Sequence record: OR757434.1
DNA: 64,000 nucleotides
Reading direction: 5' to 3' (one strand)
Source of the DNA: Escherichia phage vB-EcoP-XT18
In this document: positions 1 through 64,000 of the stretch, piece by piece
How the letters are laid out: the number at the start of each line of letters is the position of its first letter
Numbering within the stretch: the stretch's first letter is position 1
The notes under the pieces: generated by a model
Databases searched by the model: none
Told to the model about the DNA's origin: nothing
What the model saw: the letters and a program-made list of their open reading frames with translations, nothing else
Made by a program: the position numbers and the translations under genes

Positions 1-885
1 GTGTTGCGGCTTCTGTTGAACATTAAGATTCCATATCCGTGGAAGACTCTGAATGAGATGACCTTCGGTATTCGATGGGGGGAGGTGGTAGCAATCGGTG
101 GTGGTGTAGGTAGTGGTAAAACACTAATTGCTCACGAACTGGTTGCTCATCTGTGCTTAGAGCATGGTTTTAATGGGGGTGGCTTCTTCTTGGAAGAGAA
201 GGTAGGCATGTCTGTTAAGAACATCGCTGGTAAGTCAGCATCAATTCCTTTCCACCGACCTGATGTTGAATATGACGAGGAAGATTTGCGTAATGAAGCA
301 CTTCGTTATGCAGACAAATTCTTCTTGTATGACAACTTTGGGCAGAACGAATGGGAAGACATTAAACAGTGTATCCGTTTCTGGGTAGTTGAAAACCAGT
401 GTAAGTTCATCATTCTTGATAACATTACCGCTCTGGTATCTCATTTAACACCTTCAGAGATTAACACTGAAATCAGTAAGATTGCTTCCGAGCTTGCTGG
501 TATGTGTAAAGAATTAGACTTTACCGCTTTCGTGCTATCTCACCTTAATGCTCCGGCAGGTGGTGCTCCTCACGAAGAAGGTGGACAGGTACGTGAAGTA
601 CAGTTCACTGGCTCTCGTTCTCTTATGCGTTGGTGTCAGTGTATCATTGGCTTTGAGCGTGATAAGCAAGCTGACGGCTTAGCTAAGAACCTCTCAGTCA
701 TTCGATTATTGAAAGAACGTAACTACGGTCAGACTGGTGTCTGTTATACTAAGTATATCAGTGAAACCGGTAGACTTGTAGAAAGGGAAGACTTTGAAGT
801 TGATGAAGATAATCCATTCGTTTTAACTAACGGAGAGGATGCAGCTTCTCTCGTCAACCAAGCAGATGGAGCTTCACCGTGGTAA
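1..885 (+). CDS. DNA primase/helicase, C-terminal DnaB-like helicase domain (5' end lies outside the window)
   Basis: Walker [10 protein letters not shown]; ORF open from base 1; layout like the helicase half of T7 gp4. Confidence 0.8.
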
Positions 886-1433
886 AGAAAAAGAAAGTGT
901 TTGCATTTGATATCGAAAGTAATGCACTATACGATGACATAACTAAAGTATGGTGTATTTACATTTTCGATGTTGAAACTGGTGAAAGGTGGGGCTATCG
1001 GCCTCACCAAATTGAAGATGGGATTCGTAAACTTACAGAAGCTGATGTGCTCGTTGGTCATAACATTATTGACTTTGACTTACCTGCTCTGAAAAAGATG
1101 TATCCCTCTTTGATTAAATATAATTTTAACGTCTTTGACACTTTATGTCTTAGTCGATATCTTAAACCTGACCGTATTGGTGACAGTCCTGAGTACCCGA
1201 AAGGTGACCCTAGACATGGCCCAAGAGGTCATGGCTTGAAGCAATGGGGTGAGTTCTTAGAGGAACTTAAAGGTGATTACGGTGAGCAAGAGGAAGCATG
1301 GGATGCTTTCACTGAAGATATGTTTACTTATTGTGAGCAGGACGTTAACTTAACCGTTAAGGTTTATAAATACTTGTGTGAACTCACAGGATTTGATCCT
1401 TACGACCCACCTTCATTATATTGGAAAATGTAA
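879..1433 (+). CDS. Family-A DNA polymerase, 3'-5' exonuclease domain only (part 1 of a split polymerase)
   Basis: [19 protein letters not shown] and YCEQDV resemble Exo I/II/III motifs and the T7 gp5 N-terminus; ORF stops at the exo/pol boundary. Confidence 0.8.
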
Positions 1434-1434
1434 A

Positions 1435-2796
1435 ATGATTGTTATCCCGATTAACCAAATTGAAGATAAGGTTGCTCAACAACCCGATATCACTGTTGGT
1501 CGTCATTTCATTGAACAGTTGATTAACAACAACTTGGTTCCAGACGGTATCTGTCCCATCATTACTGGTGGGGCTGTTCGTGATGCTGTTATTAATAATA
1601 CAGCTCCGCACGACATTGATATCTTTATCGTCAGAGGGCAAACACCAAGAACACAAAACACTTTCACTTCAGTGGGCCGTTGGCAAGCTCTTGGGAGTGA
1701 ACTTGAAAGCAATGTGAAAGAGTGGCTTGAGTCACAAGATATTGAGTATTCATCTCTTCTTGCTGAAGCTACAGATGAGCCATACGCAGGGACTTCTCGA
1801 TTAACATTCACTGATATCATTGAATTTCAGTGGCATGGAACGCGAATCCAATTCATGTTTAACTATCCCACCTCTATCGAAGAGGTTCTAGATAATTTTC
1901 CTATGATGTGTCGTGGTGCTATGACTCTTGATAAGCTATTCATGACCATTCATGGATATTTGGCTATGACTTCTCCAATTCCAGTGGTTGTGACTGATCG
2001 AGAGATTAAATATGTCCACAAGAAGTGGCCTAATTCACAGGTGCTAAGGTTCCAAACCCCGGGAGTTGCTTTTCATTATATGGCACATGCTCGGCAACAA
2101 CCCATACCTCAGATGGTCAGGGATCTGGTTAATAACCAAGGTCAAGTATATCTTATTGGCGACACAGCAAGTCCTCAATATTGTGTTGACCAAGACATGA
2201 GTCGATTCTTTGGAATCCCTTATGAAGAAATTCAGTTAATGTCAAGTGTTAATGGATCTAGTCGGATTAGTGCGTATTGGTCTGAAGGGTTGACAAACCT
2301 GACAACTAACACAGGAGGAGATCTCCTTGGTCGGGAAGAAGAACCTAACCGACACAATGCAATTGAAGGGGTTTTTGTAGCCCCTGCAATGCGCCGAGCA
2401 CAAGAGTCACGAAATCTAAGCTCTACTCGTAGAACATCTTTTGAAGAAACTCTTGGTGTTACTAGCGATTCATTTGAGCGGTGGTTGTCTAGACGTTCTA
2501 ATGGTCAATCAAATGGTTTGACTGTTAGCCGTCACCAGTTCTCTGGTCAGAGTTTAGCTGTTGGTGATAGCAACGCACCTGTTATGGCTGTGTGGACCGA
2601 TGAAGGTGTGGCCCAAGATGTGGTAAGTAGTCTTGATGTCCCTTCTCATGGTGAATTAGCTGAGACCGTCAGCCGCAATCTCGCTGATCGGTTTGTTGCT
2701 AACAACCCTGAAGTATTAGAGCCTCAAACCCGTACAGTTCGGTTTGCCGATGAAGCAGGTCGTGGAATCTCTTTTGACATGGAAACAAACAACTAA
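1435..2796 (+). CDS. Pol-beta superfamily nucleotidyltransferase, CCA-adding enzyme / poly(A) polymerase-like head domain
   Basis: GGAVRD followed by HDIDIF matches the class II tRNA nucleotidyltransferase signature; C-terminal half is S/T/R-rich and looks disordered; start ATG overlaps the exo-domain stop. Confidence 0.55.
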   Translation: MIVIPINQIEDKVAQQPDITVGRHFIEQLINNNLVPDGICPIITGGAVRDAVINNTAPHDIDIFIVRGQTPRTQNTFTSVGRWQALGSELESNVKEWLESQDIEYSSLLAEATDEPYAGTSRLTFTDIIEFQWHGTRIQFMFNYPTSIEEVLDNFPMMCRGAMTLDKLFMTIHGYLAMTSPIPVVVTDREIKYVHKKWPNSQVLRFQTPGVAFHYMAHARQQPIPQMVRDLVNNQGQVYLIGDTASPQYCVDQDMSRFFGIPYEEIQLMSSVNGSSRISAYWSEGLTNLTTNTGGDLLGREEEPNRHNAIEGVFVAPAMRRAQESRNLSSTRRTSFEETLGVTSDSFERWLSRRSNGQSNGLTVSRHQFSGQSLAVGDSNAPVMAVWTDEGVAQDVVSSLDVPSHGELAETVSRNLADRFVANNPEVLEPQTRTVRFADEAGRGISFDMETNN

Positions 2797-2805
2797 GGAA
2801 TAAGA

Positions 2806-3339
2806 ATGAGTTTACTAGGAAGTGTTGAACTGCATGATGTAATTGACAATGGCTATCTGGATGCGGAGCATAAGTATGTTAACGCTGCTAGTGTGGATAT
2901 CCGTATTGGTGATACTATCCTTGTTGAAGAACAGGCTGATGGCATCGTTGATATTGATGCGAAAGAGAATCTTCAGTGGAAGGAAGTAAAAATCCCTGAA
3001 GAGGGCTTGGTTATCACTCCGGGTCAGTTCTTCTTGGCTCACTCTATGGAGGAGTTTAATCTTCCAGATAACATCTCAAGTCTGTTTGTTCTGCGTTCGT
3101 CTATGGCTCGTTGTGGTTTGAACCACCTTCACGCCGGTTGGGCAGATGCAGGATTTAATAGCAGTAAGCTGACATTTGAATTCCATAACGTAACCAAGCA
3201 CCACAGTTTACGAGTTCGTGCTGGTATGCGTGTTGGTCAGATGGTGATGTTTGAGCACTCTCATGCAGGGGAACATTCCTATGCAGTGAAGGGGCGTTAT
3301 AATAACTCTGAAGGTGTAGTTGCATCTAAAGGTGTGTAA
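2806..3339 (+). CDS. dcd: dCTP deaminase
   Basis: ASVDIRIGDT, RSSMARCGL and YNNSEGVVASKG align by eye with E. coli Dcd motifs. Confidence 0.8.
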   Translation: MSLLGSVELHDVIDNGYLDAEHKYVNAASVDIRIGDTILVEEQADGIVDIDAKENLQWKEVKIPEEGLVITPGQFFLAHSMEEFNLPDNISSLFVLRSSMARCGLNHLHAGWADAGFNSSKLTFEFHNVTKHHSLRVRAGMRVGQMVMFEHSHAGEHSYAVKGRYNNSEGVVASKGV

Positions 3340-3546
3340 ATGACTGAAGAAGAGTTCCAAGAACTGAAAGGTTTGACTACCGAGGTTCAATTAAAAGCTA
3401 TGACATTTGGTCGAGCATGTCATCAATTTGATATATGCGTCGAAAGCAGTAAAGAAGCTTGTAAGAGCTATATGGATAAGAAGCACCTTGAATGGGGTAA
3501 AGCCTCTAACGATCTTTATAACTATATGAAGGGTTTAGTAAAATGA
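3340..3546 (+). CDS. hypothetical protein
   Basis: ORF in operon context. Confidence 0.4.
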   Translation: MTEEEFQELKGLTTEVQLKAMTFGRACHQFDICVESSKEACKSYMDKKHLEWGKASNDLYNYMKGLVK

Positions 3547-3740
3547 AAAAGTGGATTGTTCGTGTACATGATGATATGACTGGAGACTTGGTAGCTGTAG
3601 ATTTTATTAACACTCGAGAACACGCCCGTAGGGTCAAAAACCAATACAAGTCTACTTTTAGACTCAATAAGGTTACAATAGGAAAAGCTATTGTGAATAA
3701 CGAAGGTGCTCTTTTTGCCAACAGCAAGGTTTATTATTAA
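3543..3740 (+). CDS. small basic protein, paralog family A member 1
   Basis: shares W..V...TR.EAR..KK...VYY pattern with 3740-3949, 3959-4159 and 6501-6710. Confidence 0.45.
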   Translation: MKKWIVRVHDDMTGDLVAVDFINTREHARRVKNQYKSTFRLNKVTIGKAIVNNEGALFANSKVYY

Positions 3741-3949
3741 TGAGACCAATCACTATGAGACAGTTTTGGTTAGCAAAGATTAAGTGGGCATCAGGTGGTA
3801 TGACTATGACTGCACTTCCTACTCGTCAACAGGCTCGAGATTTTAAAAAGACTATGCTTACTGGTGACGTGGTCAATAGTATCAGTATCCATAAGGCCAA
3901 GGAGTATTCTTCTGGTCGTGTTTATATCAGCGGAAAGGTACATTACTAA
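3740..3949 (+). CDS. small basic protein, paralog family A member 2
   Basis: paralog pattern, ends VHY. Confidence 0.45.
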   Translation: MRPITMRQFWLAKIKWASGGMTMTALPTRQQARDFKKTMLTGDVVNSISIHKAKEYSSGRVYISGKVHY

Positions 3950-3958
3950 TGAAAAAAG

Positions 3959-4159
3959 ATGTGGGCGATTCGTGTTGTTTGGGATCTTGATCAACACACG
4001 AGAAAAGATAGCATCAAATTGTTTGACACTCGCAAAGAGGCTCGTATTGCTAAGAAACAGTTGAAGACTCTGGGCACAATAGTAAAAAGCGCTGATATAC
4101 ATCGCTGGTACGAAGACCCTAACTCGGGTTCTTTTATGTCTAAAGTAATTTATTACTGA
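3959..4159 (+). CDS. small basic protein, paralog family A member 3
   Basis: paralog pattern, ends VIYY. Confidence 0.45.
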   Translation: MWAIRVVWDLDQHTRKDSIKLFDTRKEARIAKKQLKTLGTIVKSADIHRWYEDPNSGSFMSKVIYY

Positions 4160-4183
4160 TTGGTAGTAGATATGGTAACTCTC

Positions 4184-4192
4184 AAATGTATA
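4184..4192 (+). promoter_or_regulatory. AAATGTATA, variant of the recurring TAATGTATA putative phage-sigma promoter motif
   Basis: motif about 40 nt upstream of the 4232 start. Confidence 0.3.
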
Positions 4193-4231
4193 TAGAGTAC
4201 AATAAGAATTTGTATTTTACAGGAGAGAGTT

Positions 4232-4558
4232 ATGTTAGATTTGAGTAAAGTGGCCCCGCCCACTGAAGAGATTACAAAATCCAAGGTGATGCAACAGTTT
4301 TATCATCGTGATATGCTTGGTCGCTTTATCAAGAATCGTGATGTTGTTGCTTGGTCTATTGGTAATCAAGGATATCTGTTGAAGGTTCTTCAGGTTACAG
4401 GTTCAACTGCTAAGCGAGTTAAGGTGTATGACCCTGAAATGGGGCGTTCTAAGTCAGTAGACCCGCAGAACTGCATCGTAATTACCCAGCAGGTGATAGC
4501 AAATCTAGAAAGAAATGTAGCAAACTCTACTGAGTTAGAAGGAGAAGACCCTAAGTGA
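4232..4558 (+). CDS. hypothetical protein
   Basis: ORF with GGAG-type RBS. Confidence 0.45.
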   Translation: MLDLSKVAPPTEEITKSKVMQQFYHRDMLGRFIKNRDVVAWSIGNQGYLLKVLQVTGSTAKRVKVYDPEMGRSKSVDPQNCIVITQQVIANLERNVANSTELEGEDPK

Positions 4559-5049
4559 TTCCAAAGGAATTGGAAGGGAAGATTGATGTAACAGAGGATG
4601 GTAGAGTATTTACTATAAAAAGTGGAAGGTTTTTAACCCTCCACACTAATGGTGCCTATTACAGAGTTACTATTTACTTTCCTGAAGGATTAAAGAATTT
4701 CTATGTCCACAGGCTGGTTGCTAGTAAGTACATACCGAACCCTGATAATCTTCCATGTGTCAACCATAAGGATGGCAATAAACTTAACAATCATAAAGAT
4801 AATCTTGAATGGTGTACCCACCGAGAAAACTCTCAACATGCATCATCATTAGGTCTGATGGTACAGAGGTTTGGAGAAGACAATCCGCAGTCTAAACTTA
4901 CTCTAGAAGATGTAGAGTACTGTAGGAGAGTTTATATCCCTCGAGATAAAGAGTTTGGAGGCTCTGCCCTTGCAAGACGTTTTGGTGTCTCTCAGCAAGT
5001 GATATCAAAAGTTCTACTTAATCAAACTTGGAGGGAATATAATGCATAA
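4555..5049 (+). CDS. HNH homing endonuclease with C-terminal HTH
   Basis: VNHKDGNKLNNHKDNLEWCTHRENSQH; paralog of 41312-41824. Confidence 0.8.
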   Translation: MIPKELEGKIDVTEDGRVFTIKSGRFLTLHTNGAYYRVTIYFPEGLKNFYVHRLVASKYIPNPDNLPCVNHKDGNKLNNHKDNLEWCTHRENSQHASSLGLMVQRFGEDNPQSKLTLEDVEYCRRVYIPRDKEFGGSALARRFGVSQQVISKVLLNQTWREYNA

Positions 5050-5605
5050 GAATGTTTTTGATTTACCTGAGATTGGTCGTGCCGAATATAATATGTTAGA
5101 CCGATCAGAGCTTTCAATCTCTCGCCTTGAAACAATGCAGGGTATGATTAGTGGAAACAGCCTAGAACACATCCTGAGCTGCTTACAAGCTAACATAGAA
5201 CTCTTGCATATCAAAGCTAAAAACTACCATTGGAACGTCTCTGGTGCAGGATTTCAGGGTGTTCATGGTATGTTTGATGAGCTGGAAGATTACGCACGAC
5301 AAGTAGGAGATCGTATTGCTGAACGTATGCGTTACCACTGTGTTAAAGTGGACGCCACAGCAGCCAATTATCTCTCCCATGCTTGGTTCTCAGAGGGTAA
5401 TGCTGACCTAGATATGGACGGTATGCTCTCTGATATGTGCATGACCTTGATGTGTATTATTGAGAAGATGGATGAGTTTGATGGTGATTTAGCCACTTAT
5501 CCAGTTGATCAGAGTATGCTTCAAGAAATTAATGAAGGTCTTGGCAAGTATTGCTACTTCGTCAAGAGCAACATGTCCCACTCAAGTGGCGATGTGTCTT
5601 ACTAA
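5042..5605 (+). CDS. Dps/ferritin-like protein
   Basis: KNYHWNVSGAGFQGVHGMFDELEDYARQVGDRIAER resembles the Dps core HWN..G..F..H..F.E....D.IAER. Confidence 0.6.
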   Translation: MHKNVFDLPEIGRAEYNMLDRSELSISRLETMQGMISGNSLEHILSCLQANIELLHIKAKNYHWNVSGAGFQGVHGMFDELEDYARQVGDRIAERMRYHCVKVDATAANYLSHAWFSEGNADLDMDGMLSDMCMTLMCIIEKMDEFDGDLATYPVDQSMLQEINEGLGKYCYFVKSNMSHSSGDVSY

Positions 5606-5666
5606 AAACCTCCGCCCTGTCTCCTAACCCGAGGTGGGGCGAACTTATTTATAAGGATATAGATAT

Positions 5667-5846
5667 ATGTTATCAGCAATCGTATGGGGTATTTGGGCTG
5701 TCTTTATTGGTGGTGGTATCTATTGGGCTTCTGGCAAGCTTATTGAAGAAACTCCTGACAAGAAAGGTGAGATTCAAACAGCATCAACCATCATGGTTGT
5801 CGTAGCTGTTGTTATCCCATTCCTGCTTCACCTCCTGACTGCATAA
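5667..5846 (+). CDS. small membrane protein (59 aa, below the ORF-track cutoff)
   Basis: ATG with AAGGA RBS; two hydrophobic segments; the overlapping track ORF 5551-5805 is in another frame and less plausible. Confidence 0.4.
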   Translation: MLSAIVWGIWAVFIGGGIYWASGKLIEETPDKKGEIQTASTIMVVVAVVIPFLLHLLTA

Positions 5847-5855
5847 GGGTTTGAT

Positions 5856-6041
5856 ATGATTTCACTGATTGTGTGGGCCGTGTGGTCGTTAATAGTTGGT
5901 ACTGTTATATATAAAGCTCGAAATTTAGCAATTAAAGAAAACCCAGCAGAAGAGGATGTTAAAGCTATCAAGCTAGGCAGTGTTGTTCTGGTACATTTTG
6001 CTATAACACTACCTCTTGTTATTATTCTTTGTATGCTATAA
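5856..6041 (+). CDS. small membrane protein
   Basis: two hydrophobic segments; similar to 5667-5846. Confidence 0.4.
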   Translation: MISLIVWAVWSLIVGTVIYKARNLAIKENPAEEDVKAIKLGSVVLVHFAITLPLVIILCML

Positions 6042-6231
6042 GGAAACCAAAGAGTGAAACTAAACCTACCTGAAGAATTACAAGCACATGCCATTATCGT
6101 TAGTGGCTGTGTGATGGGTCTTGGTCAAACAAAGAAGATTGCTCATGACTTAGCAAAAGGTCAGTATAAATCTTTTATTGTTGTTCCTGCTACCCAACGT
6201 CATATCAACCTGTTTATTAACAAGGAATAGA

Positions 6232-6504
6232 ATGTCTAAAGTGATTAAGTTTTATAGCGATCAGTGTGCTCCATGTAAAGCAATGGCTCCTACCTTTGAG
6301 AAGGTTGTTAAGGAGTTCGATGTAGAAGTAGAAGAGATTAACATCCTTGAAGGTGATGGTCGTGAACAAGCTGTTAAGTATGGTGTAAGAAGCATCCCTG
6401 CTTTCGTTGTACCTGACCGTAATAGTGGTGCACACTATAGTCTCTCTGGTATGCAGACCGAAGCAAACCTGAAAGCATTCTTAACTACTGCCCTAGGTGT
6501 TTGA
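6232..6504 (+). CDS. thioredoxin-like protein
   Basis: CAPC active-site motif in thioredoxin-fold context; ATG at 6232 has an RBS, track start 6178 is probably too far upstream. Confidence 0.65.
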   Translation: MSKVIKFYSDQCAPCKAMAPTFEKVVKEFDVEVEEINILEGDGREQAVKYGVRSIPAFVVPDRNSGAHYSLSGMQTEANLKAFLTTALGV

Positions 6505-6710
6505 TTATGAAAAAATATTGGACGGTGGTATATTACCTCTACCAAGACCCGGCTATACCTGTTACAGAGCACTTTGCTACTCGTAAAGATGCTCGCCGTT
6601 TTAAGAAGGCTCTTAAGATGTCTCCAAAGATTTATAGTAAAGTAAGCTTACATAAATCAACATTGTCAGAGAAGGGAACCTTAGTGGTTTGTTATGTAAA
6701 AGAATATTAA
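6501..6710 (+). CDS. small basic protein, paralog family A member 4
   Basis: TRKDARRFKKAL...VKEY pattern. Confidence 0.45.
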   Translation: MIMKKYWTVVYYLYQDPAIPVTEHFATRKDARRFKKALKMSPKIYSKVSLHKSTLSEKGTLVVCYVKEY

Positions 6711-6725
6711 TAAGGAAATTCACGG

Positions 6726-7217
6726 ATGAATGATATTGATCCATCAATAAAAGAAGCTCTTGATTATGACCCTTTGACTGGAGATTTCCGATGGGTTAAA
6801 ACTTATGGAAAAGGGCGCAAAGGGTCTATAGCTGGTTCTATAAATACCAACGGGTATTTGAGAATCGTTTATAAAGGTGTTAGGTATTATGCTCATCGAC
6901 TTGCTTACTGGTGGGACACTGGATTGCTTCCTGAAGAAGTGGACCATGTAGACCGCAACAGACTAAATAACAAAAGAGAGAACCTTAGAGGGACTACTAG
7001 GTCAGGGAATGGACTCAACAAAATAGCCCAAAGTAACAACTTATCAACCGGAGTGATTGGAGTAACTCTTCATAGAAGGAAAAGTGGCTCTATTGCTTAC
7101 CGGGCGGTATTCAAATCTAAGCACATAGGACTCTTCTCAACTATAGAAGAAGCCTCTAAAGCATATAATAAAGTCAAGGAGACTTATATAAATGACAATC
7201 AAAGCTTCACTAATTGA
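6726..7217 (+). CDS. HNH homing endonuclease
   Basis: VDHVDRNRLNNKRENLR HNH core. Confidence 0.75.
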   Translation: MNDIDPSIKEALDYDPLTGDFRWVKTYGKGRKGSIAGSINTNGYLRIVYKGVRYYAHRLAYWWDTGLLPEEVDHVDRNRLNNKRENLRGTTRSGNGLNKIAQSNNLSTGVIGVTLHRRKSGSIAYRAVFKSKHIGLFSTIEEASKAYNKVKETYINDNQSFTN

Positions 7218-7839
7218 TAACTTCGGTTCCGACCTTACTGTGGTCAATGCTGCTCGTGTGACTATGGGGGTAGAAAGAGAGGAGTTGAAAGAAAGTGATA
7301 CTCGGCTTATTAACTTCCTAGCTCGAGAGCGACACGTAAGCCCTTTTCGCCACCCACAAGCTAGCTTCAGATGCGAAGCCCCTATAGCAATTGCACGTCA
7401 GCTACAGAAGCATCAAGTTGGTTTTTCTTGGAATGAGATGAGTCGTAGATATAAAGATGGAGCAGTGGATATTTTTATACCTAAAGAAATCTTCTCTCGC
7501 CCCGATGATCTACATTCGGGTTCTGGAACACTCCTTGAAGGAGATGAAGAGGTAAAGGCTTTAGCTTTGTTTAACTCTGCATATGAGGCATCTCTTGCTA
7601 GTTATGATGAATTAATTAAGTTCGTAGCTCCTGAACAGGCTAGATTTGTTTTACCTCAAGGTATGGTAACTACTTGGTACTGGACTGGTTCTTTGTATGG
7701 CTGGTTTGAGTTGTGTCGTCAGCGACTATCCTCCCATGCTCAGTATGAAGTTCGAGTGTTTGCTCAATCTCTGGATGAAGAGATGGCTAAACTCTACCCA
7801 ATCTCGTGGGCAGCTCTGAAGAAAACTTTGGAGAGTTAA
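7192..7839 (+). CDS. thyX: FAD-dependent thymidylate synthase (ThyX-like) with variant active-site motif
   Basis: by-eye alignment to ThyX (VNAARVTMG, SHAQYE); canonical RHR-x7-S appears as KHQ-x8-S. Confidence 0.7.
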   Translation: MTIKASLIDNFGSDLTVVNAARVTMGVEREELKESDTRLINFLARERHVSPFRHPQASFRCEAPIAIARQLQKHQVGFSWNEMSRRYKDGAVDIFIPKEIFSRPDDLHSGSGTLLEGDEEVKALALFNSAYEASLASYDELIKFVAPEQARFVLPQGMVTTWYWTGSLYGWFELCRQRLSSHAQYEVRVFAQSLDEEMAKLYPISWAALKKTLES

Positions 7840-8024
7840 TGACACATAAAGTGTGTAGCTTCTGTAAGAAAGAGAAGACTATCATCAACTTCAAACCTAA
7901 TCCTGTAACTGGTCTGTCTCATGTTATGTGTCACTCTTGTAGGATATATCTTGAAACAAAGCACACCATTAACAGGTTGCATTATTATCACCCAACAACA
8001 TTCAAATTTAAGGTTGTTAAATGA
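7839..8024 (+). CDS. small zinc-ribbon protein
   Basis: CSFC...CHSC; ATG overlaps the thyX stop. Confidence 0.4.
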   Translation: MTHKVCSFCKKEKTIINFKPNPVTGLSHVMCHSCRIYLETKHTINRLHYYHPTTFKFKVVK

Positions 8025-8224
8025 AAACATTATGGACTCTTGACTGTCAAGATGATGACGGAGAGCGTTGGACTTGGAAATATTTCCTAGGGAAACCAAC
8101 ACCCGAGAACCCTGCTTTGGATTGTGCTTCATATGAAGATGCTAAGAAGCTGGTAAATGGAGAAAAGGTTTGGTCTCCGGATAATGAAGTTCAGTACTTT
8201 TTAACAGAACGGAAATTTTCATAA
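8021..8224 (+). CDS. hypothetical protein
   Basis: ORF, translationally coupled. Confidence 0.4.
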   Translation: MKTLWTLDCQDDDGERWTWKYFLGKPTPENPALDCASYEDAKKLVNGEKVWSPDNEVQYFLTERKFS

Positions 8225-8547
8225 TGATTGACGGTAATACATTTAGGACTTCAAATGGAAGTGAAATAAGTCCCGCTGAAGTGATTAATCGGCACAGAAG
8301 GCAATTGATCATCCATTCCTATTTGTATTACTGGTTGGATGACCCTATCTGGTCTGATGATAAATGGCAACAAGTTGCTAACGATTTGGTTGAGTTGCAA
8401 GCCTTGTATCCAGAGCCTACCGGAGTCTTTGACAATGAGTTCAAAGATTGGGATGGTTCTACAGGGATGCATCTCCCACATAACGAAGCTGTTGCTTGTA
8501 TGGCGACAGCTGTTTACAGACTTCATAAAGAGGTTAACTTCGCATGA
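8224..8547 (+). CDS. hypothetical protein
   Basis: ORF. Confidence 0.45.
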   Translation: MIDGNTFRTSNGSEISPAEVINRHRRQLIIHSYLYYWLDDPIWSDDKWQQVANDLVELQALYPEPTGVFDNEFKDWDGSTGMHLPHNEAVACMATAVYRLHKEVNFA

Positions 8548-8744
8548 GCGTAGTTTATGTTCTAGAAAGATATGCTGAAGATCACAACAGTATTGTTGCC
8601 ATATTTAAATATGCCCCAGATGTTGAGGATATTTTGAATGTGACTCACTTAACTAATGTTGATAAAATCAAAGACCTCATCAGGAATGACAATGCCCACA
8701 TAGGTGACTCTCTGTGGTCTCTTACCGAATGGACATTGTGGTGA
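8544..8744 (+). CDS. hypothetical protein
   Basis: ORF. Confidence 0.4.
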   Translation: MSVVYVLERYAEDHNSIVAIFKYAPDVEDILNVTHLTNVDKIKDLIRNDNAHIGDSLWSLTEWTLW

Positions 8745-8926
8745 AGTGCTCTAGGTGTGAAGGAACAAACCTTCATTTAAGTAACAAGGTTATCAGAGAG
8801 CTTGCCAAAGGCTCTCCAACCAAAGGGAAGAACAAACGATTTACTAACGTCAGGGTTTATACAGCAATCTGTAAAGACTGCTTAACTACTGAGTGTCATT
8901 ACGAAGAAATTGGAGAGCGTAAATGA
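8714..8926 (+). CDS. small Cys-rich protein
   Basis: CSRC...CKDC...ECH. Confidence 0.35.
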   Translation: MVSYRMDIVVKCSRCEGTNLHLSNKVIRELAKGSPTKGKNKRFTNVRVYTAICKDCLTTECHYEEIGERK

Positions 8927-9660
8927 GTCGTCGTCAATCACGGAAAGAATCACGGAAAGACCTTCGTCGGGAAGCACTTGTCACTCGTAAGGGTAAGCGC
9001 GAGTTTGAAGAGGTGGTTTTAGCAAAGCCTGTAGTCCCTCAGAACCAGTTCCAGTCTGAACTGCTCAATGCTATCAAGACTAAACAAGTTGTGTTCACAG
9101 ACGCTCCTGCGGGCTGCGGGAAGACCTTTGTAATCACTTCCACAGTTATTGATGCACTGAAGAGTGGTAAGATTCAGAAGATCATTCTGAGTCGCCCTTC
9201 TGTTGGCATGGGTAACTCACTTGGGTTGCTTCCGGGAGGAATGCGTGAGAAATTTGAACCATATCTGATGCCAATCATTGATGTTATTACTCAGAGATAT
9301 GGTAAGGGGTTCTATGAATGCCAGCTCGGTAATAGTAACATTGAGTTTGTACCTCTGGAGTATCTCCGTGGTCGTTCTTTCAATGATGCTATCGTTATCG
9401 TTGATGAGTTCCAGAACACCACTAAAGATGAAGCCTTCTCAATCATGACTCGATTGGGAGAAACCTCTCAGCTGTTCTGCATGGGTGATACAAACCAGCA
9501 TGATATGCGTGGTCGTGAGAGTGGTCTTACTTGGGCTACTAACTTTATTGATGAACATGATCTGTATGAGTTCGCTGAGATTGTAGACGGCGAATCAGAT
9601 GACATTGTTCGTTCTGGTTTCTGTAAAGCTATTGTTAAAGCAATGGAAAAGAAAGCTTAA
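8923..9660 (+). CDS. phoH: PhoH-like ATPase
   Basis: Walker A APAGCGKT, Walker B IVIVDEFQN. Confidence 0.8.
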   Translation: MSRRQSRKESRKDLRREALVTRKGKREFEEVVLAKPVVPQNQFQSELLNAIKTKQVVFTDAPAGCGKTFVITSTVIDALKSGKIQKIILSRPSVGMGNSLGLLPGGMREKFEPYLMPIIDVITQRYGKGFYECQLGNSNIEFVPLEYLRGRSFNDAIVIVDEFQNTTKDEAFSIMTRLGETSQLFCMGDTNQHDMRGRESGLTWATNFIDEHDLYEFAEIVDGESDDIVRSGFCKAIVKAMEKKA

Positions 9661-9671
9661 ACAGTAACTTA

Positions 9672-9680
9672 TAATGTATA
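9672..9680 (+). promoter_or_regulatory. TAATGTATA, putative phage-sigma-dependent promoter
   Basis: motif about 35 nt upstream of the 9717 ATG; same 9-mer recurs upstream of other genes on both strands. Confidence 0.45.
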
Positions 9681-9716
9681 CTCCTTAGTGTACACTGATA
9701 TATTAAGGAGTTTTAA

Positions 9717-10040
9717 ATGGCAGACCATGTAGGAAAGAGAGATTATGCACAAGAAAGACGTACCGCCATCGCAAGGGGTGAAACGGGAATTGGTAGCAAG
9801 AGCGGAGATGCTCAGCGCCACCGTGCACGTCGCATCGTTGAAAAGCGCGATGGAAAAGCTGCTGTCAGAGGTAAAGACGTTGGACACAAGCGAGCCATCA
9901 AGTCAGGAGGCTCTAATGCGTCAAGCAACTTACGTGTTGAAACAGTCAGCGGAAATCGTTCAGCTGGCGGCAAAAGTGGAGATCGAGCTGGGAAGGCAGC
10001 TGGCGCTGCTAAGCGAAAAGGAGCTTTAAGCTCCTCGTAA
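9717..10040 (+). CDS. basic Gly/Lys/Arg-rich protein, possibly nucleic-acid binding
   Basis: AAGGAG RBS 6 nt before the ATG; an alternative frame 9745-10029 is also open. Confidence 0.45.
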   Translation: MADHVGKRDYAQERRTAIARGETGIGSKSGDAQRHRARRIVEKRDGKAAVRGKDVGHKRAIKSGGSNASSNLRVETVSGNRSAGGKSGDRAGKAAGAAKRKGALSSS

Positions 10041-10044
10041 TATG

Positions 10045-10075
10045 AGGCTACCCAAATGGGTGGCCTTTTCTTTTA
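10045..10075 (+). terminator. rho-independent terminator
   Basis: 9-bp stem AGGCUACCC/GGGUGGCCU with one G-U, then UUUCUUUUAU. Confidence 0.6.
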
Positions 10076-10108
10076 TATAAACCGAATTAAACTTCTTAGG
10101 TAATAACT

Positions 10109-10357
10109 ATGTCTATTGTAAAAACTGTAACTATTATTGATGTAATGACTGTCCGTCTGGTTAAGTGGAAATTCACCAACAATCATGGCATTGCTAATCT
10201 CATTGCAAACCAGATTGGTCATAACCCAAAAACAGCTCGTACTAACGTAATCCTCCGTGGTGCTGATGGGAAGTTCATTTCTTATAAGAATAAAGATGTA
10301 GAGAAAGAATTCCGTGTTGCAGTAGAAAACCTCATCCCATTCCCTAAAGGAGTTTAA
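10109..10357 (+). CDS. hypothetical protein, tandem paralog 1
   Basis: shares KTART.V.LR...GKFISY....PFPKG with 10359-10634. Confidence 0.5.
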   Translation: MSIVKTVTIIDVMTVRLVKWKFTNNHGIANLIANQIGHNPKTARTNVILRGADGKFISYKNKDVEKEFRVAVENLIPFPKGV

Positions 10358-10358
10358 T

Positions 10359-10634
10359 ATGAATAAATTAGCTATGGTTCAGATTCGAGACATATACCCT
10401 AACCATCCGGAGAAAACTTGGTCTTATCTGTTGACTGAAAGCAAGACTATTGACACATATCTTGCAGGGGTTGACACTATCCCAACCAGTATCACATTGC
10501 TCCCTCACAAAACAGCCAGAACCCATGTGATGTTACGTGACAGCAAAGGTAAGTTTATCTCTTATCGAGATGCTCGAATCAATAGCGAAATTAAATCTGC
10601 TATGGAATCTTTAACGCCATTCCCAAAAGGTTGA
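10359..10634 (+). CDS. hypothetical protein, tandem paralog 2
   Basis: paralog of 10109-10357. Confidence 0.5.
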   Translation: MNKLAMVQIRDIYPNHPEKTWSYLLTESKTIDTYLAGVDTIPTSITLLPHKTARTHVMLRDSKGKFISYRDARINSEIKSAMESLTPFPKG

Positions 10635-10797
10635 GTGATGAAAGAATACATTTACGTAGGAAAGCGCTGGGTCGGTGATGAATGGGAAGGTGGATACAGC
10701 GTTGTGAAAGCTTTTAAGTCTGAAGAAGATGCTAAGGCGTGGGTCTTAAAAGATGACGTTGGTGAGAGAACTTACATTGAAGTAGAGGTGGAGTAGA

Positions 10798-11214
10798 ATG
10801 CCATTACCAGCTAGACATCAAAACAGATTCCTAGTTCTCAAGTGGGATGATATCGAAATGAATCTCACTGAACACGAACTTGATTTGTTCCATGAACTGT
10901 TGTCAGAGATTCGCTCTGGTATCCCTGATCGTCAGTATGTAGTTATCAGTGATAAGCACCCTCAAGAGTTTGAAGAAGTTTGGGGTATGAAGTTAGCTTA
11001 TATCCAGAGAGCTATTCGAGAAAGAGAAGAAGTCGCTAACCAAAGGGTTGTGGCCCATTTAGTACGAGAGCAACCTCGTGAAGCTGGGGCTAACCATGCA
11101 CCACCTCCTCCTCGTACAGTTATCAATGGGATGGTTAGGGCTTATAGTGACGAAGCTACCATGTTAGATGTGGTAGAAGATAACCAAGCATTTACAGATT
11201 TACTTTACCAATAA
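10798..11214 (+). CDS. hypothetical protein
   Basis: ORF immediately upstream of the polymerase-domain gene. Confidence 0.45.
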   Translation: MPLPARHQNRFLVLKWDDIEMNLTEHELDLFHELLSEIRSGIPDRQYVVISDKHPQEFEEVWGMKLAYIQRAIREREEVANQRVVAHLVREQPREAGANHAPPPPRTVINGMVRAYSDEATMLDVVEDNQAFTDLLYQ

Positions 11215-11230
11215 TTTAAAGGAGTATAAA

Positions 11231-13075
11231 GTGAGCAACCCGGACGCTCTCCCATTTTTGACAGAGATGACTGTCGCTGATATAATCTCTAAGCAAGCGA
11301 AGCACGGAGTGAGTTTCAACCGAAGAAATGCTCGGTGGTATGTTCACCTCCTTAAAGAGATTATTGTTAATATTGACAAAGAACTGATTCCTCTCTTACC
11401 TAAGATGCGATTAGATGGCTCTACTTACATGAAACCATTTAAGAAGTCTGGAGCTTTACAGAAATGGCCTCAAGCCTATTGTGATAGAGTTGGACTTAAG
11501 AGAGAAGACATTGGTGGAGCATTCACCTGTGTTGAATACGTAGACTTTGACCCATCGAAAGATGCACGAGTTAAAGAAGCCCTTATGGATGAGGGTTTTC
11601 TTCCTCCAGAGTTTAACGTATCAAAGAAACCTTGGAATACTTTTGAAATCAAGAAAGATATGCGAAAGTATGGAACATACCAAGCATGGTATTCAGCTTG
11701 GATGCGAGGTAATGCTAAACAGAAGCAGACAGCCGAGATGGTTGACGCTGATATTAGGAAGTTCTTAGAAAAGCATTTTAGGTTTAAGACTAAGAACTAT
11801 ATGAAGGCTTATGTATTTGGTTTAGGTTTAAATCCTAACCGACGTAGACCTATCACTTTTGACGAGATTAAGATAGCACTAGCTACCTCAAACAAGTGGC
11901 CTACAGCTCCTACAAACCTCGAGGAGACTCTTGAAGAAGGGTTAGGGGGTGAGTTAGGAAGTGTCGGAAGTTTGCTTAAGAGACGCGTTGTAGCGGCTCA
12001 CAGGCTAGGTCTTATCAGTGGACTAATAGCAAAGGAACGCGAAGATGGTAAACTTTCGGCAGAAGCTAACAGCTGCGCTACGCCGACTTTTCGATTCAAA
12101 CATCGTATCGTGGTTAATATTCCCTCCCGTGGTTTGTTTGGTCATGAGTGTCGCAGTTTGTTTGAGTCTGACTATAACTCAGATGATGATCACTCTCGTC
12201 CTTTCGTTATTACTAACGTTGTTCCTGATGGTTGTTATATACGAAAAGGTACTAACGTAATTTACGAGAAAGGTAAGCCGGGGAAGAAAGATAAGCCTGT
12301 AGGTGCTTACAAATATTACATACCCGCTGGTAAAGAAGTATTCTTAGGGTATGATGGTTCTGGGTTAGAGTTGCGTATGCTGGTACATTATCTAGTAAAA
12401 GAGTGCCTTGATATGATGGAGGAGGCTAAACTAGAAAATGACAAAGTTAAATATCTAAGAGCTGAGAAAGGCTTAGAAGCTGCCTATACATACAGAGATG
12501 TACTGCTGTCTGGTGATATTCATTCCCACAATCAGAAACTCGCTGGGCTTCCAACTCGTGACAATGCAAAAACCTTCATCTATGGATTCCTGTATGGAGC
12601 AGGAGCAGCTAAAATTGGGGAAATAGTTGGAGGGGGTGCTCAAGAAGGTGAAATTCTTAGAGAGCGATTCTTAGCGGAATGTCCTTGTATTCCTATCGTA
12701 CTGGAGAGAGTTCAGGCCCGAGCGGAATCAGGCACTTTGGAAGGTGTGGATGGTCGTAAGTTAACTATGAGACGAGATGCTACTGGTAAGGTTATGGTGC
12801 ATAAAGCACTGAATACTCTACTTCAGAGTGCAGGTGCCATTGTCATGAAGTACTCTATTCTGTTTACAAACAAATGGGTAGAGCAGCAGAATATTAGAGG
12901 AAACAAAGTGATCGATTATCATGATGAAGCACAGTGGTCTGTCAACCGTAACGACGTTGATAAAATGAAGAAGATAGCTGAGACTTGTGTTAAGAAGGCA
13001 GGTGAATATCTAAACATGCACTGTGAACTAGCTTCTGATTGTAAAATCGGATTGAATTGGATGCAAACTCACTAA
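11231..13075 (+). CDS. Family-A DNA polymerase, polymerase domain (part 2 of the split polymerase)
   Basis: GYDGSGLELRML, SGDIHSHNQKLAGLPTRDNAKTFIYGFLYGAG and DYHDEAQ correspond to T7 gp5 motifs A, B and C. Confidence 0.85.
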   Translation: MSNPDALPFLTEMTVADIISKQAKHGVSFNRRNARWYVHLLKEIIVNIDKELIPLLPKMRLDGSTYMKPFKKSGALQKWPQAYCDRVGLKREDIGGAFTCVEYVDFDPSKDARVKEALMDEGFLPPEFNVSKKPWNTFEIKKDMRKYGTYQAWYSAWMRGNAKQKQTAEMVDADIRKFLEKHFRFKTKNYMKAYVFGLGLNPNRRRPITFDEIKIALATSNKWPTAPTNLEETLEEGLGGELGSVGSLLKRRVVAAHRLGLISGLIAKEREDGKLSAEANSCATPTFRFKHRIVVNIPSRGLFGHECRSLFESDYNSDDDHSRPFVITNVVPDGCYIRKGTNVIYEKGKPGKKDKPVGAYKYYIPAGKEVFLGYDGSGLELRMLVHYLVKECLDMMEEAKLENDKVKYLRAEKGLEAAYTYRDVLLSGDIHSHNQKLAGLPTRDNAKTFIYGFLYGAGAAKIGEIVGGGAQEGEILRERFLAECPCIPIVLERVQARAESGTLEGVDGRKLTMRRDATGKVMVHKALNTLLQSAGAIVMKYSILFTNKWVEQQNIRGNKVIDYHDEAQWSVNRNDVDKMKKIAETCVKKAGEYLNMHCELASDCKIGLNWMQTH

Positions 13076-13451
13076 ATTCAGAACTGAAAGATTGGAATAC
13101 AAATGAACTAGTCTTATTGATTAGTTCATAACAAGGAGATTGAAGTGGAAGAGATGCAATCGGATTGGTGTTATCGTCAGAGCGCCATCTGTAATGAACA
13201 AGGACGTCCTGATGAAGCTGAGTTTTATTTAGAACTCGCTGAACTATGGAAAGAGAGAGAGGAAAAGAATGACTGCAACTGAATTGAAAGAAACCATGTC
13301 CACTGAAGAAGGTAAAGCTTTCTTCCTAACTCAAGTACACTCTATGGGTAAAGATGCCCTTCGCCAAGCAGTCGTTGAGCTTACTGGTGTAGTGATTGAC
13401 TTGAGTATTGAAAATGAAACACTTGAAGCTAAAGTAAAAAGTTAAATAAGA

Positions 13452-13476
13452 AGCTGCCTTAGGGCGGCTTTTCTTG
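13452..13476 (+). terminator. rho-independent terminator
   Basis: AGCUGCC-UUAG-GGCGGCU then UUUCUUG. Confidence 0.5.
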
Positions 13477-13491
13477 TCTAAAGGATTTGAC

Positions 13492-13884
13492 ATGAATATT
13501 GGTTTAGATTACGATGATACTTACACCTCAGATAAGAAGCTGTGGCGCTCTGTGGTGGCATTAATGCAAGCTAAAGGTTATGATGTACGTTTTGTAACTT
13601 ATCGCTTTGCAGAGCCTAATGGATATGATAATCACGACATTAAGATTGATGCAGAGTGTTTGCAAATTCCTATCATCTTTTGTAATGGTGTGCAGAAGGA
13701 TGAGGTTTGTCGACAGTTAGGTTTCTTTGTAGATATCTGGATTGACGATTTCCCTGTTGGAATCCCCAAAAAGGACCACCTAGATGGTATGCTGAAGGGT
13801 GTAAGACTTAATGACCTTAGGGCAGCACCTCCTGTAGAAATAGCCGCTCCTGTGTACTCTGAAGAGCCTCTGGTGATTCGATGA
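13492..13884 (+). CDS. HAD-like phosphatase or nucleotidase
   Basis: DYDDT fits HAD motif I (DxDxT); IWIDDFP fits the acidic motif; ATG at 13492 has an AAGGA RBS. Confidence 0.45.
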   Translation: MNIGLDYDDTYTSDKKLWRSVVALMQAKGYDVRFVTYRFAEPNGYDNHDIKIDAECLQIPIIFCNGVQKDEVCRQLGFFVDIWIDDFPVGIPKKDHLDGMLKGVRLNDLRAAPPVEIAAPVYSEEPLVIR

Positions 13885-14048
13885 AAAAGTATAGTGTATG
13901 GTTTAACGAGGTAGAAGAAGGTTTTGATGAAGTTGGTGGATGGGTTAATATCCTAAACACTGATGATATAGAAGAGGCCGAGAAGTGCGCCCTAAACTAT
14001 AACTCTGGATATTATGAAAGAAATTGGGAATACGAGGAAGAAGTATGA
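13881..14048 (+). CDS. small acidic hypothetical protein (55 aa)
   Basis: ATG overlaps the upstream stop (ATGA); below the track cutoff. Confidence 0.3.
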   Translation: MKKYSVWFNEVEEGFDEVGGWVNILNTDDIEEAEKCALNYNSGYYERNWEYEEEV

Positions 14049-14266
14049 TTTGGATTCACACTTATAGAATTGGAAAGAAAGGGCTTACTACTGTTCACAC
14101 ATCTGAAGACAGTGCTAAAGCATCTCAGGCTGTACTGAAAGGAAAGATCACACCTTATGTAGTCGCTGAAGAAAAGAAAAGTCCTCCGGTTCTAGAATAT
14201 CTAGGAACAGGTAAGGCTTACACAGCACTGGATGTTATTAACAACAAACAAGGAGATGTGGTGTAA
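14045..14266 (+). CDS. hypothetical protein
   Basis: ATGA coupling; ORF. Confidence 0.35.
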   Translation: MIWIHTYRIGKKGLTTVHTSEDSAKASQAVLKGKITPYVVAEEKKSPPVLEYLGTGKAYTALDVINNKQGDVV

Positions 14267-14483
14267 AATGGAATACATTGATAAATACTCAAGTGAAGAT
14301 TCAAAAGACGCTGAAGTTTTGTTCGTACTGAAAACAGACTGTTTAGAACATGGACAGCTTATCAACTTTATTGAATTGGCAAAACTTAAAGAAGAAATTG
14401 ATCAACTATACAGTGATGAGCAATCCAGATTACTTTCCTTGTCCCTGCTAGGTGACTTAACCTGTGATGGTTGCATGATATGA
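14232..14483 (+). CDS. hypothetical protein
   Basis: ORF. Confidence 0.3.
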   Translation: MLLTTNKEMWCKMEYIDKYSSEDSKDAEVLFVLKTDCLEHGQLINFIELAKLKEEIDQLYSDEQSRLLSLSLLGDLTCDGCMI

Positions 14484-14953
14484 TAGAAGATCTTCTGGAT
14501 GAGTTCTTTGTTTGTGATTTATCATCTGGGAAAGTGTTCTGGAGAATTCACAACGGAACAAAATGCAGGCGGGGTGACGAGGCAGGAACTTCAAAAAAGG
14601 ATGGAAGAGTGCTTATTCGATTGAAAGGAAGAGCCATTTACAGATACCACATCATTTGGTATTTTGCTAATGGTGTTTTACCTAAAGATCAAATAGATCA
14701 CATTGATCGAAACCCTTCCAACGATTCCATAGGCAACCTTAGAGAAGTTAACAACGAGAATAATTCTTGGAACAAGGGTTTGAACTCTAACAACACATCA
14801 GGAGCTAAGGGCGTATACCTCAATTCAAGAGGGAAGTACATAGCCAACATACATATTAGAGGTAAAACTAAATACCTAGGAACTTTCTCAACCCTAGAGG
14901 AAGCCGTCTCTGTTAGAAACAGAGCGGAGGAAGATCATAAATTAACTACCTAA
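14471..14953 (+). CDS. HNH homing endonuclease
   Basis: IDHIDRNPSNDSIGNLREV HNH core. Confidence 0.75.
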   Translation: MHDMIEDLLDEFFVCDLSSGKVFWRIHNGTKCRRGDEAGTSKKDGRVLIRLKGRAIYRYHIIWYFANGVLPKDQIDHIDRNPSNDSIGNLREVNNENNSWNKGLNSNNTSGAKGVYLNSRGKYIANIHIRGKTKYLGTFSTLEEAVSVRNRAEEDHKLTT

Positions 14954-14962
14954 GAGGTCTTT

Positions 14963-15601
14963 ATGGCTGAAGTTTATTTTGCAGGAGATGGTCACTTAGG
15001 CCATCGAAACATCTGTAGTTTTCGTAAGCAATTTAAAAACATCGAAGAACATGACAAAGCAATTCTGGCTGCTTTTGACCACGTAACCAAACGTGATAAA
15101 GTTTTCTTTACCGGTGATTGGGTGTTTGAAAAGTATGCCCTTGACATCATCGCTGAAGTTAGAGGAGAGAAGCATCTGGTCTTAGGAAATCATGACAGAT
15201 TAGAACTTCTCCCTGATATGATGAAAGTCTTCCGTAGAATCTCTGGTGACTTTAAATATAAAGAGTTTTGGGTAACTCATATTCCTATTCACTCTGATGA
15301 AATGAGAGGAAAGTATAATATCTATGCTCATACTCATAATTCTACTATCAGAGATTGGAGATACTTTTGTACTTCTATGGAACAGATTGATTACAGAGCT
15401 GTGTCTCTGCAAGAAATTCGTAAAGAGTTCGCTGCAAGAAAAAGCATTTTAGAAACTACATTATTTCCAGTGGGAGATAAAAGTAGAGAGCAATTGGATG
15501 AAATCCGAAAGAAGATTCAATTAGAATCTCAAGCAGAATCTAACTTACTTTTTCAGAGAACAGTAGAACAAACTAGTTTTAAAGGTCTTTTAGAATGGTA
15601 G
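14963..15601 (+). CDS. calcineurin-like metallophosphoesterase
   Basis: GDGHLGH, FTGDWV, LGNHD and HTH metal-ligand motifs. Confidence 0.6.
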   Translation: MAEVYFAGDGHLGHRNICSFRKQFKNIEEHDKAILAAFDHVTKRDKVFFTGDWVFEKYALDIIAEVRGEKHLVLGNHDRLELLPDMMKVFRRISGDFKYKEFWVTHIPIHSDEMRGKYNIYAHTHNSTIRDWRYFCTSMEQIDYRAVSLQEIRKEFAARKSILETTLFPVGDKSREQLDEIRKKIQLESQAESNLLFQRTVEQTSFKGLLEW

Positions 15602-15867
15602 AAGTTATTGTTTTAAGTTAAGTTTTCTTTTGATTTTAATAGAGAATCAAAGTCCTAGGAGTCCTCAACCTAAATCAAGGATTTCCTCAATTCTCTATTT
15701 TTATCTCGCAGGTGTCTCCTGCCCTTCGGTACTTGCAAGGGTTACGATGATTGCCCAATATACAAGCCTGCAATAGCTTTACTAGCTATACAATATATAC
15801 ATTACTAGTGTGTTATATCTACTACCAAAGATACTTATATTATATAGTACCCTTATCGGTATAAGCG

Positions 15868-15876
15868 TAATGTATA
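15868..15876 (+). promoter_or_regulatory. TAATGTATA, putative phage-sigma-dependent promoter
   Basis: in the 330-bp intergenic region upstream of 15935; an inverted copy lies at 15795-15803. Confidence 0.45.
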
Positions 15877-15934
15877 CTATACATAACCGCTCAAAGAGAG
15901 CAACAATCTTTCAAATTAAATAAGGAAATTAATA

Positions 15935-16681
15935 ATGAGCATGATCCCAACTATCGCAACTTCTTCTCGTAAATCCAACTACGATATTATCCCTGATGGT
16001 GAATATGAAGCACGTATCGTTCGTGTAGTAGGTTTGGGTGTTCACAATCGTGATCCTTGGGTTGACCCGAAGACCAAAGCAGTAACTCCTAAGAATCCAG
16101 CTTTCCGTATGGATTTGGCTTTCGAGCTGATTGGTGTTGATGCTACTGGTAAAGATTCCGATGGTAAGGCATTAGAACCACGTCCTGCTTGCCAGTTCAA
16201 GAGTTATGATGTAAACCCACGAGCTAAGAACTCTGGTATTCTTGATCTCTGCAAGATGATTGACCCAAGCATTCAAGCACTGAAAGGTGATCTGTCTTGG
16301 TTTAAGGATGTGTTGTTAGGTCAGCCTGTTAACATTCTGGTTAACTCCTACACTAACAAAGCTGGTGAAGTTAAAAACTCCATCAAGACCATTTCTCCAA
16401 TCCCAACCAAATATCGTGCAGCAGTTGGTGAAGCTCGCAGTCCTCTGGTATTCTTCGAACCGTATGCGGAAACCGATGAGAACGTAGCATCCTATCAACT
16501 GATGTTCCCGTTCCAGCGCAACCTGCTTACTCAAGCTAATGACGCTAAGAACATGCCTCTGGCTGGTCGTGAAATTACTCGTGCTTCTGAAACAGAGCAG
16601 AAAGAAGCTACTCCTTCAATCCCTACGATTGATAAAGAGCCTGCTTCTACTTATGAAGATGACAACGACAGCCCATTCTGA
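15935..16681 (+). CDS. hypothetical protein, possibly ssDNA-binding
   Basis: acidic C-terminal tail ending in Phe (YEDDNDSPF), as in T7 gp2.5; promoter-gene-terminator cassette. Confidence 0.3.
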   Translation: MSMIPTIATSSRKSNYDIIPDGEYEARIVRVVGLGVHNRDPWVDPKTKAVTPKNPAFRMDLAFELIGVDATGKDSDGKALEPRPACQFKSYDVNPRAKNSGILDLCKMIDPSIQALKGDLSWFKDVLLGQPVNILVNSYTNKAGEVKNSIKTISPIPTKYRAAVGEARSPLVFFEPYAETDENVASYQLMFPFQRNLLTQANDAKNMPLAGREITRASETEQKEATPSIPTIDKEPASTYEDDNDSPF

Positions 16682-16702
16682 TAACTCTCCTTGTTATAGC
16701 TT

Positions 16703-16726
16703 AGCCACCTTCGGGTGGCTTTTTTC
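16703..16726 (+). terminator. rho-independent terminator
   Basis: perfect stem AGCCACC-UUCG-GGUGGCU then UUUUUU. Confidence 0.75.
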
Positions 16727-16738
16727 GTTGGAGTCAAT

Positions 16739-17089
16739 ATGCAAAGCACTTTAAGTGATAATCTAGGATTTGTTATCTTCTCTGCTCTGGTGTTCTTTGG
16801 TGGTATGAAGTTTAATGAGTACAGAACAGACAGTAACAATCTGGATAAAGAAAAGCATCAACAAGAGTTAGAGATTGAAAGAAGTAAGGCAGCTGATGAA
16901 GTTGCTCAGAGAGTTCTTACCGGTTTATCCAACTGGAAGAAGAACACGGAAACCGTTTATAAAGAGATGCATTATGAGAAAACTAAACCAGTTTTTTATA
17001 ATGTCTGCGCTAGTGATGACTACATCCGCATGTTCAACGAGCGACAGCAGCAGGCAATCGATGCCCTTACCAACAAACCTAAAAGCTGA
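16739..17089 (+). CDS. i-spanin (Rz-like)
   Basis: N-terminal TMD LGFVIFSALVFFGG, periplasmic coiled coil, single Cys; overlapped by the next gene. Confidence 0.55.
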   Translation: MQSTLSDNLGFVIFSALVFFGGMKFNEYRTDSNNLDKEKHQQELEIERSKAADEVAQRVLTGLSNWKKNTETVYKEMHYEKTKPVFYNVCASDDYIRMFNERQQQAIDALTNKPKS

Positions 17090-17230
17090 ATGTAGGGTTG
17101 ACCTGCCTCTTTTAGAGAGTGCTCAAGGAAAGGCACTAGCCACTACGTTGGAGTGGTATCAGGACCAGTACACAGAATGTGCTGCTAATCACAATGGATT
17201 GTTAGAAGCTCTGAAAGAGCGTGGAGTAGA

Positions 17231-17234
<4 letters not shown>
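16974..17234 (+). CDS. o-spanin (Rz1-like lipoprotein), overlapped architecture
   Basis: starts inside the i-spanin gene in another frame; lipoprotein-like signal ending TSAC; Pro-rich with conserved Cys. Confidence 0.5.
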
Positions 17235-18720
<1,486 letters not shown>

Positions 18721-18730
<10 letters not shown>

Positions 18731-19335
18731 GTAATGAGCCTAAACCTTTAGTAGTAATTCTTAATGGGCCTCCGGGTTGTGGTAAGGATACGATAGCTGA
18801 GGAGTGGTTACTAAAATCCCACATTGCGTCTTATTCTCGTTATATTAAATCATTTAAAGAGCCTATGTACAAAGTCGCCTCCGCAGCATTAGGTTTGAAC
18901 TTGGAGGATTTTCTGGAGTTTTATAAAGATCGAAACTGGAAAGAAAAACCTAGGCCTGAATGGGGAGGTAGGTCTGTCAGAGATTTAATGATTTCCACAA
19001 GTGAAGATTACTTAAAACCTATGTTTGGTAAGAACTACATGGGAACCCAAGCAGTAAATAGTATCAAGTCAGAAGGAAGGAATCACAATGATGTTATCCT
19101 GTTTACTGATGGTGGGTTTGAAGCAGAGGTGAGAGAGCTAGAAAAGTCTTTCAATGTAGTAGTAGTTCAAGTTCACAGGAATGGTTGTGATTTTTCTGGA
19201 GATTCTAGGAATTATATTGAAGGGGAGCAGTTAGAAACTTGTACATTATCCAACAATCGAACTATTTCGGAAGCTCGGTACTACTTGGATTGGATTATAG
19301 CTGAAAATAGAGATAAAGTTTATGGAAGAAGTTAA
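18721..19335 (+). CDS. P-loop kinase, probably deoxynucleoside monophosphate kinase
   Basis: Walker A NGPPGCGKDT; resembles T4 gp1 dNMP kinase by eye. Confidence 0.55.
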
Positions 19336-20140
19336 GCTCCCTGAAGTAGCTATAGTGGATGCTGACGTTCTTCGATATGAAGTGGGTGCTCTTACTCAGG
19401 AGCATCCCTTCCTTGACACAGGACGTGTTCCAGTTGATTACAATTTCATGATTGAACGACTTCAGTACAAGATAGATACTATAATTGCTCGATCAGGTTG
19501 CAGTAAGGTTGTGTTCTACTTCAGCGAAGGTGGTAACTTCCGTTTCGATGTTGCTAAGCAGCAAGACTACAAAGCAAACAGACCTCCCGGAGAAAGACCT
19601 TTCCACTGGCAAAACGTTGGTGATTACATTAAAGGTAAGTATGAATACATAGATGTATTTGGGAGAGAGGCTGATGATGCACTAGCTGAAAGGCAACGTA
19701 GGGATAAGAACACTATCATCTGTACTAGAGACAAGGATTTGTTGATAACTCCCGGATGGCACTACCGTTGGGCTTGTGGAGAAAGACAGAAAGAAGTTCC
19801 TCCTCACTATGTATCTGATTTAGTTTCATGGCAAAACTTCTTCTATCAGATGCTGATTGGAGATGGTACAGATAATATCCCCGGATGTGGAGAACGTAAA
19901 GAAGTTATGTGGGGCGGTAAGCTTCAGCTTCGACGTCAAGGTGTTGGGAAGAAGGCAGCAGCTAATCTATTGGCTGGTGTTACAGATAAGTGGACCATGT
20001 ATCATATAGTACGAATGGAATATTATAAGAGATTTGACATTGAAGATGAAGAGAAGATGCTTGAAAATGCTCGTCTGCTCTTTGTTGGTCAGACTCCGGA
20101 AGACCTGTTCGACTGGACATGGTTAAACAAATCTTGGTAA
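19322..20140 (+). CDS. 5'-3' exonuclease / flap endonuclease
   Basis: VAIVDADVLRYEVG, YKANR, READD and TRDKDL match the FEN/T7 gp6 family. Confidence 0.7.
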   Translation: MEEVKLPEVAIVDADVLRYEVGALTQEHPFLDTGRVPVDYNFMIERLQYKIDTIIARSGCSKVVFYFSEGGNFRFDVAKQQDYKANRPPGERPFHWQNVGDYIKGKYEYIDVFGREADDALAERQRRDKNTIICTRDKDLLITPGWHYRWACGERQKEVPPHYVSDLVSWQNFFYQMLIGDGTDNIPGCGERKEVMWGGKLQLRRQGVGKKAAANLLAGVTDKWTMYHIVRMEYYKRFDIEDEEKMLENARLLFVGQTPEDLFDWTWLNKSW

Positions 20141-20153
20141 TAAGGATATTATA

Positions 20154-20345
20154 ATGGGTAAATTTGATTATCGTTCATATGATGAAAACTCCTCCAATCG
20201 TGAATCTCGTAAAGAGCAGCGTATTAAATACAGTCATGAATTAGGAAATCGCTATATTAAAGAAAAGCGTGAAAAAGTATCACATCGAGTAGATAAACGT
20301 GTATGGGAAGAAGATGATATGAGTATAGGTTATGGCGAAGGCTGA
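20154..20345 (+). CDS. hypothetical protein
   Basis: ORF. Confidence 0.35.
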   Translation: MGKFDYRSYDENSSNRESRKEQRIKYSHELGNRYIKEKREKVSHRVDKRVWEEDDMSIGYGEG

Positions 20346-20733
20346 GAAGACACGCTGTAGTGGAATGTGGACTGAAGCTCGTTACAACTCTTTCATCAAG
20401 TCAGGGATTCGTTCTCTGACTAGAAAGTGGAAGCCCATGTTCGATGCACTAGCAGACGCCAAGACAGAGCAGAAGGTTAATCCAAAGACAGGAAGACTGG
20501 CAATGCACTTTAAGTGTGCCATGTGTGGTTCTGACCACCCTGTAAAGGATATGGCTATTGACCACATAGAGCCTATAGTTCCTCTTGACCATGAAGCAAC
20601 TTGGGATGAAATCATCTCTCGTGCTCTGTGTGAGAAAGAAGGTTTTCAGGTTCTGTGTAAAGACCCTTGTCATAAGATTAAAACAAAAGAAGAGAATGAT
20701 GCAAGAAAACAATTCAAAAAAGGAAATGAGTGA
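20332..20733 (+). CDS. HNH-type endonuclease
   Basis: CAMCG...IDHIEPI...CKDPCHK. Confidence 0.55.
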   Translation: MAKAEKTRCSGMWTEARYNSFIKSGIRSLTRKWKPMFDALADAKTEQKVNPKTGRLAMHFKCAMCGSDHPVKDMAIDHIEPIVPLDHEATWDEIISRALCEKEGFQVLCKDPCHKIKTKEENDARKQFKKGNE

Positions 20734-20953
20734 TGATCAAAAATCTACGCAACAAGTGCTTCGCTTTCGCTATCGCAATTGGAGAGGCGAGGTTGCTGAC
20801 CGGTCCGTTATTCCACTCCGAACCTCCGTTGCTAGCTCCCGTTTTCATAACGGTGGCAAACCTTGTTGGATTATGACAGCGATAGATATAGAGAAAGATG
20901 AGATTCGAGAGTTCAAACTCTCTGACATTATTCAGTATTACGATTTAATCTAG
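20729..20953 (+). CDS. hypothetical protein
   Basis: ATG with AAAGGAA RBS inside track ORF 20585-20953. Confidence 0.35.
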   Translation, partial: SDDQKSTQQVLRFRYRNWRGEVADRSVIPLRTSVASSRFHNGGKPCWIMTAIDIEKDEIREFKLSDIIQYYDLI

Positions 20954-21390
20954 GAACTGACATGATCACACAAGCAGATAAAAATAAACTCTTCGACTTA
21001 ATCCACGATCTATTAGAAGCTCAGAGCTTTATTGATAATGTCGAGACTTGGGAGATGGAAGCAGCTGGAAAAGCTTTTGATGAAAGCGAAGAGAAACTTA
21101 CTAATTTTATAAACACAATCTAGGAGGGTGTATGAATGAAGGAGTTGTTATTCTTGGCAGTAAATCAGATTGGTTCTACGGAGGCATCTCAGGATGCTTT
21201 GAAGATGAACATCCAGACTTCTGAAGAGAATTGGGATGTATGACGAATTTGATGGTTTTTGAAAAGATAAAACAGAGCAAAATTGATATGATGAAAAAGT
21301 TCAAAGCGGCTTATGATAAAGCTGTTAAAGAAGGAACTATCACTTACAAGAAAATCTAGAAATAAATAAAGCCCCTTCCAAGGAGGATTA

Positions 21391-21756
21391 ATGGGAACAT
21401 GGAGGTTTAGAAAAACAGAGCCATCTAATGTTCGTGGTCTTTGTGTTTTGTGCAACAAGAACCCTCAGAAATCAAAGGGTGGTGGAAAGTTTGCACCCTT
21501 GTGCTCTCCTTGTAATAAAAGAGAGTATGAGAATATGGATGCACACAGAGAGCGTACTAGAAGGTATAAATCACCATATGTAGACTTTAAGAAAGAAGTG
21601 TGCGAGATGTGCGGTTTCATCCCTAAACACACTTGCCAATTAGATGTAGATCACATAAATGGTAACCACAAAGATAACAGAGAAGAAAACCTTCAAACAC
21701 TTTGTGCGAACTGTCACAGACTGAAAACGTTTACCAATAAAGATTGGGGACGTTAA
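21391..21756 (+). CDS. HNH endonuclease
   Basis: CEMCG...DVDHINGNHKDNREENLQTLCANCH. Confidence 0.75.
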   Translation: MGTWRFRKTEPSNVRGLCVLCNKNPQKSKGGGKFAPLCSPCNKREYENMDAHRERTRRYKSPYVDFKKEVCEMCGFIPKHTCQLDVDHINGNHKDNREENLQTLCANCHRLKTFTNKDWGR

Positions 21757-21762
21757 ATAATA

Positions 21763-21800
21763 AAGCCCTCTTGGATTTCTCCTTGAGGGCTTTTCTTTTA
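21763..21800. terminator. bidirectional terminator at the convergent junction of the plus and minus modules
   Basis: 8-bp stem AAGCCCUC/GAGGGCUU flanked by an A-run and a T-run. Confidence 0.5.
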
Positions 21801-24800
21801 TCACTCCTTAGGTCGAACTCTTACACGGAGTCTCGATTGACGCTTACTGCGTTCAAGCTTCTCTGACAATGAGCCACGTTTAATCTTCGGCTTCCCTTCG
21901 TCATTAAACTTCTCCAAGAACTGCAAGTACTCAGTACGATTCGTTGTCTTGTAAGAAGGAATCTTAACATCAGGGTTCTCTTCAATCACACGTCTCATCT
22001 TCGCTACATCATCCCTGCCAAGCAACTTACTCTTAGCCTGTTCAGCTGTAGAACCAAAGATCTTCTCCAGTGCTCTGGATTTGTTACCACCTGCGGAAGA
22101 AGCACCAAGTTTAGCAATAGCAGAATAATCATCAGCACTAAACCAAGCTACCGGATTATCGCCATACTTCTTCTTGTTTTCAGCAGCAGTCTGCAATGCA
22201 CGTACAAAGCGACGGTTGTTACCAGCCTTATCTGCACCATGAACCCTGTCTAAAACTTCAGCCACACTAGCTAACTCATCCAAGCTCTTCCCACTCAAGA
22301 AAGCTTTCTCTACTTTATCAGCAAAGACTTCTTCCTGCTGCTTAATACTTTCCAAGATATCAGAATTTGCTTGAGATTTTTCATCGTCAGGCAGAGCAGA
22401 ACGAATCTTCTCCATCTCCATCTCTTCCTCTTGCAGTTTCTTAATATCAGAGTCAACCTTCTGAGCTTCCTCAATAGCCTTCCTAGTATCCGAATCCAAA
22501 TTATCAATCTTACCTTCAGTATCTCCAGTAACCTTAACAATCTCTTTCTCGATAGGAGTCATTGATTCGTACTTCTTAGCAAACTTCTCAACATCAGCCT
22601 CGATACGAGAACGAGCATTCTGATGTTCAGTTGGAGTCATAGGCTTCTCAAGAAGTGCATAACGGTTATCCATGTAGGAACCAGCAAACGCTTCAGCATC
22701 CTCTCTAGATATGCCCTTATCTTCCATAGTACGCACCAGACGGCGATGAATGTCATCACGTTGACGTTGTACTGCCATAAGGTCATTCTCACGCTCTTGG
22801 GCCGCTTTAAGCTCTTCACTGCGCTTAACTCTCTTGTCCACATCAAACTTACGGTTCATCTCTTCCGCTTGCTCATACATCTTGTTCCACTTGGCCTGAC
22901 GAGCATCTTCCTCTGCATCAGTTAAACGACGCTGACGATCAAGGTAATCTGACTCGGCGTTGTGGATACGTTCAATGTAACTACGGAACTTCTCTGGAGG
23001 AACTGGAGAGTTCTTGTCATGGTGAGCAGCCAACTGTTTCAATGTACGAGATTCCTGAGCCTCACGAACAGGTTTAGGTAAACCTTCCATCATCTTCTCA
23101 ATCTCACTCTTCTGAGCTGCAATAGCCTCTAGAGTTTTACGTTCATTCTCAACAGCAGCCTTAGCATCTGAACGAGCCTGAGCTTTGTTTTTCAGAGTGG
23201 CAAGACGTTCTTCACGAGCCTGTAAATGCTTAGCAGCAGCTTCATACTGAGAGTTCTTGTTAGCTTTGTTGAAGGCATTCACTTCTCTGTTATAGGTGTT
23301 AATAAACCCATCCCAAACATCCTTCATCTGACCAACTTCCAAAGCCTCTTCTCTACCAGCCTTCTCTGAAGATTTAAACTTCCCATCTACATAATCATTC
23401 ATCAGCTTACGCATAGCATCTTTCTGAGCAGGACGTAAAGGTTCTGAATCAATCAAAGTGTCAATCTCAGACTGAAGCTCTTTCTTCTGGTCAACCAGTT
23501 TAGGAGCATCTTTCTTATCAAAAGCTTTGTTCTCTTCTAGAGCTTGTTGATACAGTCTATCAAACTCATCCTCACGCTGCTTCTGATACAATCTTTCAGC
23601 ACGACGTTTCAGACTATCCAAGTTAGTAACGTTCCCACCTAAACCTTTCTCTTCAGCACGTAATGCCTTAGTAGCAATATCTTCTGGCAGACCACGTTCC
23701 TTAACCCATTCAGCAAAATTAGTTCGTACAGTGTTGTTCTTAGCAGTAGCAATACCTTGCTGAGAAGACAACTGGTTACGAGCCATTTCTTCATGACGTT
23801 CAGTGTTGATAGCATTATCTTCCTGACGAATACGACGCATCAATTCCTTAGGATCACCTTTATAAGCCAAGAAGTTTTCAGCAGTAGCTTTAGCCTTAGC
23901 AGCCTTAGAGTACAGAGAACGAGCAAAGCGTTCTGCACGATCTTTAGTAGCCTGACGAGCAGCACTAGACATAGCAGCTAAACGTTCTACACCACTTGCC
24001 GGTTTAACGTCCTGTACAGCTTCCTTAGGAGCTTTAGGAGCACGGGCAGGTAATGGCTCAGCTTTGACTGTTGGTTCCTCTACGGTTGGTTCTGGAGCCT
24101 GTGCGGCCTCTTCTTGAGCACGTTGCTGTTCCATTGCACGACGTTCCTCTAAAGGGTTACGAGCAGGGAGAGGTTCAGCCTGTGGAGCTTGTTCGACCGG
24201 AGCTTCTTGAGCCTGTGCTGCCTCTTCTTCAGCGCGACGCTGTTCAGCCTGACGGATAGCACGTCTTTGCGCAACTAAATCACGAGCTGTAAGAGGGGTT
24301 TCTTGAGGAGCAGAAGAAGAAAGATTTTCTTCCGTCACAGTACTAGAAGAAGGCTCCCGAACCGGTTCGGTTTCTACGTCATTTTGCGTCTTAAATTTAA
24401 TGTCACCAACAACTGGTTCTTCTTCCATTTTAGCACGAGCTTCATCAGCAGTAGACTTAGCACGAGCAACTTCCAAATCACCACGAGCCAGAGAGCGGAT
24501 AGCTTCACTGTTAGATTCTTGTTGCTTAACACGTTGAGAGCGAGCACGCTGAGAAGAGAAGCGATTCAGAGCATACTTAGCAGCACCGAGTGTGTTCATA
24601 ACCAGACTAGGAGAAGAAGCCTCACGGAATCCATCATCAGTCAGGGACGTCCAACCACGGTCTTGGTTGCTCATGAACTTAGCTGTATTATTCAGAGTGT
24701 AAGCATCTTGAATAGGATTAAAACCTTCAGGCATACCTTTCAGTTTCTTCAACCCACCAATAGCTTTCTTCATCTCTGGAGAAACATTATCAGCCATCTT

Positions 24801-26222
24801 CTGTAGTTCAGCAGCTTTCTCTACAAAGTTATTAAAGTCTTCACCATCACGAGCTTTGAATCGATTTGCTTCATTGTAGAAAGTCTTGTAAGCATCAATG
24901 AAATCACGGTCAGCTTGTGTACGGTTCTTAATGTCAATCGGACTACCAGTAAAATCACCAGAAGCTCGGAGAGAAACTAACTCACGATCAAGATTATCCA
25001 GAACATCTGTAAGAGCTTTAGTGTTATCCTTTGTGTAATCAGCCATTGCATCTTTCATAGCAACAGCTTGCTTCTGGTTGTGCTCGTTATCAGCGAATGC
25101 TTTACCACGAACTTTAGAAGGAGAAGCCAAAGGATTGAGGCCAGGAATGTTAGAATGTTCTTTCTGAACAGAAGCAGCTTTCTCGGCACGAGCTTGGTCT
25201 GTATTAAGGATGCGCTGAGCAGCAGGAGAGTCTACAGCAACAGCATCTGTGATACGGAATCCGTTCTCATCCAGAAGGTTAAGGGCAGAAGCGGCGTTAG
25301 CAGTTTCAGCTTTAGAGTATGCTTCTTTCAGCTCATCAATGTTCTTAGCACTACGAATTAATTCATCATCAGCAGCAATGTCAGTCTTTGCATACTCTGG
25401 AGTATTCTTAAAGACAGCAGAATCTGGACGACTAATCAAACCATGGACACCACCAACTGCACCACCGAATGCAGCACCCATAGCGCCTTCTTCAATAGCA
25501 CCTTCTAAGACATTAGAAAAGGTTGTGTCATCACCATGTTTGTTCTGAGCTTCAGCAGCACCTACAAGAGCACCACCTTTAGCACCAGCCACTGCGTTAC
25601 TAGCAACGTTCTGACCAATACGACCAAGTGTAGACTCAGCTGTACCAACAGCACCCGGAAGGATTCTCTGAGCTGCATAGTTAGCACCACCAACTAGAGC
25701 GGCATCCAGAACAGACTTATCTTCTCCCTCTTCAGGAGTTTGGTCTGCATATGCACGACCTGTCTCACGACCTGCAATGATAGCAGCGGCAGCTAATGGG
25801 TTAGCAACAGTCAAACCAATATCACCAACAACGCCAGCATATTGCCCAGCAGTTTTACCAATCCCATCCTCAATCTTATCCATACGATCTTTCAGAAGGT
25901 TCTGAGAGTTCTCTTGGATACGCTTACCATAACTAGTTTGTGCTCCAGCTAGATTCTCACCAATCTCAACTAAACCACCAATACCTTTAGCAGCACTAGC
26001 TGCAATGTTTGCACCACCAGATTGAAGAGCATTTGACACACCTTGAGCAAACTCACCTATAGCACCACGTTCTTCTTGTTGTGGTTGTGCTACTGGTTGT
26101 TCCTCAGGAATAGAGCCACCTGCTGCCTTATATTGTTCTCTCATTTGAGCTTGACGCTCCGGAGAGGCATTCAGATACGCAGGAGCTTTGGAAGCTTCTT
26201 CCCACGGTTTAATGTTAGCCAT
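21801..26222 (-). CDS. large internal virion / DNA-ejection protein (about 1473 aa)
   Basis: long Ala/Gly-rich N-terminus then extended coiled coil; start reassigned to the ATG at 26220-26222 with AAGGAG RBS (track start 26267 lies inside the promoter motif). Confidence 0.5.
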   Translation of the reverse strand: MANIKPWEEASKAPAYLNASPERQAQMREQYKAAGGSIPEEQPVAQPQQEERGAIGEFAQGVSNALQSGGANIAASAAKGIGGLVEIGENLAGAQTSYGKRIQENSQNLLKDRMDKIEDGIGKTAGQYAGVVGDIGLTVANPLAAAAIIAGRETGRAYADQTPEEGEDKSVLDAALVGGANYAAQRILPGAVGTAESTLGRIGQNVASNAVAGAKGGALVGAAEAQNKHGDDTTFSNVLEGAIEEGAMGAAFGGAVGGVHGLISRPDSAVFKNTPEYAKTDIAADDELIRSAKNIDELKEAYSKAETANAASALNLLDENGFRITDAVAVDSPAAQRILNTDQARAEKAASVQKEHSNIPGLNPLASPSKVRGKAFADNEHNQKQAVAMKDAMADYTKDNTKALTDVLDNLDRELVSLRASGDFTGSPIDIKNRTQADRDFIDAYKTFYNEANRFKARDGEDFNNFVEKAAELQKMADNVSPEMKKAIGGLKKLKGMPEGFNPIQDAYTLNNTAKFMSNQDRGWTSLTDDGFREASSPSLVMNTLGAAKYALNRFSSQRARSQRVKQQESNSEAIRSLARGDLEVARAKSTADEARAKMEEEPVVGDIKFKTQNDVETEPVREPSSSTVTEENLSSSAPQETPLTARDLVAQRRAIRQAEQRRAEEEAAQAQEAPVEQAPQAEPLPARNPLEERRAMEQQRAQEEAAQAPEPTVEEPTVKAEPLPARAPKAPKEAVQDVKPASGVERLAAMSSAARQATKDRAERFARSLYSKAAKAKATAENFLAYKGDPKELMRRIRQEDNAINTERHEEMARNQLSSQQGIATAKNNTVRTNFAEWVKERGLPEDIATKALRAEEKGLGGNVTNLDSLKRRAERLYQKQREDEFDRLYQQALEENKAFDKKDAPKLVDQKKELQSEIDTLIDSEPLRPAQKDAMRKLMNDYVDGKFKSSEKAGREEALEVGQMKDVWDGFINTYNREVNAFNKANKNSQYEAAAKHLQAREERLATLKNKAQARSDAKAAVENERKTLEAIAAQKSEIEKMMEGLPKPVREAQESRTLKQLAAHHDKNSPVPPEKFRSYIERIHNAESDYLDRQRRLTDAEEDARQAKWNKMYEQAEEMNRKFDVDKRVKRSEELKAAQERENDLMAVQRQRDDIHRRLVRTMEDKGISREDAEAFAGSYMDNRYALLEKPMTPTEHQNARSRIEADVEKFAKKYESMTPIEKEIVKVTGDTEGKIDNLDSDTRKAIEEAQKVDSDIKKLQEEEMEMEKIRSALPDDEKSQANSDILESIKQQEEVFADKVEKAFLSGKSLDELASVAEVLDRVHGADKAGNNRRFVRALQTAAENKKKYGDNPVAWFSADDYSAIAKLGASSAGGNKSRALEKIFGSTAEQAKSKLLGRDDVAKMRRVIEENPDVKIPSYKTTNRTEYLQFLEKFNDEGKPKIKRGSLSEKLERSKRQSRLRVRVRPKE

Positions 26223-26260
26223 AACGTCTCCTTTTATAAATAAAAATGTCCTACCCCCTA

Positions 26261-26269
26261 TATACATTA
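26261..26269 (-). promoter_or_regulatory. TAATGTATA, putative phage-sigma-dependent late promoter
   Basis: minus strand reads CTATAATGTATATAG about 35 nt upstream of the 26222 ATG. Confidence 0.45.
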
Positions 26270-26289
26270 TAGAAGGCAGGACTTAGGTC

Positions 26290-27945
26290 TTATTGAGCGA
26301 ACCAGCTGGTGTCTTCAACAGCTGATAAAGCACCGTTTAGTTTAGGATTGGTTGCTGCACCACCAACTGCCTCTTCTGCCTGTTCAGAGAAAACACCGAG
26401 TGGGTCATAGAAACCACCAGAAGGAATTGCACGGTTAACCAATGCAGTAGCCCTCTTCTTATCCATACCTGAACCAATGTACGCTTCGATAGTAGCTCTC
26501 TTAGCATCAGCAACACCTTTCATTGCAGATGTATGACCAACATTAGCCTGCTTACGGGCATAAGAAAGAGCAGAGTCAGTAGGACGCCATCCTGACTTAA
26601 GAGCAAACTTGTTGCCAACACGAATGAAGATTGATGGGTCTTCTGCGAAGTGTCCCAAGTCTTCTTCGGTAAGGGAACGAGTAGCACCGATTTCAGCCCT
26701 TGCGGAGTTCATGATAGCCTGCATGTAAGCAGAACGAGCTGTCTGGTAGTCTTTATCTTTAACTGCTTTGTCAGCCAAATCCAAGTCTTTGTTGGACTGG
26801 TTAAACAGACCACCTTTCTCTGCCCACTGCTTAGCAACTGTACCTTCAGCTGTGTTCTGAGCAAGACGAACTTCTTTCGGGTTAAAGTTAAAACTCTGAG
26901 CAACTTGTTCAGCACGTTCAGCCTTAACTTTATCACGATAACCAATCAACTCTTTCTGACGTTCAAAGTTCATGTCAGTTCTCTTTTCAGCAGCACGACG
27001 AGTTTCCTCAGCACGTTCACGCATAGACTGCTCTTGAATCTGTTGACGTCTATCCCATTCAGCATTCTGACGTTCTTCACGAGCAGCATACAGAGCTTCC
27101 TGTTGAAGAGGGTCTTTAGCTTTCATCTTCAGAAGAGAAGGATCACCCTGAGCTATAGCAGCTGCAATTGAGTCTTGAGAGAAACCTTGTTCAATCAGAG
27201 CATCACGGTTAGCTTCCAGTTGCTTTTTAGTCTCATCTTGATTAGCCATCCCCTGACCAATCTGGAATGCTTCGATAGGAGATTTACCTGACATGATAGA
27301 AAGACCTACACCCATTAAACCTGTATAGAAACTAGAGTTCTGATAGAAAGGTTCTTTCTGTAACTTCTTCCAAGCTTCTGAAGGATCTTTAGCTTTTGCA
27401 ACTTGCAAGATATCATTGTTAACACGCTCTTGATCTTTAGTACGAGTAGCAGCAGCCATTCCGTCACCGGTGTCTTGTCCTTGAGCAAGAGTATTAACAA
27501 CACCTTGTGCTTGTTCAACCTGAGAAGGAGTAAACTCCATAGGACCAGTTTCTAGTGGCTTGGCAGGAGGTGTCACCGGAAGAGGGTCACTAGGCATAAG
27601 TCCAGCATCCTGCAAACCTTGATCAGTAGATAAATTAGGATTAGCTGCTACAGGGGCTGGTGCTCCAATGTCAATACCCTGAAGACTTGTTGGGGTTCCT
27701 TGATTCTGTTGTTCCATAAGACGTTGCTGGAATCCCGGATTCATCATAGCATTCTGATCTTCTTCTGCCTGAGAGACAAGACCTGCGAGAGATGAAGGTA
27801 CAGCAGGACGCTGGTACATAGAAACATCCGCTGTCTGAGTAGGTCTAGCCATATAAGGAGAGGCCGAAGCCGCTCCCGGATTAACACCGTAGAAAGTATT
27901 TCTCGGGTCACGACTTCTGACCTGAGCGTAAGTTGTCTGTTGCAT
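26290..27945 (-). CDS. internal virion protein
   Basis: 551-aa ORF in the late operon, coiled-coil rich. Confidence 0.4.
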   Translation of the reverse strand: MQQTTYAQVRSRDPRNTFYGVNPGAASASPYMARPTQTADVSMYQRPAVPSSLAGLVSQAEEDQNAMMNPGFQQRLMEQQNQGTPTSLQGIDIGAPAPVAANPNLSTDQGLQDAGLMPSDPLPVTPPAKPLETGPMEFTPSQVEQAQGVVNTLAQGQDTGDGMAAATRTKDQERVNNDILQVAKAKDPSEAWKKLQKEPFYQNSSFYTGLMGVGLSIMSGKSPIEAFQIGQGMANQDETKKQLEANRDALIEQGFSQDSIAAAIAQGDPSLLKMKAKDPLQQEALYAAREERQNAEWDRRQQIQEQSMRERAEETRRAAEKRTDMNFERQKELIGYRDKVKAERAEQVAQSFNFNPKEVRLAQNTAEGTVAKQWAEKGGLFNQSNKDLDLADKAVKDKDYQTARSAYMQAIMNSARAEIGATRSLTEEDLGHFAEDPSIFIRVGNKFALKSGWRPTDSALSYARKQANVGHTSAMKGVADAKRATIEAYIGSGMDKKRATALVNRAIPSGGFYDPLGVFSEQAEEAVGGAATNPKLNGALSAVEDTSWFAQ

Positions 27946-27958
27946 ATTTATCTCCTAA

Positions 27959-28927
27959 TTAAGAACTAGCCATCCCGCCAATCACCCCTCCAGCCAAGGC
28001 ACCCCAAGGACCAAAAGAAGAGCCAGCTGCTGCACCACTCATAGCTCCACCAAGGAAACCACCTTTGCCACCAGATGTTTTAGTAGTTGTAGTTTGTCCG
28101 AGAGCACCGTTAAGTACACCTGCTGCACCTAGTTGGTTGTTAATGTCCTGCCATCCCCAGTTAGCTGCGTTCTGAGCATTCTGGTAGGCATTATCATATT
28201 CATTCTGTTGTTGCTGTTGTTGCTGCAACCCTGCATTCCATTGATTCATCATTTGCTGTTGAGACAAATTAGCACCTTGCTGGCCTAAGTTAGAAAGATT
28301 AGAACCGATAGTAGAAAGACCTGAGAGAGCAGCTGCCTGATTCTGCCTATTACCAGAGAGGATGCTTTCAGCTTGACTAATAGCTGAGTTATAGGCGCTA
28401 TTGGTAATATCTGTTGCTTGTCCTTGCATCTGATTCAGAGCATCGCCTTGAGCGAAAGATTTAGCCATACGAGCACCTGAACCCTGCTGACCAGCATACT
28501 GTTGAGCTAACTGAGGCAAAGCATTACGTGCTAGGTTCTGTTGAACTTGTTCGTTATTAGCTGTAATAGCTGCTTGCACAGCATCGTCATCATACAATTG
28601 ACCAGCAAGAGCACCAATCTGTTCTCCAGTAACCCCACCTTGTCCAGAAAGGCTCTGGTAGCCTTTATAGGCATTATCTAGATAACCCAACCCTTGGCCT
28701 GCTGCATCCATGTATTGTTGTGAGAGAGTCCCTAGAGCACCAGATTGTGCCAAGTTGTTAAGAGCTTCTGTCTGGTTGTTATTAAACCCTACATTGTCAC
28801 GATAAACATAATCCCCTGAACTAGTATTACCAATCTGCTGGTTAAGCTGGTCAATATACTGTTGAATGTATTCAGGGCGAATCATTTGAGAAGTAGTCTT
28901 ACTACCCCCGCCTCCGAAAAGTCCCAT
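27959..28927 (-). CDS. Gln/Asn/Gly-rich virion protein
   Basis: low-complexity Q/N/G-rich ORF in the late operon. Confidence 0.4.
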   Translation of the reverse strand: MGLFGGGGSKTTSQMIRPEYIQQYIDQLNQQIGNTSSGDYVYRDNVGFNNNQTEALNNLAQSGALGTLSQQYMDAAGQGLGYLDNAYKGYQSLSGQGGVTGEQIGALAGQLYDDDAVQAAITANNEQVQQNLARNALPQLAQQYAGQQGSGARMAKSFAQGDALNQMQGQATDITNSAYNSAISQAESILSGNRQNQAAALSGLSTIGSNLSNLGQQGANLSQQQMMNQWNAGLQQQQQQQNEYDNAYQNAQNAANWGWQDINNQLGAAGVLNGALGQTTTTKTSGGKGGFLGGAMSGAAAGSSFGPWGALAGGVIGGMASS

Positions 28928-28939
28928 ATTAAATCTCCT

Positions 28940-29992
28940 TTAGTTTGCTCCGAATGCCCCTAAGACCCCACCTAAGATATTATTACCCGTTGTGGATAAC
29001 CAGTTAGACTGACCTTTCTGTTGAGAAAGATTAGAACCTCCAATCATAGGACCAGCCATTCCAGATTGCCCACCTGAGTTGTTATAGGAACTCCAAGCAT
29101 TCTGAGTCTGTTGGTTAGGAGAGAAAACTCCCATACGACCTGCAATACCCAAACCAGTGATACCAGCACCTAGGAGCTGTTGTCCAGTATTAATCCCCGG
29201 AGCAGCATTCTTAATCGTGTATCCAGCCATAGGACTTACACTATTTAGTACATTAAGCTGATTGTTAAGCTGATTCCATCCATACTGCTGAGAGCCGATA
29301 GCATTCTGCCAATTAATATCAGCCTGAGCTTGGGCTTGTTGCTGTTGCAGATTGCCAGCCATGAGTTGATTCTGAATGGCCTGTTGAGTTGCCTGAACAC
29401 CTTGAGCACCTAGGTTGAGGTTCTGTCCAGCTAGACCGGATTGAGCACCAAGTAACCCTCTCTGGAAGTTCTGATCTTGTTGCAAAGCACTTACACCCAT
29501 ATTCTTGCCACTGATAGTACGAGACAGGTTTGTATTAGCACCATTCAAAGCAGCCCCTTGAGCCGCAGCCCTACGGAGAGAACCAGAATCAGAGCCATTG
29601 CCAAGAGAGACATTAGAAGCTGCTTTGCTAGTAGCTTGTGCAAGAGCTGAGTTGTTTAGTCCTTTACTAAAGTTATTAACACCCTCAGCCGTAACTCCAC
29701 CACCATTGACAATATTCTGATACTGTTGAGCAAGAGAGTTGAGTTGGTCCAAACCTTGCTGTGTACGAGGTGTGTACATATCAGCTAATTGCTTTTGAGT
29801 TGTAGAAGCTGCTAAGTTATTCAGAGCACCTTGTTGGTTGCCATTAAACCCAGCCAGCTGTTGGGAAATAAATCCCTGATCGTTGTTCTGCATATTCTGA
29901 GCATTAGCAACAATCTGCTTCAGCAGGGCATCAACCTGAGAGGAAGGAGCCACTGTGGTTTTGCTAGAAGCTGATTTTCCAAATAAAGACAT
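28940..29992 (-). CDS. Gln/Asn/Gly-rich virion protein
   Basis: low-complexity Q/N/G-rich ORF in the late operon. Confidence 0.4.
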   Translation of the reverse strand: MSLFGKSASSKTTVAPSSQVDALLKQIVANAQNMQNNDQGFISQQLAGFNGNQQGALNNLAASTTQKQLADMYTPRTQQGLDQLNSLAQQYQNIVNGGGVTAEGVNNFSKGLNNSALAQATSKAASNVSLGNGSDSGSLRRAAAQGAALNGANTNLSRTISGKNMGVSALQQDQNFQRGLLGAQSGLAGQNLNLGAQGVQATQQAIQNQLMAGNLQQQQAQAQADINWQNAIGSQQYGWNQLNNQLNVLNSVSPMAGYTIKNAAPGINTGQQLLGAGITGLGIAGRMGVFSPNQQTQNAWSSYNNSGGQSGMAGPMIGGSNLSQQKGQSNWLSTTGNNILGGVLGAFGAN

Positions 29993-30011
29993 AAGTCCTC
30001 CTTAACGATTA

Positions 30012-30794
30012 TTACTTAACACCAATGCTAGCCAAACGTCTGAGCACTGCTTGTGTTTGTGGACTGTACTGAGAACCTGCTGCATGAGGTGTACTCACTC
30101 TCTGAACTGTTTGAGAAGTAGGAGGTTTACCAGCAAGCATAGCAGCTACTCCTAATACTGCATTACCAAAGTTCTGTTGAGGCTTCTGGTCTTCACCTTC
30201 CTGTACTTCATCAGAGTAAAACTCTACCGGATTACCACCTAAAGCACCTGTCTTAGAAGCAGAAATCTCTGCCTGAGTTGGAGCTTGTGCAGCCTTCTCT
30301 CTATTTAGATTTTCTGGATTAAACTGGTTGACCGGTTGGACAGCTTGCAAAGCTCCAATAGGGTTAGCAATCTGAGAAGCTGCATCACCATAGAAAGGGA
30401 GAAAATGTTTGTTGTTCATTGAATCAAGAGCCTGAGGGGTAAACCCTCTTTTACCAGCGAACATCTGCTTAGCACCACCTATACCTTCTGAATAACCAAC
30501 CATTGCTTTCTTAACATCACCATTAAAAGCCTTTAAGTTATCTCTAATATAACGAGCACCCATGTCAATATTTTTTGCTGGGTCCAGTCTATCTTCCAGC
30601 TTATATCCATAGTCTTTAGCCAACCCTTTACTGATCTGCATTAAACCTACAGGACCAGTTCCAGAGGCCACTTTAGGACGTCCACTAGACTCTCTTTGGA
30701 TTACAGCATGAATCAAAGCAGCTGGTATTCCATACTTCTTTGAAGCCTGTTGAACCATTGGGTCTAGTTCTTCAATACCCATTTTAATTGCCAT
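30012..30794 (-). CDS. virion-associated lytic transglycosylase (SLT domain)
   Basis: ESSGRP...GLMQI resembles the SLT catalytic motif. Confidence 0.65.
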   Translation of the reverse strand: MAIKMGIEELDPMVQQASKKYGIPAALIHAVIQRESSGRPKVASGTGPVGLMQISKGLAKDYGYKLEDRLDPAKNIDMGARYIRDNLKAFNGDVKKAMVGYSEGIGGAKQMFAGKRGFTPQALDSMNNKHFLPFYGDAASQIANPIGALQAVQPVNQFNPENLNREKAAQAPTQAEISASKTGALGGNPVEFYSDEVQEGEDQKPQQNFGNAVLGVAAMLAGKPPTSQTVQRVSTPHAAGSQYSPQTQAVLRRLASIGVK

Positions 30795-30806
30795 AATATC
30801 TCCTTG

Positions 30807-31838
30807 TTATAGTCCAGCAAAAACCTTAGCTGCATTCATTACAGGAACTGATAGATTAACTACAGTGTCAGCTCCTAGGTCGTAATTTTGATCCCACTGA
30901 AATAGGTATCTTCCATAGCCAGTTCCTATGCTAGAGCCGCTCATTGTGTGAGATCTCATTTGCTGATATCTCCATCCACTACCTTGGCCTTTTATTGCAC
31001 CTATTCCAGAAGTAAGAGGTATCATAGGATACGACATTCCAGTGTTACCACCACCTGAACCTATAAAAGTATCTACAGTGAAAGGTGTTCTGTTAGTAGA
31101 GAAGACGCACTGAGTGGTGCCCGGAGAGTAGATATTCAAACCCCCGTTATGCTCAGGAACGCCAGCTCCGTTGCAGAATACGGCAATCCTCACAAAGACG
31201 GACCCTCCTTCATTAGTGTTTCCGTTGACATAAGGCCTATTCTGATAGACTCGAATAATCCTGTCATCAGATGTGTAAGATAAACCAACCCCTCCATCAG
31301 ACCAATTAGCAAATACAACAGCATTGGTCATATTGAACCCACCAATATTTGGTATCTGAAGGGAGTTGTTTATGGTCCCCTGCCAAGCCCAAATACATTG
31401 ACCAACAACCCCACTATCCGATATTGAGAAGTAGTCTGCTGTATTGGAAAAGGTAATTCCATAATTCCTATCCGCTCTAGGCCATATTTGGTATACGTTG
31501 AACCCACAGTCGAACAGAGGGTTACTACCTGGGTTCTGATTCAGAGTGACTCTAAAAGAGGAGTTGTTTTCTACGTAGATATCATTCACACAATAAACAT
31601 CAGGAACTAGGTTAGGAGGGACTTCCCATTGCCAGCATAAAGAACCAGTAGGAACAATAACTATCTGACCACTGCCATCCCACCCACTAATAGGGAAAGA
31701 CCTCCCTGCCCCGTTAAAGTTAAAACTTCCTCTTATACTATTCTTGAACTGAGGGAAAGTACTTCCACTGTCTATGAAAAGAGGGGCTGGTGTAGCTGGT
31801 CCCGGCCCTACCGGTTGTGTCCAAATTCCATATGCCAT
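30807..31838 (-). CDS. structural protein
   Basis: ORF in the late operon. Confidence 0.4.
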   Translation of the reverse strand: MAYGIWTQPVGPGPATPAPLFIDSGSTFPQFKNSIRGSFNFNGAGRSFPISGWDGSGQIVIVPTGSLCWQWEVPPNLVPDVYCVNDIYVENNSSFRVTLNQNPGSNPLFDCGFNVYQIWPRADRNYGITFSNTADYFSISDSGVVGQCIWAWQGTINNSLQIPNIGGFNMTNAVVFANWSDGGVGLSYTSDDRIIRVYQNRPYVNGNTNEGGSVFVRIAVFCNGAGVPEHNGGLNIYSPGTTQCVFSTNRTPFTVDTFIGSGGGNTGMSYPMIPLTSGIGAIKGQGSGWRYQQMRSHTMSGSSIGTGYGRYLFQWDQNYDLGADTVVNLSVPVMNAAKVFAGL

Positions 31839-31839
31839 A

Positions 31840-32808
31840 TCACCAACTCCCTATCCTAATTCTCAGAGCACCACTTCCATCATAGAAGTCTATCCTGTTT
31901 CCATTCATCCATAATTGTGCCCCACCTGTGCCACCCATAACGAAATCACCTCCAACAGTAAACCTCCAGTTAGTACCTGACATTGTACCAGCAGTTATTT
32001 TATCAGCAGACAAACTTTGAATCTGAGCATTGGTGATTGATACGTTGGTAATCTGCCCCCACTCAATAGTAGCAGTTGCAATTTGAGCAGAGGTGATAAC
32101 TACGTTAGTGATATCAGCAAACTCCATAACAGCTCTACCGTTCTCAACTCTGAATGGGGTACTTCCTGACGTGCCATCAGATACCACAAACTTATCAGCT
32201 GTTACTTGGAACTGGCTTATAGTGCCATTGTTTGTTAGCTTTACCCCTGCTGTCTTGCCGTTTACTGTGGAATTAACACCCCAAGTAGCCTCATACTCGG
32301 TGAGCTTCATATACTGAGATGCACTTCCTGTGCCATTAGTGAGATCAGATTGAATAAGAGCTATCTCTTGTCCTTGGTCGTTAACAATCCCTTCGACAGT
32401 TTGGATAGATGCTGTATTTCCTTCTATAGACGTTTTGATACCGGACACAGTTGAATCCAGCTTGACAGGAGGACTAACAGAATTATCCCAAATGTCATCA
32501 GTGGATAGATTACCCATTTGTGTTATGATATCTGCAATGGCAGTCTCAATCTCTGTAGTAACACGGTTCTCTAGTTCATCGAATTGTAAATTCATAGCAT
32601 GAAGAGCTTTAATACGAACATCAATCTCCTCATGGATTTCATCTATAGCTTGGAACATTTGATTAGTTGCAGTACTGATATTCTGGAGTTCATCATATAT
32701 TGCAACGTTGTTAGTTTCTACACTCTCAGAGGTGTTTAGAAAACCCACACTATAAGGTTGTGTTGTGTTGTTTCTTCCGGTATTCTTACGAAAGCCACCA
32801 GCACCCAT
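31840..32808 (-). CDS. tail-fibre-like structural protein
   Basis: ORF in the late operon; C-terminal Thr/Gly-rich repeats. Confidence 0.4.
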   Translation of the reverse strand: MGAGGFRKNTGRNNTTQPYSVGFLNTSESVETNNVAIYDELQNISTATNQMFQAIDEIHEEIDVRIKALHAMNLQFDELENRVTTEIETAIADIITQMGNLSTDDIWDNSVSPPVKLDSTVSGIKTSIEGNTASIQTVEGIVNDQGQEIALIQSDLTNGTGSASQYMKLTEYEATWGVNSTVNGKTAGVKLTNNGTISQFQVTADKFVVSDGTSGSTPFRVENGRAVMEFADITNVVITSAQIATATIEWGQITNVSITNAQIQSLSADKITAGTMSGTNWRFTVGGDFVMGGTGGAQLWMNGNRIDFYDGSGALRIRIGSW

Positions 32809-32820
32809 ATAACCTCCTTC

Positions 32821-32852
32821 TTATAAACAAGAAAAGGGAGCACGAAGCTCCC
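32821..32852 (-). terminator. rho-independent terminator (minus strand)
   Basis: GGGAGC-UUCGU-GCUCCC then UUUUCUUGUUU on the minus strand. Confidence 0.55.
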
Positions 32853-32858
32853 TTAGTA

Positions 32859-35816
32859 TTATCTTCGCCCGCCAACAGCAAATTCAATAGTTAGGCCATT
32901 GATAGCTGCATTACTGTTAACATCATTATCTATAACATTATAGAATAGATACGGATGGTTCAGTCGGACACCTACATGTCTGTCCACACCAATCGTATAA
33001 GACTTTTCACTGTGAATATGTCTATCTTCCTGATCAGAATACTGACTACCGCCAGCTTGGAATATATAGGTACCTGACCCTGTTACTTGTGGACGGAATC
33101 GGTTTATGTGCTTCTGATTCCATTCGTTAGTTACATTGTCAAAATCTATACCAGTTCTTTCCAGTTTCATCTCTAAAGGCTTCCTGACAACAATATCATT
33201 CAACCTATCGAATGAGTAGTCATAAGGACCTACATCCACTTGGTAAAAGCCTTTCATCCAAGAACCTACTACAGTGACTCTCTGACGGAAGTTAGTAGAA
33301 TCCTTTCTCCACACAAGTTCACTGATTGAAGGGTCATCCCAAGTATACTCTTGGAAATCCACCCAAGTAGGACCTTTCTCTAGAGTTGGAGGATCAACTA
33401 AACCGATACAATGAGAGAATGGGATTGTACGGAAAGACCATGTATCAAACTCATAGTTCCATACAGCGGCTTTAGTACAAGCAAAACTCCCAGCAGGCTC
33501 TCCGGGTCCAACATAGAGAATCCACACTTCCTTCTTATCTTGATGTAAGTGAACCTTAGTGGCTAAAGGGTTTACTAAACAGATTTCGTTGATAAGCATG
33601 TTCTTGACCCTGTTGGATGCAATAGATTTCTTAGTTGCACCATTGTGTAGAATAACATCATTCTGAGTAACAACAAAGTGACTGCTCTCAACTTCAACCA
33701 CACACTCAGGAGCTAAGATTCCAGAATCGTTGAAGAGCTTCTTGAACATTAGTGGTTGATATGTGTTGTTAGTTGGGGATCCGATGTAAGTCTCAAACTC
33801 TGTGTAGATAAATAAGTAATCCTTAAGAGGAAGAATCTCAACTAAACTACCGTTTGAGTCAGCTAAATCTATATACCCAGCATATCCATTTTCCAGAGCC
33901 TCAGTCTGACCTACAACGTTTGCCGCTAAGTCTGAAGTCACATATCTATCGTAAGCAAAATCATCCCATAAAGTAGGTGCCTTATTCTCATTAGCGTAAT
34001 TAGACCAGCGAAGGCGAAGAGGATAGTGAGTGGTAACCCCTGATGCATTAGACTCTCGCATATTAAGAGCAAATAGGCGATTATTAAATGCACGAATCCT
34101 TTCGCACTTCCAGTTATATTTTACAACAGATGGGTTTCCGTTAGCATCAACTATCGTCTGCTCCCCCCACCCCGGAAGATCTGTGAAGTACTCAGAGGCA
34201 AACTCTTTTACTTGAGGGGTTTCGTAGTGAGTGGTGAATACTGCGCAGTTAGAAATAATCGTATTGTACCAAGGATATTCCTCAAACGCTTCATAGTCTC
34301 TACGAGCTACCTGACTAGCAGTACAGGTTATCTTCACTTTGCCAGTCTTAATAGCAGTTAAGGTAAAGGAAGGCCCAGTAGTGGAAGTAGAGGATACATA
34401 TCCCGGCTGATCTACCACCCAATTATAAAGATAGTCTCCTTCAGGGAATGCCGTTGCAGTTATTACTAATTCATCTCCAACATCAATTTCAGTATCCACA
34501 ATGTCAAGAGTTAAAGTTTCAAGTTGAGCTGACCTTGACATAACTGCATTTAAAGAATAGGCTTCGACTCCATCAACCATAGAATAGTCATAAAAAGGGT
34601 TGCCCTCTGACATAGCCGAAGTGTCGATACCTGAATCCGTAGAACTCGGTTCTTCAGGAGGAGCTGATGCAGCAGCAAAAAGGGTTCTACTTGACAGCTC
34701 AACTCTAACACTACAGGTAGCTGTCCTCTCACCTTCTTCCGTAGTTGCTGTTATAACTGTGAACCCAGCTGTGAGTCCAGAGATAGTACCTTGAAGACCT
34801 GTTCCAGAAACAGTAGCAATATTTGGATTAGAGGAGGTCCAAGTTATTTTCTGATTTGCAGCATTTGATGGGATTAAACTAGCATACAAGACATATGACG
34901 CCCCACGGTTAATTTGTAAATCTGTTTGACTCAAAGATATACTGTCAATTTGATTAATAACACTAACAGAACATTCTGAGGTCTTAGACCCATTGCTTGC
35001 AGTTATTAGTGCATTACCTACTCCTTGAGCGGATAAAACTGCTGTAGTAGTATCACCGTTAGGAGCTACAGAAATAATGGCTGGGTTAGAAGAAGTCCAT
35101 GTTAGAGGGGTCTTACTGGATGTTGCTGTAAGTGTGGTTGTTCCGCCTTTACGGAGTTGGACAGAGTCCCGGTTAAGGAAGATACCAGAATCAGAATCAA
35201 CAACCCTTACGGAGATGCTGGCAGTCACAGAATCATCTTCATTAGAGACAGTGACAGTAAAGCTGCCCTCATTAGATAAGACACTCAATGTAGCTTTCTT
35301 ACTATCATCAGGATCAACTAGTATTGAACCATAAGAAGGATTACTAACCTCCCACACAAGAGATGGTGTAGTAACACCCTCCGGAAGAAGAGATACCTCA
35401 AGAGTCTTGCTTTCATTAAAATTCATAATGACAGACGTTTCTTTAGGGATGATCTCCGTTAGTACAGGATTTATCTTAACATAAGACACAGCTTTTTTGG
35501 TGACTGTAGCCACTCTTCGACTAACATCAATCATAGATTCGTTGTTCAGTCTAAAAATACTCTTATCTGTACCTACCAGCAAGAAGCTATTGTTAGCGCT
35601 AAAGTAGTCAAAAGGCATTGAAGCGAATGATAATGGTTTTATTTCTTTATCACTCTCAACGTAAGAAAGAGGGGCAGAGCCCCCCGTTTTAAACACACGC
35701 TGTTCTACAAACCGAGCATTGATTGCATTAGTGAATGCATTAGGAGCCAGATCTGTAGGAGATTGGTCGGCAATAACACCAACCGCACCCAAAGATTTTA
35801 TTGGGTAGAGAGCCAT
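32859..35816 (-). CDS. large structural protein with three Big_2-like Ig domains
   Basis: repeats of the form ITWTSSNP..ATV......G...ITA typical of bacterial Ig-like group 2 domains. Confidence 0.5.
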   Translation of the reverse strand: MALYPIKSLGAVGVIADQSPTDLAPNAFTNAINARFVEQRVFKTGGSAPLSYVESDKEIKPLSFASMPFDYFSANNSFLLVGTDKSIFRLNNESMIDVSRRVATVTKKAVSYVKINPVLTEIIPKETSVIMNFNESKTLEVSLLPEGVTTPSLVWEVSNPSYGSILVDPDDSKKATLSVLSNEGSFTVTVSNEDDSVTASISVRVVDSDSGIFLNRDSVQLRKGGTTTLTATSSKTPLTWTSSNPAIISVAPNGDTTTAVLSAQGVGNALITASNGSKTSECSVSVINQIDSISLSQTDLQINRGASYVLYASLIPSNAANQKITWTSSNPNIATVSGTGLQGTISGLTAGFTVITATTEEGERTATCSVRVELSSRTLFAAASAPPEEPSSTDSGIDTSAMSEGNPFYDYSMVDGVEAYSLNAVMSRSAQLETLTLDIVDTEIDVGDELVITATAFPEGDYLYNWVVDQPGYVSSTSTTGPSFTLTAIKTGKVKITCTASQVARRDYEAFEEYPWYNTIISNCAVFTTHYETPQVKEFASEYFTDLPGWGEQTIVDANGNPSVVKYNWKCERIRAFNNRLFALNMRESNASGVTTHYPLRLRWSNYANENKAPTLWDDFAYDRYVTSDLAANVVGQTEALENGYAGYIDLADSNGSLVEILPLKDYLFIYTEFETYIGSPTNNTYQPLMFKKLFNDSGILAPECVVEVESSHFVVTQNDVILHNGATKKSIASNRVKNMLINEICLVNPLATKVHLHQDKKEVWILYVGPGEPAGSFACTKAAVWNYEFDTWSFRTIPFSHCIGLVDPPTLEKGPTWVDFQEYTWDDPSISELVWRKDSTNFRQRVTVVGSWMKGFYQVDVGPYDYSFDRLNDIVVRKPLEMKLERTGIDFDNVTNEWNQKHINRFRPQVTGSGTYIFQAGGSQYSDQEDRHIHSEKSYTIGVDRHVGVRLNHPYLFYNVIDNDVNSNAAINGLTIEFAVGGRR

Positions 35817-35825
35817 ACTTCCTCC

Positions 35826-36629
35826 TTAACTAATACGTCTCCAGATATATGCTGCACGGAAAGGTGGTAGCGTATTTATAGGTTGACGAGATACGTCATC
35901 ATAGCCAAATGTTGCATTGCCAGTGATAGAGTGGGTGTGGGTATCAGAACTTGTTACAGCAGAATATCCACTACCTGGACTGTACCAGTTAGGTGAGCTA
36001 TTATGACCACTTGCATCTCCACGTCCAAATGATGTAGTGTGTGAGTGTGTATAGTTAGAAAGAGAAAAACTTGAACCAGAGATTGTAGTCAATGGCAGGT
36101 TCTCTGTCTTAACTGTGTTGTAAACACGACCACCTGTAGCACCAGCAGTAAACTCCACACGCTGAGCATTAGGGACTGTCCCATCAGGGTTCACAACCCC
36201 AGCACCCATGATAACACCAGTAACTGCTGTCCAGATACCAAACCCTAAAGATGTAGAATCTCCAGGGTTAATATCTTCCTCAGTGATGTAATAAGACCCA
36301 ACCCTGTAAATCTTATTCTGCATCCAGTTGAGCATAAAAGATTCCATTTGAGCTTTGGTGGTAAAGTCGCTATTACCAGTACCTGCTGTACCGTTCTTAA
36401 TCATCAGACCACCAACATCCATATAGTCACCAGCAAAAGAGATCTTGTCAGAGATGGCGGCTAGTGTATCAGAATCTACTGTCATAGGCTCAGTTAAGTT
36501 GGGGAATGTGTTCTGTAATACTTGCTTAACTAGGCGCAGCTGGGCTGCACCTTCATAGATATAATCTCTATCACGAGGATAGAGAGGGTTTAAGTCGGTA
36601 ACTACTACCGCATTAGTTTCAATAGCCAA
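35826..36629 (-). CDS. tail-fibre-like structural protein
   Basis: ORF in the late operon; Gly/Ser/Thr-rich C-terminus. Confidence 0.4.
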   Translation of the reverse strand: MAIETNAVVVTDLNPLYPRDRDYIYEGAAQLRLVKQVLQNTFPNLTEPMTVDSDTLAAISDKISFAGDYMDVGGLMIKNGTAGTGNSDFTTKAQMESFMLNWMQNKIYRVGSYYITEEDINPGDSTSLGFGIWTAVTGVIMGAGVVNPDGTVPNAQRVEFTAGATGGRVYNTVKTENLPLTTISGSSFSLSNYTHSHTTSFGRGDASGHNSSPNWYSPGSGYSAVTSSDTHTHSITGNATFGYDDVSRQPINTLPPFRAAYIWRRIS

Positions 36630-36641
36630 GAGGCACCTCCA

Positions 36642-37133
36642 TTAATATTTACCTTCGGTATAAAGATCAGCTTCTGCAACCCTTCTGTTATGAAGACCCT
36701 GACTTCTCTGCTTCACTCCCTTGACCGTTATCTTATCCCAACGAAGAAATTCAGAATATACATCCCCTTTAACGTCTCCATTGATAACCTTCCTTAACTT
36801 AGATGTGCTCAAAGCCCCACTACCAACATTAAAGTTGAAAGAGGTGAGTGCATCAAACTCATGAACTAGCAAAGGAACCTTTATGTTCTTCTGAGTAGCA
36901 CGAACAGAGTCTTGTGTGTCTCTATCTAGCAGAGCTAGACAATCCTCTATAGAATACGTTAATCCTTGTCTAACCGGATAACCATTCATATCGCGCGTAG
37001 CCCCTACACATATCGTCCAGATACCTGCGGAATCTTTATAAGCCTTAGTTCTCATACCCTCATGCTTCATGATAAATTCAATTCCAGCTGGGCTTAAGTT
37101 TAATTGTACAGGTGGCAATGCGGCGTTATCCAT
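36642..37133 (-). CDS. lysozyme (T4 lysozyme-like, GH24)
   Basis: FIMKHEGMRTKAYKDSAGIWTICVG matches the GH24 catalytic region. Confidence 0.75.
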   Translation of the reverse strand: MDNAALPPVQLNLSPAGIEFIMKHEGMRTKAYKDSAGIWTICVGATRDMNGYPVRQGLTYSIEDCLALLDRDTQDSVRATQKNIKVPLLVHEFDALTSFNFNVGSGALSTSKLRKVINGDVKGDVYSEFLRWDKITVKGVKQRSQGLHNRRVAEADLYTEGKY

Positions 37134-37162
37134 TTCTAACCTCCTTTTGTAGTCCCTTTAGA

Positions 37163-37381
37163 TTAAGGTAATATCTTTCTCAGAGCGTTAGATTCAGCAT
37201 CAGGACAAATAACAACTAAGTTATTTTGAATTATTCTCTGCTTACATTGAGAACTAAGTTTCTCTACTGGAGCAGGGATATTTACTAATGGGTGAACTGC
37301 ACCTACAGGAACTGCGGTCGACACCACAACACCTGCACCTAAACACACCAAACCATATGCAGCTTGTTTCATCATTTTCAT
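37163..37381 (-). CDS. small membrane protein, possible holin
   Basis: single 23-aa hydrophobic segment; directly upstream of the lysozyme. Confidence 0.3.
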   Translation of the reverse strand: MKMMKQAAYGLVCLGAGVVVSTAVPVGAVHPLVNIPAPVEKLSSQCKQRIIQNNLVVICPDAESNALRKILP

Positions 37382-37496
37382 TTAAGTGTCTCCTATATAT
37401 TAACCTCTTGAGATATATTAGTTTCATTACCCATCAAGAAAAGGTACTGCTAAAAATTCTTGATGGGCTGTTCTTATCACATATAGAGTATCAAGA

Positions 37497-39569
37497 TCAT
37501 ATCAATCCATAGATGATGTTGTGAAGAACACACCCCCCAACTGCGCCACCTATGTTGAAATTAATTTCAGCCTTACTGGACCCTGGAGGAACTGAATCAA
37601 TAACAGCATAGAAACTGAACGAGTTGTTACTAGGTATGTAATATCCAATAGACTCAGAAACTGCATTACCTGCTGAATCTAGAAACCTAATAGATGCTAG
37701 TGTAGTGGTTGTATTCTTAGCCCAAAAACCAAACTGAAAGTATCTTCCGGGATGACACTCACTCACTGATTGGGTGAAGTTTGCCGAGCTAGTCGTATCT
37801 GGGACACCAAAAGAGAATGATGTGTTAAACATAGGAGACGAACTCGGAACATCATTGGGTTGAGAAACTGACACTACCCCTGATCCTGTTTGACTAAATG
37901 TCCAGTTAGATGTATTTAAGAATTGCCCGGAACCATTACTAAGACTATTAATGTAAGGGCTTACAATAGATCCAAGATCCCACCTACTTAAGACAAAACC
38001 AGCTCTAGGGTAACATCCGTTAGACACAACTCTCTTACTATCACCGCCGATGAGTTGGCGAGTAGGGAAACCAGTGGCTAGAGTATTGTTGCCATACAGA
38101 GGTAGAGAGCAGTTTGTCAGAGAAACAAAACCATCCCCATTACTTACTATAGGGACAGAACTAAAACCTACAGGGACCAAAATTGTCGAATCTTTTATGC
38201 TCAATCTCGAACTACCATTAACAGAAAAAGAAACAAAAGACTGATCCGGTTGATACTCAATGTTCCCATTAGAAAAAACAACTGTGGCGTTGTCTGTCAT
38301 TATAATGGTTGGGTCAAAATATCCAGACTTTTTCCCAGCAGGAAGTGAACACGTATCAAAGATGAATTGTCCATTCTCAAAAGTAAAAGGTCCTCCGTTA
38401 TCCACGCACCAGCAGTGATTGAACTTTATAACTTCTCCAGAGTTCGCTCTTGATTTAAAAACAACCGTGTCCGTAAAGCTTCTACTTATTGCACATTTGT
38501 CAAAAAGGATCCTATATGAATTATCAAGGAATTCAAGACCAGCTGTTGAGATAAAACCACAATTTTCTATCCGAACTTCCGACACCTCCCCACTATCAGT
38601 CCCTCCAATTACAACCTTTCTGGCACCTAGACCAACAAAGGACACTCCTGATATCTTAGCTGTTGAAGAAATCGAATCTCTAAGCCCATAATCTGTGTTT
38701 GAATTTATAATCTTCAAGAAATATTGACCTGTTGCTCCAGCCCCTTCCTGAAGCTTACAATTATTATAGCCTATCAAGGCTCCTTTAGAAACGTCAATAG
38801 CTATCTCAGATAATACGGATCCAGAAGTTGGAACTATACAATCGTAACCAGAGGAGTTCACTTTGTTGATATAAACAGCAATATCCCCGCTGCCAGTGTA
38901 GCCTGCATCAAACACAGAAGCTTCTCCAGAGAATAGCAACCTCTTCCATTTTACAGAAACTCCACTGAAAACCACCACCCCATCAGCTGTTTCTGAATTG
39001 TCTATTGCTACAAACACACCCCCTCCCATATTAGCCCCTTCGACATAAGATCTTACAAAGACTTTGTCACCTACAGAAGCTCCCTCTAAGGTCTGAAGTT
39101 GTTCAATAGAGGGGAGATCTCCAATAAGATTAAACCCTGTAGGCAGGCCTAGTTCTTGAGAGACCACATTAGATACCTGACCTAATGCCACTGCTTCGTC
39201 ACTCTCAACGGCGTTTGGTATACGTATAGGTTGAGAAAAAGTTACCTTATTTGTCATCGAAGTAATATCTGAGTTAGCCCCACTCTTAGCCGCAACCAGT
39301 GCGAGCCTTGCCGTGTCCGGAGAAGAGGCTCCTGTACCACCTTTCGAAATAGGAACAATATTTTCTACAGAAACATCACCTAATCCTAAATTAGATCTAG
39401 CAATAGTAGTATTAATTGCTCCTGTACCACCTTTCGAAATAGGAACAATATTTTCTACAGAAACATCACCTAATCCTAAATTAGATCTAGCAATAGTAGT
39501 ATTAATTGCTCCTGTACCACCTTTCGAAATAGGAACAGGCTCCTGTACCACCTTTCGAAATAGGAACAA
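37497..39569 (-). CDS. tail fibre, C-terminal portion (gene appears split by a frameshift in the repeat array)
   Basis: begins with identical 30-aa tail-fibre repeats (SKGGTGAINTTIARSNLGLG); overlaps the upstream ORF by 68 nt. Confidence 0.6.
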   Translation of the reverse strand: MFLFRKVVQEPVPISKGGTGAINTTIARSNLGLGDVSVENIVPISKGGTGAINTTIARSNLGLGDVSVENIVPISKGGTGASSPDTARLALVAAKSGANSDITSMTNKVTFSQPIRIPNAVESDEAVALGQVSNVVSQELGLPTGFNLIGDLPSIEQLQTLEGASVGDKVFVRSYVEGANMGGGVFVAIDNSETADGVVVFSGVSVKWKRLLFSGEASVFDAGYTGSGDIAVYINKVNSSGYDCIVPTSGSVLSEIAIDVSKGALIGYNNCKLQEGAGATGQYFLKIINSNTDYGLRDSISSTAKISGVSFVGLGARKVVIGGTDSGEVSEVRIENCGFISTAGLEFLDNSYRILFDKCAISRSFTDTVVFKSRANSGEVIKFNHCWCVDNGGPFTFENGQFIFDTCSLPAGKKSGYFDPTIIMTDNATVVFSNGNIEYQPDQSFVSFSVNGSSRLSIKDSTILVPVGFSSVPIVSNGDGFVSLTNCSLPLYGNNTLATGFPTRQLIGGDSKRVVSNGCYPRAGFVLSRWDLGSIVSPYINSLSNGSGQFLNTSNWTFSQTGSGVVSVSQPNDVPSSSPMFNTSFSFGVPDTTSSANFTQSVSECHPGRYFQFGFWAKNTTTTLASIRFLDSAGNAVSESIGYYIPSNNSFSFYAVIDSVPPGSSKAEINFNIGGAVGGCVLHNIIYGLI

Positions 39570-39701
39570 TATTTTCTACAGAAACATCACCTAATCCTAA
39601 ATTAGATCTAGCAATAGTAGTATTAATTGCTCCTGTACCACCTTTCGAAATAGGAACAATATTTTCTACAGAAACATCACCTAATCCTAAATTAGATCTA
39701 G
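39328..39701 (-). repeat. perfect 90-bp tandem repeat array (about 4 full units plus a 31-nt partial unit) inside the tail-fibre gene
   Basis: units at 39328, 39418, 39539 and 39629; truncated 30-nt unit plus one G at 39508-39538. Confidence 0.85.
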
Positions 39702-40563
39702 ACCCCTCTGCCGTGGAAGAACCCGTACCGCCTTGGAGCAGAGAGAGAGGTGTGGTTAGACCTGAGAGGGAGGTAATATCTGAGTTAGAGCCACTCTTAG
39801 CTGCACCGGTAATCTGCTCAACAGTATAGTCTCCGGCCTGCGGTGATACAACACCTGTCCGTGAGTTAAAACTGGAAACCACCTGTAAAGAAACTTCTCC
39901 TGTTTGAGCAACACCTCCATTAAGAGATACTGACCGAACAGAGGGGATTAGATTAGCAATGTCAACCATTGAGGTTCTATACAGCCCACCAGAGTCCTTA
40001 TCTACGAAAAAACCATAATCATCCGACACAGGAATACCAACAGGAGTTTCCCCAATGTCTGAAATTGTACCATCTGTTCCGTCACGACCCGGCTTCCCTT
40101 CTGGAATACCAAAAGAGAATACACCAGTTGTATTGTCATAGGAACCCGTTGCCAAACTACCTGGGGGTAGTAGCGTCGTCTGTACCGTCATATTAGAAAT
40201 AATATCAAGCTGTTCTAGGACTTGCTGCGTTGCTTCTCTTGAAAGATCTGTAGCTGCATTTGTATTGTCAATAGCCTGTCCCGTAGACTGAATAAGACCT
40301 AGAAGAGTCTGATTCTGTGCTTCAAAGTCTTCTTTAAGTTGCTTAATGTCAGACTCTAGCAGGAACCCTTGAGCGTATAGACGTTCTACCTCAGCAAGAA
40401 TCTCATCTACTGAAGAATATTTAGTCTGGGATAACAGCGCCCAATATTTAGCATCAGCTGCATACTCAGCCGCTGATTTATAAGCACCAATTGATCCTTC
40501 TGTAGCACCAAATTGGCCTACATTATTCACCGCTGTAGGTGCTGAATTGTTGTAACTGATCAT
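39502..40563 (-). CDS. tail fibre, N-terminal portion (ends 20 codons after the partial repeat)
   Basis: same 30-aa repeats at the C-terminus; reading frame leaves the repeat frame at 39538. Confidence 0.6.
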   Translation of the reverse strand: MISYNNSAPTAVNNVGQFGATEGSIGAYKSAAEYAADAKYWALLSQTKYSSVDEILAEVERLYAQGFLLESDIKQLKEDFEAQNQTLLGLIQSTGQAIDNTNAATDLSREATQQVLEQLDIISNMTVQTTLLPPGSLATGSYDNTTGVFSFGIPEGKPGRDGTDGTISDIGETPVGIPVSDDYGFFVDKDSGGLYRTSMVDIANLIPSVRSVSLNGGVAQTGEVSLQVVSSFNSRTGVVSPQAGDYTVEQITGAAKSGSNSDITSLSGLTTPLSLLQGGTGSSTAEGSRSNLGLGDVSVENIVPISKGGTGAINTTIARSNLGLGDVSVENIVPISKGGTGACSYFERWYRSN

Positions 40564-40572
40564 ATTATCTCC

Positions 40573-41349
40573 TTATACACGAGAAGTACGAATACCATAA
40601 ATATCAGGCAAGCTGCTCTGAAGCCGAGTCATGTTATTCGGAATTGCGATAGGTGAACCTGAGTACTCTTGTTTCTTATTCTGCTCTACCATTTCATCAA
40701 GGATAGCTTTTCCTAATGCTGACCATTTCTGAACTCCGTTGTCATCTTGAACAAACAAGCAAGCATGACGTAGAGTAAAGTACAGAAGAAGTTCTGGTGC
40801 GATAGTAAGAATAGCACTAGTGTCTGTGTCTTCATGGAATTCCGGTGGGTCTGCATAATAACTAAGAATTACTGAGTTTTCTGCTGGAATCAAAGGACTT
40901 CCATCATCAGGGTAATACGGAGTGTCTGCTTCGATGCTAGGATAGAAAATGAAACGACTACCGAAACGAGCAAAGTTAACAGGTTGATTGTTCCAATGAG
41001 ATGGGTTAATTGTTCCATGCTGTCTACGATAGCTAATCTCTTCAGGAGATGTTACTTGGAAGATTGTACCATCTTTGGCTCTCATCATCCATTGAGCTTC
41101 TAAGTAATCAGGAGGAATGTAAGCTACTCCATCTTTAATATCTAAATACACTTCTTTTTCCAGAGGAGGGATACGTAAATTACGATAAATCTCTTTCTCT
41201 GCAAAGTTAATAAAGTTTGGAATTTGATTAACAAATTCGTCATCGTCCCTATCTGCCCAGAGGGCCACGGCCTTCTTTAGCCACCCATAGGTATTGATGG
41301 GGTATTGAACGTCAGGCAACATAGGATACCTCCTTCCAGTTTGTGCCAT
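40573..41349 (-). CDS. structural protein, possible head-tail adaptor
   Basis: ORF between the capsid region and the tail fibre. Confidence 0.35.
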   Translation of the reverse strand: MAQTGRRYPMLPDVQYPINTYGWLKKAVALWADRDDDEFVNQIPNFINFAEKEIYRNLRIPPLEKEVYLDIKDGVAYIPPDYLEAQWMMRAKDGTIFQVTSPEEISYRRQHGTINPSHWNNQPVNFARFGSRFIFYPSIEADTPYYPDDGSPLIPAENSVILSYYADPPEFHEDTDTSAILTIAPELLLYFTLRHACLFVQDDNGVQKWSALGKAILDEMVEQNKKQEYSGSPIAIPNNMTRLQSSLPDIYGIRTSRV

Positions 41350-41824
41350 TGATTATCAGGCTTATTGTACTTGAAGAGACTCCAAACTTCCTAGCTAAAG
41401 CTCTAGCTCCGAACTGTCTGTCCCTCGGTTTATAGTTCTCTAAACAGAAAAGAACTTGTTCTTTAGTAAGTTTGGAATTAGGGTTATCCTCAAGATTTCT
41501 TGGTGTTGAGAGTTTTGTTTCATAAGCATGTACACAGTTTTCTTGTTGAGTACACCACTCTAGATTCTCAATCCTGTTATCATCTTTTATTCCATTCTTA
41601 TGGTTGACATAATCCTTCCCTTCTACTTTAGGAAGAAAGAGTTCAGCTATGACCCTGTGCTCTAGGTACGATTTCTTCTTGAAGGTTAGTACACGATATC
41701 CCTTATTATTAATACATCCAGCACGTTGCCCTTTCTGTTTATTGAATATGTTACTCATAGACCAGAAAAGATGCCCTGTATTTGGGTTATATGTAAAAGC
41801 TCCTCTGAAATCTGGCATTGCCAT
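41312..41824 (-). CDS. HNH homing endonuclease with C-terminal HTH, free-standing inside the late operon
   Basis: VNHKNGIKDDNRIENLEWCTQQEN; own promoter motif upstream. Confidence 0.75.
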   Translation of the reverse strand: MAMPDFRGAFTYNPNTGHLFWSMSNIFNKQKGQRAGCINNKGYRVLTFKKKSYLEHRVIAELFLPKVEGKDYVNHKNGIKDDNRIENLEWCTQQENCVHAYETKLSTPRNLEDNPNSKLTKEQVLFCLENYKPRDRQFGARALARKFGVSSSTISLIINGTNWKEVSYVA

Positions 41825-41857
41825 AGGTTGTCCTCCTTGTTATATGTAGACAAAGAA

Positions 41858-41866
41858 TATACATTA
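41858..41866 (-). promoter_or_regulatory. TAATGTATA, putative phage-sigma-dependent promoter
   Basis: minus strand reads GTGTAATGTATATTC about 35 nt upstream of the HNH start. Confidence 0.45.
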
Positions 41867-41889
41867 CACACTAGCTTGTATAGGTCTTA

Positions 41890-41920
41890 AAACGAAAAAA
41901 CCCCGCCCGAAGGCAGGGTC
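41890..41920 (-). terminator. rho-independent terminator (minus strand)
   Basis: CCCUGCC-UUCG-GGCGGGG then UUUUUUCGUUUU on the minus strand. Confidence 0.65.
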
Positions 41921-41925
41921 TAATT

Positions 41926-42474
41926 TTAAGCAGCAGGTGTTACACCTGTGAATTCACAAGTGGCTGTTACAAGAGGTTTAGTCTCGTGTGTAGCTGTAAC
42001 AGAGACTGCACCCGTAGCAGTATCAGCAAGAGTCAAAAGACCAGCTGCACTAACAGTGCCCGCTTCCGGAGGAGTTACCTCAAAAGTATAGTCACTTCCG
42101 GTAGAGTTTGTTGCTGTAAACATAGTAGAGAATGCGGTTGTTGATCCACCCACCTTCCCTGAAATCGGACCTCGGCTAACAAGGGTAGGTTCAGGGTCAG
42201 CAATAGCTGAGATCGTAGATGTACCGGATTTACCACCTTTAGTAGCTTTCACTGTAATCGGGGTTTCTTGCGACGCACTCGGTGCAGTATACAGTCCAGA
42301 AACAGAAATAGCCCCACCACCCTCAACGGACCAAACAAATCCAGTTGTTGATGTGGAGCTATCACTCATTTGTGCTGTAGCTGTAAACTGCTGAGTAGCC
42401 CCCGTCGGAAGGCTTGCAACCGACGAAGGACTAACAGTTATGGTATCTACTGTTACGCCGCCACTGCCTTTCCC
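41926..42474 (-). CDS. Ig-like (Big_2) C-terminal extension of the capsid protein, reached by -1 frameshift
   Basis: -1 frame is open from the slippery site to the stop at 41926; the Big_2-like sequence VTVDTITVSPSSVASLPTGATQQFTATA begins upstream of the first Met. Confidence 0.6.
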   Translation of the reverse strand, partial: GKGSGGVTVDTITVSPSSVASLPTGATQQFTATAQMSDSSTSTTGFVWSVEGGGAISVSGLYTAPSASQETPITVKATKGGKSGTSTISAIADPEPTLVSRGPISGKVGGSTTAFSTMFTATNSTGSDYTFEVTPPEAGTVSAAGLLTLADTATGAVSVTATHETKPLVTATCEFTGVTPAA

Positions 42475-43514
42475 GCAGCAGTGAACAGAACACCGGAAGC
42501 ATACGGGTTGCGGTGACGCAGACCAACTTCCATCTCAATCATCCATTTTTCGTAAGAACCATCTTTAGCCAGTTCAGTACGTTTCGGAGCACGCAGAACC
42601 ATCTGAGTCCAGTCAGCGCTACGGAAGAAGTAAACTGCATCGGTAGGCATCCAACGGTTAACGATGATTTTGTAGCTCTGGCCCAGCGGGTCAGTGATGC
42701 TGTTAACTTCGTAAATGAACTGCTTGGTGTTTTCAAAGATACGCTTACGTGAACCCTGAGTATTTTCTTGCAGACCAGCGAAGATCTTAGCATGAGCCGG
42801 GTTAATCATGATGATATCTGCTTCAGAACCAGCGGTGTACAGTTGCAGAGTCATATCAAAGATATCTGCTTCATCAAAGCCGATGTTAGTAGCCGGGTTA
42901 GAAGCGTTCTGTGCAACTTTAACAGTGATTGCACCAGTATCCGGGTCAGCAGGACCATTCTTGGTCTTGTCAACAACGCCGCCAGCCAGACCACCGTGAG
43001 CACACAGGAACTGGAATGCACCAGTCTTACGAGCTGCATGGGTGTCGTTCTTGCCAATCTGATCTGGGTCAGCGGCAGAGTTAGTCAGGTATTGGTCAGC
43101 CAGAACGTCGGTACGAGCCTGACCAGACAGAAGGATTTTCTCGAGGTCACGCTTGATCTCTTTACCTTTCTTCTCCAGCTGGTACATCAGTTCGCGACCA
43201 CGACCGTAGTTAGCGGTGGTGTTAGCAGTGTCAGAAACACGAACAACCTTACGCAGAATCTGAGTAACGTTAGACTTGATAACAGTCGGTTTCATTTCGC
43301 CGTCTTCAGCACGAGAGCCTTCGACGTGTGCGTTATTACCATCAACGCTTGCCAGTGCATCGGTCTGCCAGCTAAAGATAGTCTGGTTGATAGACTCTTT
43401 ACCGGTCATGGATACGAACGGGGTATCCTGAGGGGACAGAACAGAAATCCAGTTAGCAAAAGAAAGTTTTTTACCATTCTGGTCATACGATACAAATAAA
43501 GTTGGATTAGCCAT
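42453..43514 (-). CDS. major capsid protein
   Basis: 353-aa ORF directly after the scaffold gene; gene order and size. Confidence 0.7.
   Translation of the reverse strand: MANPTLFVSYDQNGKKLSFANWISVLSPQDTPFVSMTGKESINQTIFSWQTDALASVDGNNAHVEGSRAEDGEMKPTVIKSNVTQILRKVVRVSDTANTTANYGRGRELMYQLEKKGKEIKRDLEKILLSGQARTDVLADQYLTNSAADPDQIGKNDTHAARKTGAFQFLCAHGGLAGGVVDKTKNGPADPDTGAITVKVAQNASNPATNIGFDEADIFDMTLQLYTAGSEADIIMINPAHAKIFAGLQENTQGSRKRIFENTKQFIYEVNSITDPLGQSYKIIVNRWMPTDAVYFFRSADWTQMVLRAPKRTELAKDGSYEKWMIEMEVGLRHRNPYASGVLFTAAGKAVAA
42468..42474 (-). promoter_or_regulatory. -1 ribosomal frameshift slippery heptamer G_GGA_AAG
   Basis: GGGAAAG lies 5 codons before the capsid stop; same heptamer as the lambda G/GT frameshift site. 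Confidence 0.55.
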
Positions 43515-43555
43515 GTTATGTTAGCTCCTATACTATTAAATAATTAATTTGTCGA

Positions 43556-44641
43556 TTAATCTACGAGGAATTTGAATGCGTCTTCGTGACTAACGCGACC
43601 CTCTGCGAATGCCTTGGCAACCTTAGCGTTGTCTGGCTTATTGGAAGTACGAGACTTTGCAGCATCAGACTTCACAACCTTGCGTGGAGCACCGGGACGT
43701 TTAATCTTAGCCATCACCTGCTGCTTACCTTTATCAAATTGGTATGCTTTATGGAGAGCTAGGAAAATAGACGGACGGTTTTCCTTCAATACTTCTTCTT
43801 CAGTAGCACCTAAGTCAATTGCATATTGCATTAAGTTTTGATATAAGTTTTCATCCCAATTTGGAATCTCACGTTTCAGAATATTAACGCACTCAATACT
43901 TTTGGCTTGGAAAGCTTCCTGTTCTTTAGCTGCTGCTTCCTGCTTAACACGCATCTGAGCCTGTTCAAGCTGGTTACGACGAGCTGTGTACTTCTCTAGG
44001 AAACGTTTGTTTTCAACATATGCTTGAGGATCTTCTACTGCAAGCTTGTCCCAATCAAATCCGTTGTAATCTTCAATTACTCGGTCTGCTTCTAAAGACG
44101 CTAATTCTAATACATCCTTCAAACCTACTACACGTTCCTCAAATGCTTCCATGTGACGCTGAAGAGTTGATTCTCGTTCGGTCATGTCAGCACCAGTAAG
44201 ATAGCCATTGGAGAGTTCTTCAATAGTCATCTCACGTCCATCAGGAAGGGTGATAACGGTTTCGTAGTCTACATCAAAGACCTCACCATCACCGTCAGCA
44301 GAATCATCTTCATACCCTGCATCGCTTGAGTCTTCCTCTTCTGCTTCAGTGTTTTCATCACCTTCATCAGAGTCATCCCCATCTTCTTCGACTTCGCCTT
44401 CCTCATCATGATCTTCCCAACCATCTTCATCTTCGAACTTAAGCTCATCGCTTTCACCGAGAAGGTCGGTATCAAAGTCGAAATTGTCACCGGTATCTTC
44501 CGGGAACTCATCGTCAATGTCCACTTCTGGTTCTTGTTCAGATTCTAATCGACCAAGTTCTTCTTTAAAAGAACCTTTCAGGTCATCCAGTTGGAGGAAA
44601 GATTTAAAATCGTTCGGGTCAATATAATTATCTTGTGGCAT
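43556..44641 (-). CDS. scaffolding protein
   Basis: highly acidic Asp/Glu-rich N-terminal half, helical C-terminus, between portal and capsid. Confidence 0.6.
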   Translation of the reverse strand: MPQDNYIDPNDFKSFLQLDDLKGSFKEELGRLESEQEPEVDIDDEFPEDTGDNFDFDTDLLGESDELKFEDEDGWEDHDEEGEVEEDGDDSDEGDENTEAEEEDSSDAGYEDDSADGDGEVFDVDYETVITLPDGREMTIEELSNGYLTGADMTERESTLQRHMEAFEERVVGLKDVLELASLEADRVIEDYNGFDWDKLAVEDPQAYVENKRFLEKYTARRNQLEQAQMRVKQEAAAKEQEAFQAKSIECVNILKREIPNWDENLYQNLMQYAIDLGATEEEVLKENRPSIFLALHKAYQFDKGKQQVMAKIKRPGAPRKVVKSDAAKSRTSNKPDNAKVAKAFAEGRVSHEDAFKFLVD

Positions 44642-44877
44642 TATGAAACATCTCCTGCACTATTGATAGCAGCTTTTATGACCTCTTTTAAGCTACCCAC
44701 CATTTTATACTTTTGATAACAATCTTCGCGTTTCTTATTCTCATGAGGTTCAGTTTGAACTATCTCTGTCATGAGTCTTTCTTTCAATGCCTCTAATGCT
44801 GCGTCAAGACTGCCGTTAAGATTGAGAGCCGCCAAAGCGGCGGCGTGCTCTTTATTGAATTGATGCCTAATGTTCAT
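44641..44877 (-). CDS. hypothetical protein
   Basis: small ORF between portal and scaffold. Confidence 0.35.
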   Translation of the reverse strand: MNIRHQFNKEHAAALAALNLNGSLDAALEALKERLMTEIVQTEPHENKKREDCYQKYKMVGSLKEVIKAAINSAGDVS

Positions 44878-44886
44878 TCGACGTCC

Positions 44887-47130
44887 TTACTTTTTACTTC
44901 CAAGACGTTTGCCTGGAATCCGTGAATCTTTGAGAGAAGCTTGTTGCTCTTTCTTAGTTACATTTGCTTCTTTCTTCTGGAGTTCCAAAGTTTTATCCTG
45001 AACACGAGATTGCTGAACAATCTTCTCTTGGTCAACCTGATGTTCCATAACCATCTGCAATTCTTTCAGTACAGACTCATACTGACGGACCTGCTGTTGC
45101 ATAAGAGCTAACTTGTGCTTAGCTTGTTCCAGAGTTGCATTGTTATCTTCTTTACGGTTTTCCAGAGTCATAGCATCTGCTGCATTTTCTTGCTTGAACT
45201 GCAACTCTTCCTGACGCAGACTTAATTCATCCGCAGCTTTCTGCTGTTCGAATGTAGTACGTTCACGCTGGTCGAATGCATCAGCAATCATCTTCTGAGA
45301 AGAAGCCTGTACGTTCTCAACCTGTGCTTTAGTCATCTCGAGCTGGAGGATTTCCATCGGAGACGGCTCAGGAGGCTGATACTGTTCCAGAGGCAGTAGG
45401 TATTTGTGAGTGTCTTTAATACCCATCAACTCAAAGATCTGTGCAGTCATGTAACGGTCTTGCTCCAAACCGAAGAGAGGTGCTAACTGTGCATCTGCTG
45501 CAATCAGCTGCTTCAAGCTAATCAGTTTCTGTGCACGTTCTGCTTTTTCATTAGGAGAGATAGCTACAACAACTTGAAGATTGTGACGAGCTGGTAATTG
45601 TTTCGGATTTACCTGAACCATACCACGAGGGGTTTGTACCTCAATAGGAACTTCACCATTTTCTCTGATAAGGCTATAAATACCACGCATCAATTCAACC
45701 ATACCATTGTGAGCAATGTTACGACATACCATACGGAGACGGTTCTGTGCAGCATTCATCATCAAGCCTACGGTTGCATAAGCGTTATCGTTCTTAAACA
45801 CATCAGGGTTGATACCCATGCCAAGTTTAGTTACACCAGTACGTGTCTCTTTAAGCTCCTCAGACATACCTAGGAGGCCATCAATACCTTGAGGTAGGTT
45901 ATGGTATGGGAACAGGTCGATAGCGTCCTGACGTTCCATTTCAACCACTCCACCGGGACGGTTATCAAGCAGAGAGCGACGATCGTATGCACCAACAAGA
46001 GCTTTGTATCGACCATAGTTAGCATTGTTGACGTTATCAATATAACCACGAACTAACGCGGTACGTAAATCCTGAATATCTTTCGTAATGTCATAGACTG
46101 ACTGACCATAGAAGGAACCCGGAATCGGATACGGACAGAAGGTTACAAACGGAATGTGAGTTACTTCTTCAGTGTGAAGGATATGCTCACCAGCTTGAAT
46201 AACCTGATAGAGTTTAGATTCTTTATTCTTATCTAGAACACCAGTACGGATGTAGTGCTCATAAACCCAAACCATAGTAGCGATATCTTCAGTATCTGTG
46301 CCAATGTCAGCATCAATGTCCTGACGCCAGTCAGTACGAGACCAAGCAACTGTAGATTGAGTGGTATCCATCGTGTCTGTCCAGTCATTAAATGCTTCAA
46401 TCTCATCTTTAGGGAAGCCCATAGCAACCAGATCTTCTTTAGAACGACGTACACGATGACAGAAATATTGTGCATCTGCAAAAGAGGTAGCATGTTCATC
46501 AACAAAGATTTGCTCTGAAGGAACATATTCAACTTTCACACGTTTAACAGTTTGTTCATAAGTAACTTTAACATCTACTGTACCGTCTTCATTTTCTTCA
46601 GTGAAGATTTCCAGATTCTTGAGTCCACCAGCTTCTAATCCCTGAACATATGCAGCCAACGCTTCCGGTGGTACACCTTCAGCTTCTTCAGTTTGAGTAG
46701 AAGTGTGCTCATCCCAATAATACTTGATAAAAGAGTTACGAGTAACTAGACATTCTTGTGCAGCAGAGGAGATAATATTGTATCCCGGATTGTCACGCAG
46801 AAGAATTTGGTTAACTAGTTTAGTTGCTACATCAGCAGCATCAGAGTCCTGTTGGTTATCAGCTACAAAAGTAACTGCTTCATCACCAGAACAGAATACG
46901 TTAATAATATCTTGCAATGTACCGTTAACGGATTCCCAAACAGTACGATCTACCCAACTAGAGCTGCCAGCAGTTACTGGTGCAGGTAAGTTACCATAGA
47001 AATATTCCCAAGCTTCACGAGCATAGCCCTTAACAGCCATGTCAACGTAACCTTGAGCGTAATTAAAACGACGTTGAAGGTCAACACGTAACTCGTCCAA
47101 CACCTCTTCACTATATTTTTGCTTAGCCAT
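44887..47130 (-). CDS. portal protein
   Basis: 747-aa ORF after the terminase; long C-terminal coiled coil as in the P22 portal barrel. Confidence 0.7.
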   Translation of the reverse strand: MAKQKYSEEVLDELRVDLQRRFNYAQGYVDMAVKGYAREAWEYFYGNLPAPVTAGSSSWVDRTVWESVNGTLQDIINVFCSGDEAVTFVADNQQDSDAADVATKLVNQILLRDNPGYNIISSAAQECLVTRNSFIKYYWDEHTSTQTEEAEGVPPEALAAYVQGLEAGGLKNLEIFTEENEDGTVDVKVTYEQTVKRVKVEYVPSEQIFVDEHATSFADAQYFCHRVRRSKEDLVAMGFPKDEIEAFNDWTDTMDTTQSTVAWSRTDWRQDIDADIGTDTEDIATMVWVYEHYIRTGVLDKNKESKLYQVIQAGEHILHTEEVTHIPFVTFCPYPIPGSFYGQSVYDITKDIQDLRTALVRGYIDNVNNANYGRYKALVGAYDRRSLLDNRPGGVVEMERQDAIDLFPYHNLPQGIDGLLGMSEELKETRTGVTKLGMGINPDVFKNDNAYATVGLMMNAAQNRLRMVCRNIAHNGMVELMRGIYSLIRENGEVPIEVQTPRGMVQVNPKQLPARHNLQVVVAISPNEKAERAQKLISLKQLIAADAQLAPLFGLEQDRYMTAQIFELMGIKDTHKYLLPLEQYQPPEPSPMEILQLEMTKAQVENVQASSQKMIADAFDQRERTTFEQQKAADELSLRQEELQFKQENAADAMTLENRKEDNNATLEQAKHKLALMQQQVRQYESVLKELQMVMEHQVDQEKIVQQSRVQDKTLELQKKEANVTKKEQQASLKDSRIPGKRLGSKK

Positions 47131-47164
47131 CTATTCTCTCCCTCGGTTGATAGCTTAAATAAAA

Positions 47165-47200
47165 GAAGGGAGGACAAACCTCCCCTCTTGTTTTTCTTTC
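47165..47200. terminator. hairpin terminator between terminase and portal genes
   Basis: GGGAGG-ACAAA-CCUCCC with U-rich flanks on both strands. Confidence 0.45.
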
Positions 47201-47356
47201 TAGCTGCACTTAAGGTAGCAAATCACCTGAATTTCTTAACCATAAGACTAAAAGGGAGGTCGTAGCCTACTCTCCCCAACAAGCCGCCAGAATGCTTGTC
47301 CCCTACACTAGAAAGACCAATTTCTGGCCTAAGTCTCTCTAGAAACTCTTAGGATT

Positions 47357-48898
47357 TTAGTAGCTCTGATTCCATCTGCTTACGTTTGCCTCATACAAAG
47401 AAGCGCTTCCGTAGCTAACATCATGCTTAGAGCGACCACGATGTGTAACAGAGCACGCTGAATAGCGCATTGCATCCATTAAGTCATCATGTTCTTTAAT
47501 AATCTTACCAACCTTACGGTGATATCTAGCTTTCTCTTCGAATAGCTTAGCGTTAGCGGCTGTGTTAAAGACTTTAAAGCGTCCACTCATCATTCTTTCT
47601 CGGATATCTGTGATTCCCGGTTCTACAAAGAAGTTCTTTTTACCATCCATTCCAATTTTGTTGTAGAAGGTCTCACTCTGTACGTTAACTCCTGCATTCT
47701 TATAGAATTGAGCAACAGATGAGCCACTACCTTTCTCAGTATTGTCCGCATCATGCGGTAGGATGACAGGAATCCACTGACCACGACCATTAATAGCTGG
47801 AGCATGATACACTGGAGTAAAGCCACCTTCTTTATATGAGTCGTAAACATAGATAGTATCCGTGTTTGCATCGTAAGCTGTCCAAACAGCAGCAGTTGGG
47901 TGATCAATACCAATATCAATTGCACAGACACGTTTCCACGTATCAGGAATTTCGAATGGTTCACATTTAATTGTGTCATCCGATACATCATATATCAAAC
48001 CACTTCCTAACAATGGCATACCTTTTGAACGCATCTCTAACTGCCACGCTGGAATACCTTCAGTCATATCTTTTATATCTTGGTCAGTGATGTGTCCACC
48101 TAGGTCTGCATGAGCATCCCACCAAGAAGCATTCTGGAAATACAGAGAACCTGTGTTCTCATCTCCTTCACCTTTCATAAATTTATCTACCAGTTCAGTT
48201 AAACCGTTCTCTGGTGTAGCTGTAATTGTAACTAGACCTTTAGTTGTGAGTGTACGTGTGACGCACTGTGCGAATATAGCCATAGACTCGTATGGATCTT
48301 CTTCGTCTAACCAAATGTAGTCAACTGTTGCACCCATCAATGTGTGTTCACCCTGTTGGGTTGAACGGAATTCTAATGTACTTAAACCGTCAAACTCTCC
48401 TCTCTCATTTTGATGTTTGATTTGTACGATTTGAAGTTTGTTACCATCTCGTTCTATCGTATCAATGACGATAGCATCACGAGGAATGACACCTGTCCCT
48501 AATAAATTTGTATCCTTTCCGATAGGTGTACCAAACAATTCCTTTTGCAATACTTTCCTTGTGGAATCCCCTGTAATACCAACTGCCCATGCTAAGATAG
48601 GTCTTTTAAATTTATATCCTGTCCACCAAGTTGGGTAGCGACCTGTGACATGACAAGCAAACTCGTATGCCTCGCTATAAGATTTACCAACACGGTTCGC
48701 TGCACACAAGAATCTAAAGCGATGCTTCAATCCTGCTGCATAAAATTTCTTTTGGAAGTCATACGCCTTGAAAGACAAAATCTTATTATACTTCCTCCAT
48801 TGGTCACGCTCTTTCAACATATTCAATAGTGCTTTCTTTTCGTCTACACTAAGGTTGTTACCAGTTAGAGCTTCATAAATTTGTTTATCTAATGACAT
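47357..48898 (-). CDS. terminase large subunit
   Basis: Walker A-like AANRVGKS; size and position upstream of the portal. Confidence 0.75.
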   Translation of the reverse strand: MSLDKQIYEALTGNNLSVDEKKALLNMLKERDQWRKYNKILSFKAYDFQKKFYAAGLKHRFRFLCAANRVGKSYSEAYEFACHVTGRYPTWWTGYKFKRPILAWAVGITGDSTRKVLQKELFGTPIGKDTNLLGTGVIPRDAIVIDTIERDGNKLQIVQIKHQNERGEFDGLSTLEFRSTQQGEHTLMGATVDYIWLDEEDPYESMAIFAQCVTRTLTTKGLVTITATPENGLTELVDKFMKGEGDENTGSLYFQNASWWDAHADLGGHITDQDIKDMTEGIPAWQLEMRSKGMPLLGSGLIYDVSDDTIKCEPFEIPDTWKRVCAIDIGIDHPTAAVWTAYDANTDTIYVYDSYKEGGFTPVYHAPAINGRGQWIPVILPHDADNTEKGSGSSVAQFYKNAGVNVQSETFYNKIGMDGKKNFFVEPGITDIRERMMSGRFKVFNTAANAKLFEEKARYHRKVGKIIKEHDDLMDAMRYSACSVTHRGRSKHDVSYGSASLYEANVSRWNQSY

Positions 48899-49059
48899 AC
48901 TTCCTCCAGTTTAAAAATAGAAAAGGGAAAGTCCCTTCGTCAAAGAACCTCCCCTCTCCACTACAAGGGTACACTGCAAAAGAACATCGTGGCAATAAAA
49001 CTATAACAACCCTTAGATTGCTAATCAGATGATCTTCGACAGCTCCCTGTTTCCTTTAA

Positions 49060-49533
49060 TTAACTCTCGTCCGCTTCCTCCCCCTTTTCAGCGTCCTCAG
49101 AGTTGTCTTCTTCTGGAGGCATAACGTCGATACCAAGTGCTCCAGTCAAGAAGTCCTTGATTTGTGCATTCAATGATTCTTCGTTAATTACATTCTCTTC
49201 CTCAATCTTAACTTCAACAGAGGCCGCCTTAGGATATACCAGATCTGCAACTTTTGATGCAGCCTTGAATCTAAGATCAGGTGGAATATTAGGATCTTCG
49301 TAAATTTGAATTAACACTTCATCAGGAGACAAATGACTTGCAGCAACACGGTCCAACATTAATTGTGTCAGTTTACCTCTACTACCTCTGGGTCGTCCGA
49401 ATTTATTTCCCTTTTGAAACTTCCCATTGCTTGGGTTCATACCACGGCCTTCAAGTTCTTCCGTTACTCCGGGTAATCTTCCTGTAATCTCAGCTACCTG
49501 TGCAGGTGTGAGTTCTCCGTTTTCTCCAAACAT
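49060..49533 (-). CDS. putative terminase small subunit
   Basis: directly upstream of the large subunit; basic GNKFGRPRGSRGK segment and acidic C-terminus. Confidence 0.4.
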   Translation of the reverse strand: MFGENGELTPAQVAEITGRLPGVTEELEGRGMNPSNGKFQKGNKFGRPRGSRGKLTQLMLDRVAASHLSPDEVLIQIYEDPNIPPDLRFKAASKVADLVYPKAASVEVKIEEENVINEESLNAQIKDFLTGALGIDVMPPEEDNSEDAEKGEEADES

Positions 49534-49555
49534 TTTATACTCCTTCTACATTATC

Positions 49556-49585
49556 AACAACACAAAAAGCCTCCCAAGGGAGGCA
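49556..49585 (-). terminator. rho-independent terminator (minus strand)
   Basis: GCCUCC-CUUG-GGAGGC then UUUUUGUG on the minus strand. Confidence 0.55.
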
Positions 49586-49589
49586 AACA

Positions 49590-50222
49590 TTACTTACAAT
49601 CACCAACGGACAGGTTAAACATCTTACCTAAAGTAACTATCTCACCCTCCCACGGAAGTTCTACACCCTTCTCTTCCTCTAAAAGAATAGAGCCGTCGAC
49701 CAAAAATTTTTCGTAGTCTCGCAGTGCGTCGTCTACTAACTCACTCTTGTGAATCCACGTAATTGTTTCTGTACCATCTTCTTCGATTCGAACATCACGA
49801 TGCCATTCATCTTTAGAGGTAATGTAATCATGGAGCATTTCATATTCAGCTTCTTCAATCATCTCAATCATTGCACGAGCATAGTCAGGAAGGTGATCAT
49901 GTTTAGTAGATTCATATTCAACTACTTCCAGAGTAGATGGTTGTGTTTTAGTTTTAGAGTTAGGGCGAGTAGTATGAATCAAATCTAACATGTTTTTGTT
50001 CTCCGTAATATTTGGTTTAAGAATACTTCCACTATACAAATCTTGTACAGCCAGTCCTGAGATGTTTCCCATAGTTTCTAAATGTTGTAAGCTACAACCA
50101 GAGCGACATAGCTGTGAATTATACTCGTTAAGGTCCATCGCTTGGGTGTGGAAAGGAGAGCCAGAAGGGAAACTACCTCCATAAATACCTTCCATGTTAC
50201 GTGCGATTATTTGATTATTCAT
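49590..50222 (-). CDS. hypothetical protein
   Basis: ORF at the head of the late operon. Confidence 0.45.
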   Translation of the reverse strand: MNNQIIARNMEGIYGGSFPSGSPFHTQAMDLNEYNSQLCRSGCSLQHLETMGNISGLAVQDLYSGSILKPNITENKNMLDLIHTTRPNSKTKTQPSTLEVVEYESTKHDHLPDYARAMIEMIEEAEYEMLHDYITSKDEWHRDVRIEEDGTETITWIHKSELVDDALRDYEKFLVDGSILLEEEKGVELPWEGEIVTLGKMFNLSVGDCK

Positions 50223-50469
50223 CTGTCTCTCCCTTGCTGTAATCTTTATACGTTTCTACTTTGTAAGTGCAGAATGCTCTAAAGAAGAGCCAACCTAAGC
50301 TACTCACATCAATGGTAATATCGAAATCTGTTTCATCATCTAGGTCAACAAGACGACCTAAGCATGTAGCTTCCATCCCATCTTCAGAGTCACTATTGAC
50401 TACGAAAGCGTATGTCTCCGTTCTGAACCGAGGCACTATCTCTGATAAAAAGTCTAATACTAAATTCAT
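50215..50469 (-). CDS. hypothetical acidic protein
   Basis: first ORF of the minus-strand operon, with AGGAG RBS. Confidence 0.45.
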   Translation of the reverse strand: MNLVLDFLSEIVPRFRTETYAFVVNSDSEDGMEATCLGRLVDLDDETDFDITIDVSSLGWLFFRAFCTYKVETYKDYSKGETDE

Positions 50470-50495
50470 AACTCTTCTCCTCTGAATAAGAGTAT

Positions 50496-50622
50496 AAAGG
50501 GCTAGTCATATCTAACCCGTAAAGGCCACGTCATCAAAGATGACTACCTCATACTAACAACCCGTGTACTCTGAAGTAAAGGGCATGTCATAAAGGCACC
50601 CTCATGTTAAGGCCATGTCATT
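50496..50622. repeat. four iteron-like direct repeats, AAAGGSCAYGTCAT
   Basis: copies at about 50496, 50521, 50578 and 50608, just upstream of the late operon. Confidence 0.6.
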
Positions 50623-51009
50623 AGTCATACTTGATACATCTTGCTATAGAGAAGCAGATGAATAAACAGAAGACTATTACTAACCAAAAGATTATTTCCA
50701 TTAAGACCTATCCACCCACGTACTGAATCTCAACTTACCACATTCCTTACACTTCCATGTTGATAGGTAGAGACCGTGTATTCTTTCATCCCCGTAAGCT
50801 TTACGAAGAAGGTAGTAATTGTGCTTACACTTCATCCGTCTAAATACTTTAATTAGATTCATTAAGTTCTCTCTTAAGCTTATATATAACAGTTCAAAAT
50901 TCTGATTTGACCGAGTGGGGCTAGGCCCTCTGCGGCGAATTGTTAAAAAGGGGGAGTCCTCAAATAAAAAATGGTTATTGGCAATGCCTTTACACCTTCT
51001 TCCACGTTC

Positions 51010-51450
51010 CAACCTTTCCCCGTGCCTACTCCCCGTAATTATTCCCCCGTGTATACTACCCAATACATTACCTACCCGTTTATTTAGTTCCCCTTTACTG
51101 AATGGATGAAAGGCTAGCACTGTATAGGCCAACTGATTAGTCTGCTAATAATGCCATTAATGATGGTCACCACTCCCCATAGTTTGAGTGTAAATAGTTT
51201 CAATAGTGATTGTTATGAGTGCAATAATGATGTATGTATTAATTAAGTGGATGATTGTGTTTCTTTTAATAATTTCTTTTAATTACTTTCTTTTTCAGCG
51301 TGCATGAGCGTAGCGAATGGTCTTTGATGTTTGAGTTATACAATTATTTAAGTGGTATATTATTACCGCACTATCTGGCAATGTTCCCCCGTGGTCTGTC
51401 CTGCGGTTGTATGTTCCCCGTCCTATAGAGATAGTAGAAATATTTTACCC
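51010..51450. repeat. dispersed YCCCCGT short repeats in an ORF-poor AT-rich region
   Basis: at least seven copies (51014, 51028, 51041, 51070, 51393, 51415, 51443). Confidence 0.45.
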
Positions 51451-51725
51451 GTAGGACTTGCTTTCTTTATTAAGAAGTAGTAAATTGTATTCATCGAAGC
51501 GAAGCAGTGATGCAAAGTAGCTAGATGGTAGTAAGCTCCATGAAGGATAATCGTCCTAAGTAGTGGAGAATGTTTAAAGATAAGGACTCTGCGATTGACT
51601 GGTGAAAGCTGGAACACTATCGAGTCAGTGAAGAGGCCAACTGAGCAATGGCCCTACGTATAAAAGAGAAATACGTGCTATCTTGTGAAACATGAAACCA
51701 AATACACATCAATGAGGATTCACAA

Positions 51726-52217
51726 ATGGCTAAGGTAATGCAGGTAGTTAATCTGGCAAGCTATGTACTGGTTGCCGCGATCGGTGTTAGTGCACTGGTA
51801 ACATCTCTTTCTGATAAGGCTATCGCTAGTCCAGCTCCTGCAACTAATGCCGCTGATGTTTTCGCTAGTTCCATTAATAAAGGTTGGATGATTTGCAACG
51901 GTGCGGATAGTGACGGCAATACCATCGCGTTAAAGATGAAATTTAGTAACGTAACAAATGAAGGCGTTCTCTTTCAATCTAAGACGTTGGACGGTCAGCC
52001 TAACAGTGATCTGGTACTCAAGCGTGCTGATAATGATGCGGATATGGTGACGTTCGGCACTGTACAACGTTATGAAGACGTTAAAGCTGTTACCAATCTT
52101 GTGAGCTACGGTCCGGTCAATGAGTCGATGATTGCTACCACTGTTTACAATAACGCTGATAATGCTGTTTACACTGTTCACGTTAATCTAGCCAACTGCA
52201 TCAAGGCCAGTAAATAA
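51726..52217 (+). CDS. secreted protein with signal peptide
   Basis: hydrophobic N-terminus followed by an A-x-A-like cleavage context. Confidence 0.45.
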   Translation: MAKVMQVVNLASYVLVAAIGVSALVTSLSDKAIASPAPATNAADVFASSINKGWMICNGADSDGNTIALKMKFSNVTNEGVLFQSKTLDGQPNSDLVLKRADNDADMVTFGTVQRYEDVKAVTNLVSYGPVNESMIATTVYNNADNAVYTVHVNLANCIKASK

Positions 52218-52243
52218 ATAACCTATTCTTGGGAGTGTAAAAC

Positions 52244-52495
52244 ATGGCTATCAAAGAAGTTAAATTATCTAGCGGGTTTTCTTGTTTTGTTTGTGATACT
52301 TTTATTGCGTTCAGCTTGAAAGAAGATGATGTGATAATCCCTGCCGTTGCTTTTTGTTCCATGAGTTTTAACGAGGCCAAAAAATGGCTTCAATTGGTGC
52401 GCATTGATATTAATCGCGATGACTTCCGATCAATCTATGTTGACGGTGATTTGTCGCTTTCTGGTCTTCTTGAGATTGATTTGCCTAAATGGTGA
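52244..52495 (+). CDS. hypothetical protein
   Basis: ORF. Confidence 0.35.
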   Translation: MAIKEVKLSSGFSCFVCDTFIAFSLKEDDVIIPAVAFCSMSFNEAKKWLQLVRIDINRDDFRSIYVDGDLSLSGLLEIDLPKW

Positions 52496-52506
52496 GGGAT
52501 TGATTC

Positions 52507-52716
52507 ATGGTCAATGGCGTTGTTGTTAATGATAGCGTAACTATCTTTGATAATGTTGTGTCAGTTGCAAGTAGTCGCGGTGAAAGTCGTGTACCGCTTG
52601 CCATATTGTGCAACCTTTCGGAATTTAGCGCACGAATTACGGTTGCTTATTTAGGCGGCACTTTATCCGGCCCTGAATATGTATCTATGCTCAAATACAA
52701 TAAGGAGTGGTCTTAA
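52507..52716 (+). CDS. hypothetical protein
   Basis: ORF. Confidence 0.35.
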   Translation: MVNGVVVNDSVTIFDNVVSVASSRGESRVPLAILCNLSEFSARITVAYLGGTLSGPEYVSMLKYNKEWS

Positions 52717-52979
52717 TGGCTAAAGAGTACAGCTTTACCATCCCGACTCATAACTATGGTGAGATTGATTTCTCATACACTGATAACTCTGACATGTGTT
52801 TAATCCTGTTTACTAGTGGCGATAAGACTAATGCGGTTGAATTTCCTGCCGTTGCTCTAATCATGGATGACGTTATAGCAGGTCAGTATCTGGCGCAACG
52901 TGGGATTCTCCTTTCTCTGGAAGAGATCGAACTACTTAGCGTAGCAGTTTTTGGTGAGGGTAACAGTGATGATTCATGA
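52707..52979 (+). CDS. hypothetical protein
   Basis: ORF. Confidence 0.35.
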   Translation: MVLMAKEYSFTIPTHNYGEIDFSYTDNSDMCLILFTSGDKTNAVEFPAVALIMDDVIAGQYLAQRGILLSLEEIELLSVAVFGEGNSDDS

Positions 52980-53159
52980 CTATTTTTGGCGGTGCTTATT
53001 CGTTGTTACAGTGGCGTCATTCGTCGCTGATATGCTTTATTCTTACATCCTTTGAGGTCCGGTTGTGTTATTTCTGTTTTTGTTTGTCGTTGGCTTCATT
53101 TCTTTAAACTATTTATTGATTGTTGCCGCTTTCGATATTCTTAAACTTATTATTGAAGG

Positions 53160-53534
53160 TTGATTACTATGTGGTTTATTAAATTCGTCGTTAAAACGGT
53201 TGTAGGCTTTTTTCTGGTTGTTCTTCTGTTGGGTGTCCTGCTATCAGCTATGGGTAGCGTTAAGGCTGCAACATTTTCCCCTGCTACGGTTGACGGCTTG
53301 CAATGTACCTACCTTGTAGAAAACTATTCGACTGGTAAAAAGTCACCTAAGGTTATTATTTTACATGTAAATGATTTCGAGCATGTACAATCATACGCTA
53401 AGACTATTCAGCTAGTGAATGAAACCACTGGCAAACAAATCACGGTCGATCACTTGATGCGCTCGTCGTTGACGCTCTTTGACGAGTCTATGAATGAAGT
53501 AGAATCCGGTAACGGTCAGTGTGTAAATCCTTAA
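53160..53534 (+). CDS. membrane-anchored or secreted protein
   Basis: N-terminal hydrophobic segment. Confidence 0.4.
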   Translation: MITMWFIKFVVKTVVGFFLVVLLLGVLLSAMGSVKAATFSPATVDGLQCTYLVENYSTGKKSPKVIILHVNDFEHVQSYAKTIQLVNETTGKQITVDHLMRSSLTLFDESMNEVESGNGQCVNP

Positions 53535-53613
53535 TCCTTGTGGGCCTGTTCTTTTTGACCATTGTCGGTGCAATGGGCCTTTTCTATGCTGTCATAATGT
53601 TAGGAGTTTAAAA

Positions 53614-53937
53614 ATGAAGAAGTTAATCGTTGGCTTGGCTGTTGGTTTGTCTTTGTTTGCTGGTAGTGCTAGCGCATACATGAAATGCGGAAGCATTGGA
53701 GTGGTCACAGCCTCTAATGGTGCTAAAAATCTCACCGCTTTAGGTAAGACTTGGTCCGCTACTGAGGTTATCACTTTAGAAAATGGCTTAAAGGCTGTAA
53801 TCTATGATAACCGGAAAGATGGTTCAATTCTTCGGGTTGTTCCTACGGAAGATGGGAAAACGGTTGCCATTATCTATTATCGAGATGCGGAATCTAATCT
53901 TAATGGTAATCCTGTGCTTTCCGGTATGTGCCGATAG
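53614..53937 (+). CDS. secreted protein with signal peptide
   Basis: MKKLIVGLAVGLSLFAGSASA signal peptide. Confidence 0.45.
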   Translation: MKKLIVGLAVGLSLFAGSASAYMKCGSIGVVTASNGAKNLTALGKTWSATEVITLENGLKAVIYDNRKDGSILRVVPTEDGKTVAIIYYRDAESNLNGNPVLSGMCR

Positions 53938-53965
53938 TCTATCTGATGCTCTAAATCCTTCCTAT

Positions 53966-53990
53966 AAGCCTCCTAGTGAGGCTTTTCTCA
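53966..53990 (+). terminator. rho-independent terminator
   Basis: AAGCCUC-CUAGU-GAGGCUU then UUCUCAUUU. Confidence 0.55.
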
Positions 53991-54149
53991 TTTCTAAGGT
54001 GATTGTATTCCTTACCCTCCTTTAGCTCATTGTGATGCGTCTGAGAGCGTCAAATAGTGCTTTACAAGCCTGTTTTAGTATGTTATTCGCGTGCGCGTTC
54101 CTTTACCTACTCCTCTACGAAAAAGTTTAAAATAATTTGCTTTGCCCTA

Positions 54150-54177
54150 TTGCATTACTCACTGGTTGGCGTATACT
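54150..54177 (+). promoter_or_regulatory. sigma70-type early promoter (TTGCAT-16-TATACT)
   Basis: -35 at 54150-54155, -10 at 54172-54177; boxA-like element about 50 nt downstream. Confidence 0.45.
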
Positions 54178-54224
54178 TCAATTCATCGGGTACGATGAAA
54201 AACATACAAGGCAAGAAATTGCCC

Positions 54225-54234
54225 CGCTCTTTAA
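54225..54234 (+). promoter_or_regulatory. boxA-like element CGCTCTTTAA
   Basis: identical to the core of rrn and lambdoid nut boxA. Confidence 0.5.
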
Positions 54235-54273
54235 AAATCAGGCTAGAAAGTGAAAAAATACTTGAAAAAGTAT

Positions 54274-54301
54274 TTGACAACTGGAAAGCCTAACCTATAA
54301 T
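54274..54301 (+). promoter_or_regulatory. strong sigma70-type early promoter (TTGACA-16-TATAAT)
   Basis: consensus -35 at 54274-54279 and -10 at 54296-54301; A/T-rich upstream region. Confidence 0.7.
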
Positions 54302-54333
54302 GAGCATAAGTCAGCGATGACGTGAAACATCCC

Positions 54334-54343
54334 CGCTCTTTAA
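54334..54343 (+). promoter_or_regulatory. boxA-like element CGCTCTTTAA
   Basis: about 35 nt downstream of the promoter. Confidence 0.5.
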
Positions 54344-54420
54344 AAACTTATCATCTTGCCCTTTCGCATAGATTCAAGCGAGATAAGGGAAAAGAATAAA
54401 AGAAGATGATAAAAAAGAGG

Positions 54421-54449
54421 TTGCAAACGTGGTTAAGGTAGTTCATACT
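54421..54449 (+). promoter_or_regulatory. sigma70-type promoter candidate (TTGCAA-17-CATACT)
   Basis: -35 and -10 hexamers with 17-nt spacer. Confidence 0.35.
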
Positions 54450-54610
54450 AACCACAAGTTAACAAAACAACGTTAACTAGTTCCCAAGTCAACGTATCGC
54501 GGGAAAGGTGGCACATAGTGCAGCGAGTAGTTCGGGAGTAGGCGCCCCGTTAATGAATAAGTAAGCCTTTAATGATGCAGTGATTAGCAGACACTATAAA
54601 AGGCTAAAAA

Positions 54611-54620
54611 CGCTCTTTAA
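54611..54620 (+). promoter_or_regulatory. boxA-like element CGCTCTTTAA (full context ACGCTCTTTAACAA)
   Basis: closest of the four copies to the rrn boxA sequence. Confidence 0.55.
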
Positions 54621-54726
54621 CAATATGGATCATAAGTTTAAGCCTTATCGCTTAATCTTCAATCAAATAAAGCTGGTTGATATATCCTCCCAATAGCGGG
54701 AACGACGAAAAAGATTAAAAAAGCGG

Positions 54727-54755
54727 TTGACAGCAAAAACATCATGGTCCATAAT
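54727..54755 (+). promoter_or_regulatory. strong sigma70-type early promoter (TTGACA-17-CATAAT)
   Basis: -35 at 54727-54732 and -10 at 54750-54755; A-rich upstream region. Confidence 0.65.
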
Positions 54756-54847
54756 GAGCGTACTCACTAGGCAAATCACCGCTTCAGTGAAAAGCGAAAC
54801 AACGGCTTACAGTTGCGTAGCGTGAGAAAGCACGCTGACAGATTTAC

Positions 54848-54857
54848 CGCTCTTTAA
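54848..54857 (+). promoter_or_regulatory. boxA-like element CGCTCTTTAA
   Basis: about 95 nt downstream of the promoter. Confidence 0.5.
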
Positions 54858-55530
54858 TAATTTAAACGTCCCCATATATCGGTTAAATATGCTGGAAGAT
54901 AATAACCATCGGAAAGCATACCAGATAAAACGGCGTAAAACTCCCTAAACCATCAGGGTAAACAGTTTTACAATCCCTTAACTGGAAACGTCACCACTGA
55001 TAAGCGGATTCATTGAGTACACGCAACGGTTTAAGCTAATCGCCCACGGTTAAGGGTAGCGGCGGCCATCGCTAACACGGTGCTACAGTGAAATAAGTTA
55101 ATCAGGGCAGACAAGTCCGACGAAATAACGCTCAATTGAGAGCGGCGGGGGATGGTTAAAGGGTAGCAAATTGCTATTTAACAATAAGGTTTAGTGTGAA
55201 CGTTTACGATGCGAACGGCTTGAGATTCGTCTTATGATGAAAGTACATAGTCGGTTTATGTAGTAAACTCGCCGAAAGATATAAAACGCCGGAATAATAG
55301 GCGGTTAGTGACTCTTTCGCAATAGTATCCCATAGTGGGCGATGACTAGCGAAAGAGAGCTGATATAAAAGGATAGGCGGGAGCGAAAGCAAAGTAAACG
55401 ATATTGCCGACGGTTACATCAATGTAACTAATTAGAGTCGGACGCACTGCCTTATTGTGGTGATTGATCATCGCTATCAGGTCGGCTTGGTTTATAGCGA
55501 CTAATTAAAGATACCAGTTGAAACACCACG

Positions 55531-55578
55531 GATAAGGGGGCGGCAAGGTTAACTCCTGACAAGACCGCCCCCCTTATC
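55531..55578 (+). other. long GC-rich hairpin (13-14 bp stem, 21-nt loop) in the early leader, possible RNA processing site
   Basis: GATAAGGGGGCGG ... CCGCCCCCCTTATC inverted repeat. Confidence 0.4.
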
Positions 55579-55679
55579 AATAATTACTTAACAATGAGTG
55601 ATTATCGATAAGTCAATGGCGACTTAAAAAGCTCATAGAGAGCGGGGCATAGTGCCCTTACAATTGAAAGGTGAATATC

Positions 55680-56579
55680 ATGGCTAAAATTTTTAATCTG
55701 GTTAAAGAATCTGGTTTTAACGCACTGGCTAACAACATTCGCAGCAATAACGCGGCGATCAAACAAGATGTTTCTAATTTTCTGTTAGGGCACTTGCAGC
55801 ACTTCCGTAGCAATGGTAAAAAGCTGGACGTATTGCAGGCGGCGGTCGATTTTCTGTTAACCGAACGTTTCCGCGATATGGATGTGATTGCCACTGCAAT
55901 TACTTTCCTGACTCCGATCAAGTTTAACACCGATGCGGCAAATGGGCGTAAGAAGTGGATTAATCTGGAAGGTGAAGCGAAAGCGAAAGAAGATGCGAAA
56001 GAAGCGCAAATTAAGGCCAAAATGGAACAAAACCGAGCTCGCTGGTCAAATGCTTTCGAAAATTTTGCCCTCGGTCGTGAAATTGAAGTCGATAATCCTA
56101 ACTTTTACAAAGGTTGCAATGACAACGTGGCGGCCCACCTTCAAATCCCGGCGAAAAATAAGGAAGATTTTAACCAAGATATTTACGCCTTAGTTGAACG
56201 CTTGAATGCAATCCGTATTGAAGCCAAATTGCTGGCTGATGAGCGCAACGGCGCTACCAGTGATAATACTATTGCCTTGAGTGAAGAAGTGGGGAAAGTT
56301 AAAAAGTCCTTTGATTCACTCATCAAGAAAGTCACGGCTTCAACGGTAGCGATCTCTGACGACTATCTGATGAACGCATCAAGCAAGGAGCTGGAATCAC
56401 TTGATTCATATGCCGATGAAATGGAATCAACCATCGCAAAAATGCAGGAAAAATTGGATAATCTGCGCGGTCGTATCTCTTCAACAGTTGCAATCCGTAC
56501 CGAACAAGCTGCGAAAGAAGAAGAGGAAGAAGTATTGCGTAAAGCGGCTGAGATTATGGCGGCACGTCAGGCGGCATAA
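55680..56579 (+). CDS. first early protein, helical, unknown function
   Basis: ATG at 55680 with AAAGG RBS; E. coli-like codon usage; terminator follows. Confidence 0.5.
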   Translation: MAKIFNLVKESGFNALANNIRSNNAAIKQDVSNFLLGHLQHFRSNGKKLDVLQAAVDFLLTERFRDMDVIATAITFLTPIKFNTDAANGRKKWINLEGEAKAKEDAKEAQIKAKMEQNRARWSNAFENFALGREIEVDNPNFYKGCNDNVAAHLQIPAKNKEDFNQDIYALVERLNAIRIEAKLLADERNGATSDNTIALSEEVGKVKKSFDSLIKKVTASTVAISDDYLMNASSKELESLDSYADEMESTIAKMQEKLDNLRGRISSTVAIRTEQAAKEEEEEVLRKAAEIMAARQAA

Positions 56580-56601
56580 GTAAGACAATCTAAATAAACA
56601 T

Positions 56602-56636
56602 AAGGCGCTATCTTAACGGGTAGCGCCTTTTCTTTT
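56602..56636 (+). terminator. rho-independent terminator
   Basis: 9-bp stem AAGGCGCUA/UAGCGCCUU then UUCUUUUAU. Confidence 0.6.
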
Positions 56637-56681
56637 ATCAGTGCATTGATTCAGTGCATTAATCAAAGAATCTAATCAAAG

Positions 56682-56909
56682 GTGATGATCATGTTAATTA
56701 CGCATACCACGATTTATAGGAATCTTGTCAACGGTCAACATTACCGCCTATCTAAAAAGTATGGCGTTGAATGTAAATGTGTTATTACCGGTGAATGGTA
56801 TCCGTCGCCAATGAAGATTGAAACGTTGGAACGTGACGCTGTTAGTTATGTTATCACGCAAGAAACAACGTTAGGCCGTATCTTAAGAAAGCTGGGATTA
56901 AGAAAATGA
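56682..56909 (+). CDS. hypothetical early protein
   Basis: ORF. Confidence 0.4.
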   Translation: MMIMLITHTTIYRNLVNGQHYRLSKKYGVECKCVITGEWYPSPMKIETLERDAVSYVITQETTLGRILRKLGLRK

Positions 56910-57130
56910 TATTCAGTAGCAATTTTGGCAAGTGTCCTATTTGTGAGAAACATCGCAGCACGGGAAATCATCGAAAATGTAGTAAGATATTACAGCGTCA
57001 ACGTGATAACAATCATTGGGATACTGTACACACTAATCAGCGTAAAGAAGAAGTTAGAAAAATGGCTGTTAAAGCATCATTTGCTCAATCCACCCGTATT
57101 GAACACATTCAAAGGTATCAAGCATTATGA
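56906..57130 (+). CDS. small Cys/His-rich early protein
   Basis: CPICEKH...H..C; overlapping frame 56925-57137 is less likely. Confidence 0.35.
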   Translation: MIFSSNFGKCPICEKHRSTGNHRKCSKILQRQRDNNHWDTVHTNQRKEEVRKMAVKASFAQSTRIEHIQRYQAL

Positions 57131-57336
57131 TCACTAACATTTCAGAATTTAAGAAAGCACCTTCCCGCTTGTTAGGCCGTCGTGTAGTATATCTTTATAG
57201 CAACAAAGGTAAATGTACAACCGGAAGAATTACAACGGTGAGTAGTGCCAATAAGAAACTACTAAAATTATGTGTAGCTATGGATGACGGTACAATCCTG
57301 CTACGCAGTTGGAAGTCATTTAGTTTACTCGATTAA
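57127..57336 (+). CDS. hypothetical early protein
   Basis: ORF. Confidence 0.4.
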   Translation: MITNISEFKKAPSRLLGRRVVYLYSNKGKCTTGRITTVSSANKKLLKLCVAMDDGTILLRSWKSFSLLD

Positions 57337-57405
57337 GTTATTTGTTCAAGCCTATCGACTTGATGGGCTTGCCCGATATAACTTATCACTGAAAGGAATA
57401 AGATT

Positions 57406-57849
57406 GTGGCTAAATCTAAAATCAGCATGAAGGGCGGGCGTTGTTTTTCTATCTCTGAACTGGAGAAAGAGAAGCCGAAGGCAACCAATCACGTCAGTAA
57501 GCGCAGTTTAAAACGTCGTGCTGCAAAGGCTGAAGCTGAATCTCATATCCCTTCTAGTGTGGCAAAACGTGTAGGCCATCGCGTCCATCGTGCTGATGCG
57601 TTATTGTTAGCCGATCACAAACGTTCTTTATTACAGAGCGGGGGAGCTAAAACAGAAGAGGAGAAGAAGTTAGAAATCTTCTGTAATGGTCGCACCCGTG
57701 GTAAACAGAAATTTAAAGGTAGCACGAAAGACCCGCAGGCTTTTCCTAAGACAAGTCAGTGTGCACCTGATGTATTCTACGCAGATAGCAAACACAAATG
57801 GGGAGTTGAAAAATACATTGACCCCATCAAAGAGGCAAGGGTTAAGTAG
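57406..57849 (+). CDS. basic early protein
   Basis: Lys/Arg-rich ORF with RBS. Confidence 0.45.
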   Translation: MAKSKISMKGGRCFSISELEKEKPKATNHVSKRSLKRRAAKAEAESHIPSSVAKRVGHRVHRADALLLADHKRSLLQSGGAKTEEEKKLEIFCNGRTRGKQKFKGSTKDPQAFPKTSQCAPDVFYADSKHKWGVEKYIDPIKEARVK

Positions 57850-57929
57850 TAGGAATATAGTCCCCTCTTTTAGTACTATGACGCTCTTTCTATCGCGTCG
57901 TGCCTTCTCCCCATTTGAAGCTTCCGCAT

Positions 57930-57955
57930 AGCCGCCTTTGAGCGGCTTTTGTCGT
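57930..57955 (+). terminator. rho-independent terminator
   Basis: AGCCGC-CUUUGA-GCGGCU then UUUGUCG. Confidence 0.5.
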
Positions 57956-58014
57956 TGCCGTAAGCGCATTTACGAGTGTTTTTACTGCAATAGTCATGTA
58001 TTGCTTTCAGGTTT

Positions 58015-58042
58015 GCCCCGGCTACGGCTGGGGCTTTTTTAT
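58015..58042 (+). terminator. strong rho-independent terminator
   Basis: 8-bp stem GCCCCGGC/GCUGGGGC then UUUUUUA. Confidence 0.7.
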
Positions 58043-58089
58043 GCCCGTAAAACAGGAGGTAGCAAGTTCTGATAACAACGGCCCAGCTA

Positions 58090-58479
58090 ATGTTGACATT
58101 GACTATTTATTATGAGGCAGGGGACCAGCCAACCGCATGTAAAGCTATGGTTGCGGATACCGTGATAAATAGAATGGCTCAACGAAAACTGACCGCTGAA
58201 CAGGTGATAAGACAAAAGAACCAGTTTGAGTGGATTCCGGTACTATTAAAACAGGAGAAACCTTATAAACGTTATGTAAAGCTGGTTCGTGATAAAAATC
58301 CGATGACTAGGCAAACCATTGGAGAAAGCGAGCGACTTGCTAAACGTGCCCTTAAGAAGAATTATGTTCCTCTGTATAGTGGGACTTACTTTCAGAGTAA
58401 GAGCGAAGGGGTGCCAAAATGGTATGCCAATCCTATGTATTGTGGTGATTTAGTGTTCGATAATAGCTCTAGGGAATAA
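58090..58479 (+). CDS. SleB/CwlJ-like cell-wall hydrolase domain protein
   Basis: YYEAGDQPTACKAMVADTVINRM ... QFEW resembles the Hydrolase_2 signature. Confidence 0.45.
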   Translation: MLTLTIYYEAGDQPTACKAMVADTVINRMAQRKLTAEQVIRQKNQFEWIPVLLKQEKPYKRYVKLVRDKNPMTRQTIGESERLAKRALKKNYVPLYSGTYFQSKSEGVPKWYANPMYCGDLVFDNSSRE

Positions 58480-58678
58480 TCACTAGTGCCAGATTTGACA
58501 AACTAAATTCCTTTATAAACCAACCACTTAGTAAATTTATTGAAAAAGATGGTAGTATTCTGGGACTATGGGTAATGCTCTGTATATAGACCCTTTGAAA
58601 ATTTCTTAGAAAATAAGTTTACTAAATATAACTTACTTAAATAATATTACTTTTAATCTCTGATAAAGGGTAAATAAT

Positions 58679-58975
58679 ATGACTTTAGAAGTATATAAAT
58701 TCCTTTTTGTAAGCTGTTTAACTATCAGCGTTATAGGATTTATTGTTCTCAGAAACAAAGCAGCAAGCTGGGAGAGAATGTATAGATCTCTAGTCCGAGT
58801 GGATGAGATGTATAATGAGAAAGTTAAAGCAACGCTTAATGATCTTATTATGCAAGTAGAGGACAGAAACAAGCGTCTTCAGAATCTCAACCATGAAGTA
58901 TTGCGCCTTGCTCGTGCTAATGAAGACTTGCGAGTAGCTATTGCTAAACAGCAGGAGATTAACAGTGAAAGTTAA
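58679..58975 (+). CDS. membrane-anchored coiled-coil protein
   Basis: N-terminal TMD then heptad-rich segment. Confidence 0.4.
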   Translation: MTLEVYKFLFVSCLTISVIGFIVLRNKAASWERMYRSLVRVDEMYNEKVKATLNDLIMQVEDRNKRLQNLNHEVLRLARANEDLRVAIAKQQEINSES

Positions 58976-59198
58976 TATTAAGCCTGATCATACTACACTT
59001 CGTTTAAATAACATGAGGCCGGGTGCTCTGTTTCATTTTAAAGGTTCTCTCTATATCAGAACCGGATTAACAACTGACTATCACGTCAATTGTGTTAACG
59101 TGGTTTCTGGAGAGCTTATTGTTATCAGCAAAAACGAAGTCTGCCAAGTGCGCAATGATCTCCACATAACTAACATCGAGGCTAAAGATGAAGATTGA
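58941..59198 (+). CDS. small early protein, paralog family B
   Basis: shares L..G(D/S)(V/L)F core with 59188, 59446, 60419 and 62457 ORFs. Confidence 0.4.
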   Translation: MLNSRRLTVKVNIKPDHTTLRLNNMRPGALFHFKGSLYIRTGLTTDYHVNCVNVVSGELIVISKNEVCQVRNDLHITNIEAKDED

Positions 59199-59445
59199 TC
59201 TTGAATTAAAAGACCCAGACCTTACAGTGGGTGATTTAAAGCTTGGAGATGTGTTCCAAGTTAAAGCTACACGCGTCGATCATTATTTGGTTGTTAGTTT
59301 ATTCACTCCACACGTAACCGAGTCGAACAGGAAAGATTCTGGAACAGTTGTGCTTGGTTTAAGAACTAATCAGGTTATGAAGCTCAATTCAAAACTTCCT
59401 GTAATCCTTATCCCAGATGCAGTAATTACTAATAAAGGTAAGTGA
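59188..59445 (+). CDS. small early protein, paralog family B
   Basis: DLKLGDVFQVK. Confidence 0.45.
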   Translation: MKIDLELKDPDLTVGDLKLGDVFQVKATRVDHYLVVSLFTPHVTESNRKDSGTVVLGLRTNQVMKLNSKLPVILIPDAVITNKGK

Positions 59446-59664
59446 ATGGAAATTAAAGTGGTTGATTATCCTAAATATGCAAATGCAGAAGACGTTAAGG
59501 GTGGTGATGTTTTCTCTTACGATAAACGTTTCTGGCTGATGCTAGAAGATAAAACCCTTGATGGTTTGTGTAAGGCTGCTAACTTGAGCAGTGGTTATGT
59601 TGAAGTCTTCGGTCTATCAACCACTATTATGCCACGTCCTGATCTGTGTTTATCCCAAAAGTAA
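59446..59664 (+). CDS. small early protein, paralog family B
   Basis: DVKGGDVFSYD. Confidence 0.45.
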   Translation: MEIKVVDYPKYANAEDVKGGDVFSYDKRFWLMLEDKTLDGLCKAANLSSGYVEVFGLSTTIMPRPDLCLSQK

Positions 59665-60171
59665 CACCGACTTATAGCCCTTGTGTTTACCAGAGGGCTA
59701 TGTGAGGGTGTTCCTCATTAACTTATTAATTCAGGCATATGCCACACCGCTAGGGAGAGCTTGCTCAAACATCCGGTGCTAGACTAAAACCTGTTAATTT
59801 TCGAAAGACTTTCCGGTATGTAGGGGTACGTATTGGTTTGGGATTCAGGAGACTTCCTAGGGGTAGGGAGTCTTCACCAGTTGGAATAAGAGATAGCTCT
59901 AGAACCTGAACTCTTAGGCAGAGAAGGTCGGCAATGAGTACGCGGTCAGGATTAGTCTACTGACTAGGGCTATCCCTTATATCAACTGGCAATAATGCCT
60001 CCACTAACAAAGAGAGATAGGTATGAAAGTATCAACCAAACGTATGAACCGCCCTGAGCGTATGGATGCAGTAGCTAACGGTGCTCTGAAACTGGAAGGC
60101 TTCTGGGTTCATGCAATGTCGGCTATTCGTAACAAGCAAGGTAATTGGACATATAACAGTTAATAAATAAA

Positions 60172-60200
60172 AGGCTGCCTTCGGGCGGCCTTTGTTGTTT
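60172..60200 (+). terminator. rho-independent terminator
   Basis: AGGCUGCC-UUCG-GGCGGCCU then UUGUUGUUUU. Confidence 0.65.
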
Positions 60201-60245
60201 TAATTAAGGGACAACTCTTACTTAAACTAACAAGAGGAAGCTCAA

Positions 60246-60419
60246 ATGTCTAAGCAAACAATCAAGAATACACAAGCTGGTTACTCTTATGTTAACTCTC
60301 CTTGCTGTGGTGCTCGTGTTAATCTGGTTAAGGAAGAGGTTCGTATCGTTCAGCGTGGCGCTACTGTTGTTCGTTCATGCTGTGTCTGTGGTAATGATAT
60401 TTTTATCAAAGGTAAAGTA
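60246..60419 (+). CDS. small zinc-ribbon protein (57 aa, below the track cutoff)
   Basis: CCGA...CCVCG; RBS present. Confidence 0.35.
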
Positions 60420-60643
60420 TGATTATCGTCCACTCTGAACCTAAAGATAATACTTTTGGTAGTCTACGTAATGGTGATGTATTCTCTCTAGAAATAGACG
60501 GGGATACAAAACCTCCTTTATACATGAAGGTTATGCACAGACATGCTATCTGTATAAAGAATCCTGAAACAAGATTCACCTTTGATAGAACTTGCCCTGT
60601 CAAATACTATCAAGCTACCCTAAATGTTAGGAGAGTAGGATGA
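60419..60643 (+). CDS. small early protein, paralog family B
   Basis: SLRNGDVFSLE. Confidence 0.45.
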   Translation: MIIVHSEPKDNTFGSLRNGDVFSLEIDGDTKPPLYMKVMHRHAICIKNPETRFTFDRTCPVKYYQATLNVRRVG

Positions 60644-60891
60644 AAAACTTCCAAGCTGCACCAATAACTAAAGCGATCGCAGTTAGTGATGTGATGATGA
60701 CTGTTCCTCTGAACACTCGTTACATTGCAATTGACAAGATGGGTTATGTATGGGCTTGGAAGATTAAGCCTAGCTATAACGCATTGTTTGACGAGTTTGT
60801 TTGTACTGGTACTTACAGTCCTACATTCTTGGGTTTATTTGGAGAGTTTGAAGGTCAGTATAAAATCATTACTCTCCCTGCTTGTGTTTGA
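60640..60891 (+). CDS. hypothetical protein
   Basis: ORF. Confidence 0.4.
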   Translation: MKNFQAAPITKAIAVSDVMMTVPLNTRYIAIDKMGYVWAWKIKPSYNALFDEFVCTGTYSPTFLGLFGEFEGQYKIITLPACV

Positions 60892-60896
60892 GGTTC

Positions 60897-61132
60897 TGGT
60901 GAAGACTAAAGAGGTTAAATATTTTGGTGAAGTTATTAAAATAGGTAACTCTATAAGATATTTAGCAACTGATAGCAACGGCGAAGTGTATGGGTTTACT
61001 CATAAGCCAGAAATTCGTGGGTATGCTTGGGCACTCCCTTATGGAACTCCATTCGAGACTGGAGGGGCTGTTTATCTTAATGATAATGGACCTCTGTTTG
61101 GGTGGAAAACATCTCTCGTTGAGGTGGTATAA
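60897..61132 (+). CDS. hypothetical protein
   Basis: likely GTG start within track ORF 60725-61132. Confidence 0.35.
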
Positions 61133-61307
61133 TTATGTTCAAGTGGTTTAAATATCTCTTCCATCTCCATGAGTGGGAGACAATCAAAGCGGTTAGTTTA
61201 AATACATACAATGAGTTTGGTAAACTGGAAAGTACCGGAACTCGTTACATACTTCGATGTAAAACATGTGGTCATATCACTAAGCGGGATATGATCTAAG
61301 AGGTGTT

Positions 61308-61517
61308 ATGTTCTTTCGTAAGAAAAAGCCCGAAGATTCTGGATGTAAACATGAGTGGGTGATCACTGAAAACTTACATATCACTCACGCTAAAGACACT
61401 CCAGTTGAAGCGAAAGAGTCTCGTGTATCTCGTGTCTGTAAACGCTGTTTGAAAATAGAACAGCATAAAGTCCCCGGTCATATAGGTCATGATGTGGCCT
61501 TGCGTATCTTCAGTTAA
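61308..61517 (+). CDS. hypothetical protein
   Basis: ORF. Confidence 0.4.
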   Translation: MFFRKKKPEDSGCKHEWVITENLHITHAKDTPVEAKESRVSRVCKRCLKIEQHKVPGHIGHDVALRIFS

Positions 61518-61535
61518 ACAAATTCAGAGGTTAAT

Positions 61536-61844
61536 GTGAAACAAAAGCATTTTATCATCTCAACCTTACTACTAATGACAACCATTGGTATCATCTCTGT
61601 TAATAGTGCAGAGATTGGGGTTAAGTATCAGAGTGTTCAGCAATGCACTCTTAAAGAGCATAGCTTAACTGGTATCAAAGAATCTCATGGTATGGTAAGA
61701 GATGGGCTTCTGTTTGTAGAAACAACTTCTGGTAATCGTGTCATGGCTACTGATGGCAAAGAAACAAAGTATGCCTACTTCCCTGATACAACAGGCTACT
61801 ACACTTTTGAAGAGAAGGATTGTAAGAAGTCTTTCTCTTTATAA
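61536..61844 (+). CDS. secreted or membrane-anchored protein
   Basis: N-terminal hydrophobic signal-like segment. Confidence 0.45.
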   Translation: MKQKHFIISTLLLMTTIGIISVNSAEIGVKYQSVQQCTLKEHSLTGIKESHGMVRDGLLFVETTSGNRVMATDGKETKYAYFPDTTGYYTFEEKDCKKSFSL

Positions 61845-61853
61845 ATAAATCAA

Positions 61854-61928
61854 GTCCCTATAGTTAAAAGGATATAACAGATTTCTTCTAAAAATCCATT
61901 CTAGGTTCGAGTCCTAGTGGGGACGCCA
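61854..61928 (+). tRNA. tRNA-Arg (anticodon UCU) with encoded CCA
   Basis: hand-folded cloverleaf: 7-bp acceptor stem with one G-U, D arm GTTA/TAAC, anticodon stem GATTT/AAATC with loop CTTCTAA, T arm CTAGG-TTCGAGT-CCTAG, discriminator G. Confidence 0.8.
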
Positions 61929-61948
61929 AATCAAATAGGAGGTGTGTT

Positions 61949-62248
61949 ATGAGTTGGGGTGGTGTAATATCCTTAATCTGTATCTTCCTTGTCTGTGTGG
62001 CCCTTACAGGCTGCGTACAGAGCCGTCCTGATAGATGGTGTGCAGTAGCAGTGGATGGTATTTGTGTATCTCGCTGGCATAAAGGTGAGAAGGTTCCTTC
62101 TGGTGAAATTGATATGCGCTGGAACGGAGCAACCTGCTCTAATGCTAACCCTTCTATCAACGAAGAGAAGTCTACGCCAGACAATGTTGTGATTGATACA
62201 GCGTTGTGGTGTGGTGGCTCTACGACTACAACCGGTAAGGAGTGGTGA
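61949..62248 (+). CDS. lipoprotein, candidate superinfection-exclusion protein
   Basis: signal peptide ending in lipobox LTGC. Confidence 0.45.
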   Translation: MSWGGVISLICIFLVCVALTGCVQSRPDRWCAVAVDGICVSRWHKGEKVPSGEIDMRWNGATCSNANPSINEEKSTPDNVVIDTALWCGGSTTTTGKEW

Positions 62249-62249
62249 T

Positions 62250-62447
62250 ATGAATTACACGTCTACAAAGGTGTTAATTGATTCGATTAATAACACCTCA
62301 GAAGCTGTACAGGAGCGTTTAATACAAGATGTAAGCAATGATATTAAGTTCTTTGTTAAACGCCGCCTGTTAGGTTCTAAGGCTTATTACAGAGCTAAAG
62401 CTGAGTTAACTAAGAGAGTGTTTCTCTTACACGGCTTGGTGTATTAA
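62250..62447 (+). CDS. hypothetical protein
   Basis: ORF (track 62193-62447, first plausible ATG at 62250). Confidence 0.35.
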   Translation: MNYTSTKVLIDSINNTSEAVQERLIQDVSNDIKFFVKRRLLGSKAYYRAKAELTKRVFLLHGLVY

Positions 62448-62456
62448 GGAACTCGT

Positions 62457-62678
62457 ATGAAATTAGATTCTAAACAATCCCTTAAAACTGTTGAACTGTC
62501 CACACTGCCAAACGGAAGTATTTTTGGTCATGATAAACACTTCTGGATTAAAACAGACTACTTGAACGATGGGTATATTACCTGCGTCAACCTTTGGAAT
62601 GGTTCAGTGGATGGCTATCGCCCTAGTGCAAAAGTAGTCCCTCAGCCTGATGCAAAGGCTATAGGTTTAGTTTATTAA
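62457..62678 (+). CDS. small early protein, paralog family B
   Basis: TLPNGSIFGHD. Confidence 0.45.
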   Translation: MKLDSKQSLKTVELSTLPNGSIFGHDKHFWIKTDYLNDGYITCVNLWNGSVDGYRPSAKVVPQPDAKAIGLVY

Positions 62679-63213
62679 GGAGTTTATATGAGCTGTTTTG
62701 GTGGTGGTGAAATAGATGACGATTATGACATGGAATCCAACGGTACATGTCCTGATTGTGGGTGTGAAACATTTGATGGAGTGTCAGTATATCCTGCCTG
62801 TAGTTATTCACCAGTAGTTTGTAAAACATGTGGAGATCAACCTTGTGATCAGTCCTGTTAAGAGGTTTTATGACTGAAGAATTTTTAAAGTGGTTTGGAA
62901 ATACCTTCAAAGAATATCTATTCTCTCCAGAAGACTTTGAAGAGCTGAAAACCTACACTTGGTTGGCTTGGAGAGATAGCCGACGAGAGATGAATAAGTA
63001 ATATCGTGAAGGATTCTTACGAGAGTCCTTTGAGATAGGACTTCAGATCTCCTATCAAACTAACATTCACGTAACTAGCCCATAAGGGCGTTACCCTTTA
63101 ATAACCCAGCCCACTAAGGGGGCGGGAGTTTAGTGCTGGATTTAGCATAACGCTTATTCCTACAAAGGCATCCGATTGTTAGATCTTACATGCAATATTA
63201 ATTAATAGGATAA

Positions 63214-63240
63214 GGGAGGATTCGTCCCCTCCCCCTATTT
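63214..63240 (+). terminator. weak hairpin terminator
   Basis: GGGAGG ... CCUCCC then CUAUUUAU. Confidence 0.3.
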
Positions 63241-63650
63241 ATAAATTATCAGGAGGGTGCATTAGCTGATTAGCTGTAGAAGGGAGGCTGATATCTACAG
63301 CGTGGCCCAGAGTTAGTGTACTCTCCTGATGAGTAGATACCTCATCACGGTAAGCTGTGGAATAATCTTTACAGAAGTTACTTAAAGTAGCCTGTACGGC
63401 CCTCAGCAAAGAGTCCGGACGATATCTGAGTGACTTTAAAAACAGATGGAGCCAGGTGGAATCCCTGGCAATCAATTACAGGTATAGCTTATGAGGCTAA
63501 TTAATGCAGAGCCTATGGTAAAGCAGTCGCCCGTGGTCAAATGACCGTATGCCCATTGGGTGCATCCCTTTGGTGATGGCTAGGGAGTCCGAGCGTAGGT
63601 CCGAACCCTACACCTGTAACCAAATCAAACAATATCTAATTGGAGGATGT

Positions 63651-63962
63651 ATGAAAGCTCGAAGAACTATATGGACTCCGATGCAGATTGAAAATCTTCG
63701 GAGACTAATCAAAGAGTACTCTGTTCAAGAGGTTGCTCAGATTATGAATGTAACGGAGAATGCAGTTAATACAGCTTGCACTAAGTTTGGTATATCAAGA
63801 GCTGCAATCCGAGTCAAGTGGTCTAAAGAAGAAGACCAGTTCCTTATCCGTAATGCTGGGTTCATGTCTATTCAGAGAATGGCTGACATGCTCGGTAGAA
63901 GCTATGCTGCTGTACAGAACAGGGCATGTATGCACCTTAACATTAGCCTTAAACTTAAATAG
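63651..63962 (+). CDS. Myb/SANT-like double-HTH DNA-binding protein
   Basis: two W...EE/Q..L.......Q.MA..LGRS..AVQNRA-type repeats; ATG at 63651 with GGAGG RBS inside track ORF 63549-63962. Confidence 0.45.
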   Translation: MKARRTIWTPMQIENLRRLIKEYSVQEVAQIMNVTENAVNTACTKFGISRAAIRVKWSKEEDQFLIRNAGFMSIQRMADMLGRSYAAVQNRACMHLNISLKLK

Positions 63963-64000
63963 GAATCAATATGAAAGTTAACGAGTTAAATAGAACTACC

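Follow-up and report, generated by a model that had tools for sequence, protein, structure and literature searches.

Flavin-dependent thymidylate synthases (ThyX, or FDTS) are homotetramers with bound FAD that convert dUMP to dTMP in an NADPH- and CH2THF-dependent reaction and can complement thyA. They are recognized by a short motif, RHR-x7-S (Myllykallio 2002, cited from PMC2826268), the fuller canonical form of which is R-H-R-x7-S-G/Q-R-Y. Several residues in and around this signature have been assigned to the binding of substrate and cofactor. In the numbering of the T. maritima enzyme (Tm), R78 faces the reduced flavin at its N1/C2=O (PMC11940539), and R78, R80, S88 and R90 are listed as contacts of dUMP (PMC3498832). 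In the M. tuberculosis enzyme, R95 (the equivalent of R78) and Q103 bind the 3'-OH of dUMP; R199 and R107 (the equivalents of R174 and R90) read the uracil; and the phosphate is held by R87, Q106 (the equivalent of position 89), R172 and R107 (PMC9571937).

Among characterized enzymes, the closest to the phage protein described here are T. maritima ThyX (TM0449; 1O26) and T. thermophilus ThyX (6J61), which belong to the same Pfam and TIGRFAM family and have the same fold (TMq 0.86; ~28% identity). Ulmer et al. (2008) are said to have found both arginines of the RHR triplet to be essential in M. tuberculosis ThyX, and reportedly write the motif as RHRX7-8S. The closest viral systems are the thyX (thy1) genes of phiEco32 and other members of the genus Kuravirus. 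That of phage Paul (YP_010674382.1) is orthologous to the gene described here, occupies the same genomic position and has an identical KHQVGFSWNEMSRRY motif; in RefSeq it is named as the thyX/thy1 of phiEco32. Canonical RHR-x7-SGRY ThyX enzymes also occur in phages, for example in NP1-type Pseudomonas phages. One of these, gp61 of Quinobequin-P09, is likewise encoded among replication and dNTP genes (dUTPase, ligase), but it keeps RHR-x7-S-G-R-Y and is ~28% identical to the ThyX considered here.

The gene and its product

The DNA that we analysed is a stretch of 64,000 nucleotides, referred to as a whole as ‘the window’. The gene and its putative ribosome-binding site are positioned as follows:

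7176..7181, + strand: Shine–Dalgarno-like AAGGAG, read from the sequence, 10 nt before the thyX ATG (7192)
7192..7839, + strand: thyX, flavin-dependent thymidylate synthase homologue of 215 aa (Pfam, TIGRFAM and PDB matches; predicted fold)

A sequence-only reading of this DNA had identified the product as ThyX, and the curated models bear this out. The ORF matches Pfam Thy1 (PF02511) over its full length (7–203) with an E-value of 5.4e-43 and 147.4 bits, against a cut-off of 24.8, and the NCBIfam equivalog model for thyX, TIGR02170, with 128.2 bits against a cut-off of 87.9. AlphaFold2 predicts the monomer with a pLDDT of 95.5 and a pTM of 0.89, and when this model was compared with known structures by Foldseek, the top 50 matches were all to T. 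maritima ThyX (TMq 0.81–0.86; probability 1.00). ORF 7192..7839 is a real gene, then, and the curated models, the fold and the catalytic residues all make its product a member of the ThyX family.

The gene is already known, having been deposited and annotated as thyX in Escherichia phage vB-EcoP-XT32 (OR757435.1) and in all of its relatives. The ORF is 100% identical to the XT32 CDS, the product of which is annotated ‘thymidylate synthase ThyX’. In a megablast search, positions 6000–16000 matched XT32 at 100% identity and 97 further records, nearly all of them from Escherichia phages, at 80–98%. XT32 itself is placed in Kuravirus, Gordonclarkvirinae, among the phiEco32-like phages. Its thyX is a minority allele: identity to the Paul gene is 79% in amino acids and 71% in nucleotides, whereas the flanking DNA is 88–96% identical.

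Among sequences in the PDB (phmmer), the best solved relatives are the T. thermophilus (6j61, 2.7e-30) and T. maritima (1.2e-22) enzymes. The matches also include PolB of Streptomyces cacaoi (4p5a, 1.9e-20), a ThyX-like UMP/dUMP C5-methylase of secondary metabolism (polyoxin biosynthesis), and ThyX-like folds can evidently change substrate. It might be asked, then, whether the phage enzyme methylates some other nucleotide, UMP, as PolB does, or a cytosine nucleotide. This we regard as scarcely credible. The match to PolB is weaker than those to bona fide ThyX; the phage protein, at 215 aa no longer than a minimal ThyX, can be aligned with T. maritima ThyX from end to end; neither of the two arginines that recognize O2/N3/O4 of uracil varies, which speaks against cytosine; and the gene lies in a phage replication and dNTP module, with a dCTP deaminase and a dNMP kinase and with no nucleoside-antibiotic cluster.

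The variant signature

The signature of the phage enzyme is found at:

7408..7452, + strand: variant ThyX signature K73-H74-Q75-VGFSWNEM-S84-R85-R86-Y87 (aligned by HMMER and MAFFT with the T. maritima and T. thermophilus enzymes)

An alignment by eye had given this motif as KHQ-x8-S, a departure from the canonical form, and that proves to be exact. In the HMMER pairwise alignment and in a 138-sequence MAFFT alignment that includes characterized ThyX enzymes, K73-H74-Q75 (codons AAG CAT CAA, 7408..7416) stand opposite R78-H79-R80 of T. maritima, and the KHQ-x8-S reading is consistent across three independent alignments. Compared with the T. maritima enzyme, R78 is replaced by K, R80 by Q and A82 by G77, after which there is an insertion of one residue. 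Eight residues (V76 G77 F78 S79 W80 N81 E82 M83) instead of seven thus separate the triplet from S84 (codon 7441..7443), the counterpart of Tm S88. The canonical glycine beside the catalytic serine, Tm G89, has become arginine, R85 (S-R-R-Y versus S-G-R-Y). E58 is also replaced by R, and the loop that follows the motif is unlike that of T. maritima.

Other residues important for dUMP binding and for flavin and folate chemistry are all present: Tm H53, Q75, E86, S88, R90, Y91, R147 and R174 correspond to H48, Q70, E82, S84, R86, Y87, R151 and R178 of the phage protein. The two enzymes also have S83, N85, E144, H178 and Q180 (Tm numbering) in common. The literal RHR-x7-S signature is absent from the phage enzyme and from the whole of its subfamily, including copies that serve as chromosomal housekeeping genes. 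The string is for this reason too narrow to define the family, and lacking it does not place the phage protein outside ThyX.

A large and mostly viral subfamily

In a database of 5.8 billion proteins, the 120 closest homologues, down to 52% identity, have KHQ-x8-S-x-R-Y in 119 cases and KSQ in one. When 1.84 billion cluster representatives were searched exhaustively with HMMER, 6909 relatives were recovered, and more than 600 stretches that match KHQ patterns occur in IMG/VR. For a closer view of the subfamily, 136 sequences were aligned, namely nine from the first search, and those members of 195–300 aa among the top 150 50%-identity cluster representatives. In this alignment, the three positions of the triplet vary: Tm position 78 is K (107) or R (28); position 79 is H (118) or S (17); and position 80 is Q (76), T (16), K (14), H (9), V (7) or R (4). 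Glycine occupies position 82 in 129 of the 136, and arginine position 89 in 128. H53, P56, F57, H59, Q75, E86, S88, R90, Y91, E144, R147, R174 and Q180 are invariant or nearly so, with the uracil-reading pair, R174 and R90, invariant. Among the signature, base-reading and flavin residues, relaxation is thus confined to positions 78, 79 and 80.

Judged from these alignments, the KHQ motif is one state of a signature that has drifted, in a mainly viral subfamily, from RHR-x7-S to [K/R]-[H/S]-x-x-G-x6-S-R-R-Y. KHQ-x8 is the normal, conserved form of a very large branch of ThyX, most of it viral, and not the peculiarity of one phage; KHQ-type and canonical RHR enzymes are separate branches of one family. 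In several relatives, inteins are inserted exactly between KHQxGF and SWNE, that is, inside the motif, which is what one would expect of a site critical to function. Of 47 conserved columns, the phage enzyme has the consensus residue of the subfamily in 43; its departures are S24T and three residues of a loop (F101, H108 and S109). This loop, R-x-R-P...K-Q-G-S, differs from the consensus in the Kuravirus clade, and we count it against the reading of the gene as an active dTMP synthase.

In the searchable literature, we found no description of a subfamily-wide relaxation of RHR, and neither a biochemical assay nor a thyA complementation of a KHQ-type ThyX. Members of the KHQ/x8 subfamily are absent from the PDB sequence matches, and the Dictyostelium ThyX paper holds no information on the motif.

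The subfamily is not confined to viruses. A genome scan for KHQ/RHT-x8 ThyX, based on a 14-sequence alignment, shows that cellular copies sit in housekeeping contexts. Those of Spirochaetia, Chloroflexota and TM6/Babeliales chromosomes have the same hallmarks as the phage enzyme, [K/R]H[Q/T]-xG-x6-SRRY, at 37–46% identity, and are paired, as in the phage, with pyrimidine genes or with dCTP deaminase; they are housekeeping genes, however, whereas the phage gene is a viral auxiliary one. In a complete Spirochaetia chromosome (OZ251568.1), KHQ-type thyX lies between citrate synthase/AKR/SDR genes and pyrD, pyrF/E, pyrB and pyrC, and a second spirochaete MAG has the same series of ORF sizes upstream of thyX. 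In Chloroflexota MAGs, the gene has a 2-oxoacid dehydrogenase operon as its neighbour. In TM6/Babeliales, at least 12 loci encode the RHT-x8-SRRY form (R-H-T, with E replacing Q75). In one of them, thyX is next to genes for a class II aminoacyl-tRNA synthetase and ribosomal protein L19, and a dCTP deaminase gene overlaps its stop codon, an operon in which the two are translationally coupled. The thyX–dcd pairing of this reduced cellular genome is the same as that of the phage, and is the Gram-negative route to dTMP.

The codons of the motif bear on selection. Across 159 fetched loci, the motif K is encoded by AAG in 85 cases and AAA in 57, and the motif Q by CAG in 61 and CAA in 39; these loci were retrieved with KHQ-containing patterns, which biases the triplet frequencies but leaves the synonymous turnover informative. 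Arginine is one nucleotide change away from the motif K and Q codons. Between XT32 and Paul, 29% of thyX nucleotides differ, with a pN of 0.148 and a pS of 0.775 (synonymous sites are saturated), and the motif is identical. Because K and Q are kept by way of both synonymous codons although arginine is one change away, and because pN is low against a saturated pS, the motif and the substrate and flavin pocket are, by all indications, under purifying selection.

This bears on whether the phage protein might be a relic, a catalytically weak or inactive ThyX kept for dUMP or flavin binding, for NADPH oxidase activity, or as a scaffold within a replication/dNTP complex. Two of the three signature residues have changed, as a relic would allow, and the E. 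coli host has ThyA, so that the gene is not strictly needed. We nevertheless think a relic very improbable: S88, R90, Y91, R147 and R174 would not stay invariant in one, selection on the substrate and flavin pocket is strong across hundreds of 50%-identity clusters, and in cellular genomes the gene forms an operon with dcd or lies beside pyr genes.

Possible roles of the changed residues

How might an enzyme of this kind manage without the canonical arginines? K73 would keep the positive charge that R78 offers to flavin N1/C2=O and to the 3'-OH of dUMP. The guanidinium group of R80, lost with the change to Q75, may be offset by the subfamily-specific R85, which stands at a phosphate-contact position (Tm G89; Q106 of M. 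tuberculosis). At the level of the clade, compensation for Q75 by R85 is plausible, because Tm position 89 already contacts the dUMP phosphate. Given that both RHR arginines are reportedly essential in M. tuberculosis ThyX, activity of the phage enzyme would depend on such compensation. Covariation inside the subfamily, with loss of R80 accompanied by gain of R89, was considered and rejected: among the few sequences with R80 or G89, positions 80 and 89 show no clean pattern, and the case for R85 in place of R80 comes from a single contrast between clades.

Neighbouring genes and the proposed route to dTTP

Three further genes in the window are relevant here, two of them for nucleotide metabolism:

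2806..3339, + strand: dCTP deaminase, supplying dUTP/dUMP (Pfam DCD 3.5e-34; phrog_1663 2.7e-60)
6726..7217, + strand: HNH homing-endonuclease ORF, a neighbour and no part of the enzyme (Pfam HNH_3 1.2e-10); its 3' end overlaps the thyX start
18721..19335, + strand: dNMP kinase, dTMP to dTDP (phrog_139 deoxynucleoside monophosphate kinase 3e-41; so annotated in OR757435.1)

For the kinase, Pfam gives only weak P-loop matches. The HNH ORF is absent from the corresponding position in phage Paul; compared with that phage, XT32 has an HNH endonuclease gene inserted immediately upstream of thyX. The deaminase and kinase genes had been described as adjacent to thyX. Both are real, but the former is 3.9 kb upstream of it and the latter 10.9 kb downstream; all three are on the same strand and in the same replication module.

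Together, dCTP deaminase, ThyX and dNMP kinase lead from dCTP to dTDP by the canonical route. The deaminase would convert dCTP to dUTP, which would then be converted to dUMP. ThyX would convert dUMP to dTMP by reductive methylation, taking the carbon from CH2-THF and using FAD reduced by NADPH. The phage kinase would take dTMP to dTDP and the host NDK would complete dTTP, the raised level of which could feed the replication of a genome of 41.8% GC in a host of ~51% GC. We infer, with considerable confidence, that the gene product, from a divergent ThyX subfamily, is active as a dTMP synthase.

The sequence-only reading had left two interpretations of the motif side by side, a divergent but active enzyme, and an altered specificity, for example for a modified pyrimidine. 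The former is favoured, because KHQ/x8 is conserved across a large subfamily that includes chromosomal copies in pyrimidine contexts, and because all of the base-reading and catalytic residues are kept. The latter finds no positive support in sequence or context. In its most specific form, altered chemistry would have water, rather than the flavin hydride, capture the exocyclic methylene, so as to give 5-hydroxymethyl-dUMP or another C5 product that enters phage DNA and aids the restriction resistance of the Gordonclarkvirinae. The idea is not without attractions: the signature departs from the canonical one, a dNMP kinase is encoded, and an exocyclic methylene is indeed an intermediate of the ThyX reaction (PMC8989533). 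It is, all the same, improbable. The replacement of R78 by K is conservative, and there is no variation at R174 and R90, which read the uracil, or at Y91, H53 and S88. The same KHQ/x8 site recurs in pyrimidine and housekeeping surroundings on cellular chromosomes, and on more than 600 viral contigs among ordinary replication and RNR neighbours.

Among 80 viral loci, the commonest neighbour clusters are family A DNA polymerase (32/80), primase-helicase (29/80) and class II RNR (27/80), followed by DUF3310, endonuclease I and T7-type RNA polymerase. In Aeromonas phages, KHQ-type thyX accompanies NT5C, RNR alpha and beta, glutaredoxin and NrdD. No recurrent hypermodification enzyme is present among the ten largest neighbour clusters of these 80 loci, eight of which have a Pfam match. 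Known 5-hmdU pathways, moreover, use ThyA-family enzymes together with a DNA kinase and aGPT-Pplase (PMC8989533). The phage enzyme belongs to the ThyX family and not to the ThyA family, and in the annotated 26 kb (XT32) and 40 kb (Paul) around thyX, where many ORFs are hypothetical, neither a ThyA-family hydroxymethylase nor a 5-hmdU DNA kinase nor aGPT-Pplase is named. A link to thymidine hypermodification of the Phage M6 type was also considered and rejected: the distant Pseudomonas phage match turned out to be an NP1-type member of the Queuovirinae with a canonical RHR ThyX.

Restriction resistance

A further incentive for considering altered chemistry comes from the BASEL study, which reports restriction resistance of the Gordonclarkvirinae that is unexplained, and speculates on pyrimidine modification (PMC11990801). 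The guess there is dU in place of dT, from the dCTP deaminase and a nucleotidyltransferase; thymidylate synthase has no occurrences in the text (PMC11990801). Resistance of this kind leaves room for DNA modification, and we count it against the reading of the gene as an active dTMP synthase. An intact dCTP deaminase–ThyX–dNMP kinase route, on the other hand, argues against dU-for-dT DNA.

Restriction sites in the window point both ways. Several are strongly avoided, with observed against expected numbers of 9 versus 100 for CCWGG, 131 versus 280 for GATC, 0 versus 19 for PstI, 1 versus 12 for KpnI, 1 versus 20 for SacI and 12 versus 36 for AflII. Many of the avoided palindromes contain T, which suggests that such sites are still cleavable and thus tells against altered chemistry, as does the mapping of phiEco32 termini by restriction profiling (PMC9965538). 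Sites for EcoRV (28), EcoKI (8) and EcoP1 (112), in contrast, show no depletion, and so avoidance alone cannot explain the resistance to these three systems. Site avoidance as a full explanation was rejected on these grounds: strong for CCWGG, GATC, PstI, KpnI and SacI, and absent for EcoRV, EcoKI and EcoP1, it is a partial one at best.

The boldest combination of these ideas would be that pyrimidine modification of Kuravirus and Gordonclarkvirinae DNA explains the restriction resistance, and that KHQ-type ThyX is its first committed enzyme, forming a non-methyl C5 product (e.g. 5-hydroxymethyl-dUMP) from the flavin-methylene intermediate. We give it very little credence. If true, KHQ-type ThyX would be the first member of its family shown to produce a modified base for DNA.

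Meaning for the ThyX family

With an active dTMP synthase as the preferred reading, the gene itself is ordinary. The value of the finding lies at the level of the family, and it is a modest one, of the order of family curation: the textbook RHR-x7-S signature fails for a large, mostly viral subfamily of ThyX. Because the more than 600 IMG/VR stretches, all 136 of the aligned sequences and the chromosomal copies depart from it, motif-based filters, such as that in PMC2826268, would discard real ThyX genes.

The thyX allele

The gene for the flavin-dependent thymidylate synthase ThyX (7192..7839) is overlapped at its start by an open reading frame for an endonuclease:

6726..7217, + strand, HNH_3 endonuclease ORF (Pfam HNH_3, 1.2e-10)

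No counterpart of this ORF occurs at the same spot in the RefSeq Kuravirus, phage Paul. The thyX genes of Paul and of phage vB-EcoP-XT32 (OR757435.1; 'XT32'), which matches the window, are 71-75% identical in nucleotide sequence, and their flanks are 88-96% identical; the C-terminal ~50 residues of the two proteins are the same except for one substitution. Alleles of the XT32 type (>=95% identity) are present in only 8 phage records, and 96 records fall at 60-80%. The XT32 gene looks like a homing-associated mosaic allele.

Among other ThyX homologues, four (P0121, P0126, P0160 and P0265; 350-640 aa) contain inteins within the signature motif itself, exactly between KHQxGF and S/C-WNE (e.g. 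the intein/extein junction ...VVHN|SWNERSMRY). The +1 nucleophile of these inteins occupies the position equivalent to S83 of Thermotoga maritima ThyX. Outside phages, a variant signature (RHT-x8-SRRY) occurs in a reduced intracellular bacterium, TM6 bacterium GW2011_GWF2_37_49:

5890..7265 of the TM6 locus (L046), overlapping two-gene unit of thyX and dCTP deaminase

This unit adjoins genes for a class II aminoacyl-tRNA synthetase and ribosomal protein L19, and similar ThyX sequences are found at at least 12 loci in TM6/Babeliales metagenome-assembled genomes.

Neighboring genes

Directly 5' of the dCTP deaminase gene of the window lies a gene that the BASEL paper (PMC11990801) links to possible DNA modification:

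1453..2796, + strand, 'nucleotidyltransferase', 447 aa (phrog_12715, 1e-183)

In Pfam this protein has only a faint match, to the PolyA_pol head domain (E 0.006). It is represented by two coding sequences (89 aa and 358 aa) in OR757435.1, and by one unbroken ORF, 1378..2796, in the window; 5' of about position 4000, the two sequences are offset by 488 bp. The discrepancy points to an indel, or to a difference in assembly or annotation.

Two further genes carry doubtful labels:

5042..5605, + strand, putative Dps-like ORF (Pfam ferritin-like domain, 3.5e-7)
8224..8547, + strand, stand-alone NAD+-binding Ia domain of DNA ligase, 107 aa (PF22745, 2.7e-35)

By coordinates only, the first corresponds to a coding sequence named 'integrase' in the XT32 record and to a stretch labeled 'DNA-binding protein' in the Paul record. 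Because the ferritin-like domain is its sole Pfam match, the sequence suggests a Dps-like product. The second, annotated 'DNA ligase' in relatives, has neither the adenylation nor the OB domain of that enzyme.

Upstream of the point where the window starts, and so outside it, maps a Kuravirus gene cluster seen in phage Paul, just 5' of the primase-helicase:

1111..8522 of the Paul locus (L164), COOH-NH2 ligase, Amidoligase_2, glutamine amidotransferase, ATP-grasp enzyme and gamma-glutamyl cyclotransferase

This cluster is a peptide/amide-ligase system.

Restriction sites and possible anti-restriction

Counts of restriction and methylation sites in the window (1..64000) were compared with those expected from a second-order Markov model. 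Strongly depleted are CCWGG (9 observed, 100 expected), GATC (131, 280), PstI (0, 19), KpnI (1, 12), SacI (1, 20), AflII (12, 36) and EcoRI (8, 21). In the same comparison, sites for EcoRV (28), EcoKI (8) and EcoP1 (112) are not depleted. Immediately downstream of thyX is a small gene:

7839..8024, + strand, Cys-rich ORF, 61 aa (sub-threshold Lar match)

Its similarity to the restriction-alleviation protein Lar (PF14354) is weak (E 8.9e-4). A possible counterpart, a small ORF (77 aa) near and downstream of thyX in phage Paul, is labeled 'anti-restriction nuclease'. Possibly, the 61-aa protein contributes to the restriction resistance reported for the Gordonclarkvirinae.

Follow-up and report, generated by a model that had tools for sequence, protein, structure and literature searches.

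A probable middle-phase transcription unit in a phiEco32-like coliphage, encoding a putative cysteine-free mini-HNH protein

In coliphage phiEco32, promoters read with the phage sigma factor gp36 were mapped directly upstream of six genes (6, 13, 26, 40, 58 and 68); their consensus is tAATGTAtA, and transcription starts 6–8 bp downstream of it (PMC8948821). The AATGTA element is centred at −11.5 (PMC12276001). The promoter class is defined by this single element, with a −35 hexamer unnecessary and a start that is gp36-dependent and gp79-stimulated. For the gene 58 counterpart of phage SU10, the product of CDS56 (10.8 kDa) was found by mass spectrometry with two peptides, in a search of annotated coding sequences only (PMC4281155). 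In phiEco32 and SU10 the gene is annotated as a hypothetical protein, and neither an HNH assignment nor the constrained block described below appears in these annotations or in the cited papers.

Here, we analyzed the corresponding locus in a 64,000-nt stretch of Escherichia phage vB-EcoP-XT18 (OR757434.1), referred to as the window. The phage is a Kuravirus, 100% identical to vB-EcoP-XT32 across the gene 58 cassette and its flanks. As with phi32_58 of phiEco32 and SU10_056, the cassette lies with phoH and the DNA polymerase gene on either side, and it shares with the P58 unit of these phages the promoter element, the leader, the Shine-Dalgarno sequence and the terminator. We therefore read it as a middle-phase transcription unit made up of P58, gene 58 and the terminator, belonging to a phiEco32-like E. 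coli podovirus and encoding a cysteine-free mini-HNH protein, with a probability of about 0.72. A preliminary description of this DNA had proposed a stand-alone promoter-gene-terminator unit with a second long reading frame. Its promoter motif, AAGGAG sequence, 107-aa ORF, +1 ORF and terminator were all found where it had placed them, and the stand-alone unit proved correct, its promoter part being already experimental knowledge from phiEco32 (PMC8948821). The features are as follows.

9672–9680, + strand: promoter element TAATGTATA, fully matching the tAATGTAtA consensus as published (PMC8948821).
9687–9689, + strand: predicted transcription start, 6–8 nt past the promoter element, placed from the phiEco32 mapping (PMC8948821) and PMC12276001.
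9705–9710, + strand: Shine-Dalgarno sequence AAGGAG, read from the sequence, 6 nt upstream of the ATG at 9717 and kept in 15 of 17 relatives.
9717–10040, + strand: gene 58 coding sequence, matching phrog_4590 (E 2e-38); ortholog of phi32_58 and SU10_056.
9745–10029, + strand: 94-codon ORF in the +1 frame, read as a by-product of composition rather than as a demonstrated gene.
9798–9893, + strand: block of suppressed synonymous change (codons 28–59), with nt 9798–9844 invariant; in Gordonclarkvirinae only.
9873–9962, + strand: predicted beta-beta-alpha metal-finger core (residues 53–82), in which H57 closes strand 1, G64-G65 come next, N71 precedes strand 2 and N80 lies on the helix.
9960–10037, + strand: C-terminal tail rich in Gly, Lys, Arg and Ser (residues about 82–107), predicted disordered (pLDDT 54–57 over residues 81–107).
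10044–10075, + strand: intrinsic terminator, a G+C-rich 10-bp stem with a 4-nt loop (10044–10067) followed by TTCTTTTA.

The element TAATGTATA occurs five times in the window against 0.75 expected copies, a number reached in none of 100 shuffles. No second copy lies close to the cassette, and no internal sigma-70-like promoter was found within 9500–10300. The 22 nt at positions 9671–9692 are invariant across six genomes of three genera, and promoter and leader together are nearly invariant in 15 of 17 relatives. Moreover, the element sits upstream of the ortholog of phi32_58, the very gene with a mapped promoter in phiEco32, and the window carries a gp36-type sigma gene, a 215-aa ORF (17694–18341) matching phrog_1740 'RNA polymerase sigma factor' (E 6e-46). 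From these sequence matches we infer that TAATGTATA is a P58-type promoter read by E. coli RNA polymerase with the gp36 ortholog, as shown for phiEco32. The predicted start would leave a leader of about 30 nt. A leader hairpin hiding the Shine-Dalgarno sequence was also considered, as ACTCCTTA (9680–9687) exactly complements TAAGGAGT (9704–9711); it was dismissed because the published start-site spacing leaves the 5′ arm outside the transcript.

[quoted passage not shown] The hairpin has a folding energy of −18.1 kcal/mol (z = −4.7), and none of 200 shuffles folded equally well. In MN03, ES17 and WFI101126, a compensatory change from ACCC/GGGT to GCCT/AGGT keeps the stem, and the records of SU7 and WFI101126 carry a terminator annotation at the corresponding hairpin. 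In the proposed sequence of events, host RNA polymerase with the phage sigma factor would recognize TAATGTATA and start transcription about 7 nt downstream, the strong AAGGAG would drive frame-0 translation of the 107-aa protein, and the hairpin would halt most transcripts ahead of the next genes, so that gene 58 could outexpress the downstream replication genes. These assignments are chiefly of value in tidying up the record, gene 58 being read from a phage-sigma promoter that had already been mapped in phiEco32.

The gene 58 product has 107 aa (11.1 kDa, pI 11.5; A17, G17, R15, S12 and K11), and Gly, Lys and Arg make up 40% of it. Frame 0 shows a pN/pS of 0.22, with 27, 15 and 55 variable sites at the first, second and third codon positions; in distant clades of the family, synonymous sites vary freely and the amino-acid motif is retained. 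The mass of 10.8 kDa given for SU10 CDS56 fits the 10.83 kDa calculated for frame 0, not the 10.14 kDa of the +1 product. Judging by pN/pS, homolog clusters, motif conservation and the detection in SU10, the frame-0 protein is real. It is 93% identical to phi32_58, from which it differs in two extra tail residues and a 3′ segment resembling that of Nieuwekanaalvirus; the tail in general varies in sequence and length among orthologs through indels and substitutions. A host-derived segment was rejected, as no match was found among 5,426 E. coli genomes. The label 'autotransporter adhesin' under early BLAST matches was traced to the downstream gene and does not describe the 107-aa ORF.

Searches with the window protein gave no match in Pfam at E up to 1, leaving the HNH threshold unreached, nor in NCBIfam or PADLOC, and a profile search of the PDB returned only sub-threshold HNH matches (best E 0.067). 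The assignment comes from its relatives and from the predicted model. One search placed 91 clusters in the family and a second one 1027; 16 of 35 relatives matched PF01844 (best E 1e-4), 10 of 35 matched PF13392, and one fused relative scored 24.9 bits against the Pfam HNH cut-off of 21.4. The model of the gene 58 protein places strands at residues 53–57 and 72–76 and a helix at 77–82, which is a beta-beta-alpha fold. Across the aligned family, H57 is present in 91 of 91 members, N71 in 88 and N80 in 89, and all three are strictly conserved inside the clade of the window protein. On these sequence patterns and the predicted fold, we classify the gene 58 protein as a minimal cysteine-free member of the HNH (beta-beta-alpha-metal) superfamily and a putative nuclease. 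In this architecture, two basic N-terminal helices with invariant R8, Y10, E13, R34 and R38 would pack on the core, the core would bear a catalytic-type His57, a structural Asn71 and a metal-binding-type Asn80, and the disordered Gly/Lys/Arg/Ser tail would follow. The gene is listed as hypothetical in about 100 coliphages with sequenced genomes, including several candidates for therapy, and can now be entered as a replication-module mini-HNH protein lacking cysteine.

The closest structural counterparts are the Gme HNH nickase (4H9D), the GVE2 HNH protein (5H0O) and the catalytic domain of I-HmuI (1U3E), which have a similar size of about 100 aa. These three, together with Pfam HNH (PF01844) and HNH_3 (PF13392), share with the gene 58 protein the beta-beta-alpha core with a His ending strand 1, an Asn before strand 2 and an Asn or His on the helix. 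The gene 58 protein differs from them in the absence of cysteines, its own N-terminal R/Y/E/R/R signature and, in its clade, a Gly before the His. Zinc-finger mini-HNH proteins of the HK97 gp74, GVE2 and Gme type carry a Cys4 or Cys3His zinc site, whereas the window protein has no cysteine, as is the case in 88 of the 91 family members, and therefore no structural zinc site. Terminase-associated HNH proteins of the HK97 gp74 type are, like the gene 58 protein, small stand-alone phage proteins; according to Kala et al. (2014; cited in PMC9965538), their genes adjoin terminase and portal genes and they stimulate cos cleavage. Gene 58 homologs, by contrast, reside in replication modules far from packaging genes; in Bas91, the portal and head genes lie about 35 kb from the homolog.

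A few family members are fused at the C-terminus of 350–960-aa proteins; the N-terminal parts of the long ones matched neither Pfam nor PHROG and so gave no functional clue. The HNH toxin domains Rhs2-CT (9T38) and the teneurin C-terminal domain, which likewise end large proteins, resemble the family at the level of the fold only, and the phage gene 58 proteins, unlike them, stand alone with no immunity gene identified. The Gly-His motif variant is common to both.

As to function, gene 58 homologs were located in replication modules in all seven unrelated phage contexts examined; in six of them DNA_pol_A follows 1–4 kb downstream, and in the seventh the neighbors on either side are dUTPase and DNA ligase. 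Fold and module position make non-specific DNA binding with nicking or cutting in phage DNA metabolism the most likely role, and the protein may process replication or recombination intermediates or break down host DNA. Literature searches on Kuravirus RNA-seq and on host DNA degradation gave nothing useful.

A different role, which we consider rather unlikely, is that of a catalytically inactive HNH fold serving as a small, stoichiometric, basic DNA-binding protein (histone-like or coating) in replication. Such a role would suit the pI of 11.5, the 40% share of Gly, Lys and Arg, the disordered basic tail and the detection of the SU10 protein in a PEG-precipitated lysate, as well as the strong promoter, consensus Shine-Dalgarno sequence and terminator of its own, which suggest high expression. 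It also draws on the residue before the catalytic His, which is Gly56 in the window protein and its clade and Asp in 69 of 91 relatives. An Asp or His at this place is the first metal ligand in Cas9, T4 endonuclease VII and I-HmuI, a common though not universal arrangement, so the Kuravirus protein could be limited to binding DNA, with poor nuclease activity or none. However, the strict conservation of H57, N71 and N80 in the clade and across the family argues for chemistry, and D54, which lies two residues before G56 on the same strand and is conserved in 66 of 91 sequences, might stand in for the missing ligand. Elsewhere among HNH proteins, clades in which Gly precedes the His are active toxins, which also counts against an inactive protein. 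Apart from the question of activity, the dedicated strong promoter and terminator suggest high, possibly stoichiometric expression, a pattern no less expected of a DNA-binding protein than of an enzyme.

The P58 – gene 58 – HNH model leaves one point unaccounted for, the invariance of the center of the gene. At codons for invariant residues, synonymous polymorphism was found in 6 of 28 codons of the block 9798–9893, versus 37 of 51 in the remainder of gene 58 (Fisher P 1.6e-5) and 122 of 157 in phoH. Across three genera, no invariant stretch in 6.3 kb is longer than the 47-nt run 9798–9844, and apart from it only the promoter gives a run of 22 nt or more. The block (96 nt) is at least 95% identical in 93 of 98 phage records, whereas the 3′ third of the gene (also 96 nt) is less than 90% identical in 88 of the 98. 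The constraint is specific to Gordonclarkvirinae: in two other clades of the family, 16 of 16 and 17 of 17 codons were polymorphic. This clade-specific, nucleotide-invariant block is the point of real curiosity at the locus. One possibility, which we put forward tentatively, is that the central 47–96 nt hold a second information layer in Gordonclarkvirinae, either an overprinted +1 protein or a cis-acting DNA or RNA element tied to the P58 unit. If true, it would explain why the block is the most conserved nucleotide stretch of the 6.3-kb neighborhood; and a functional block would be a compact test case, simple to recode, for an embedded signal or an overprinted gene of recent origin, set in a transcription system that is already well studied.

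Alternatively, the invariance might not itself be under selection but stem from frequent homologous recombination or gene conversion between coliphages that infect the same cell, perhaps promoted by flanking homing endonuclease genes, with gene 58 as a conserved junction between exchangeable modules; we regard this as possible and no better than tentative. A mosaic breakpoint does lie within gene 58. Codons 60–97 of the window's gene share 92–93% identity with EP335 (L044), a Nieuwekanaalvirus, and with L011, which is closely related to it, but 85–87% with Kuravirus, and phoH shows the reverse pattern (83% to EP335/L011 versus 95% to Kuravirus). Insertion hot spots flank the gene on both sides: the insert on the phoH side ranges from 0 to 866 bp, and on the terminator side it measures 0, about 300 or about 500 bp. 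Homing-type HNH or Endonuclease_7 genes adjoin gene 58 or its homologs in SU7, ES17, EC.W14-3, L062, L064 and L065. Conversion tracts, however, should be most uniform at the gene ends near the endonuclease insertions, and the ends are precisely the variable parts; the same central sequence is found with and without endonuclease genes; and 47 nt that are fully invariant in every sequence examined are explained more easily by selection than by conversion alone.

Another explanation is that the block is a cis-acting element coexisting with the HNH gene, namely a DNA site (an origin or a protein-binding site of the replication module) or an RNA signal by which P58 transcripts would pass the terminator. 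The length and clade specificity of the invariant run and the contrast with the 3′ third are in its favor, and so is the location just past a strong regulated promoter with a purine-rich (62%) transcript. The ideas of an origin and of antitermination are analogies with the origin R-loops of T4 and put of HK022. On the other hand, no specific structure or motif was found in the block. RNA structure was rejected as the cause, the fold of 9790–9900 having a z of only −1.19; an alignment fold of seven diverged sequences gave a covariation term of 0.03 with no convincing compensatory pairs, and Rfam at E up to 1 returned no match to the block and only two chance-level matches elsewhere. Neither a promoter-like site in the block nor a second copy of the block or segment in the window was found, and the sole visible symmetry is the 8-bp palindrome CGTGCACG. 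An embedded cis-acting element is thus unlikely on the present evidence.

The remaining explanation concerns the +1 frame, which the preliminary description had called unusual in an AT-rich genome and possibly an overprinted gene. Overprinting would mean that in Gordonclarkvirinae the +1 ORF (9745–10029, or from the ATG at 9808) encodes a helical protein of about 70–94 aa that arose de novo inside gene 58, and we regard this as improbable. Its openness is not unusual: when gene 58 was resampled synonymously with the codon usage of the window, 12% of trials kept the +1 frame open over 94 codons or more. In a permutation test, each gene's own synonymous codons were shuffled and the +1 stops were counted. 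Gene 58 has two such stops, compared with a mean of 2.36 by resampling and 1.4–1.6 by permutation, and the probability of an open +1 frame is about 0.12–0.17 (0.12 by resampling, 1/6 when the Val codons are permuted). Stops in the +1 frame can arise only after Val, Leu, Ile or Met codons, and the frame is open because the gene 58 protein is poor in these codons, T occupying codon position 2 in 12% of the gene versus 26% in the genome. A long open +1 frame was shared by 3 of 61 other window ORFs of at least 100 aa. Among 87 distant homologs, 34 (39%) likewise had a +1 frame open over 90 codons or more, though its sequence was unrelated, and stops were not depleted in any clade (53 observed versus 42 expected by permutation in close relatives, 186 versus 193 in distant ones).

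Comparison of relatives gave a divided answer. In each of the 25 unique sequences with 85% identity or more, and in L062 and L063 as well, the +1 frame is open and retains its ATG, but stops break the frame in L064 (six), L065 (three) and L059 (three). L064 is the closest outgroup, with 74% amino-acid identity and the same N-terminus, and it lacks both the open +1 frame and the central constraint, which can be read in favor of overprinting. Three details of the block also speak for overprinting. Synonymous change in frame 0 is strongly suppressed over codons 28–59, the invariant run begins at 9798, 10 nt ahead of the internal ATG at 9808, and R51 (AGA/CGA), the sole site of the block that is synonymous in both frames, is polymorphic. 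The reduction is confined to codons 28–59, however; the rest of the overlap behaves like phoH, and two thirds of the +1 ORF are unconstrained, with 73% of synonymous sites polymorphic there, and those changes make radical substitutions in the +1 product. Furthermore, pN/pS in the +1 frame is 1.7, and neither ATG (9745 or 9808) is preceded by a well-spaced Shine-Dalgarno sequence. Homologs of the +1 product beyond the locus were not found: the searches gave only two clusters, both of them artefacts of gene calling on an N-gapped scaffold that has lost its frame-0 stop to Ns. Since the openness is expected from composition, the outgroup carries stops, independent homologs are missing and pN/pS is 1.7, overprinting is not supported, and the reading of two genes in one can be put aside as a composition effect. 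No ribosome profiling turned up in the papers searched. The peptides predicted for the +1 product are AEMLSATVHVASLK, TLDTSEPSSQEALMR, QSAEIVQLAAK and VEIELGR.

In the Rz/Rz1 genes of lambda and the overlapping genes of phiX174, both products have been demonstrated, and the second frame carries fewer stops than expected. Gene 58 shares with these overlaps a long second frame in a conserved gene and a local suppression of synonymous change, but its stop counts equal expectation and most of its +1 frame is unconstrained. It rather provides a worked example of how proteins rich in Gly, Ala, Arg and Lys automatically leave the +1 frame open over long stretches, and do so in AT-rich genomes too.

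The same composition lies behind the base content of the unit. The cassette is indeed more GC-rich than its surroundings, as first described (0.50–0.545 versus about 0.42 for the window), but the reason is the amino-acid composition. GC3 of gene 58 (0.37) equals the genome value (0.36), so the excess does not reflect foreign DNA, and horizontal acquisition was ruled out as its source. The excess is found only at codon positions 1 (0.61 versus 0.53) and 2 (0.59 versus 0.40), that is, in the Gly, Ala and Arg content of the protein.

The promoter motif, ribosome-binding site, 107-aa open reading frame (ORF), terminator and second ORF proposed in the preliminary description are all present, and the cassette is real. 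Its features and two neighbouring genes are as follows:

8923-9660: PhoH-like ATPase gene, flanking gene 58
9672-9680, + strand: promoter element TAATGTATA, from a sequence reading of 9400-10400
9705-9710, + strand: AAGGAG ribosome-binding site, 6 nt upstream of the ATG at 9717
9717-10040, + strand: main ORF (gene 58), 107 aa, frame 0, from the ORF listing
9745-10029, + strand: second ORF, 94 codons, +1 frame, from the ORF listing
10044-10067, + strand: terminator hairpin, 10 bp, G+C-rich, followed by TTCTTTT, from fold energy
11231-13075: family-A DNA polymerase gene, 614 aa, about 1.2 kb downstream of gene 58

The terminator hairpin has a fold energy of -18.1 kcal/mol (z = -4.7), equalled by none of 200 shuffles, and is kept among relatives with a varying loop and one compensatory stem change; it is a known feature, already annotated in SU7 and WFI101126. 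The claimed rise in GC content was borne out, with 0.50-0.545 over the 107-aa ORF versus 0.42 in the window; the excess is compositional and was traced to the first two codon positions (GC1 0.61, GC2 0.59 and GC3 0.37 in gene 58, versus 0.53, 0.40 and 0.36 in long ORFs). Over this region, Escherichia phages vB-EcoP-XT32 and XT73 (Kuravirus, Gordonclarkvirinae) show 100% identity, and 96 further phiEco32-like records match it at 80-97% identity. Annotation notes and direct translation identified the 107-aa ORF as the ortholog of phiEco32 phi32_58 and of SU10_056, and in all annotated relatives the frame-0 ORF is the only one called.

The promoter-gene-terminator unit described earlier stands, but its promoter is a feature already known from phiEco32, where genes 6, 13, 26, 40, 58 and 68 lie directly 3' of experimentally identified gp36 sigma promoters (PMC8948821). 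These promoters have one consensus element, tAATGTAtA, with start sites 6-8 bp downstream of it (PMC8948821); AATGTA is positioned at -11.5 (PMC12276001), and the gp36-type promoters comprise three middle and three late ones (PMC4281155). In the window, a phage sigma factor is encoded at 17694-18341, and exact TAATGTATA occurs in five copies versus 0.75 expected. The promoter-leader-Shine-Dalgarno segment of gene 58 is near-invariant in 15 of 17 relatives. The other copies of the element are:

15796-15804, - strand: TAATGTATA, 64 bp from the next copy and pointing away from it
15868-15876, + strand: TAATGTATA, second member of this pair
26261, - strand: TAATGTATA
41858, - strand: TAATGTATA

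The pair at 15796-15804/15868-15876 probably represents divergent middle and late promoters. Upstream of gene 58, ACTCCTTA (9680-9687) and the Shine-Dalgarno segment TAAGGAGT (9704-9711) are exact reverse complements. By the published start-site spacing, the transcript from P58, the gp36 promoter of gene 58, begins just downstream of this first arm. A hairpin would be restricted to transcripts reading through from upstream.

Frame 0 codes for a genuine and conserved protein. A comparison of 17 orthologs from three genera gave a 27/15/55 distribution of variable sites over the three codon positions and a pooled pN/pS of 0.22. A word-indexed search returned 91 homolog clusters, down to 44% identity, and a full profile search with an E cut-off of 1e-3 returned 1027, almost all of them 80-115 aa long; the amino-acid motifs persist in distant clades, where synonymous sites are free to vary. 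Mass spectrometry picked up the SU10 CDS56 product at 10.8 kDa, through 2 peptides covering 18.3% of it (PMC4281155). The calculated mass of the SU10 frame-0 product is 10.83 kDa and that of the +1 product 10.14 kDa, and two frame-0 tryptic peptides, of 11 and 8 among 104 residues, give exactly 18.3% coverage. Since only annotated coding sequences were searched in that study (PMC4281155), its data are uninformative on the +1 frame.

Gene 58 falls within the HNH family, as a new branch free of cysteine, and is not a new kind of thing. In a 91-sequence alignment of the family, H57 is invariant, conservation is 90% or higher at each of R8, Y10, E13, R34, R38, G64, G65, N71 and N80, and 88 of the 91 members have no cysteine. 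Computationally, the segment '..V-(D/G)-H-K-x4-GG-x5-N-L-x7-N..' is an H-N-N form of the HNH motif. Pfam HNH was matched by 16 of 35 relatives and HNH_3 by 10 of 35; one fused relative passed the curated cut-off, and the window protein came above no threshold in this family search. Some relatives are named 'HNH endonuclease' in UniRef. The predicted fold is consistent with the HNH-type matches returned, which included Gme nickase, Cas8-HNH, ZRANB3, I-HmuI, GVE2 HNH, Rhs2-CT toxin, IscB, Cas9, teneurin and VcaM4I; BFVD matches were small viral 'HNHc domain' proteins, and the best matches of the PDB sequence search were HNH domains (E 0.067). Immediately before the catalytic His, 69 of 91 relatives have Asp, and the window protein's clade has Gly. 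Because this Asp serves as a metal ligand in Cas9, T4 endonuclease VII and I-HmuI, nuclease activity cannot be taken for granted in the Kuravirus protein; a candidate replacement ligand, D54, lies on the same strand.

Homologs occur in the DNA-metabolism module of seven unrelated phage contexts (46-, 50-, 70-, 90- and 103-kb contigs), 1-4 kb upstream of a DNA_pol_A gene in six of the seven. Their neighbours include DnaB, NrdD/NrdG, PhoH, dUTPase, ligase or ThyX, and a terminase in none of the seven, which sets the family apart from terminase-associated HNH proteins. On the best reading, we infer that the gene 58 protein binds DNA and nicks or cuts it, either in replication and recombination or in the breakdown of host DNA; its own promoter would drive middle-phase expression, and the terminator would limit read-through. 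As for the neighbouring polymerase, the phiEco32 record notes that the enzyme has neither exonuclease domain, the Bas91 annotation places a separate 'DNA polymerase exonuclease subunit' at another site in that genome, and a 613-614-aa polymerase lies downstream of gene 58 homologs in several unrelated phages (loci L059, L060, L063 and L065). Seven proteins of 450-960 aa from the profile search (P0156, P0159, P0166, P0179, P0199, P0221 and P0230) end in this mini-HNH domain, at the extreme C-terminus; no Pfam or PHROG family matched the N-terminal regions, and the arrangement is reminiscent of toxin-tipped or virion-delivered proteins.

The suggestion that the second frame is an overprinted gene was not supported by the tests run. 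A +1 stop requires a codon with T at position 2 followed by a purine-starting codon, and T at codon position 2 amounts to 12% in gene 58 versus 26% in the genome. Synonymous resampling with the window codon usage gave at least 94 open +1 codons in 12% of trials, with a mean of 2.36 stops versus 2 observed; a GTA would yield a +1 stop at any of the six Val positions, and the one GTA of the gene lies at V5 (chance 1/6). When synonymous codons were shuffled within each gene, for 112 unique homologs, +1 stops matched expectation in close (53 observed versus 42) and distant (186 versus 193) relatives. Stops in related genomes, which the preliminary description held to count against a second gene, were found beyond the close relatives: six in the nearest outgroup locus, L064, which has 74% identity, shares the MADHVGKRDYAQER start and has a TAATGTAAT motif upstream, and three each in L065 and L059; all 25 unique close relatives, L062 and L063 have the frame open. 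The frame is open over at least 90 codons in 34 of 87 distant homologs, whose +1 sequences are unlike one another. Comparison of constraint in both frames, also proposed there, gave a pN/pS of 1.7 for the +1 frame, with synonymous constraint confined to codons 28-59, and the N-terminal and C-terminal thirds of the +1 product are radically altered among kuraviruses. Neither +1 ATG is preceded by a Shine-Dalgarno sequence with good spacing. Database 'homologs' of the +1 product were limited to one scaffold, whose run of Ns deletes the frame-0 stop; the public gene call at L146 (ENA scaffold MUNK22-1...scaffold_2415), 1501-1779, is owed solely to this run, which illustrates that spurious protein clusters can originate from assembly gaps.

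Homing elements appear to have targeted gene 58 repeatedly. In SU7 (L042 1975-2304) and ES17 (L050 2279-2608), the promoter-leader-Shine-Dalgarno segment is replaced by an inserted homing-endonuclease gene. Its 109-aa product is a Cys-containing HNH endonuclease of the classical type, and its stop codon overlaps the ATG of gene 58. Because the insert ends there and replaces P58, gene 58 of these phages has lost its own promoter and looks translationally coupled to the homing-type gene. SU10-type kuraviruses have an extra 97-aa gene (SU10_055) after the stop codon of gene 58 and ahead of the terminator, making the cassette two genes long; SU10 gp55 was likewise seen by mass spectrometry. EC.W14-3-type phages instead have a 163-aa HNH homing-endonuclease gene there; it overlaps gene 58 at the final codons, and downstream of it the original gene 58 3' end and the terminator are duplicated. 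In the loci of these phages, the genes lie at:

L043 2487-2780: extra 97-aa gene, SU10_055 type
L049 2120-2413: extra 97-aa gene, SU10_055 type
L053 872-1165: extra 97-aa gene, SU10_055 type
L052 2102-2593 (EC.W14-3): 163-aa HNH homing-endonuclease gene, also in YW01, YF01 and SGF2

Endonuclease_7 or HNH_3 genes adjoin gene 58 homologs in loci L062, L064 and L065. At codons 60-97 the window gene comes closest, with 92-93% identity, to Nieuwekanaalvirus EP335 (L044) and to L011, a close relative of EP335; for the window phoH the best match is Kuravirus (95%), against just 83% for L044/L011. By these comparisons gene 58 is demonstrably a mosaic junction, with a recombination breakpoint inside it.

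The remaining interest of the cassette lies in its invariant central block (9798-9893, codons 28-59). Codons 28-42 (9798-9842) have no nucleotide variation in 17 of 17 orthologs. Within codons 28-59, synonymous polymorphism occurs at 6 of 28 invariant-residue codons, versus 37 of 51 in the remainder of the gene (Fisher P 1.6e-5) and 122 of 157 in phoH of the same genomes (P 1.8e-8), both P values being approximate for related sequences. Across six genomes over 6.3 kb, the promoter (22 nt) and the central block (47 nt) hold the only stretches of 22 nt or more without variation. The block is at least 95% identical in 93 of 98 public records, and 9930-10025 is less than 90% identical in 88 of 98. 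The constraint reaches L062 and L063 in part and not L064, and is absent in two other family clades. As causes, RNA structure was not supported by folding, Rfam gave no explanatory match, the promoter search showed no site in the block, and searches for a host or repeated copy found none. Recombinational homogenisation may explain the block, and would fit the mosaic junction and the homing-endonuclease genes that repeatedly adjoin gene 58. The block may also be explained by a cis-acting DNA or RNA element, or by a lineage-specific +1 protein.

Beyond the terminator, 10109-10357 and 10359-10634 are adjacent small paralogous genes that both match phrog_6814. Several GenBank records name the 82-aa product of 10109-10357 'autotransporter adhesin', which looks like an annotation error.

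Follow-up and report, generated by a model that had tools for sequence, protein, structure and literature searches.

Two overlapping plus-strand open reading frames (ORFs) in the window, by which we mean the whole 64,000-nucleotide stretch of DNA that was analysed, raise the question of whether they encode the two-component spanin of the phage, and of how such a pair would be expressed when the holin and endolysin genes lie elsewhere in the genome. For the spanin class, which comprises an i-spanin and an o-spanin, we followed the definitions of Summer 2007 and Kongari 2018. A 2.9-kb stretch around the pair was 100% identical to Escherichia phage vB-EcoP-XT32 (OR757435), a Kuravirus, and 93–96% identical to phiEco32, SU10, Paul, SGF2 and about 90 other podophages of the Kuravirus/Gordonclarkvirinae. 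By these identities, the window is that of a phiEco32-like podophage (Kuravirus), which belongs to a well-sampled group.

Both the spanin pair and its unlinked layout are already catalogued and annotated for phiEco32-type phages and are not new. The supplement of the spanin survey lists 'Phieco32 ovl, 35417-35768 / 35272-35533, overlap 116', provides protein sequences for KBNP1711, ECBP2 and NJ01, and states that the annotated o-spanin start needed to be shifted upstream; in the main text, phiEco32 is assigned to JH2 among the i-spanin families and to an o-spanin family of four members (Kongari et al., 2018). The GenBank record of phage Paul annotates a terminator, an i-spanin and an o-spanin and, about 19 kb away between the tail spike and the baseplate, a 'holin class III' and an 'endolysin glycosidase'. 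In the GenBank record of XT32 (OR757435), both spanin genes are labelled hypothetical and the second is begun at a downstream ATG. The main value of the present analysis for the window is a correction of the annotation, with the right genes at 16739–17089 and 16974–17234 (Table 1); the spanin pair itself raises no new question.

Table 1. Coordinates of the predicted lysis genes, their neighbours and the phage promoter elements in the window.
Feature	Coordinates	Strand	Description	Evidence
P68 equivalent	4184	+	aAATGTATA	
P58 equivalent	9672	+	TAATGTATA	
P40 equivalent	15868–15876	+	TAATGTATA, exact match; 59 nt upstream of the gene-40 homologue	
phiEco32 gene 40 homologue	15935–16681	+	248 aa	phrog_6599 (E = 1e-118); synteny with phi32_40
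Hairpin	16703–16726	+	G+C-rich, UUCG loop, followed by a T run	Terminator scan; predicted fold (−16.6 kcal/mol, z = −2.8)
i-spanin ribosome-binding site	16730–16733	+	GGAG, 5 nt before the ATG	Sequence reading; invariant in the alignment
Predicted i-spanin gene	16739–17089	+	116 aa	phrog_1152, hydropathy, Cys positions, conservation, codon periodicity
Predicted o-spanin gene	16974–17234	+	86 aa; +1 frame relative to the i-spanin gene	Lipobox, phrog_2425, tblastn, Paul annotation, Kongari 2018
Macro-domain (Appr-1-p processing) gene	17234–17674	+		PF01661 (E = 5e-9); Paul and phiEco32 annotation
Phage sigma factor gene (phiEco32 gp36 homologue)	17694–18341	+		Weak Sigma70_r2 match; Paul and phiEco32 annotation
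P26 equivalent	26261	−	TAATGTATA	
Soluble GH24 endolysin gene	36642–37133	−	163 aa	PF00959 (E = 7e-32); phrog_7 (endolysin)
Putative class III holin gene	37163–37381	−	72 aa	phrog_11161 'holin' (E = 1e-47); hydropathy; 'holin class III' in Paul
P13 equivalent (late)	41858–41866	−	TAATGTATA, exact match; upstream of the tail-fibre, holin and endolysin genes	
P6 equivalent	49545	−	TAATGTAgA	

Membrane and export signals of the two proteins

Hydropathy analysis of the first protein revealed a sole hydrophobic stretch at residues 9–25 (nt 16763–16813, LGFVIFSALVFFGGMKF), with a mean of 1.9 in the best 17-aa Kyte-Doolittle window, as would be the case for a single N-terminal transmembrane helix. 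The orthologue in phage Paul is annotated as an i-spanin with a TMpred transmembrane domain at residues 8–23. The protein has a single cysteine, Cys90, which lies in the predicted periplasmic part. Its N-terminal tail, MQSTLSDN, contains no basic residue, and therefore the positive-inside rule does not by itself fix an N-in/C-out topology; the survey supplement flags a tail free of basic residues for the NJ01 homologue as well (Kongari et al., 2018). A single-sequence AlphaFold model of the i-spanin was all-helical (residues 5–30, 37–76, 79–90 and 93–111) at low confidence (mean pLDDT 58). For comparison, the supplement gives 61% helix and no coiled-coil call for phiEco32, and one coiled-coil segment for NJ01.

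The N-terminus of the second protein, MRKLNQFFIMSALVMTTSAC followed by STSD, contains a basic n-region, a hydrophobic core and the lipobox TSAC. Residues 1–19 form the lipoprotein signal peptide, and the predicted lipidated residue is Cys20 (codon 17031–17033), with Ser at position +2. This sequence fits the lipobox pattern of the spanin survey, [ILMFTV][^REKD][GAS]C with no Asp at +2 for outer-membrane sorting (Kongari et al., 2018), including the Thr at position −3, which that definition permits but which is not the classical Leu. The Paul orthologue is annotated as an o-spanin with a LipoP SpII site at 19/20 (score 18). Two further cysteines, Cys40 and Cys69, are predicted to be periplasmic. 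The transmembrane segment and the lipobox, which the initial annotation had set as a check on its assignment, are both present.

Evidence for two coding frames

The two ORFs share 116 nt, with the second in the +1 frame, an architecture classed as overlapped, and the phiEco32 entry in the survey supplement is identical in this respect. The initial annotation had placed an overlapped plus-strand pair at 16739–17234, with the second gene starting inside the first in another frame, and these coordinates are exact. We aligned the spanin region of the window with those of Paul, phiEco32, KBNP1711, EP335, HC-25922 and Bas88 (76–93% nucleotide identity). Both ORFs, the lipobox Cys20, Cys40 and Cys69 of the o-spanin and Cys90 of the i-spanin were intact in every relative examined; each predicted periplasmic part accordingly retains at least one cysteine. 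In the region covered only by the i-spanin gene, the variable sites at codon positions 1, 2 and 3 of its frame numbered 23, 12 and 49 (chi-square p=1.6e-9); the corresponding counts for the o-spanin frame in the region covered only by that gene were 19, 5 and 39 (p=4.5e-11). The overlap was less variable than the remainder (22% versus 39%, Fisher p=0.001), as is expected for double coding. Judged from these patterns, the overlapping pair is more than a product of chance, and the minus-strand ORFs in the same interval are therefore best regarded as mechanical.

It could be argued that only the 116-aa protein is real, that 16974–17234 is a chance open frame, and that gene 38 is a short ORF of 57 aa. 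The GenBank records of XT32 and phiEco32 indeed annotate only a 174-nt ORF that begins after the lipobox, and the ATG at 16974 is preceded by a weak ribosome-binding site (GAG). We consider this explanation exceedingly improbable. All relatives have the long form intact, signal peptide and lipobox cysteine included, the drop in variability coincides with the overlap, the o-spanin frame is periodic downstream of it, and the survey supplement explicitly moves the start upstream. Moreover, in SU7, Bas86, Bas87 and PAS59, in which the overlap is split by an HNH endonuclease cassette (see below), the second ORF has regained an in-frame lipoprotein signal peptide. This replacement argues strongly for an exported lipoprotein being under selection.

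Two further candidates in this region were not retained. A longer o-spanin starting at TTG 16875 or ATG 16896 was rejected, as the sequence upstream of 16974 displayed only i-frame periodicity and normal variability. A sigma-70-like promoter inside the overlap (16974–17002, 10/12 matches) was treated as a chance occurrence, given that the scan returned 6 sites compared to 10.5 in shuffled sequences.

Family membership of the pair

In a PHROG search, residues 2–116 of the i-spanin matched phrog_1152, 'Rz-like spanin' (E=1.2e-37), and the o-spanin matched phrog_2425 (E=3e-27), a family that carries no function label. Neither protein matched the lambda Rz/Rz1 families in a Pfam scan at E≤0.1, in which the i-spanin yielded just a sub-threshold DUF7333 match and the o-spanin yielded nothing, and neither matched an NCBIfam model. 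On the basis of architecture and their own family, the two proteins are classed as spanins and not as members of the lambda Rz/Rz1 sequence families. The labels 'Rz-like' and 'Rz1-like' in the initial annotation are thus appropriate for topology and architecture but not for sequence family.

When 50,697 phage records were searched by tblastn, the i-spanin was found in 441 and the o-spanin in 236, many of them annotated as i-spanin or o-spanin. The matches include FelixO1-like myoviruses, Erwinia Ea21-4-like phages and 9NA-like siphoviruses, and those of the i-spanin include JH2, FelixO1, Moogle and UAB_Phi87, in keeping with membership of the JH2 family. Salmonella phage Solent encodes a homologous o-spanin (34% identity) that, together with an i-spanin partner, closes a canonical holin-endolysin-holin-spanin cassette. 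This location ties the spanin family to lysis.

An inner-membrane protein and a lipoprotein that are made with the middle genes and serve a purpose other than lysis, for instance superinfection exclusion or envelope modification, might look similar, in which case the outer membrane would be disrupted by some other means. The missing Pfam Rz or Rz1 match and the absence of positive charge in the i-spanin N-terminal tail would be compatible with such a role, as would the position of the pair, which lies 19 kb from holin and endolysin in a middle-gene cluster, with macro-domain and sigma-factor genes as its neighbours. We nevertheless find this explanation very unlikely. A type II membrane protein overlapping a small lipoprotein, both with periplasmic cysteines, is the signature of spanins, and the spanin survey reports no other candidate for the phiEco32-type group (Kongari et al., 2018). 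The Solent o-spanin homologue, paired with an annotated i-spanin, stands at the end of a lysis cassette, and T4 and FelixO1 illustrate that unlinked spanins are normal.

Holin and endolysin genes

The initial annotation had also pointed to a lysozyme and a candidate holin on the minus strand among tail genes about 20 kb away. Both genes were confirmed at the positions given in Table 1, and 19.4 kb separate the o-spanin stop from the lysozyme gene. With the spanin pair on the plus strand and the holin and lysozyme on the minus strand, the two sets of genes cannot share a transcript. The neighbours of the holin and endolysin genes encode a tail spike or fibre protein (37497–39569) and a tail or baseplate protein (35826–36629), which match phrog_6465 and phrog_4217. 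The holin-endolysin block is common to 98/98 related records and corresponds to genes 16 and 17 in phiEco32 numbering.

The GH24 endolysin lacks an N-terminal hydrophobic stretch (maximum Kyte-Doolittle hydropathy 0.86) and is therefore predicted to be soluble and dependent on a holin for release. For the same reason, its designation as a SAR endolysin in the MN03 and MN05 records was ruled out. The putative holin has one membrane helix at approximately residues 7–29, and Cys46 and Cys59 are in its C-terminal part. A sequence 13 nt upstream of the holin start, TAATATATA, differs by one mismatch from the phage promoter element and was considered as a dedicated promoter for the lysis genes. It was rejected because it is not conserved in Paul and because one-mismatch matches to the element occurred at chance frequency (19 found, 21.6 expected).

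Transcription units and timing of expression

In phiEco32, early and middle genes occupy one strand, opposite to that of the late structural genes, and six promoters for the phage sigma factor gp36, each consisting of a single element, tAATGTAtA, precede genes 6, 13, 26, 40, 58 and 68 (PMC8948821; the element consensus and P40/P13 are listed in Table S3 therein). All six elements were recovered at matching places in the window (Table 1). Of these, the P40 element is the one closest upstream of the spanin genes, and the match suggests that it would act as their promoter in the phage of the window. The first gene after it, the gene-40 homologue, has no assigned function and encodes a protein with an acidic C-terminal tail (...DDNDSPF); it heads the transcription unit that contains the spanins. 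Between it and the i-spanin gene is a 70-nt intergenic region with 93% mean column identity among 8 phages, which exceeds that of the flanking coding sequence. The hairpin in this region, annotated as a terminator in phage Paul, is likely an intrinsic terminator or attenuator.

On the downstream side, the stop codon of the o-spanin gene and the ATG that follows share nucleotides (TGATG), and by this arrangement the macro-domain gene is judged to be translationally coupled to the o-spanin stop and in a common operon with it. The sigma-factor gene follows, and 3' of it are a SLOG-family gene, a dNMP kinase gene and an exonuclease gene. The plus-strand cluster that includes the sigma-factor gene belongs to the middle class in phiEco32 and the structural cluster to the late class (PMC8948821). 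The proposal that lysis functions are split across two transcription units is therefore supported, by the opposite strands, by the P40 and P13 elements and by the published phiEco32 map.

By analogy with that map, the spanins would be expressed with the middle class, and going by its class assignments the lysis functions are probably also split between two temporal classes. Because P40 depends on the phage sigma factor, spanin expression may extend into, or even peak in, the late period. The split could also be purely physical, with synthesis of the spanins coinciding in practice with that of the holin and endolysin, and no temporal separation. The P40 element is the same TAATGTATA sequence as in the late promoters P13 and P26, and the corresponding promoter P48 in phage 7-11 acts as a late promoter. 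Pointing the other way are the middle-class assignment of the sigma-factor gene cluster in phiEco32 (PMC8948821) and the conserved hairpin with its T run, which follows gene 40 and would lower and not raise transcription of the spanin genes. A purely physical split is possible, though it is not the reading that we prefer, and it contradicts neither the identity of the genes nor the existence of two transcription units.

The intergenic region also holds a CUCC stretch that is able to pair with the GGAG of the i-spanin ribosome-binding site. One could speculate that the spanins are deliberately wired into the autoregulatory operon of the sigma factor, and that the region between gene 40 and the i-spanin gene is an attenuator that provides a low early dose of spanin. 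We think this rather unlikely. If it were true, the envelope would be pre-loaded with spanin complexes before the late holin and endolysin appear, and the temporal division of lysis functions would be regulated instead of being an accident of genome layout.

Proposed role in lysis

The combined data make it highly probable that the two ORFs together encode the two-component spanin of a phage of the phiEco32 type, transcribed apart from the holin and endolysin. In this proposal, the spanin genes would be the first to be transcribed after gene 40, downstream of P40 and the hairpin, and would form an operon with the macro-domain and sigma-factor genes. The N-terminal helix would hold the i-spanin in the inner membrane, and the helical domain of the protein would reach into the periplasm. 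The o-spanin would be exported, lipidated at Cys20 and, because its +2 residue is Ser and not Asp, sorted to the outer membrane. By analogy with lambda Rz/Rz1 and T4 PseT.3/PseT.2, the C-terminal parts of the two proteins would bind each other to give a complex that spans the periplasm and is probably stabilised by disulfides between Cys90 of the i-spanin and Cys40/Cys69 of the o-spanin. Intact peptidoglycan would keep these complexes inactive. The one-helix holin would then let out the soluble GH24 endolysin, and once the wall is degraded, lysis would be completed by spanin-mediated fusion of the inner membrane with the outer one.

Separation of the spanin genes from the holin gene would be tolerated in this scheme because the holin alone sets the timing of lysis, so that spanins made earlier could accumulate without harm. 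This reasoning would likewise account for the unlinked spanin genes of T4 (pseT.3/pseT.2; Kongari 2018) and FelixO1. The window provides one more case of the known rule that spanin genes need neither linkage to, nor co-transcription with, the genes for holin and endolysin.

Comparison with known spanin systems

The closest counterparts are the orthologous spanins of the Kuravirus/Gordonclarkvirinae in Kongari 2018, namely phiEco32 gp39/gp38, those of NJ01, ECBP2 and KBNP1711, and Paul CPT_Paul_036/035. They are assigned to the i-spanin family 'JH2' and the o-spanin family 'NJ01' and share about 90–95% protein identity with the window (about 80–90% for KBNP1711, a member of Nieuwekanaalvirus). 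Their lengths (116 and 86 aa) and the 116-nt overlap are the same as in the window, as are the neighbours, with gene 40 and the hairpin preceding the pair and the macro-domain and sigma-factor genes following it, and the place of the holin and endolysin genes among tail genes. The window differs only by point substitutions, e.g. MTTSAC in the lipobox region where phiEco32 and Paul have MSMSAC.

In FelixO1 (Felix01p014/p015, Felixounavirus), the i-spanin belongs to the same sequence family (about 31% identity, E ~1e-8) and the o-spanin is weakly related (29%, E=7e-4). That pair is likewise overlapped and is found among early and nucleotide-metabolism genes (rIIB, polynucleotide kinase), far from the endolysin and lysis genes. 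Unlike the phage of the window, FelixO1-type phages are myoviruses with another genome context, and their o-spanin is in a separate family in Kongari 2018. T4 PseT.3/PseT.2 resemble the window pair in being a two-component spanin that is not near the holin (t) and endolysin (e) genes (Kongari 2018, Fig. 8 legend) and in having proteins of similar size (117 and 83 aa). In T4, the two genes are 'separated', whereas those in the window overlap, and we detected no sequence similarity between the two pairs. The lambda Rz/Rz1 pair shares its topology plan with that of the window: a type II inner-membrane protein is combined with a small lipoprotein of the outer membrane, whose gene reads the same DNA in the +1 frame. 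Both pairs have periplasmic cysteines, and the mechanism is presumed to be the same. In contrast to lambda Rz1, which is fully embedded in Rz, the window o-spanin runs past the end of the i-spanin; and while the lambda pair concludes the late lysis cassette S-R-Rz/Rz1, the pair in the window is unlinked from holin and endolysin.

An HNH cassette within the overlap in sister phages

In Bas86, Bas87, SU7 and PAS59, an HNH endonuclease cassette of about 515 nt lies inside the spanin overlap and is flanked by a duplication of about 31 nt. The upstream duplicate is open in the i frame only and has stops in the o frame; the i-spanin that it yields is 113 aa long, and its C-terminus is new (...QQQAAEALKLKN). 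The downstream duplicate keeps the o frame, which gives a complete o-spanin, 88 aa long in Bas86. The o-spanin starts with a different lipoprotein signal, MLTKKKQKSCLVI(L/F)LASSLMAC, whose codons lie at the 3' end of the HNH gene but in another frame. The authors of the SU7 record annotated the ORF with the replacement signal as an O-spanin, and the GenBank record of Bas86 joins the two pieces around the HNH ORF as though they were separated by an intron. An Rfam scan (E≤1) of the Bas86 spanin gene returned no group I intron, and the i-spanin and o-spanin ORFs are each complete; an intron was rejected in favour of a duplication plus insertion. From the sequences, the pair in these four phages seems to have arisen naturally from an overlapped one, which the homing-endonuclease cassette turned into a separated pair. 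This observation is more interesting than the main finding and may merit a short note, as a concrete example of spanin architectures interconverting.

An HNH cassette separates the spanin genes of sister phages

In Bas86, SU7, PAS59 and Bas87, the overlap between the i-spanin and o-spanin genes is interrupted by an HNH-endonuclease cassette of ~515 nt, which is flanked on either side by a duplication of ~31 nt. The i-spanin retains copy 1 of the duplication and becomes a 113-aa protein with a new C-terminus. The o-spanin retains copy 2 and has its lipoprotein signal peptide replaced by MLTKKKQKSCLVI[LF]LASSLMAC, for which the 3'-terminal part of the HNH gene codes in another reading frame. The result is a separated spanin pair in place of an overlapped one. 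Since no group I intron was detected at the Bas86 locus (Rfam scan, E<=1), the joined 'Rz-like spanin' CDS of the Bas86 record is probably wrong.

HNH cassette loci of sister phages and features of the window
Feature	Source	Locus	Coordinates (strand)
HNH cassette locus	Bas86, PQ850622	L007	940-1710
HNH cassette locus	SU7, MZ342906	L010	381-1418
HNH cassette locus	PAS59	L011	
HNH cassette locus	Bas87, PQ850594		
One-mismatch promoter-element copy	window		15787-15795 (-)
Minus-strand promoter-element copy	window		15796-15804 (-)
Near-palindrome	window		15868-15886
Gene-40 homologue	window		15935-16681 (+)
Gene-40 homologue to i-spanin	window		16670-16745
Conserved CUCC	window		16687-16690
Genes directly 3' of spanins	window		17231-18730 (+)
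1488-aa ORF	window		21801-26267
P26-equivalent element	window		26261-26269 (-)
ATG of 1488-aa ORF	window		26267-26265
Lysozyme	window		36642-37133 (-)
Putative holin	window		37163-37381 (-)
Region holding stem-loop	window		37382-37496
tRNA gene	window		61854-61925 (+)

Sequences surrounding the spanin genes

The intergenic sequence that separates the gene-40 homologue from the i-spanin gene is almost invariant among 8 phages whose coding sequences diverge by up to 25%. It holds a UUCG-loop hairpin followed by a T run. In the minimum-energy fold, the GGAG of the i-spanin is base-paired to the conserved CUCC, a pairing that could mask the ribosome-binding site. Directly 3' of the spanins are genes for a macro-domain protein (PF01661), the sigma factor of the phage and a YspA/SLOG-family protein. 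The last is annotated as either 'GTP-binding' or 'chromosome segregation protein' depending on the record, and these conflicting annotations could be harmonised.

The P40 promoter directly serves the gene-40 homologue (248 aa, phrog_6599), whose NCBIfam match to NGO0469, a family for phage replication initiation, is sub-threshold (E=1e-5). Its C-terminus is an acidic tail, ...YEDDNDSPF, that resembles the C-terminal tips of single-stranded-DNA-binding proteins. The P40 element lies within the near-palindrome TAATGTATAcTATACATaA. A further copy of the promoter element TAATGTATA, on the minus strand, and an adjoining one-mismatch copy are directed into the phosphatase gene, the opposite way from gene 40.

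Holin, lysozyme and other features

In GenBank, the records of some close relatives (MN03, MN05) call the lysozyme a 'SAR-endolysin'. This label looks wrong because the N-terminus is without a hydrophobic segment (best 17-aa hydropathy 0.86). The putative holin, of the class III type, combines one membrane helix with two C-terminal cysteines that look conserved. Just upstream of it, after the tail-spike gene, is the stem-loop CCCATCAAGAA...TTCTTGATGGG, whereas the equivalent site in the related phage Paul has another hairpin, with a UUCG loop.

The P26-equivalent promoter element and the ATG of the 1488-aa ORF overlap. An RNA started 6-8 nt downstream of the element would begin within the ORF, and either the real start codon is further down or the promoter serves something else. 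The early region contains only one tRNA gene (Rfam RF00005, 57 bits), consistent with the one tRNA reported for Paul.

Follow-up and report, generated by a model that had tools for sequence, protein, structure and literature searches.

Among the components with which short-tailed phages pass their DNA across the Gram-negative envelope, the ejection proteins are the least well understood. The closest described set is that of the E. coli podophage SU10, in which gp20 to gp24 were found in virions by SDS-PAGE and mass spectrometry (Siborova et al. 2022, PMC9509320; mass spectrometry in Supplementary Table 1 and Fig. 4C). These five proteins are packaged in the head, leave the particle at genome release after the tail needle has detached, and are absent from genome-release intermediates; the authors named them ejection proteins (PMC9509320). 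Degradation of peptidoglycan was ascribed to gp20, apparently from homology, and gp21 to gp24 were assigned to a channel across the periplasm (PMC9509320). No density was resolved for the five proteins in virions, where no ordered core stack was seen. The complete tail is made of portal, adaptor, nozzle, needle and two fibre types, with no room or density for gp20 to gp22, which are lost at genome release while the tail remains (PMC9509320). The SU10 work on ejection proteins has also been cited for phage YF01 (PMC9965538). Phages of this type, the Kuraviruses, are in use for E. coli phage therapy and biocontrol work.

The window analysed here, a stretch of 64,000 nucleotides, belongs to a Kuravirus (phiEco32/SU10-like E. 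coli podophage) with 99.9% nucleotide identity to vB-EcoP-XT32/XT73. It carries a cassette of five minus-strand genes that closes the late operon. The features are, in transcription order:

32859..35816, minus strand: nozzle gene, upstream of the cassette
31840..32808, minus strand: needle gene, upstream of the cassette
after the needle gene and before the SLT gene: DUF6453 gene, 343 aa
30012..30794, minus strand: SLT lytic transglycosylase (ejection protein 1), 260 aa, orthologue of SU10 gp20
28940..29992, minus strand: Gln/Asn/Gly-rich protein (ejection protein 2), 350 aa, orthologue of SU10 gp21
27959..28927, minus strand: Gln/Asn/Gly-rich protein (ejection protein 3), 322 aa, orthologue of SU10 gp22
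26290..27945, minus strand: 551-aa protein (ejection protein 4), orthologue of SU10 gp23
26248..26282, minus strand: 15-bp hairpin plus AUUUUUAUUU, in the gap between the 551-aa and 1473-aa genes
21801..26222, minus strand: 1473-aa protein (ejection protein 5), orthologue of SU10 gp24, last gene of the late operon

The first-pass annotation had put an SLT-domain protein, two Gln/Asn/Gly-rich proteins, a 551-aa protein and a large coiled-coil protein of about 1473 aa downstream of the tail genes, within 26290-30794. The nozzle and needle genes do precede the SLT gene, and all five proteins are real, but this span holds only the four smaller genes and the 1473-aa gene lies outside it. Gene order and lengths (260, 350, 322, 551 and 1473 aa) are those of SU10 gp20 to gp24, as is the position after the nozzle, needle and gp19 genes, and the proteins are 95, 97, 98, 95 and 97.3% identical to gp20, gp21, gp22, gp23 and gp24, respectively. 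No material difference from SU10 was seen; the window phage is a separate isolate, closest to XT32/XT73. Because orthologues 95-98% identical are present in SU10 virions and gone from the release intermediates, the earlier proposal of an ejection apparatus is supported. Absence from purified virions was to have counted against that proposal, and the near-identical SU10 proteins are there by mass spectrometry. We conclude, with a probability of about 0.85, that the cassette codes for the ejection (internal virion) proteins of the Kuravirus, acting by the channel mechanism proposed below.

This identity was already known, having been shown by experiment in SU10 in 2022, so that for the window itself only a correct annotation is gained. 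Sequence analysis adds the alignment of a catalytic glutamate (E35) with that of T7 gp16 (E37), the absence of cysteine, glycine-zipper-like segments, the lack of relatives in the libraries, and the recurrence of the cassette. The cysteine absence, the glycine-zipper tails, the fold of the 551-aa protein, the hairpin and the recurrence as a block could help in working out which protein does what; none overturns the current picture.

The five proteins contain no cysteine in 2971 residues, whereas it makes up 1.31% elsewhere in the window (binomial P ~9×10−18). It is rare in their homologues too (2 Cys in 36,190 residues), and the equivalent proteins of phages Privateer and BUCT695 have none. 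The four non-enzymatic proteins are mostly helical and restricted to the Kuravirus-type phage lineage; they have no relative in Pfam, NCBIfam or PDB, and neither sequence nor fold comparison linked them to a solved ejection protein. Each contains at least one hydrophobic Gly-rich segment, as called by a simple Kyte-Doolittle scan and motif counts, most segments scoring only 1.0-1.7. These segments are conserved wherever they could be aligned, the 350-aa protein having been compared with a single distant relative.

The mechanical open reading frame of the largest protein opens at ATG 26267 and would encode 1488 aa, but the length of 1473 aa is the right one, because ATG 26222 has an AAGGAG ribosome-binding site and ATG 26267 lies inside the hairpin; phrog_14629 spans residues 16-1488 of the longer frame. 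The N-terminal ~280 residues are Gly/Ala-rich, with hydrophobic segments at 131-149 and 246-264, and conservation extends over the N-terminal half to about residue 600, residues 151-250 being the best-conserved stretch. Next (~601-750) comes a variable, Pro-rich linker that contains an imperfect repeat of ~40 aa, then a charged, helical C-terminal half ending in a strongly basic tail, kept in 9 of the 9 family members aligned and weaker in Privateer and BUCT695. While its size and existence hold, the coiled coil that had been announced for this protein stands only in part: long runs free of Pro and Gly, with 33% charged residues overall, weakly suggest one; in a heptad test that was crude and unvalidated, only 6.7% of 35-residue windows scored higher than the 99th percentile of shuffles (clustering at ~940-1058, 1205-1273 and 439-497).

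It is conceivable that the 1473-aa protein works in the cytoplasm after injection, by clamping or pulling the DNA, protecting its ends or taking over the host, rather than in a periplasmic tube. The charged, net helical character, the conserved basic tail and the release of the SU10 orthologue from the particle all suit such a role, and the C-terminal domain of T7 gp16 is cytoplasmic and binds DNA (PMC8954989). We nevertheless consider it unlikely: no nucleic-acid-binding, enzymatic or other family match was found for the protein, and its Gly/Ala-rich hydrophobic region, which includes the best-conserved stretch, suggests contact with a membrane. Moreover, a cytoplasmic role overlaps with the ejection-channel reading and does not exclude it.

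Still less probable is that the large proteins, and the 1473-aa one in particular, are primarily internal head proteins with a part in capsid assembly or in organising the DNA of the unusually prolate head, for instance as a core or a length ruler, their expulsion with the DNA being a by-product that builds no channel. The SU10 proteins do lie inside the head, unresolved among the DNA layers, and the large protein is long and helical. Its family (12 representatives among 1.84 billion proteins) has turned up only in podophages of the prolate C3 morphotype and their relatives, and the full-length members vary between 1086 and 1754 aa by way of an expandable central region. The shortest versions (1108-1113 aa) belong to elements on ~60-64 kb contigs, but none of these contigs is known to represent a complete genome. 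Across known genomes, the length of the protein does not follow that of the genome (86.3 kb and 1385 aa in BUCT695, 77 kb and 1473 aa in Kuraviruses, 90.7 kb and 1529 aa in Privateer), and a ruler would leave the conserved hydrophobic N-terminal segments and the basic tail unexplained. Isometric podophages also have large terminal ejection proteins, T7 gp16 being of 1318 aa (PMC8954989).

The 67-nt gap in front of the 1473-aa gene holds the hairpin (dG −22.9 kcal/mol, z −3.0), just upstream of the AAGGAG site. Its sequence is identical in SU10; in ECBP2/SU7 it carries five substitutions, all of which keep the pairing, and the distant element L003 has a different hairpin plus a T-tract at the equivalent place. 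The hairpin looks like a terminator, and we tentatively suggest that it is part of the ejection system, possibly controlling the dosage of the large protein.

The two Gln/Asn/Gly-rich proteins were rightly singled out by their composition; the part of flexible core components that the first-pass annotation proposed for them is putative, as is a physical spanning of the envelope by the set. With Q+N+G at 40.9% (350 aa) and 40.4% (322 aa), they are the two highest of the window, about 4.3 standard deviations above the mean of its 72 putative genes (16.2%, sd 5.7). They are paralogues (32% identity, composition-corrected E 5×10−13), and both match over their full length phrog_4287 (E 1.2×10−117 and 1.7×10−107), whose name, “DNA ejection protein”, is an annotation. 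In the 350-aa protein, residues 273-291 form a hydrophobic segment rich in Gly, as is the C-terminal end; its segment LLGAGITGLGIAGRMGVFS scores 1.29 on the Kyte-Doolittle scale. The 322-aa protein contains 12 overlapping [GAS]xxx[GAS] triple motifs and ends in an uncharged, glycine-zipper-like tail (289-322), which is the best-conserved block across 27 homologues, down to 37% identity. Its AF2 model consists of helices only, at an unreliable pLDDT of 39.

The 551-aa protein is covered over its full length by phrog_12130. A disordered, Pro/Gln-rich N-terminus (~1-135) precedes a helical body (140-530), one helix of which is 72 residues long (AF2 mean pLDDT 69). Conservation is highest in the hydrophobic Gly-rich segment 199-235, and a C-terminal G-A-L-S...W motif is also conserved. 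No relative was found in PDB, by sequence or by fold, and the fold model matched in BFVD GAP52 and a virion protein of Privateer verified by mass spectrometry. The protein is predicted to adopt a distinct fold, without a solved relative.

The SLT domain occupies residues 13-114 of the 260-aa protein (Pfam PF01464, 84.2 bits for a cutoff of 21.3, E 6.6×10−24); the C-terminal ~140 residues gave no family match, and phrog_12507, “transglycosylase”, covers the protein in full. Matches of the domain in PDB are T7 gp16, MltC, Slt70 and EmtA. The protein aligns with residues 11-127 of T7 gp16 and places R-E35-S36 opposite T-E37-S38, E37 being the catalytic residue (PMC8954989). It carries an intact family-1 lytic transglycosylase domain, including the catalytic Glu35-Ser36 motif. 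That it might be a lysis enzyme, and the Gln/Asn-rich proteins external tail or neck appendages, as further PHROG matches of the domain (“lytic tail protein” and “endolysin” families) and the labels given here and there to related records (“neck appendage protein”, “tail fiber”) would have it, is barely credible: lysis has genes of its own, for a holin, a lysozyme-type endolysin of 163 aa and an Rz-like spanin, so that the protein is not required for it, and the SU10 tail is complete without gp20 to gp22 and stays when they exit.

For the ejection proteins, the following sequence of events may be proposed, the roles of the individual proteins being deduced from size, gene order and composition only. 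Once the nozzle has formed and the needle is lost, the proteins would traverse the portal-nozzle channel in an unfolded or extended state. The transglycosylase would cut a local hole in the peptidoglycan, and the 350-aa and 322-aa paralogues would insert their glycine-zipper tails into a membrane, making or lining a pore. The 551-aa protein could prolong the conduit through the periplasm, a role assigned, following the custom for T7 gp15-like proteins, from its size and the position of its gene. The 1473-aa protein might be anchored in the inner membrane by its N-terminal hydrophobic helices, its long charged helical part and basic tail facing the DNA or the cytoplasm as in T7 gp16. Absence of cysteine would spare the proteins disulfide trapping while they refold in the oxidising periplasm. 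The ejection channel is a model, since SU10 gave no density and no image of a post-ejection channel has been sharp enough for proteins to be assigned.

The cassette travels as a block: in distant relatives, on contigs derived from E. coli and Enterobacter, the five-gene order recurs at 29-44% identity with other genes around it. A similar layout ends the operon in Grimontviridae, with a Q/N-rich protein followed by one of ~560 aa and one of ~1400-1530 aa. In one of them, Proteus phage Privateer, the three proteins at the structural operon end (QIN94811, 409 aa; QIN94815, 557 aa; QIN94816, 1529 aa) are all free of cysteine and annotated as verified by mass spectrometry in virions. Over ~190 aa the Q/N-rich protein shows ~29% identity, the 551-aa fold model finds the ~557-aa protein (Foldseek E 1.3×10−5), and the 1529-aa giant has weak colinear similarity to the 1473-aa protein (E 2×10−4 and 0.018). 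Privateer differs in having one Q/N-rich gene instead of two and three small genes interposed, and it belongs to a different virus family. It is possible, though doubtful, that the Kuravirus/Grimontviridae ejectosome is an independent structural solution and no divergent form of the T7/P22 one, with a strictly cysteine-free set of five, a zipper pore made of paralogues and a giant protein at low dose. If so, the paralogues would form a hetero-oligomeric membrane pore by their C-terminal glycine zippers, and the conserved hairpin would lower the dose of the >1000-residue protein, which would serve as the inner-membrane and cytoplasmic part and whose central spacer could be adjusted in length. 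Lack of cysteine would in that case mark, as a general rule, proteins that have to refold in the periplasm once they have passed through the tail.

The P22 set (gp7, gp20 and gp16) is without the N-terminal peptidoglycan-hydrolase domain of T7 gp16 (PMC8954989). It resembles the cassette in that internal proteins are ejected with no ordered core, and differs in the number and sizes of the proteins, with no sequence match in any library searched. The P22 virion is not known to contain another peptidoglycan hydrolase.

With T7 gp14, gp15 and gp16 the cassette shares head-internal proteins, genes placed after the tail-tube genes and a size increasing along the gene order, gene position being read here from sequence, and packaging and ejection from the SU10 data. 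Also shared are the family-1 transglycosylase domain with the same catalytic glutamate, and the largest protein coming last, with hydrophobic segments and a basic C-terminus, as in gp16 (PMC8954989). Kuraviruses, however, have five proteins versus three, and their SLT domain sits on a separate, first-encoded protein rather than at the N-terminus of the largest one. Two paralogues of 322-350 aa, which gave no T7-family match in PDB searches, stand in place of gp14 (~200 aa, 4-5 predicted transmembrane helices). SU10 shows no ordered core stack, and beyond the SLT domain no sequence or fold similarity to the T7 proteins is detectable. By analogy, and with no family membership implied, the cassette appears to work like a T7-type ejectosome.

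A nucleotide search with window 21801-30794 gave matches in 98 phage records. Escherichia phages vB-EcoP-XT32 and XT73 came out best, with a nucleotide identity of 99.9%, and other Kuraviruses (172-1, phiEco32, SU10, SGF2 and others) were found at about 94-95%. Kuraviruses, members of the Gordonclarkvirinae, are podophages with prolate heads. The cassette and the hairpin that interrupts it are as follows.

30794..30012, minus strand: SLT protein, 260 aa
29992..28940, minus strand: Q/N/G-rich protein, 350 aa
28927..27959, minus strand: Q/N/G-rich protein, 322 aa
27945..26290, minus strand: 551-aa protein
26248-26282, minus strand: 15-bp hairpin, then AUUUUUAUUU (dG -22.9 kcal/mol, z -3.0)
26222..21801, minus strand: 1473-aa protein

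As the first-pass annotation had proposed, these genes lie downstream of the tail genes: nozzle (985 aa), tail needle (322 aa) and then a 343-aa DUF6453 gene precede them in transcription order, all on the minus strand. The largest gene had been placed within 26290-30794, which is incorrect, as it occupies 26222..21801. Its mechanical ORF opens at ATG 26267 and would encode 1488 aa. Since ATG 26222 has AAGGAG just before it and 26267 is inside the hairpin, the annotated 1473-aa product is right. This hairpin sits in the 67-nt gap separating the 551-aa and 1473-aa genes, immediately 5′ of the ribosome-binding site of the latter. SU10 and KBNP1711 have exactly the same hairpin, and the ECBP2/SU7 version carries five substitutions, all of which keep the pairing. 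The hairpin may set the dose of the large protein, either by terminating part of the transcripts or by acting on RNA stability.

Other features of the region were recorded. The DUF6453 protein (30807-31838, minus strand; phrog_1265, labelled 'membrane protein'), encoded between the needle and transglycosylase genes, has 6 cysteines and few charged residues. Its SU10 counterpart, gp19, is listed as 'not structural' in a supplementary table (PMC9509320), and a role in assembly is possible. A GC-rich palindromic 8-bp hairpin at 32834-32854 separates the nozzle gene from the needle gene; T-rich sequence flanks it on either strand, so it is terminator-like in both directions. A single tRNA-Arg gene (anticodon TCT) is found at 61854-61928 on the plus strand. 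In the region of the long-tail-fibre gene (37497-40563, minus strand), perfect 90-nt tandem repeats occur at 39322-39701, and 31 nt are perfectly duplicated at 39508-39568. Instead of one fibre reading frame there are two overlapping ORFs, of 353 and 690 aa, where XT32, 99.9% identical, has a single 1071-aa CDS; the split is either a repeat-slippage frameshift or an assembly error within the repeat.

The five cassette proteins were identified by orthology as the Kuravirus gp20-24 set: they are 95, 97, 98, 95 and 97% identical to SU10 gp20, 21, 22, 23 and 24, and neither the lengths nor the gene order differ. Using SDS-PAGE and mass spectrometry on SU10 virions and on genome-release intermediates, Siborova et al. 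(Nat Commun 2022, PMC9509320) found gp20-24, together with the needle gp18, in the former and not in the latter; they termed gp20-24 ejection proteins. In their model, gp20 degrades peptidoglycan and gp21-24 lengthen the nozzle across the periplasm, and no density in the virion was assignable to gp20-24 (PMC9509320). The same assignment was given again for phage YF01 in a later comparative paper (PMC9965538). The resemblance of the cassette to an ejection apparatus, noticed in the first-pass annotation, is therefore upheld, because near-identical proteins are present in SU10 virions and lost at genome release (PMC9509320). The possibility that such proteins are missing from purified virions is also answered for SU10, where mass spectrometry detected them (PMC9509320). 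The five-gene set is thus already known, from experiments on a phage with 95-98% identical proteins. We note that Supplementary Table 1 of the SU10 study (PMC9509320) gives 515 residues for gp23, whereas the genes of SU10 and of the window each encode 551; this is probably a transposed digit, the alternative being a 36-residue N- or C-terminal processing.

The SLT domain was confirmed in the 260-aa protein (PF01464, 84.2 bits). Its Glu35-Ser36 aligned opposite Glu37-Ser38 of T7 gp16, in which Glu37 is the catalytic residue (PMC8954989), and this alignment indicates an intact transglycosylase active site. The C-terminal ~140 residues gave no family match.

The two Q/N/G-rich proteins are equally real, with the two highest Gln+Asn+Gly contents of the window, 40.9% and 40.4% (mean 16.2%, sd 5.7, over 72 putative window genes). 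They share 32% identity (E 5e-13, compositional correction applied), and both match phrog_4287 over the full length. Judged by these alignments, they are paralogues rather than random low-complexity sequence. In the 322-aa protein, conservation across 27 homologues (identity down to 37%) is highest in the uncharged C-terminal tail, with consensus GxLGGAMSGAAAGSAFGPWGALAGGxIGG, that is, overlapping small-xxx-small motifs in series; the 350-aa paralogue has LLGAGITGLGIAGRMGVFS plus a Gly-rich end. An AF2 model of the 322-aa protein, built with the 27 homologues, contained low-confidence helices only. With a pLDDT of 39 it was unusable for a fold search, so that its helical character alone is noted.

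The 1473-aa protein had been described as a coiled coil, which stands in part: charged residues make up 33% of it, and its stretches free of Pro and Gly reach 93 residues, but heptad windows above threshold amount to only 6.7%, by a crude test of our own that is unvalidated as a predictor (threshold, 99th percentile of shuffles). The N-terminal region is Gly/Ala-rich, with hydrophobic segments at 131-149 and 246-264. Conservation covers residues 1-600 and 750-1473, and the variable Pro-rich linker between them holds an imperfect ~40-aa repeat. Thirteen of the last 35 residues are Lys or Arg, and this basic tail is present in 9/9 aligned family members, at low identity. When 1.84 billion representatives were searched exhaustively with the N-terminal 560 residues of the protein, only 12 proteins matched, where a word-indexed search had given two fragments only. 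In each of the longest seven (1086-1754 aa) the domain is N-terminal, and the remaining five are fragments of 65-231 aa. Some records name the large protein 'TolA', 'erythrocyte binding protein', 'liver stage antigen' or 'nuclear pore complex'; no family match supports these names, which are best regarded as low-complexity artefacts. A short G-[AS]-L motif is repeated near conserved C-terminal positions across cassette proteins, noted for the 551-aa and 1473-aa proteins and also for the 322-aa and 260-aa ones: NGALS in the 551-aa protein (G538, L540 and S541 invariant), RG[AS]L ahead of the basic tail in most large-protein family members, and NGALGQ in the 322-aa family. This recurrence could be chance, or a common packaging or processing signal.

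The five proteins, 2971 residues in all, contain no cysteine, although its share elsewhere in the window is 1.31% (binomial P ~9e-18), in contrast to the nozzle, gp19 and the distal fibre, which have 9, 6 and 11. Homologue sets contained 2 cysteines in 36,190 residues, and the equivalent proteins of Proteus phage Privateer and of phage BUCT695 contained none; these counts drew on alignments A1, A3 and A4 and loci L003, L008, L009 and L010. A full-text literature search found no paper reporting this absence in ejection proteins, and the word 'cysteine' does not occur in a review of these proteins (PMC8954989).

Distant relatives of the cassette were found on two kinds of contig.

L003: E. coli assembly GCA_023211535.1, contig DAHCAP010000002.1, 204-225 kb of 389 kb
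L008: Logan SRR24679947, 59.9-kb contig; identical protein named from Enterobacter cloacae

On the 389-kb E. coli contig, as on the Enterobacter-derived contigs, there are capsid, terminase and portal genes of the SU10 type. Two genes further on come an SLT protein (291 aa) and proteins of 333/334, 322, 490/498 and 1108/1113 aa, in the window's gene order and at 29-44% identity to its proteins, with no fibre, nozzle or needle genes intervening. L003 has a different hairpin and T-tract at the position equivalent to 26248-26282. The late operon of Grimontviridae closes with genes for a Q/N-rich protein of ~400 aa and, after several small genes, for proteins of ~560 aa and 1385-1529 aa; in Privateer these three are annotated as virion proteins verified by mass spectrometry, and the similarity of its giant protein to the window's is weak, yet colinear. 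Both comparisons argue for the five genes forming one module. L003 gave no megablast match among complete E. coli genomes, phages and plasmids, and may be a prophage or a contaminating phage. L003 and L008, which lie within or next to large bacterial contigs, may stem from a relative that, unlike the lytic Kuraviruses, is temperate or persists in a carrier state, or they may be artefacts of assembly.

Packaging in the head and release at genome ejection are shown for the orthologues, and the window's set has conserved hydrophobic Gly-rich segments, no cysteine and a basic tail on its largest protein. The proteins would exit in extended form through the opened nozzle, and the transglycosylase would open the murein. 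The two Q/N/G-rich paralogues could then enter a membrane via their glycine-zipper tails, the 551-aa protein could build the periplasmic part, and the 1473-aa protein could span or anchor in the inner membrane and touch DNA or cytoplasm. These putative roles follow, from size, order and composition only, the T7 paradigm of a small membrane protein, a mid-sized tunnel protein and a large last protein (PMC8954989). If the large protein acted in the cytoplasm only, this would still overlap with the scheme. That it is instead a head core or head-length ruler is improbable, as its length bears no consistent relation to genome size among known relatives. Finally, a lysis enzyme or external appendages would conflict with three observations: holin, endolysin and spanin genes are separate, the SU10 tail model is complete (PMC9509320), and the proteins are lost at genome release in SU10 (PMC9509320).

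The compositional and comparative details are modest additions, which could guide the assignment of roles protein by protein. Sequence and profile searches of the four non-enzymatic proteins gave no match in PDB, Pfam (to E 5) or NCBIfam, and no sequence or fold similarity to the T7/P22 ejectosome families was detected. The T7 and P22 ejectosomes resemble the window's set in their manner of working. However, the T7 transglycosylase is the N-terminus of the largest protein, whereas that of the window is a separate protein, and the window has five proteins where T7 and P22 have three. Because of these two differences and the lack of similarity, we would not count the four non-enzymatic proteins among the T7/P22 families.
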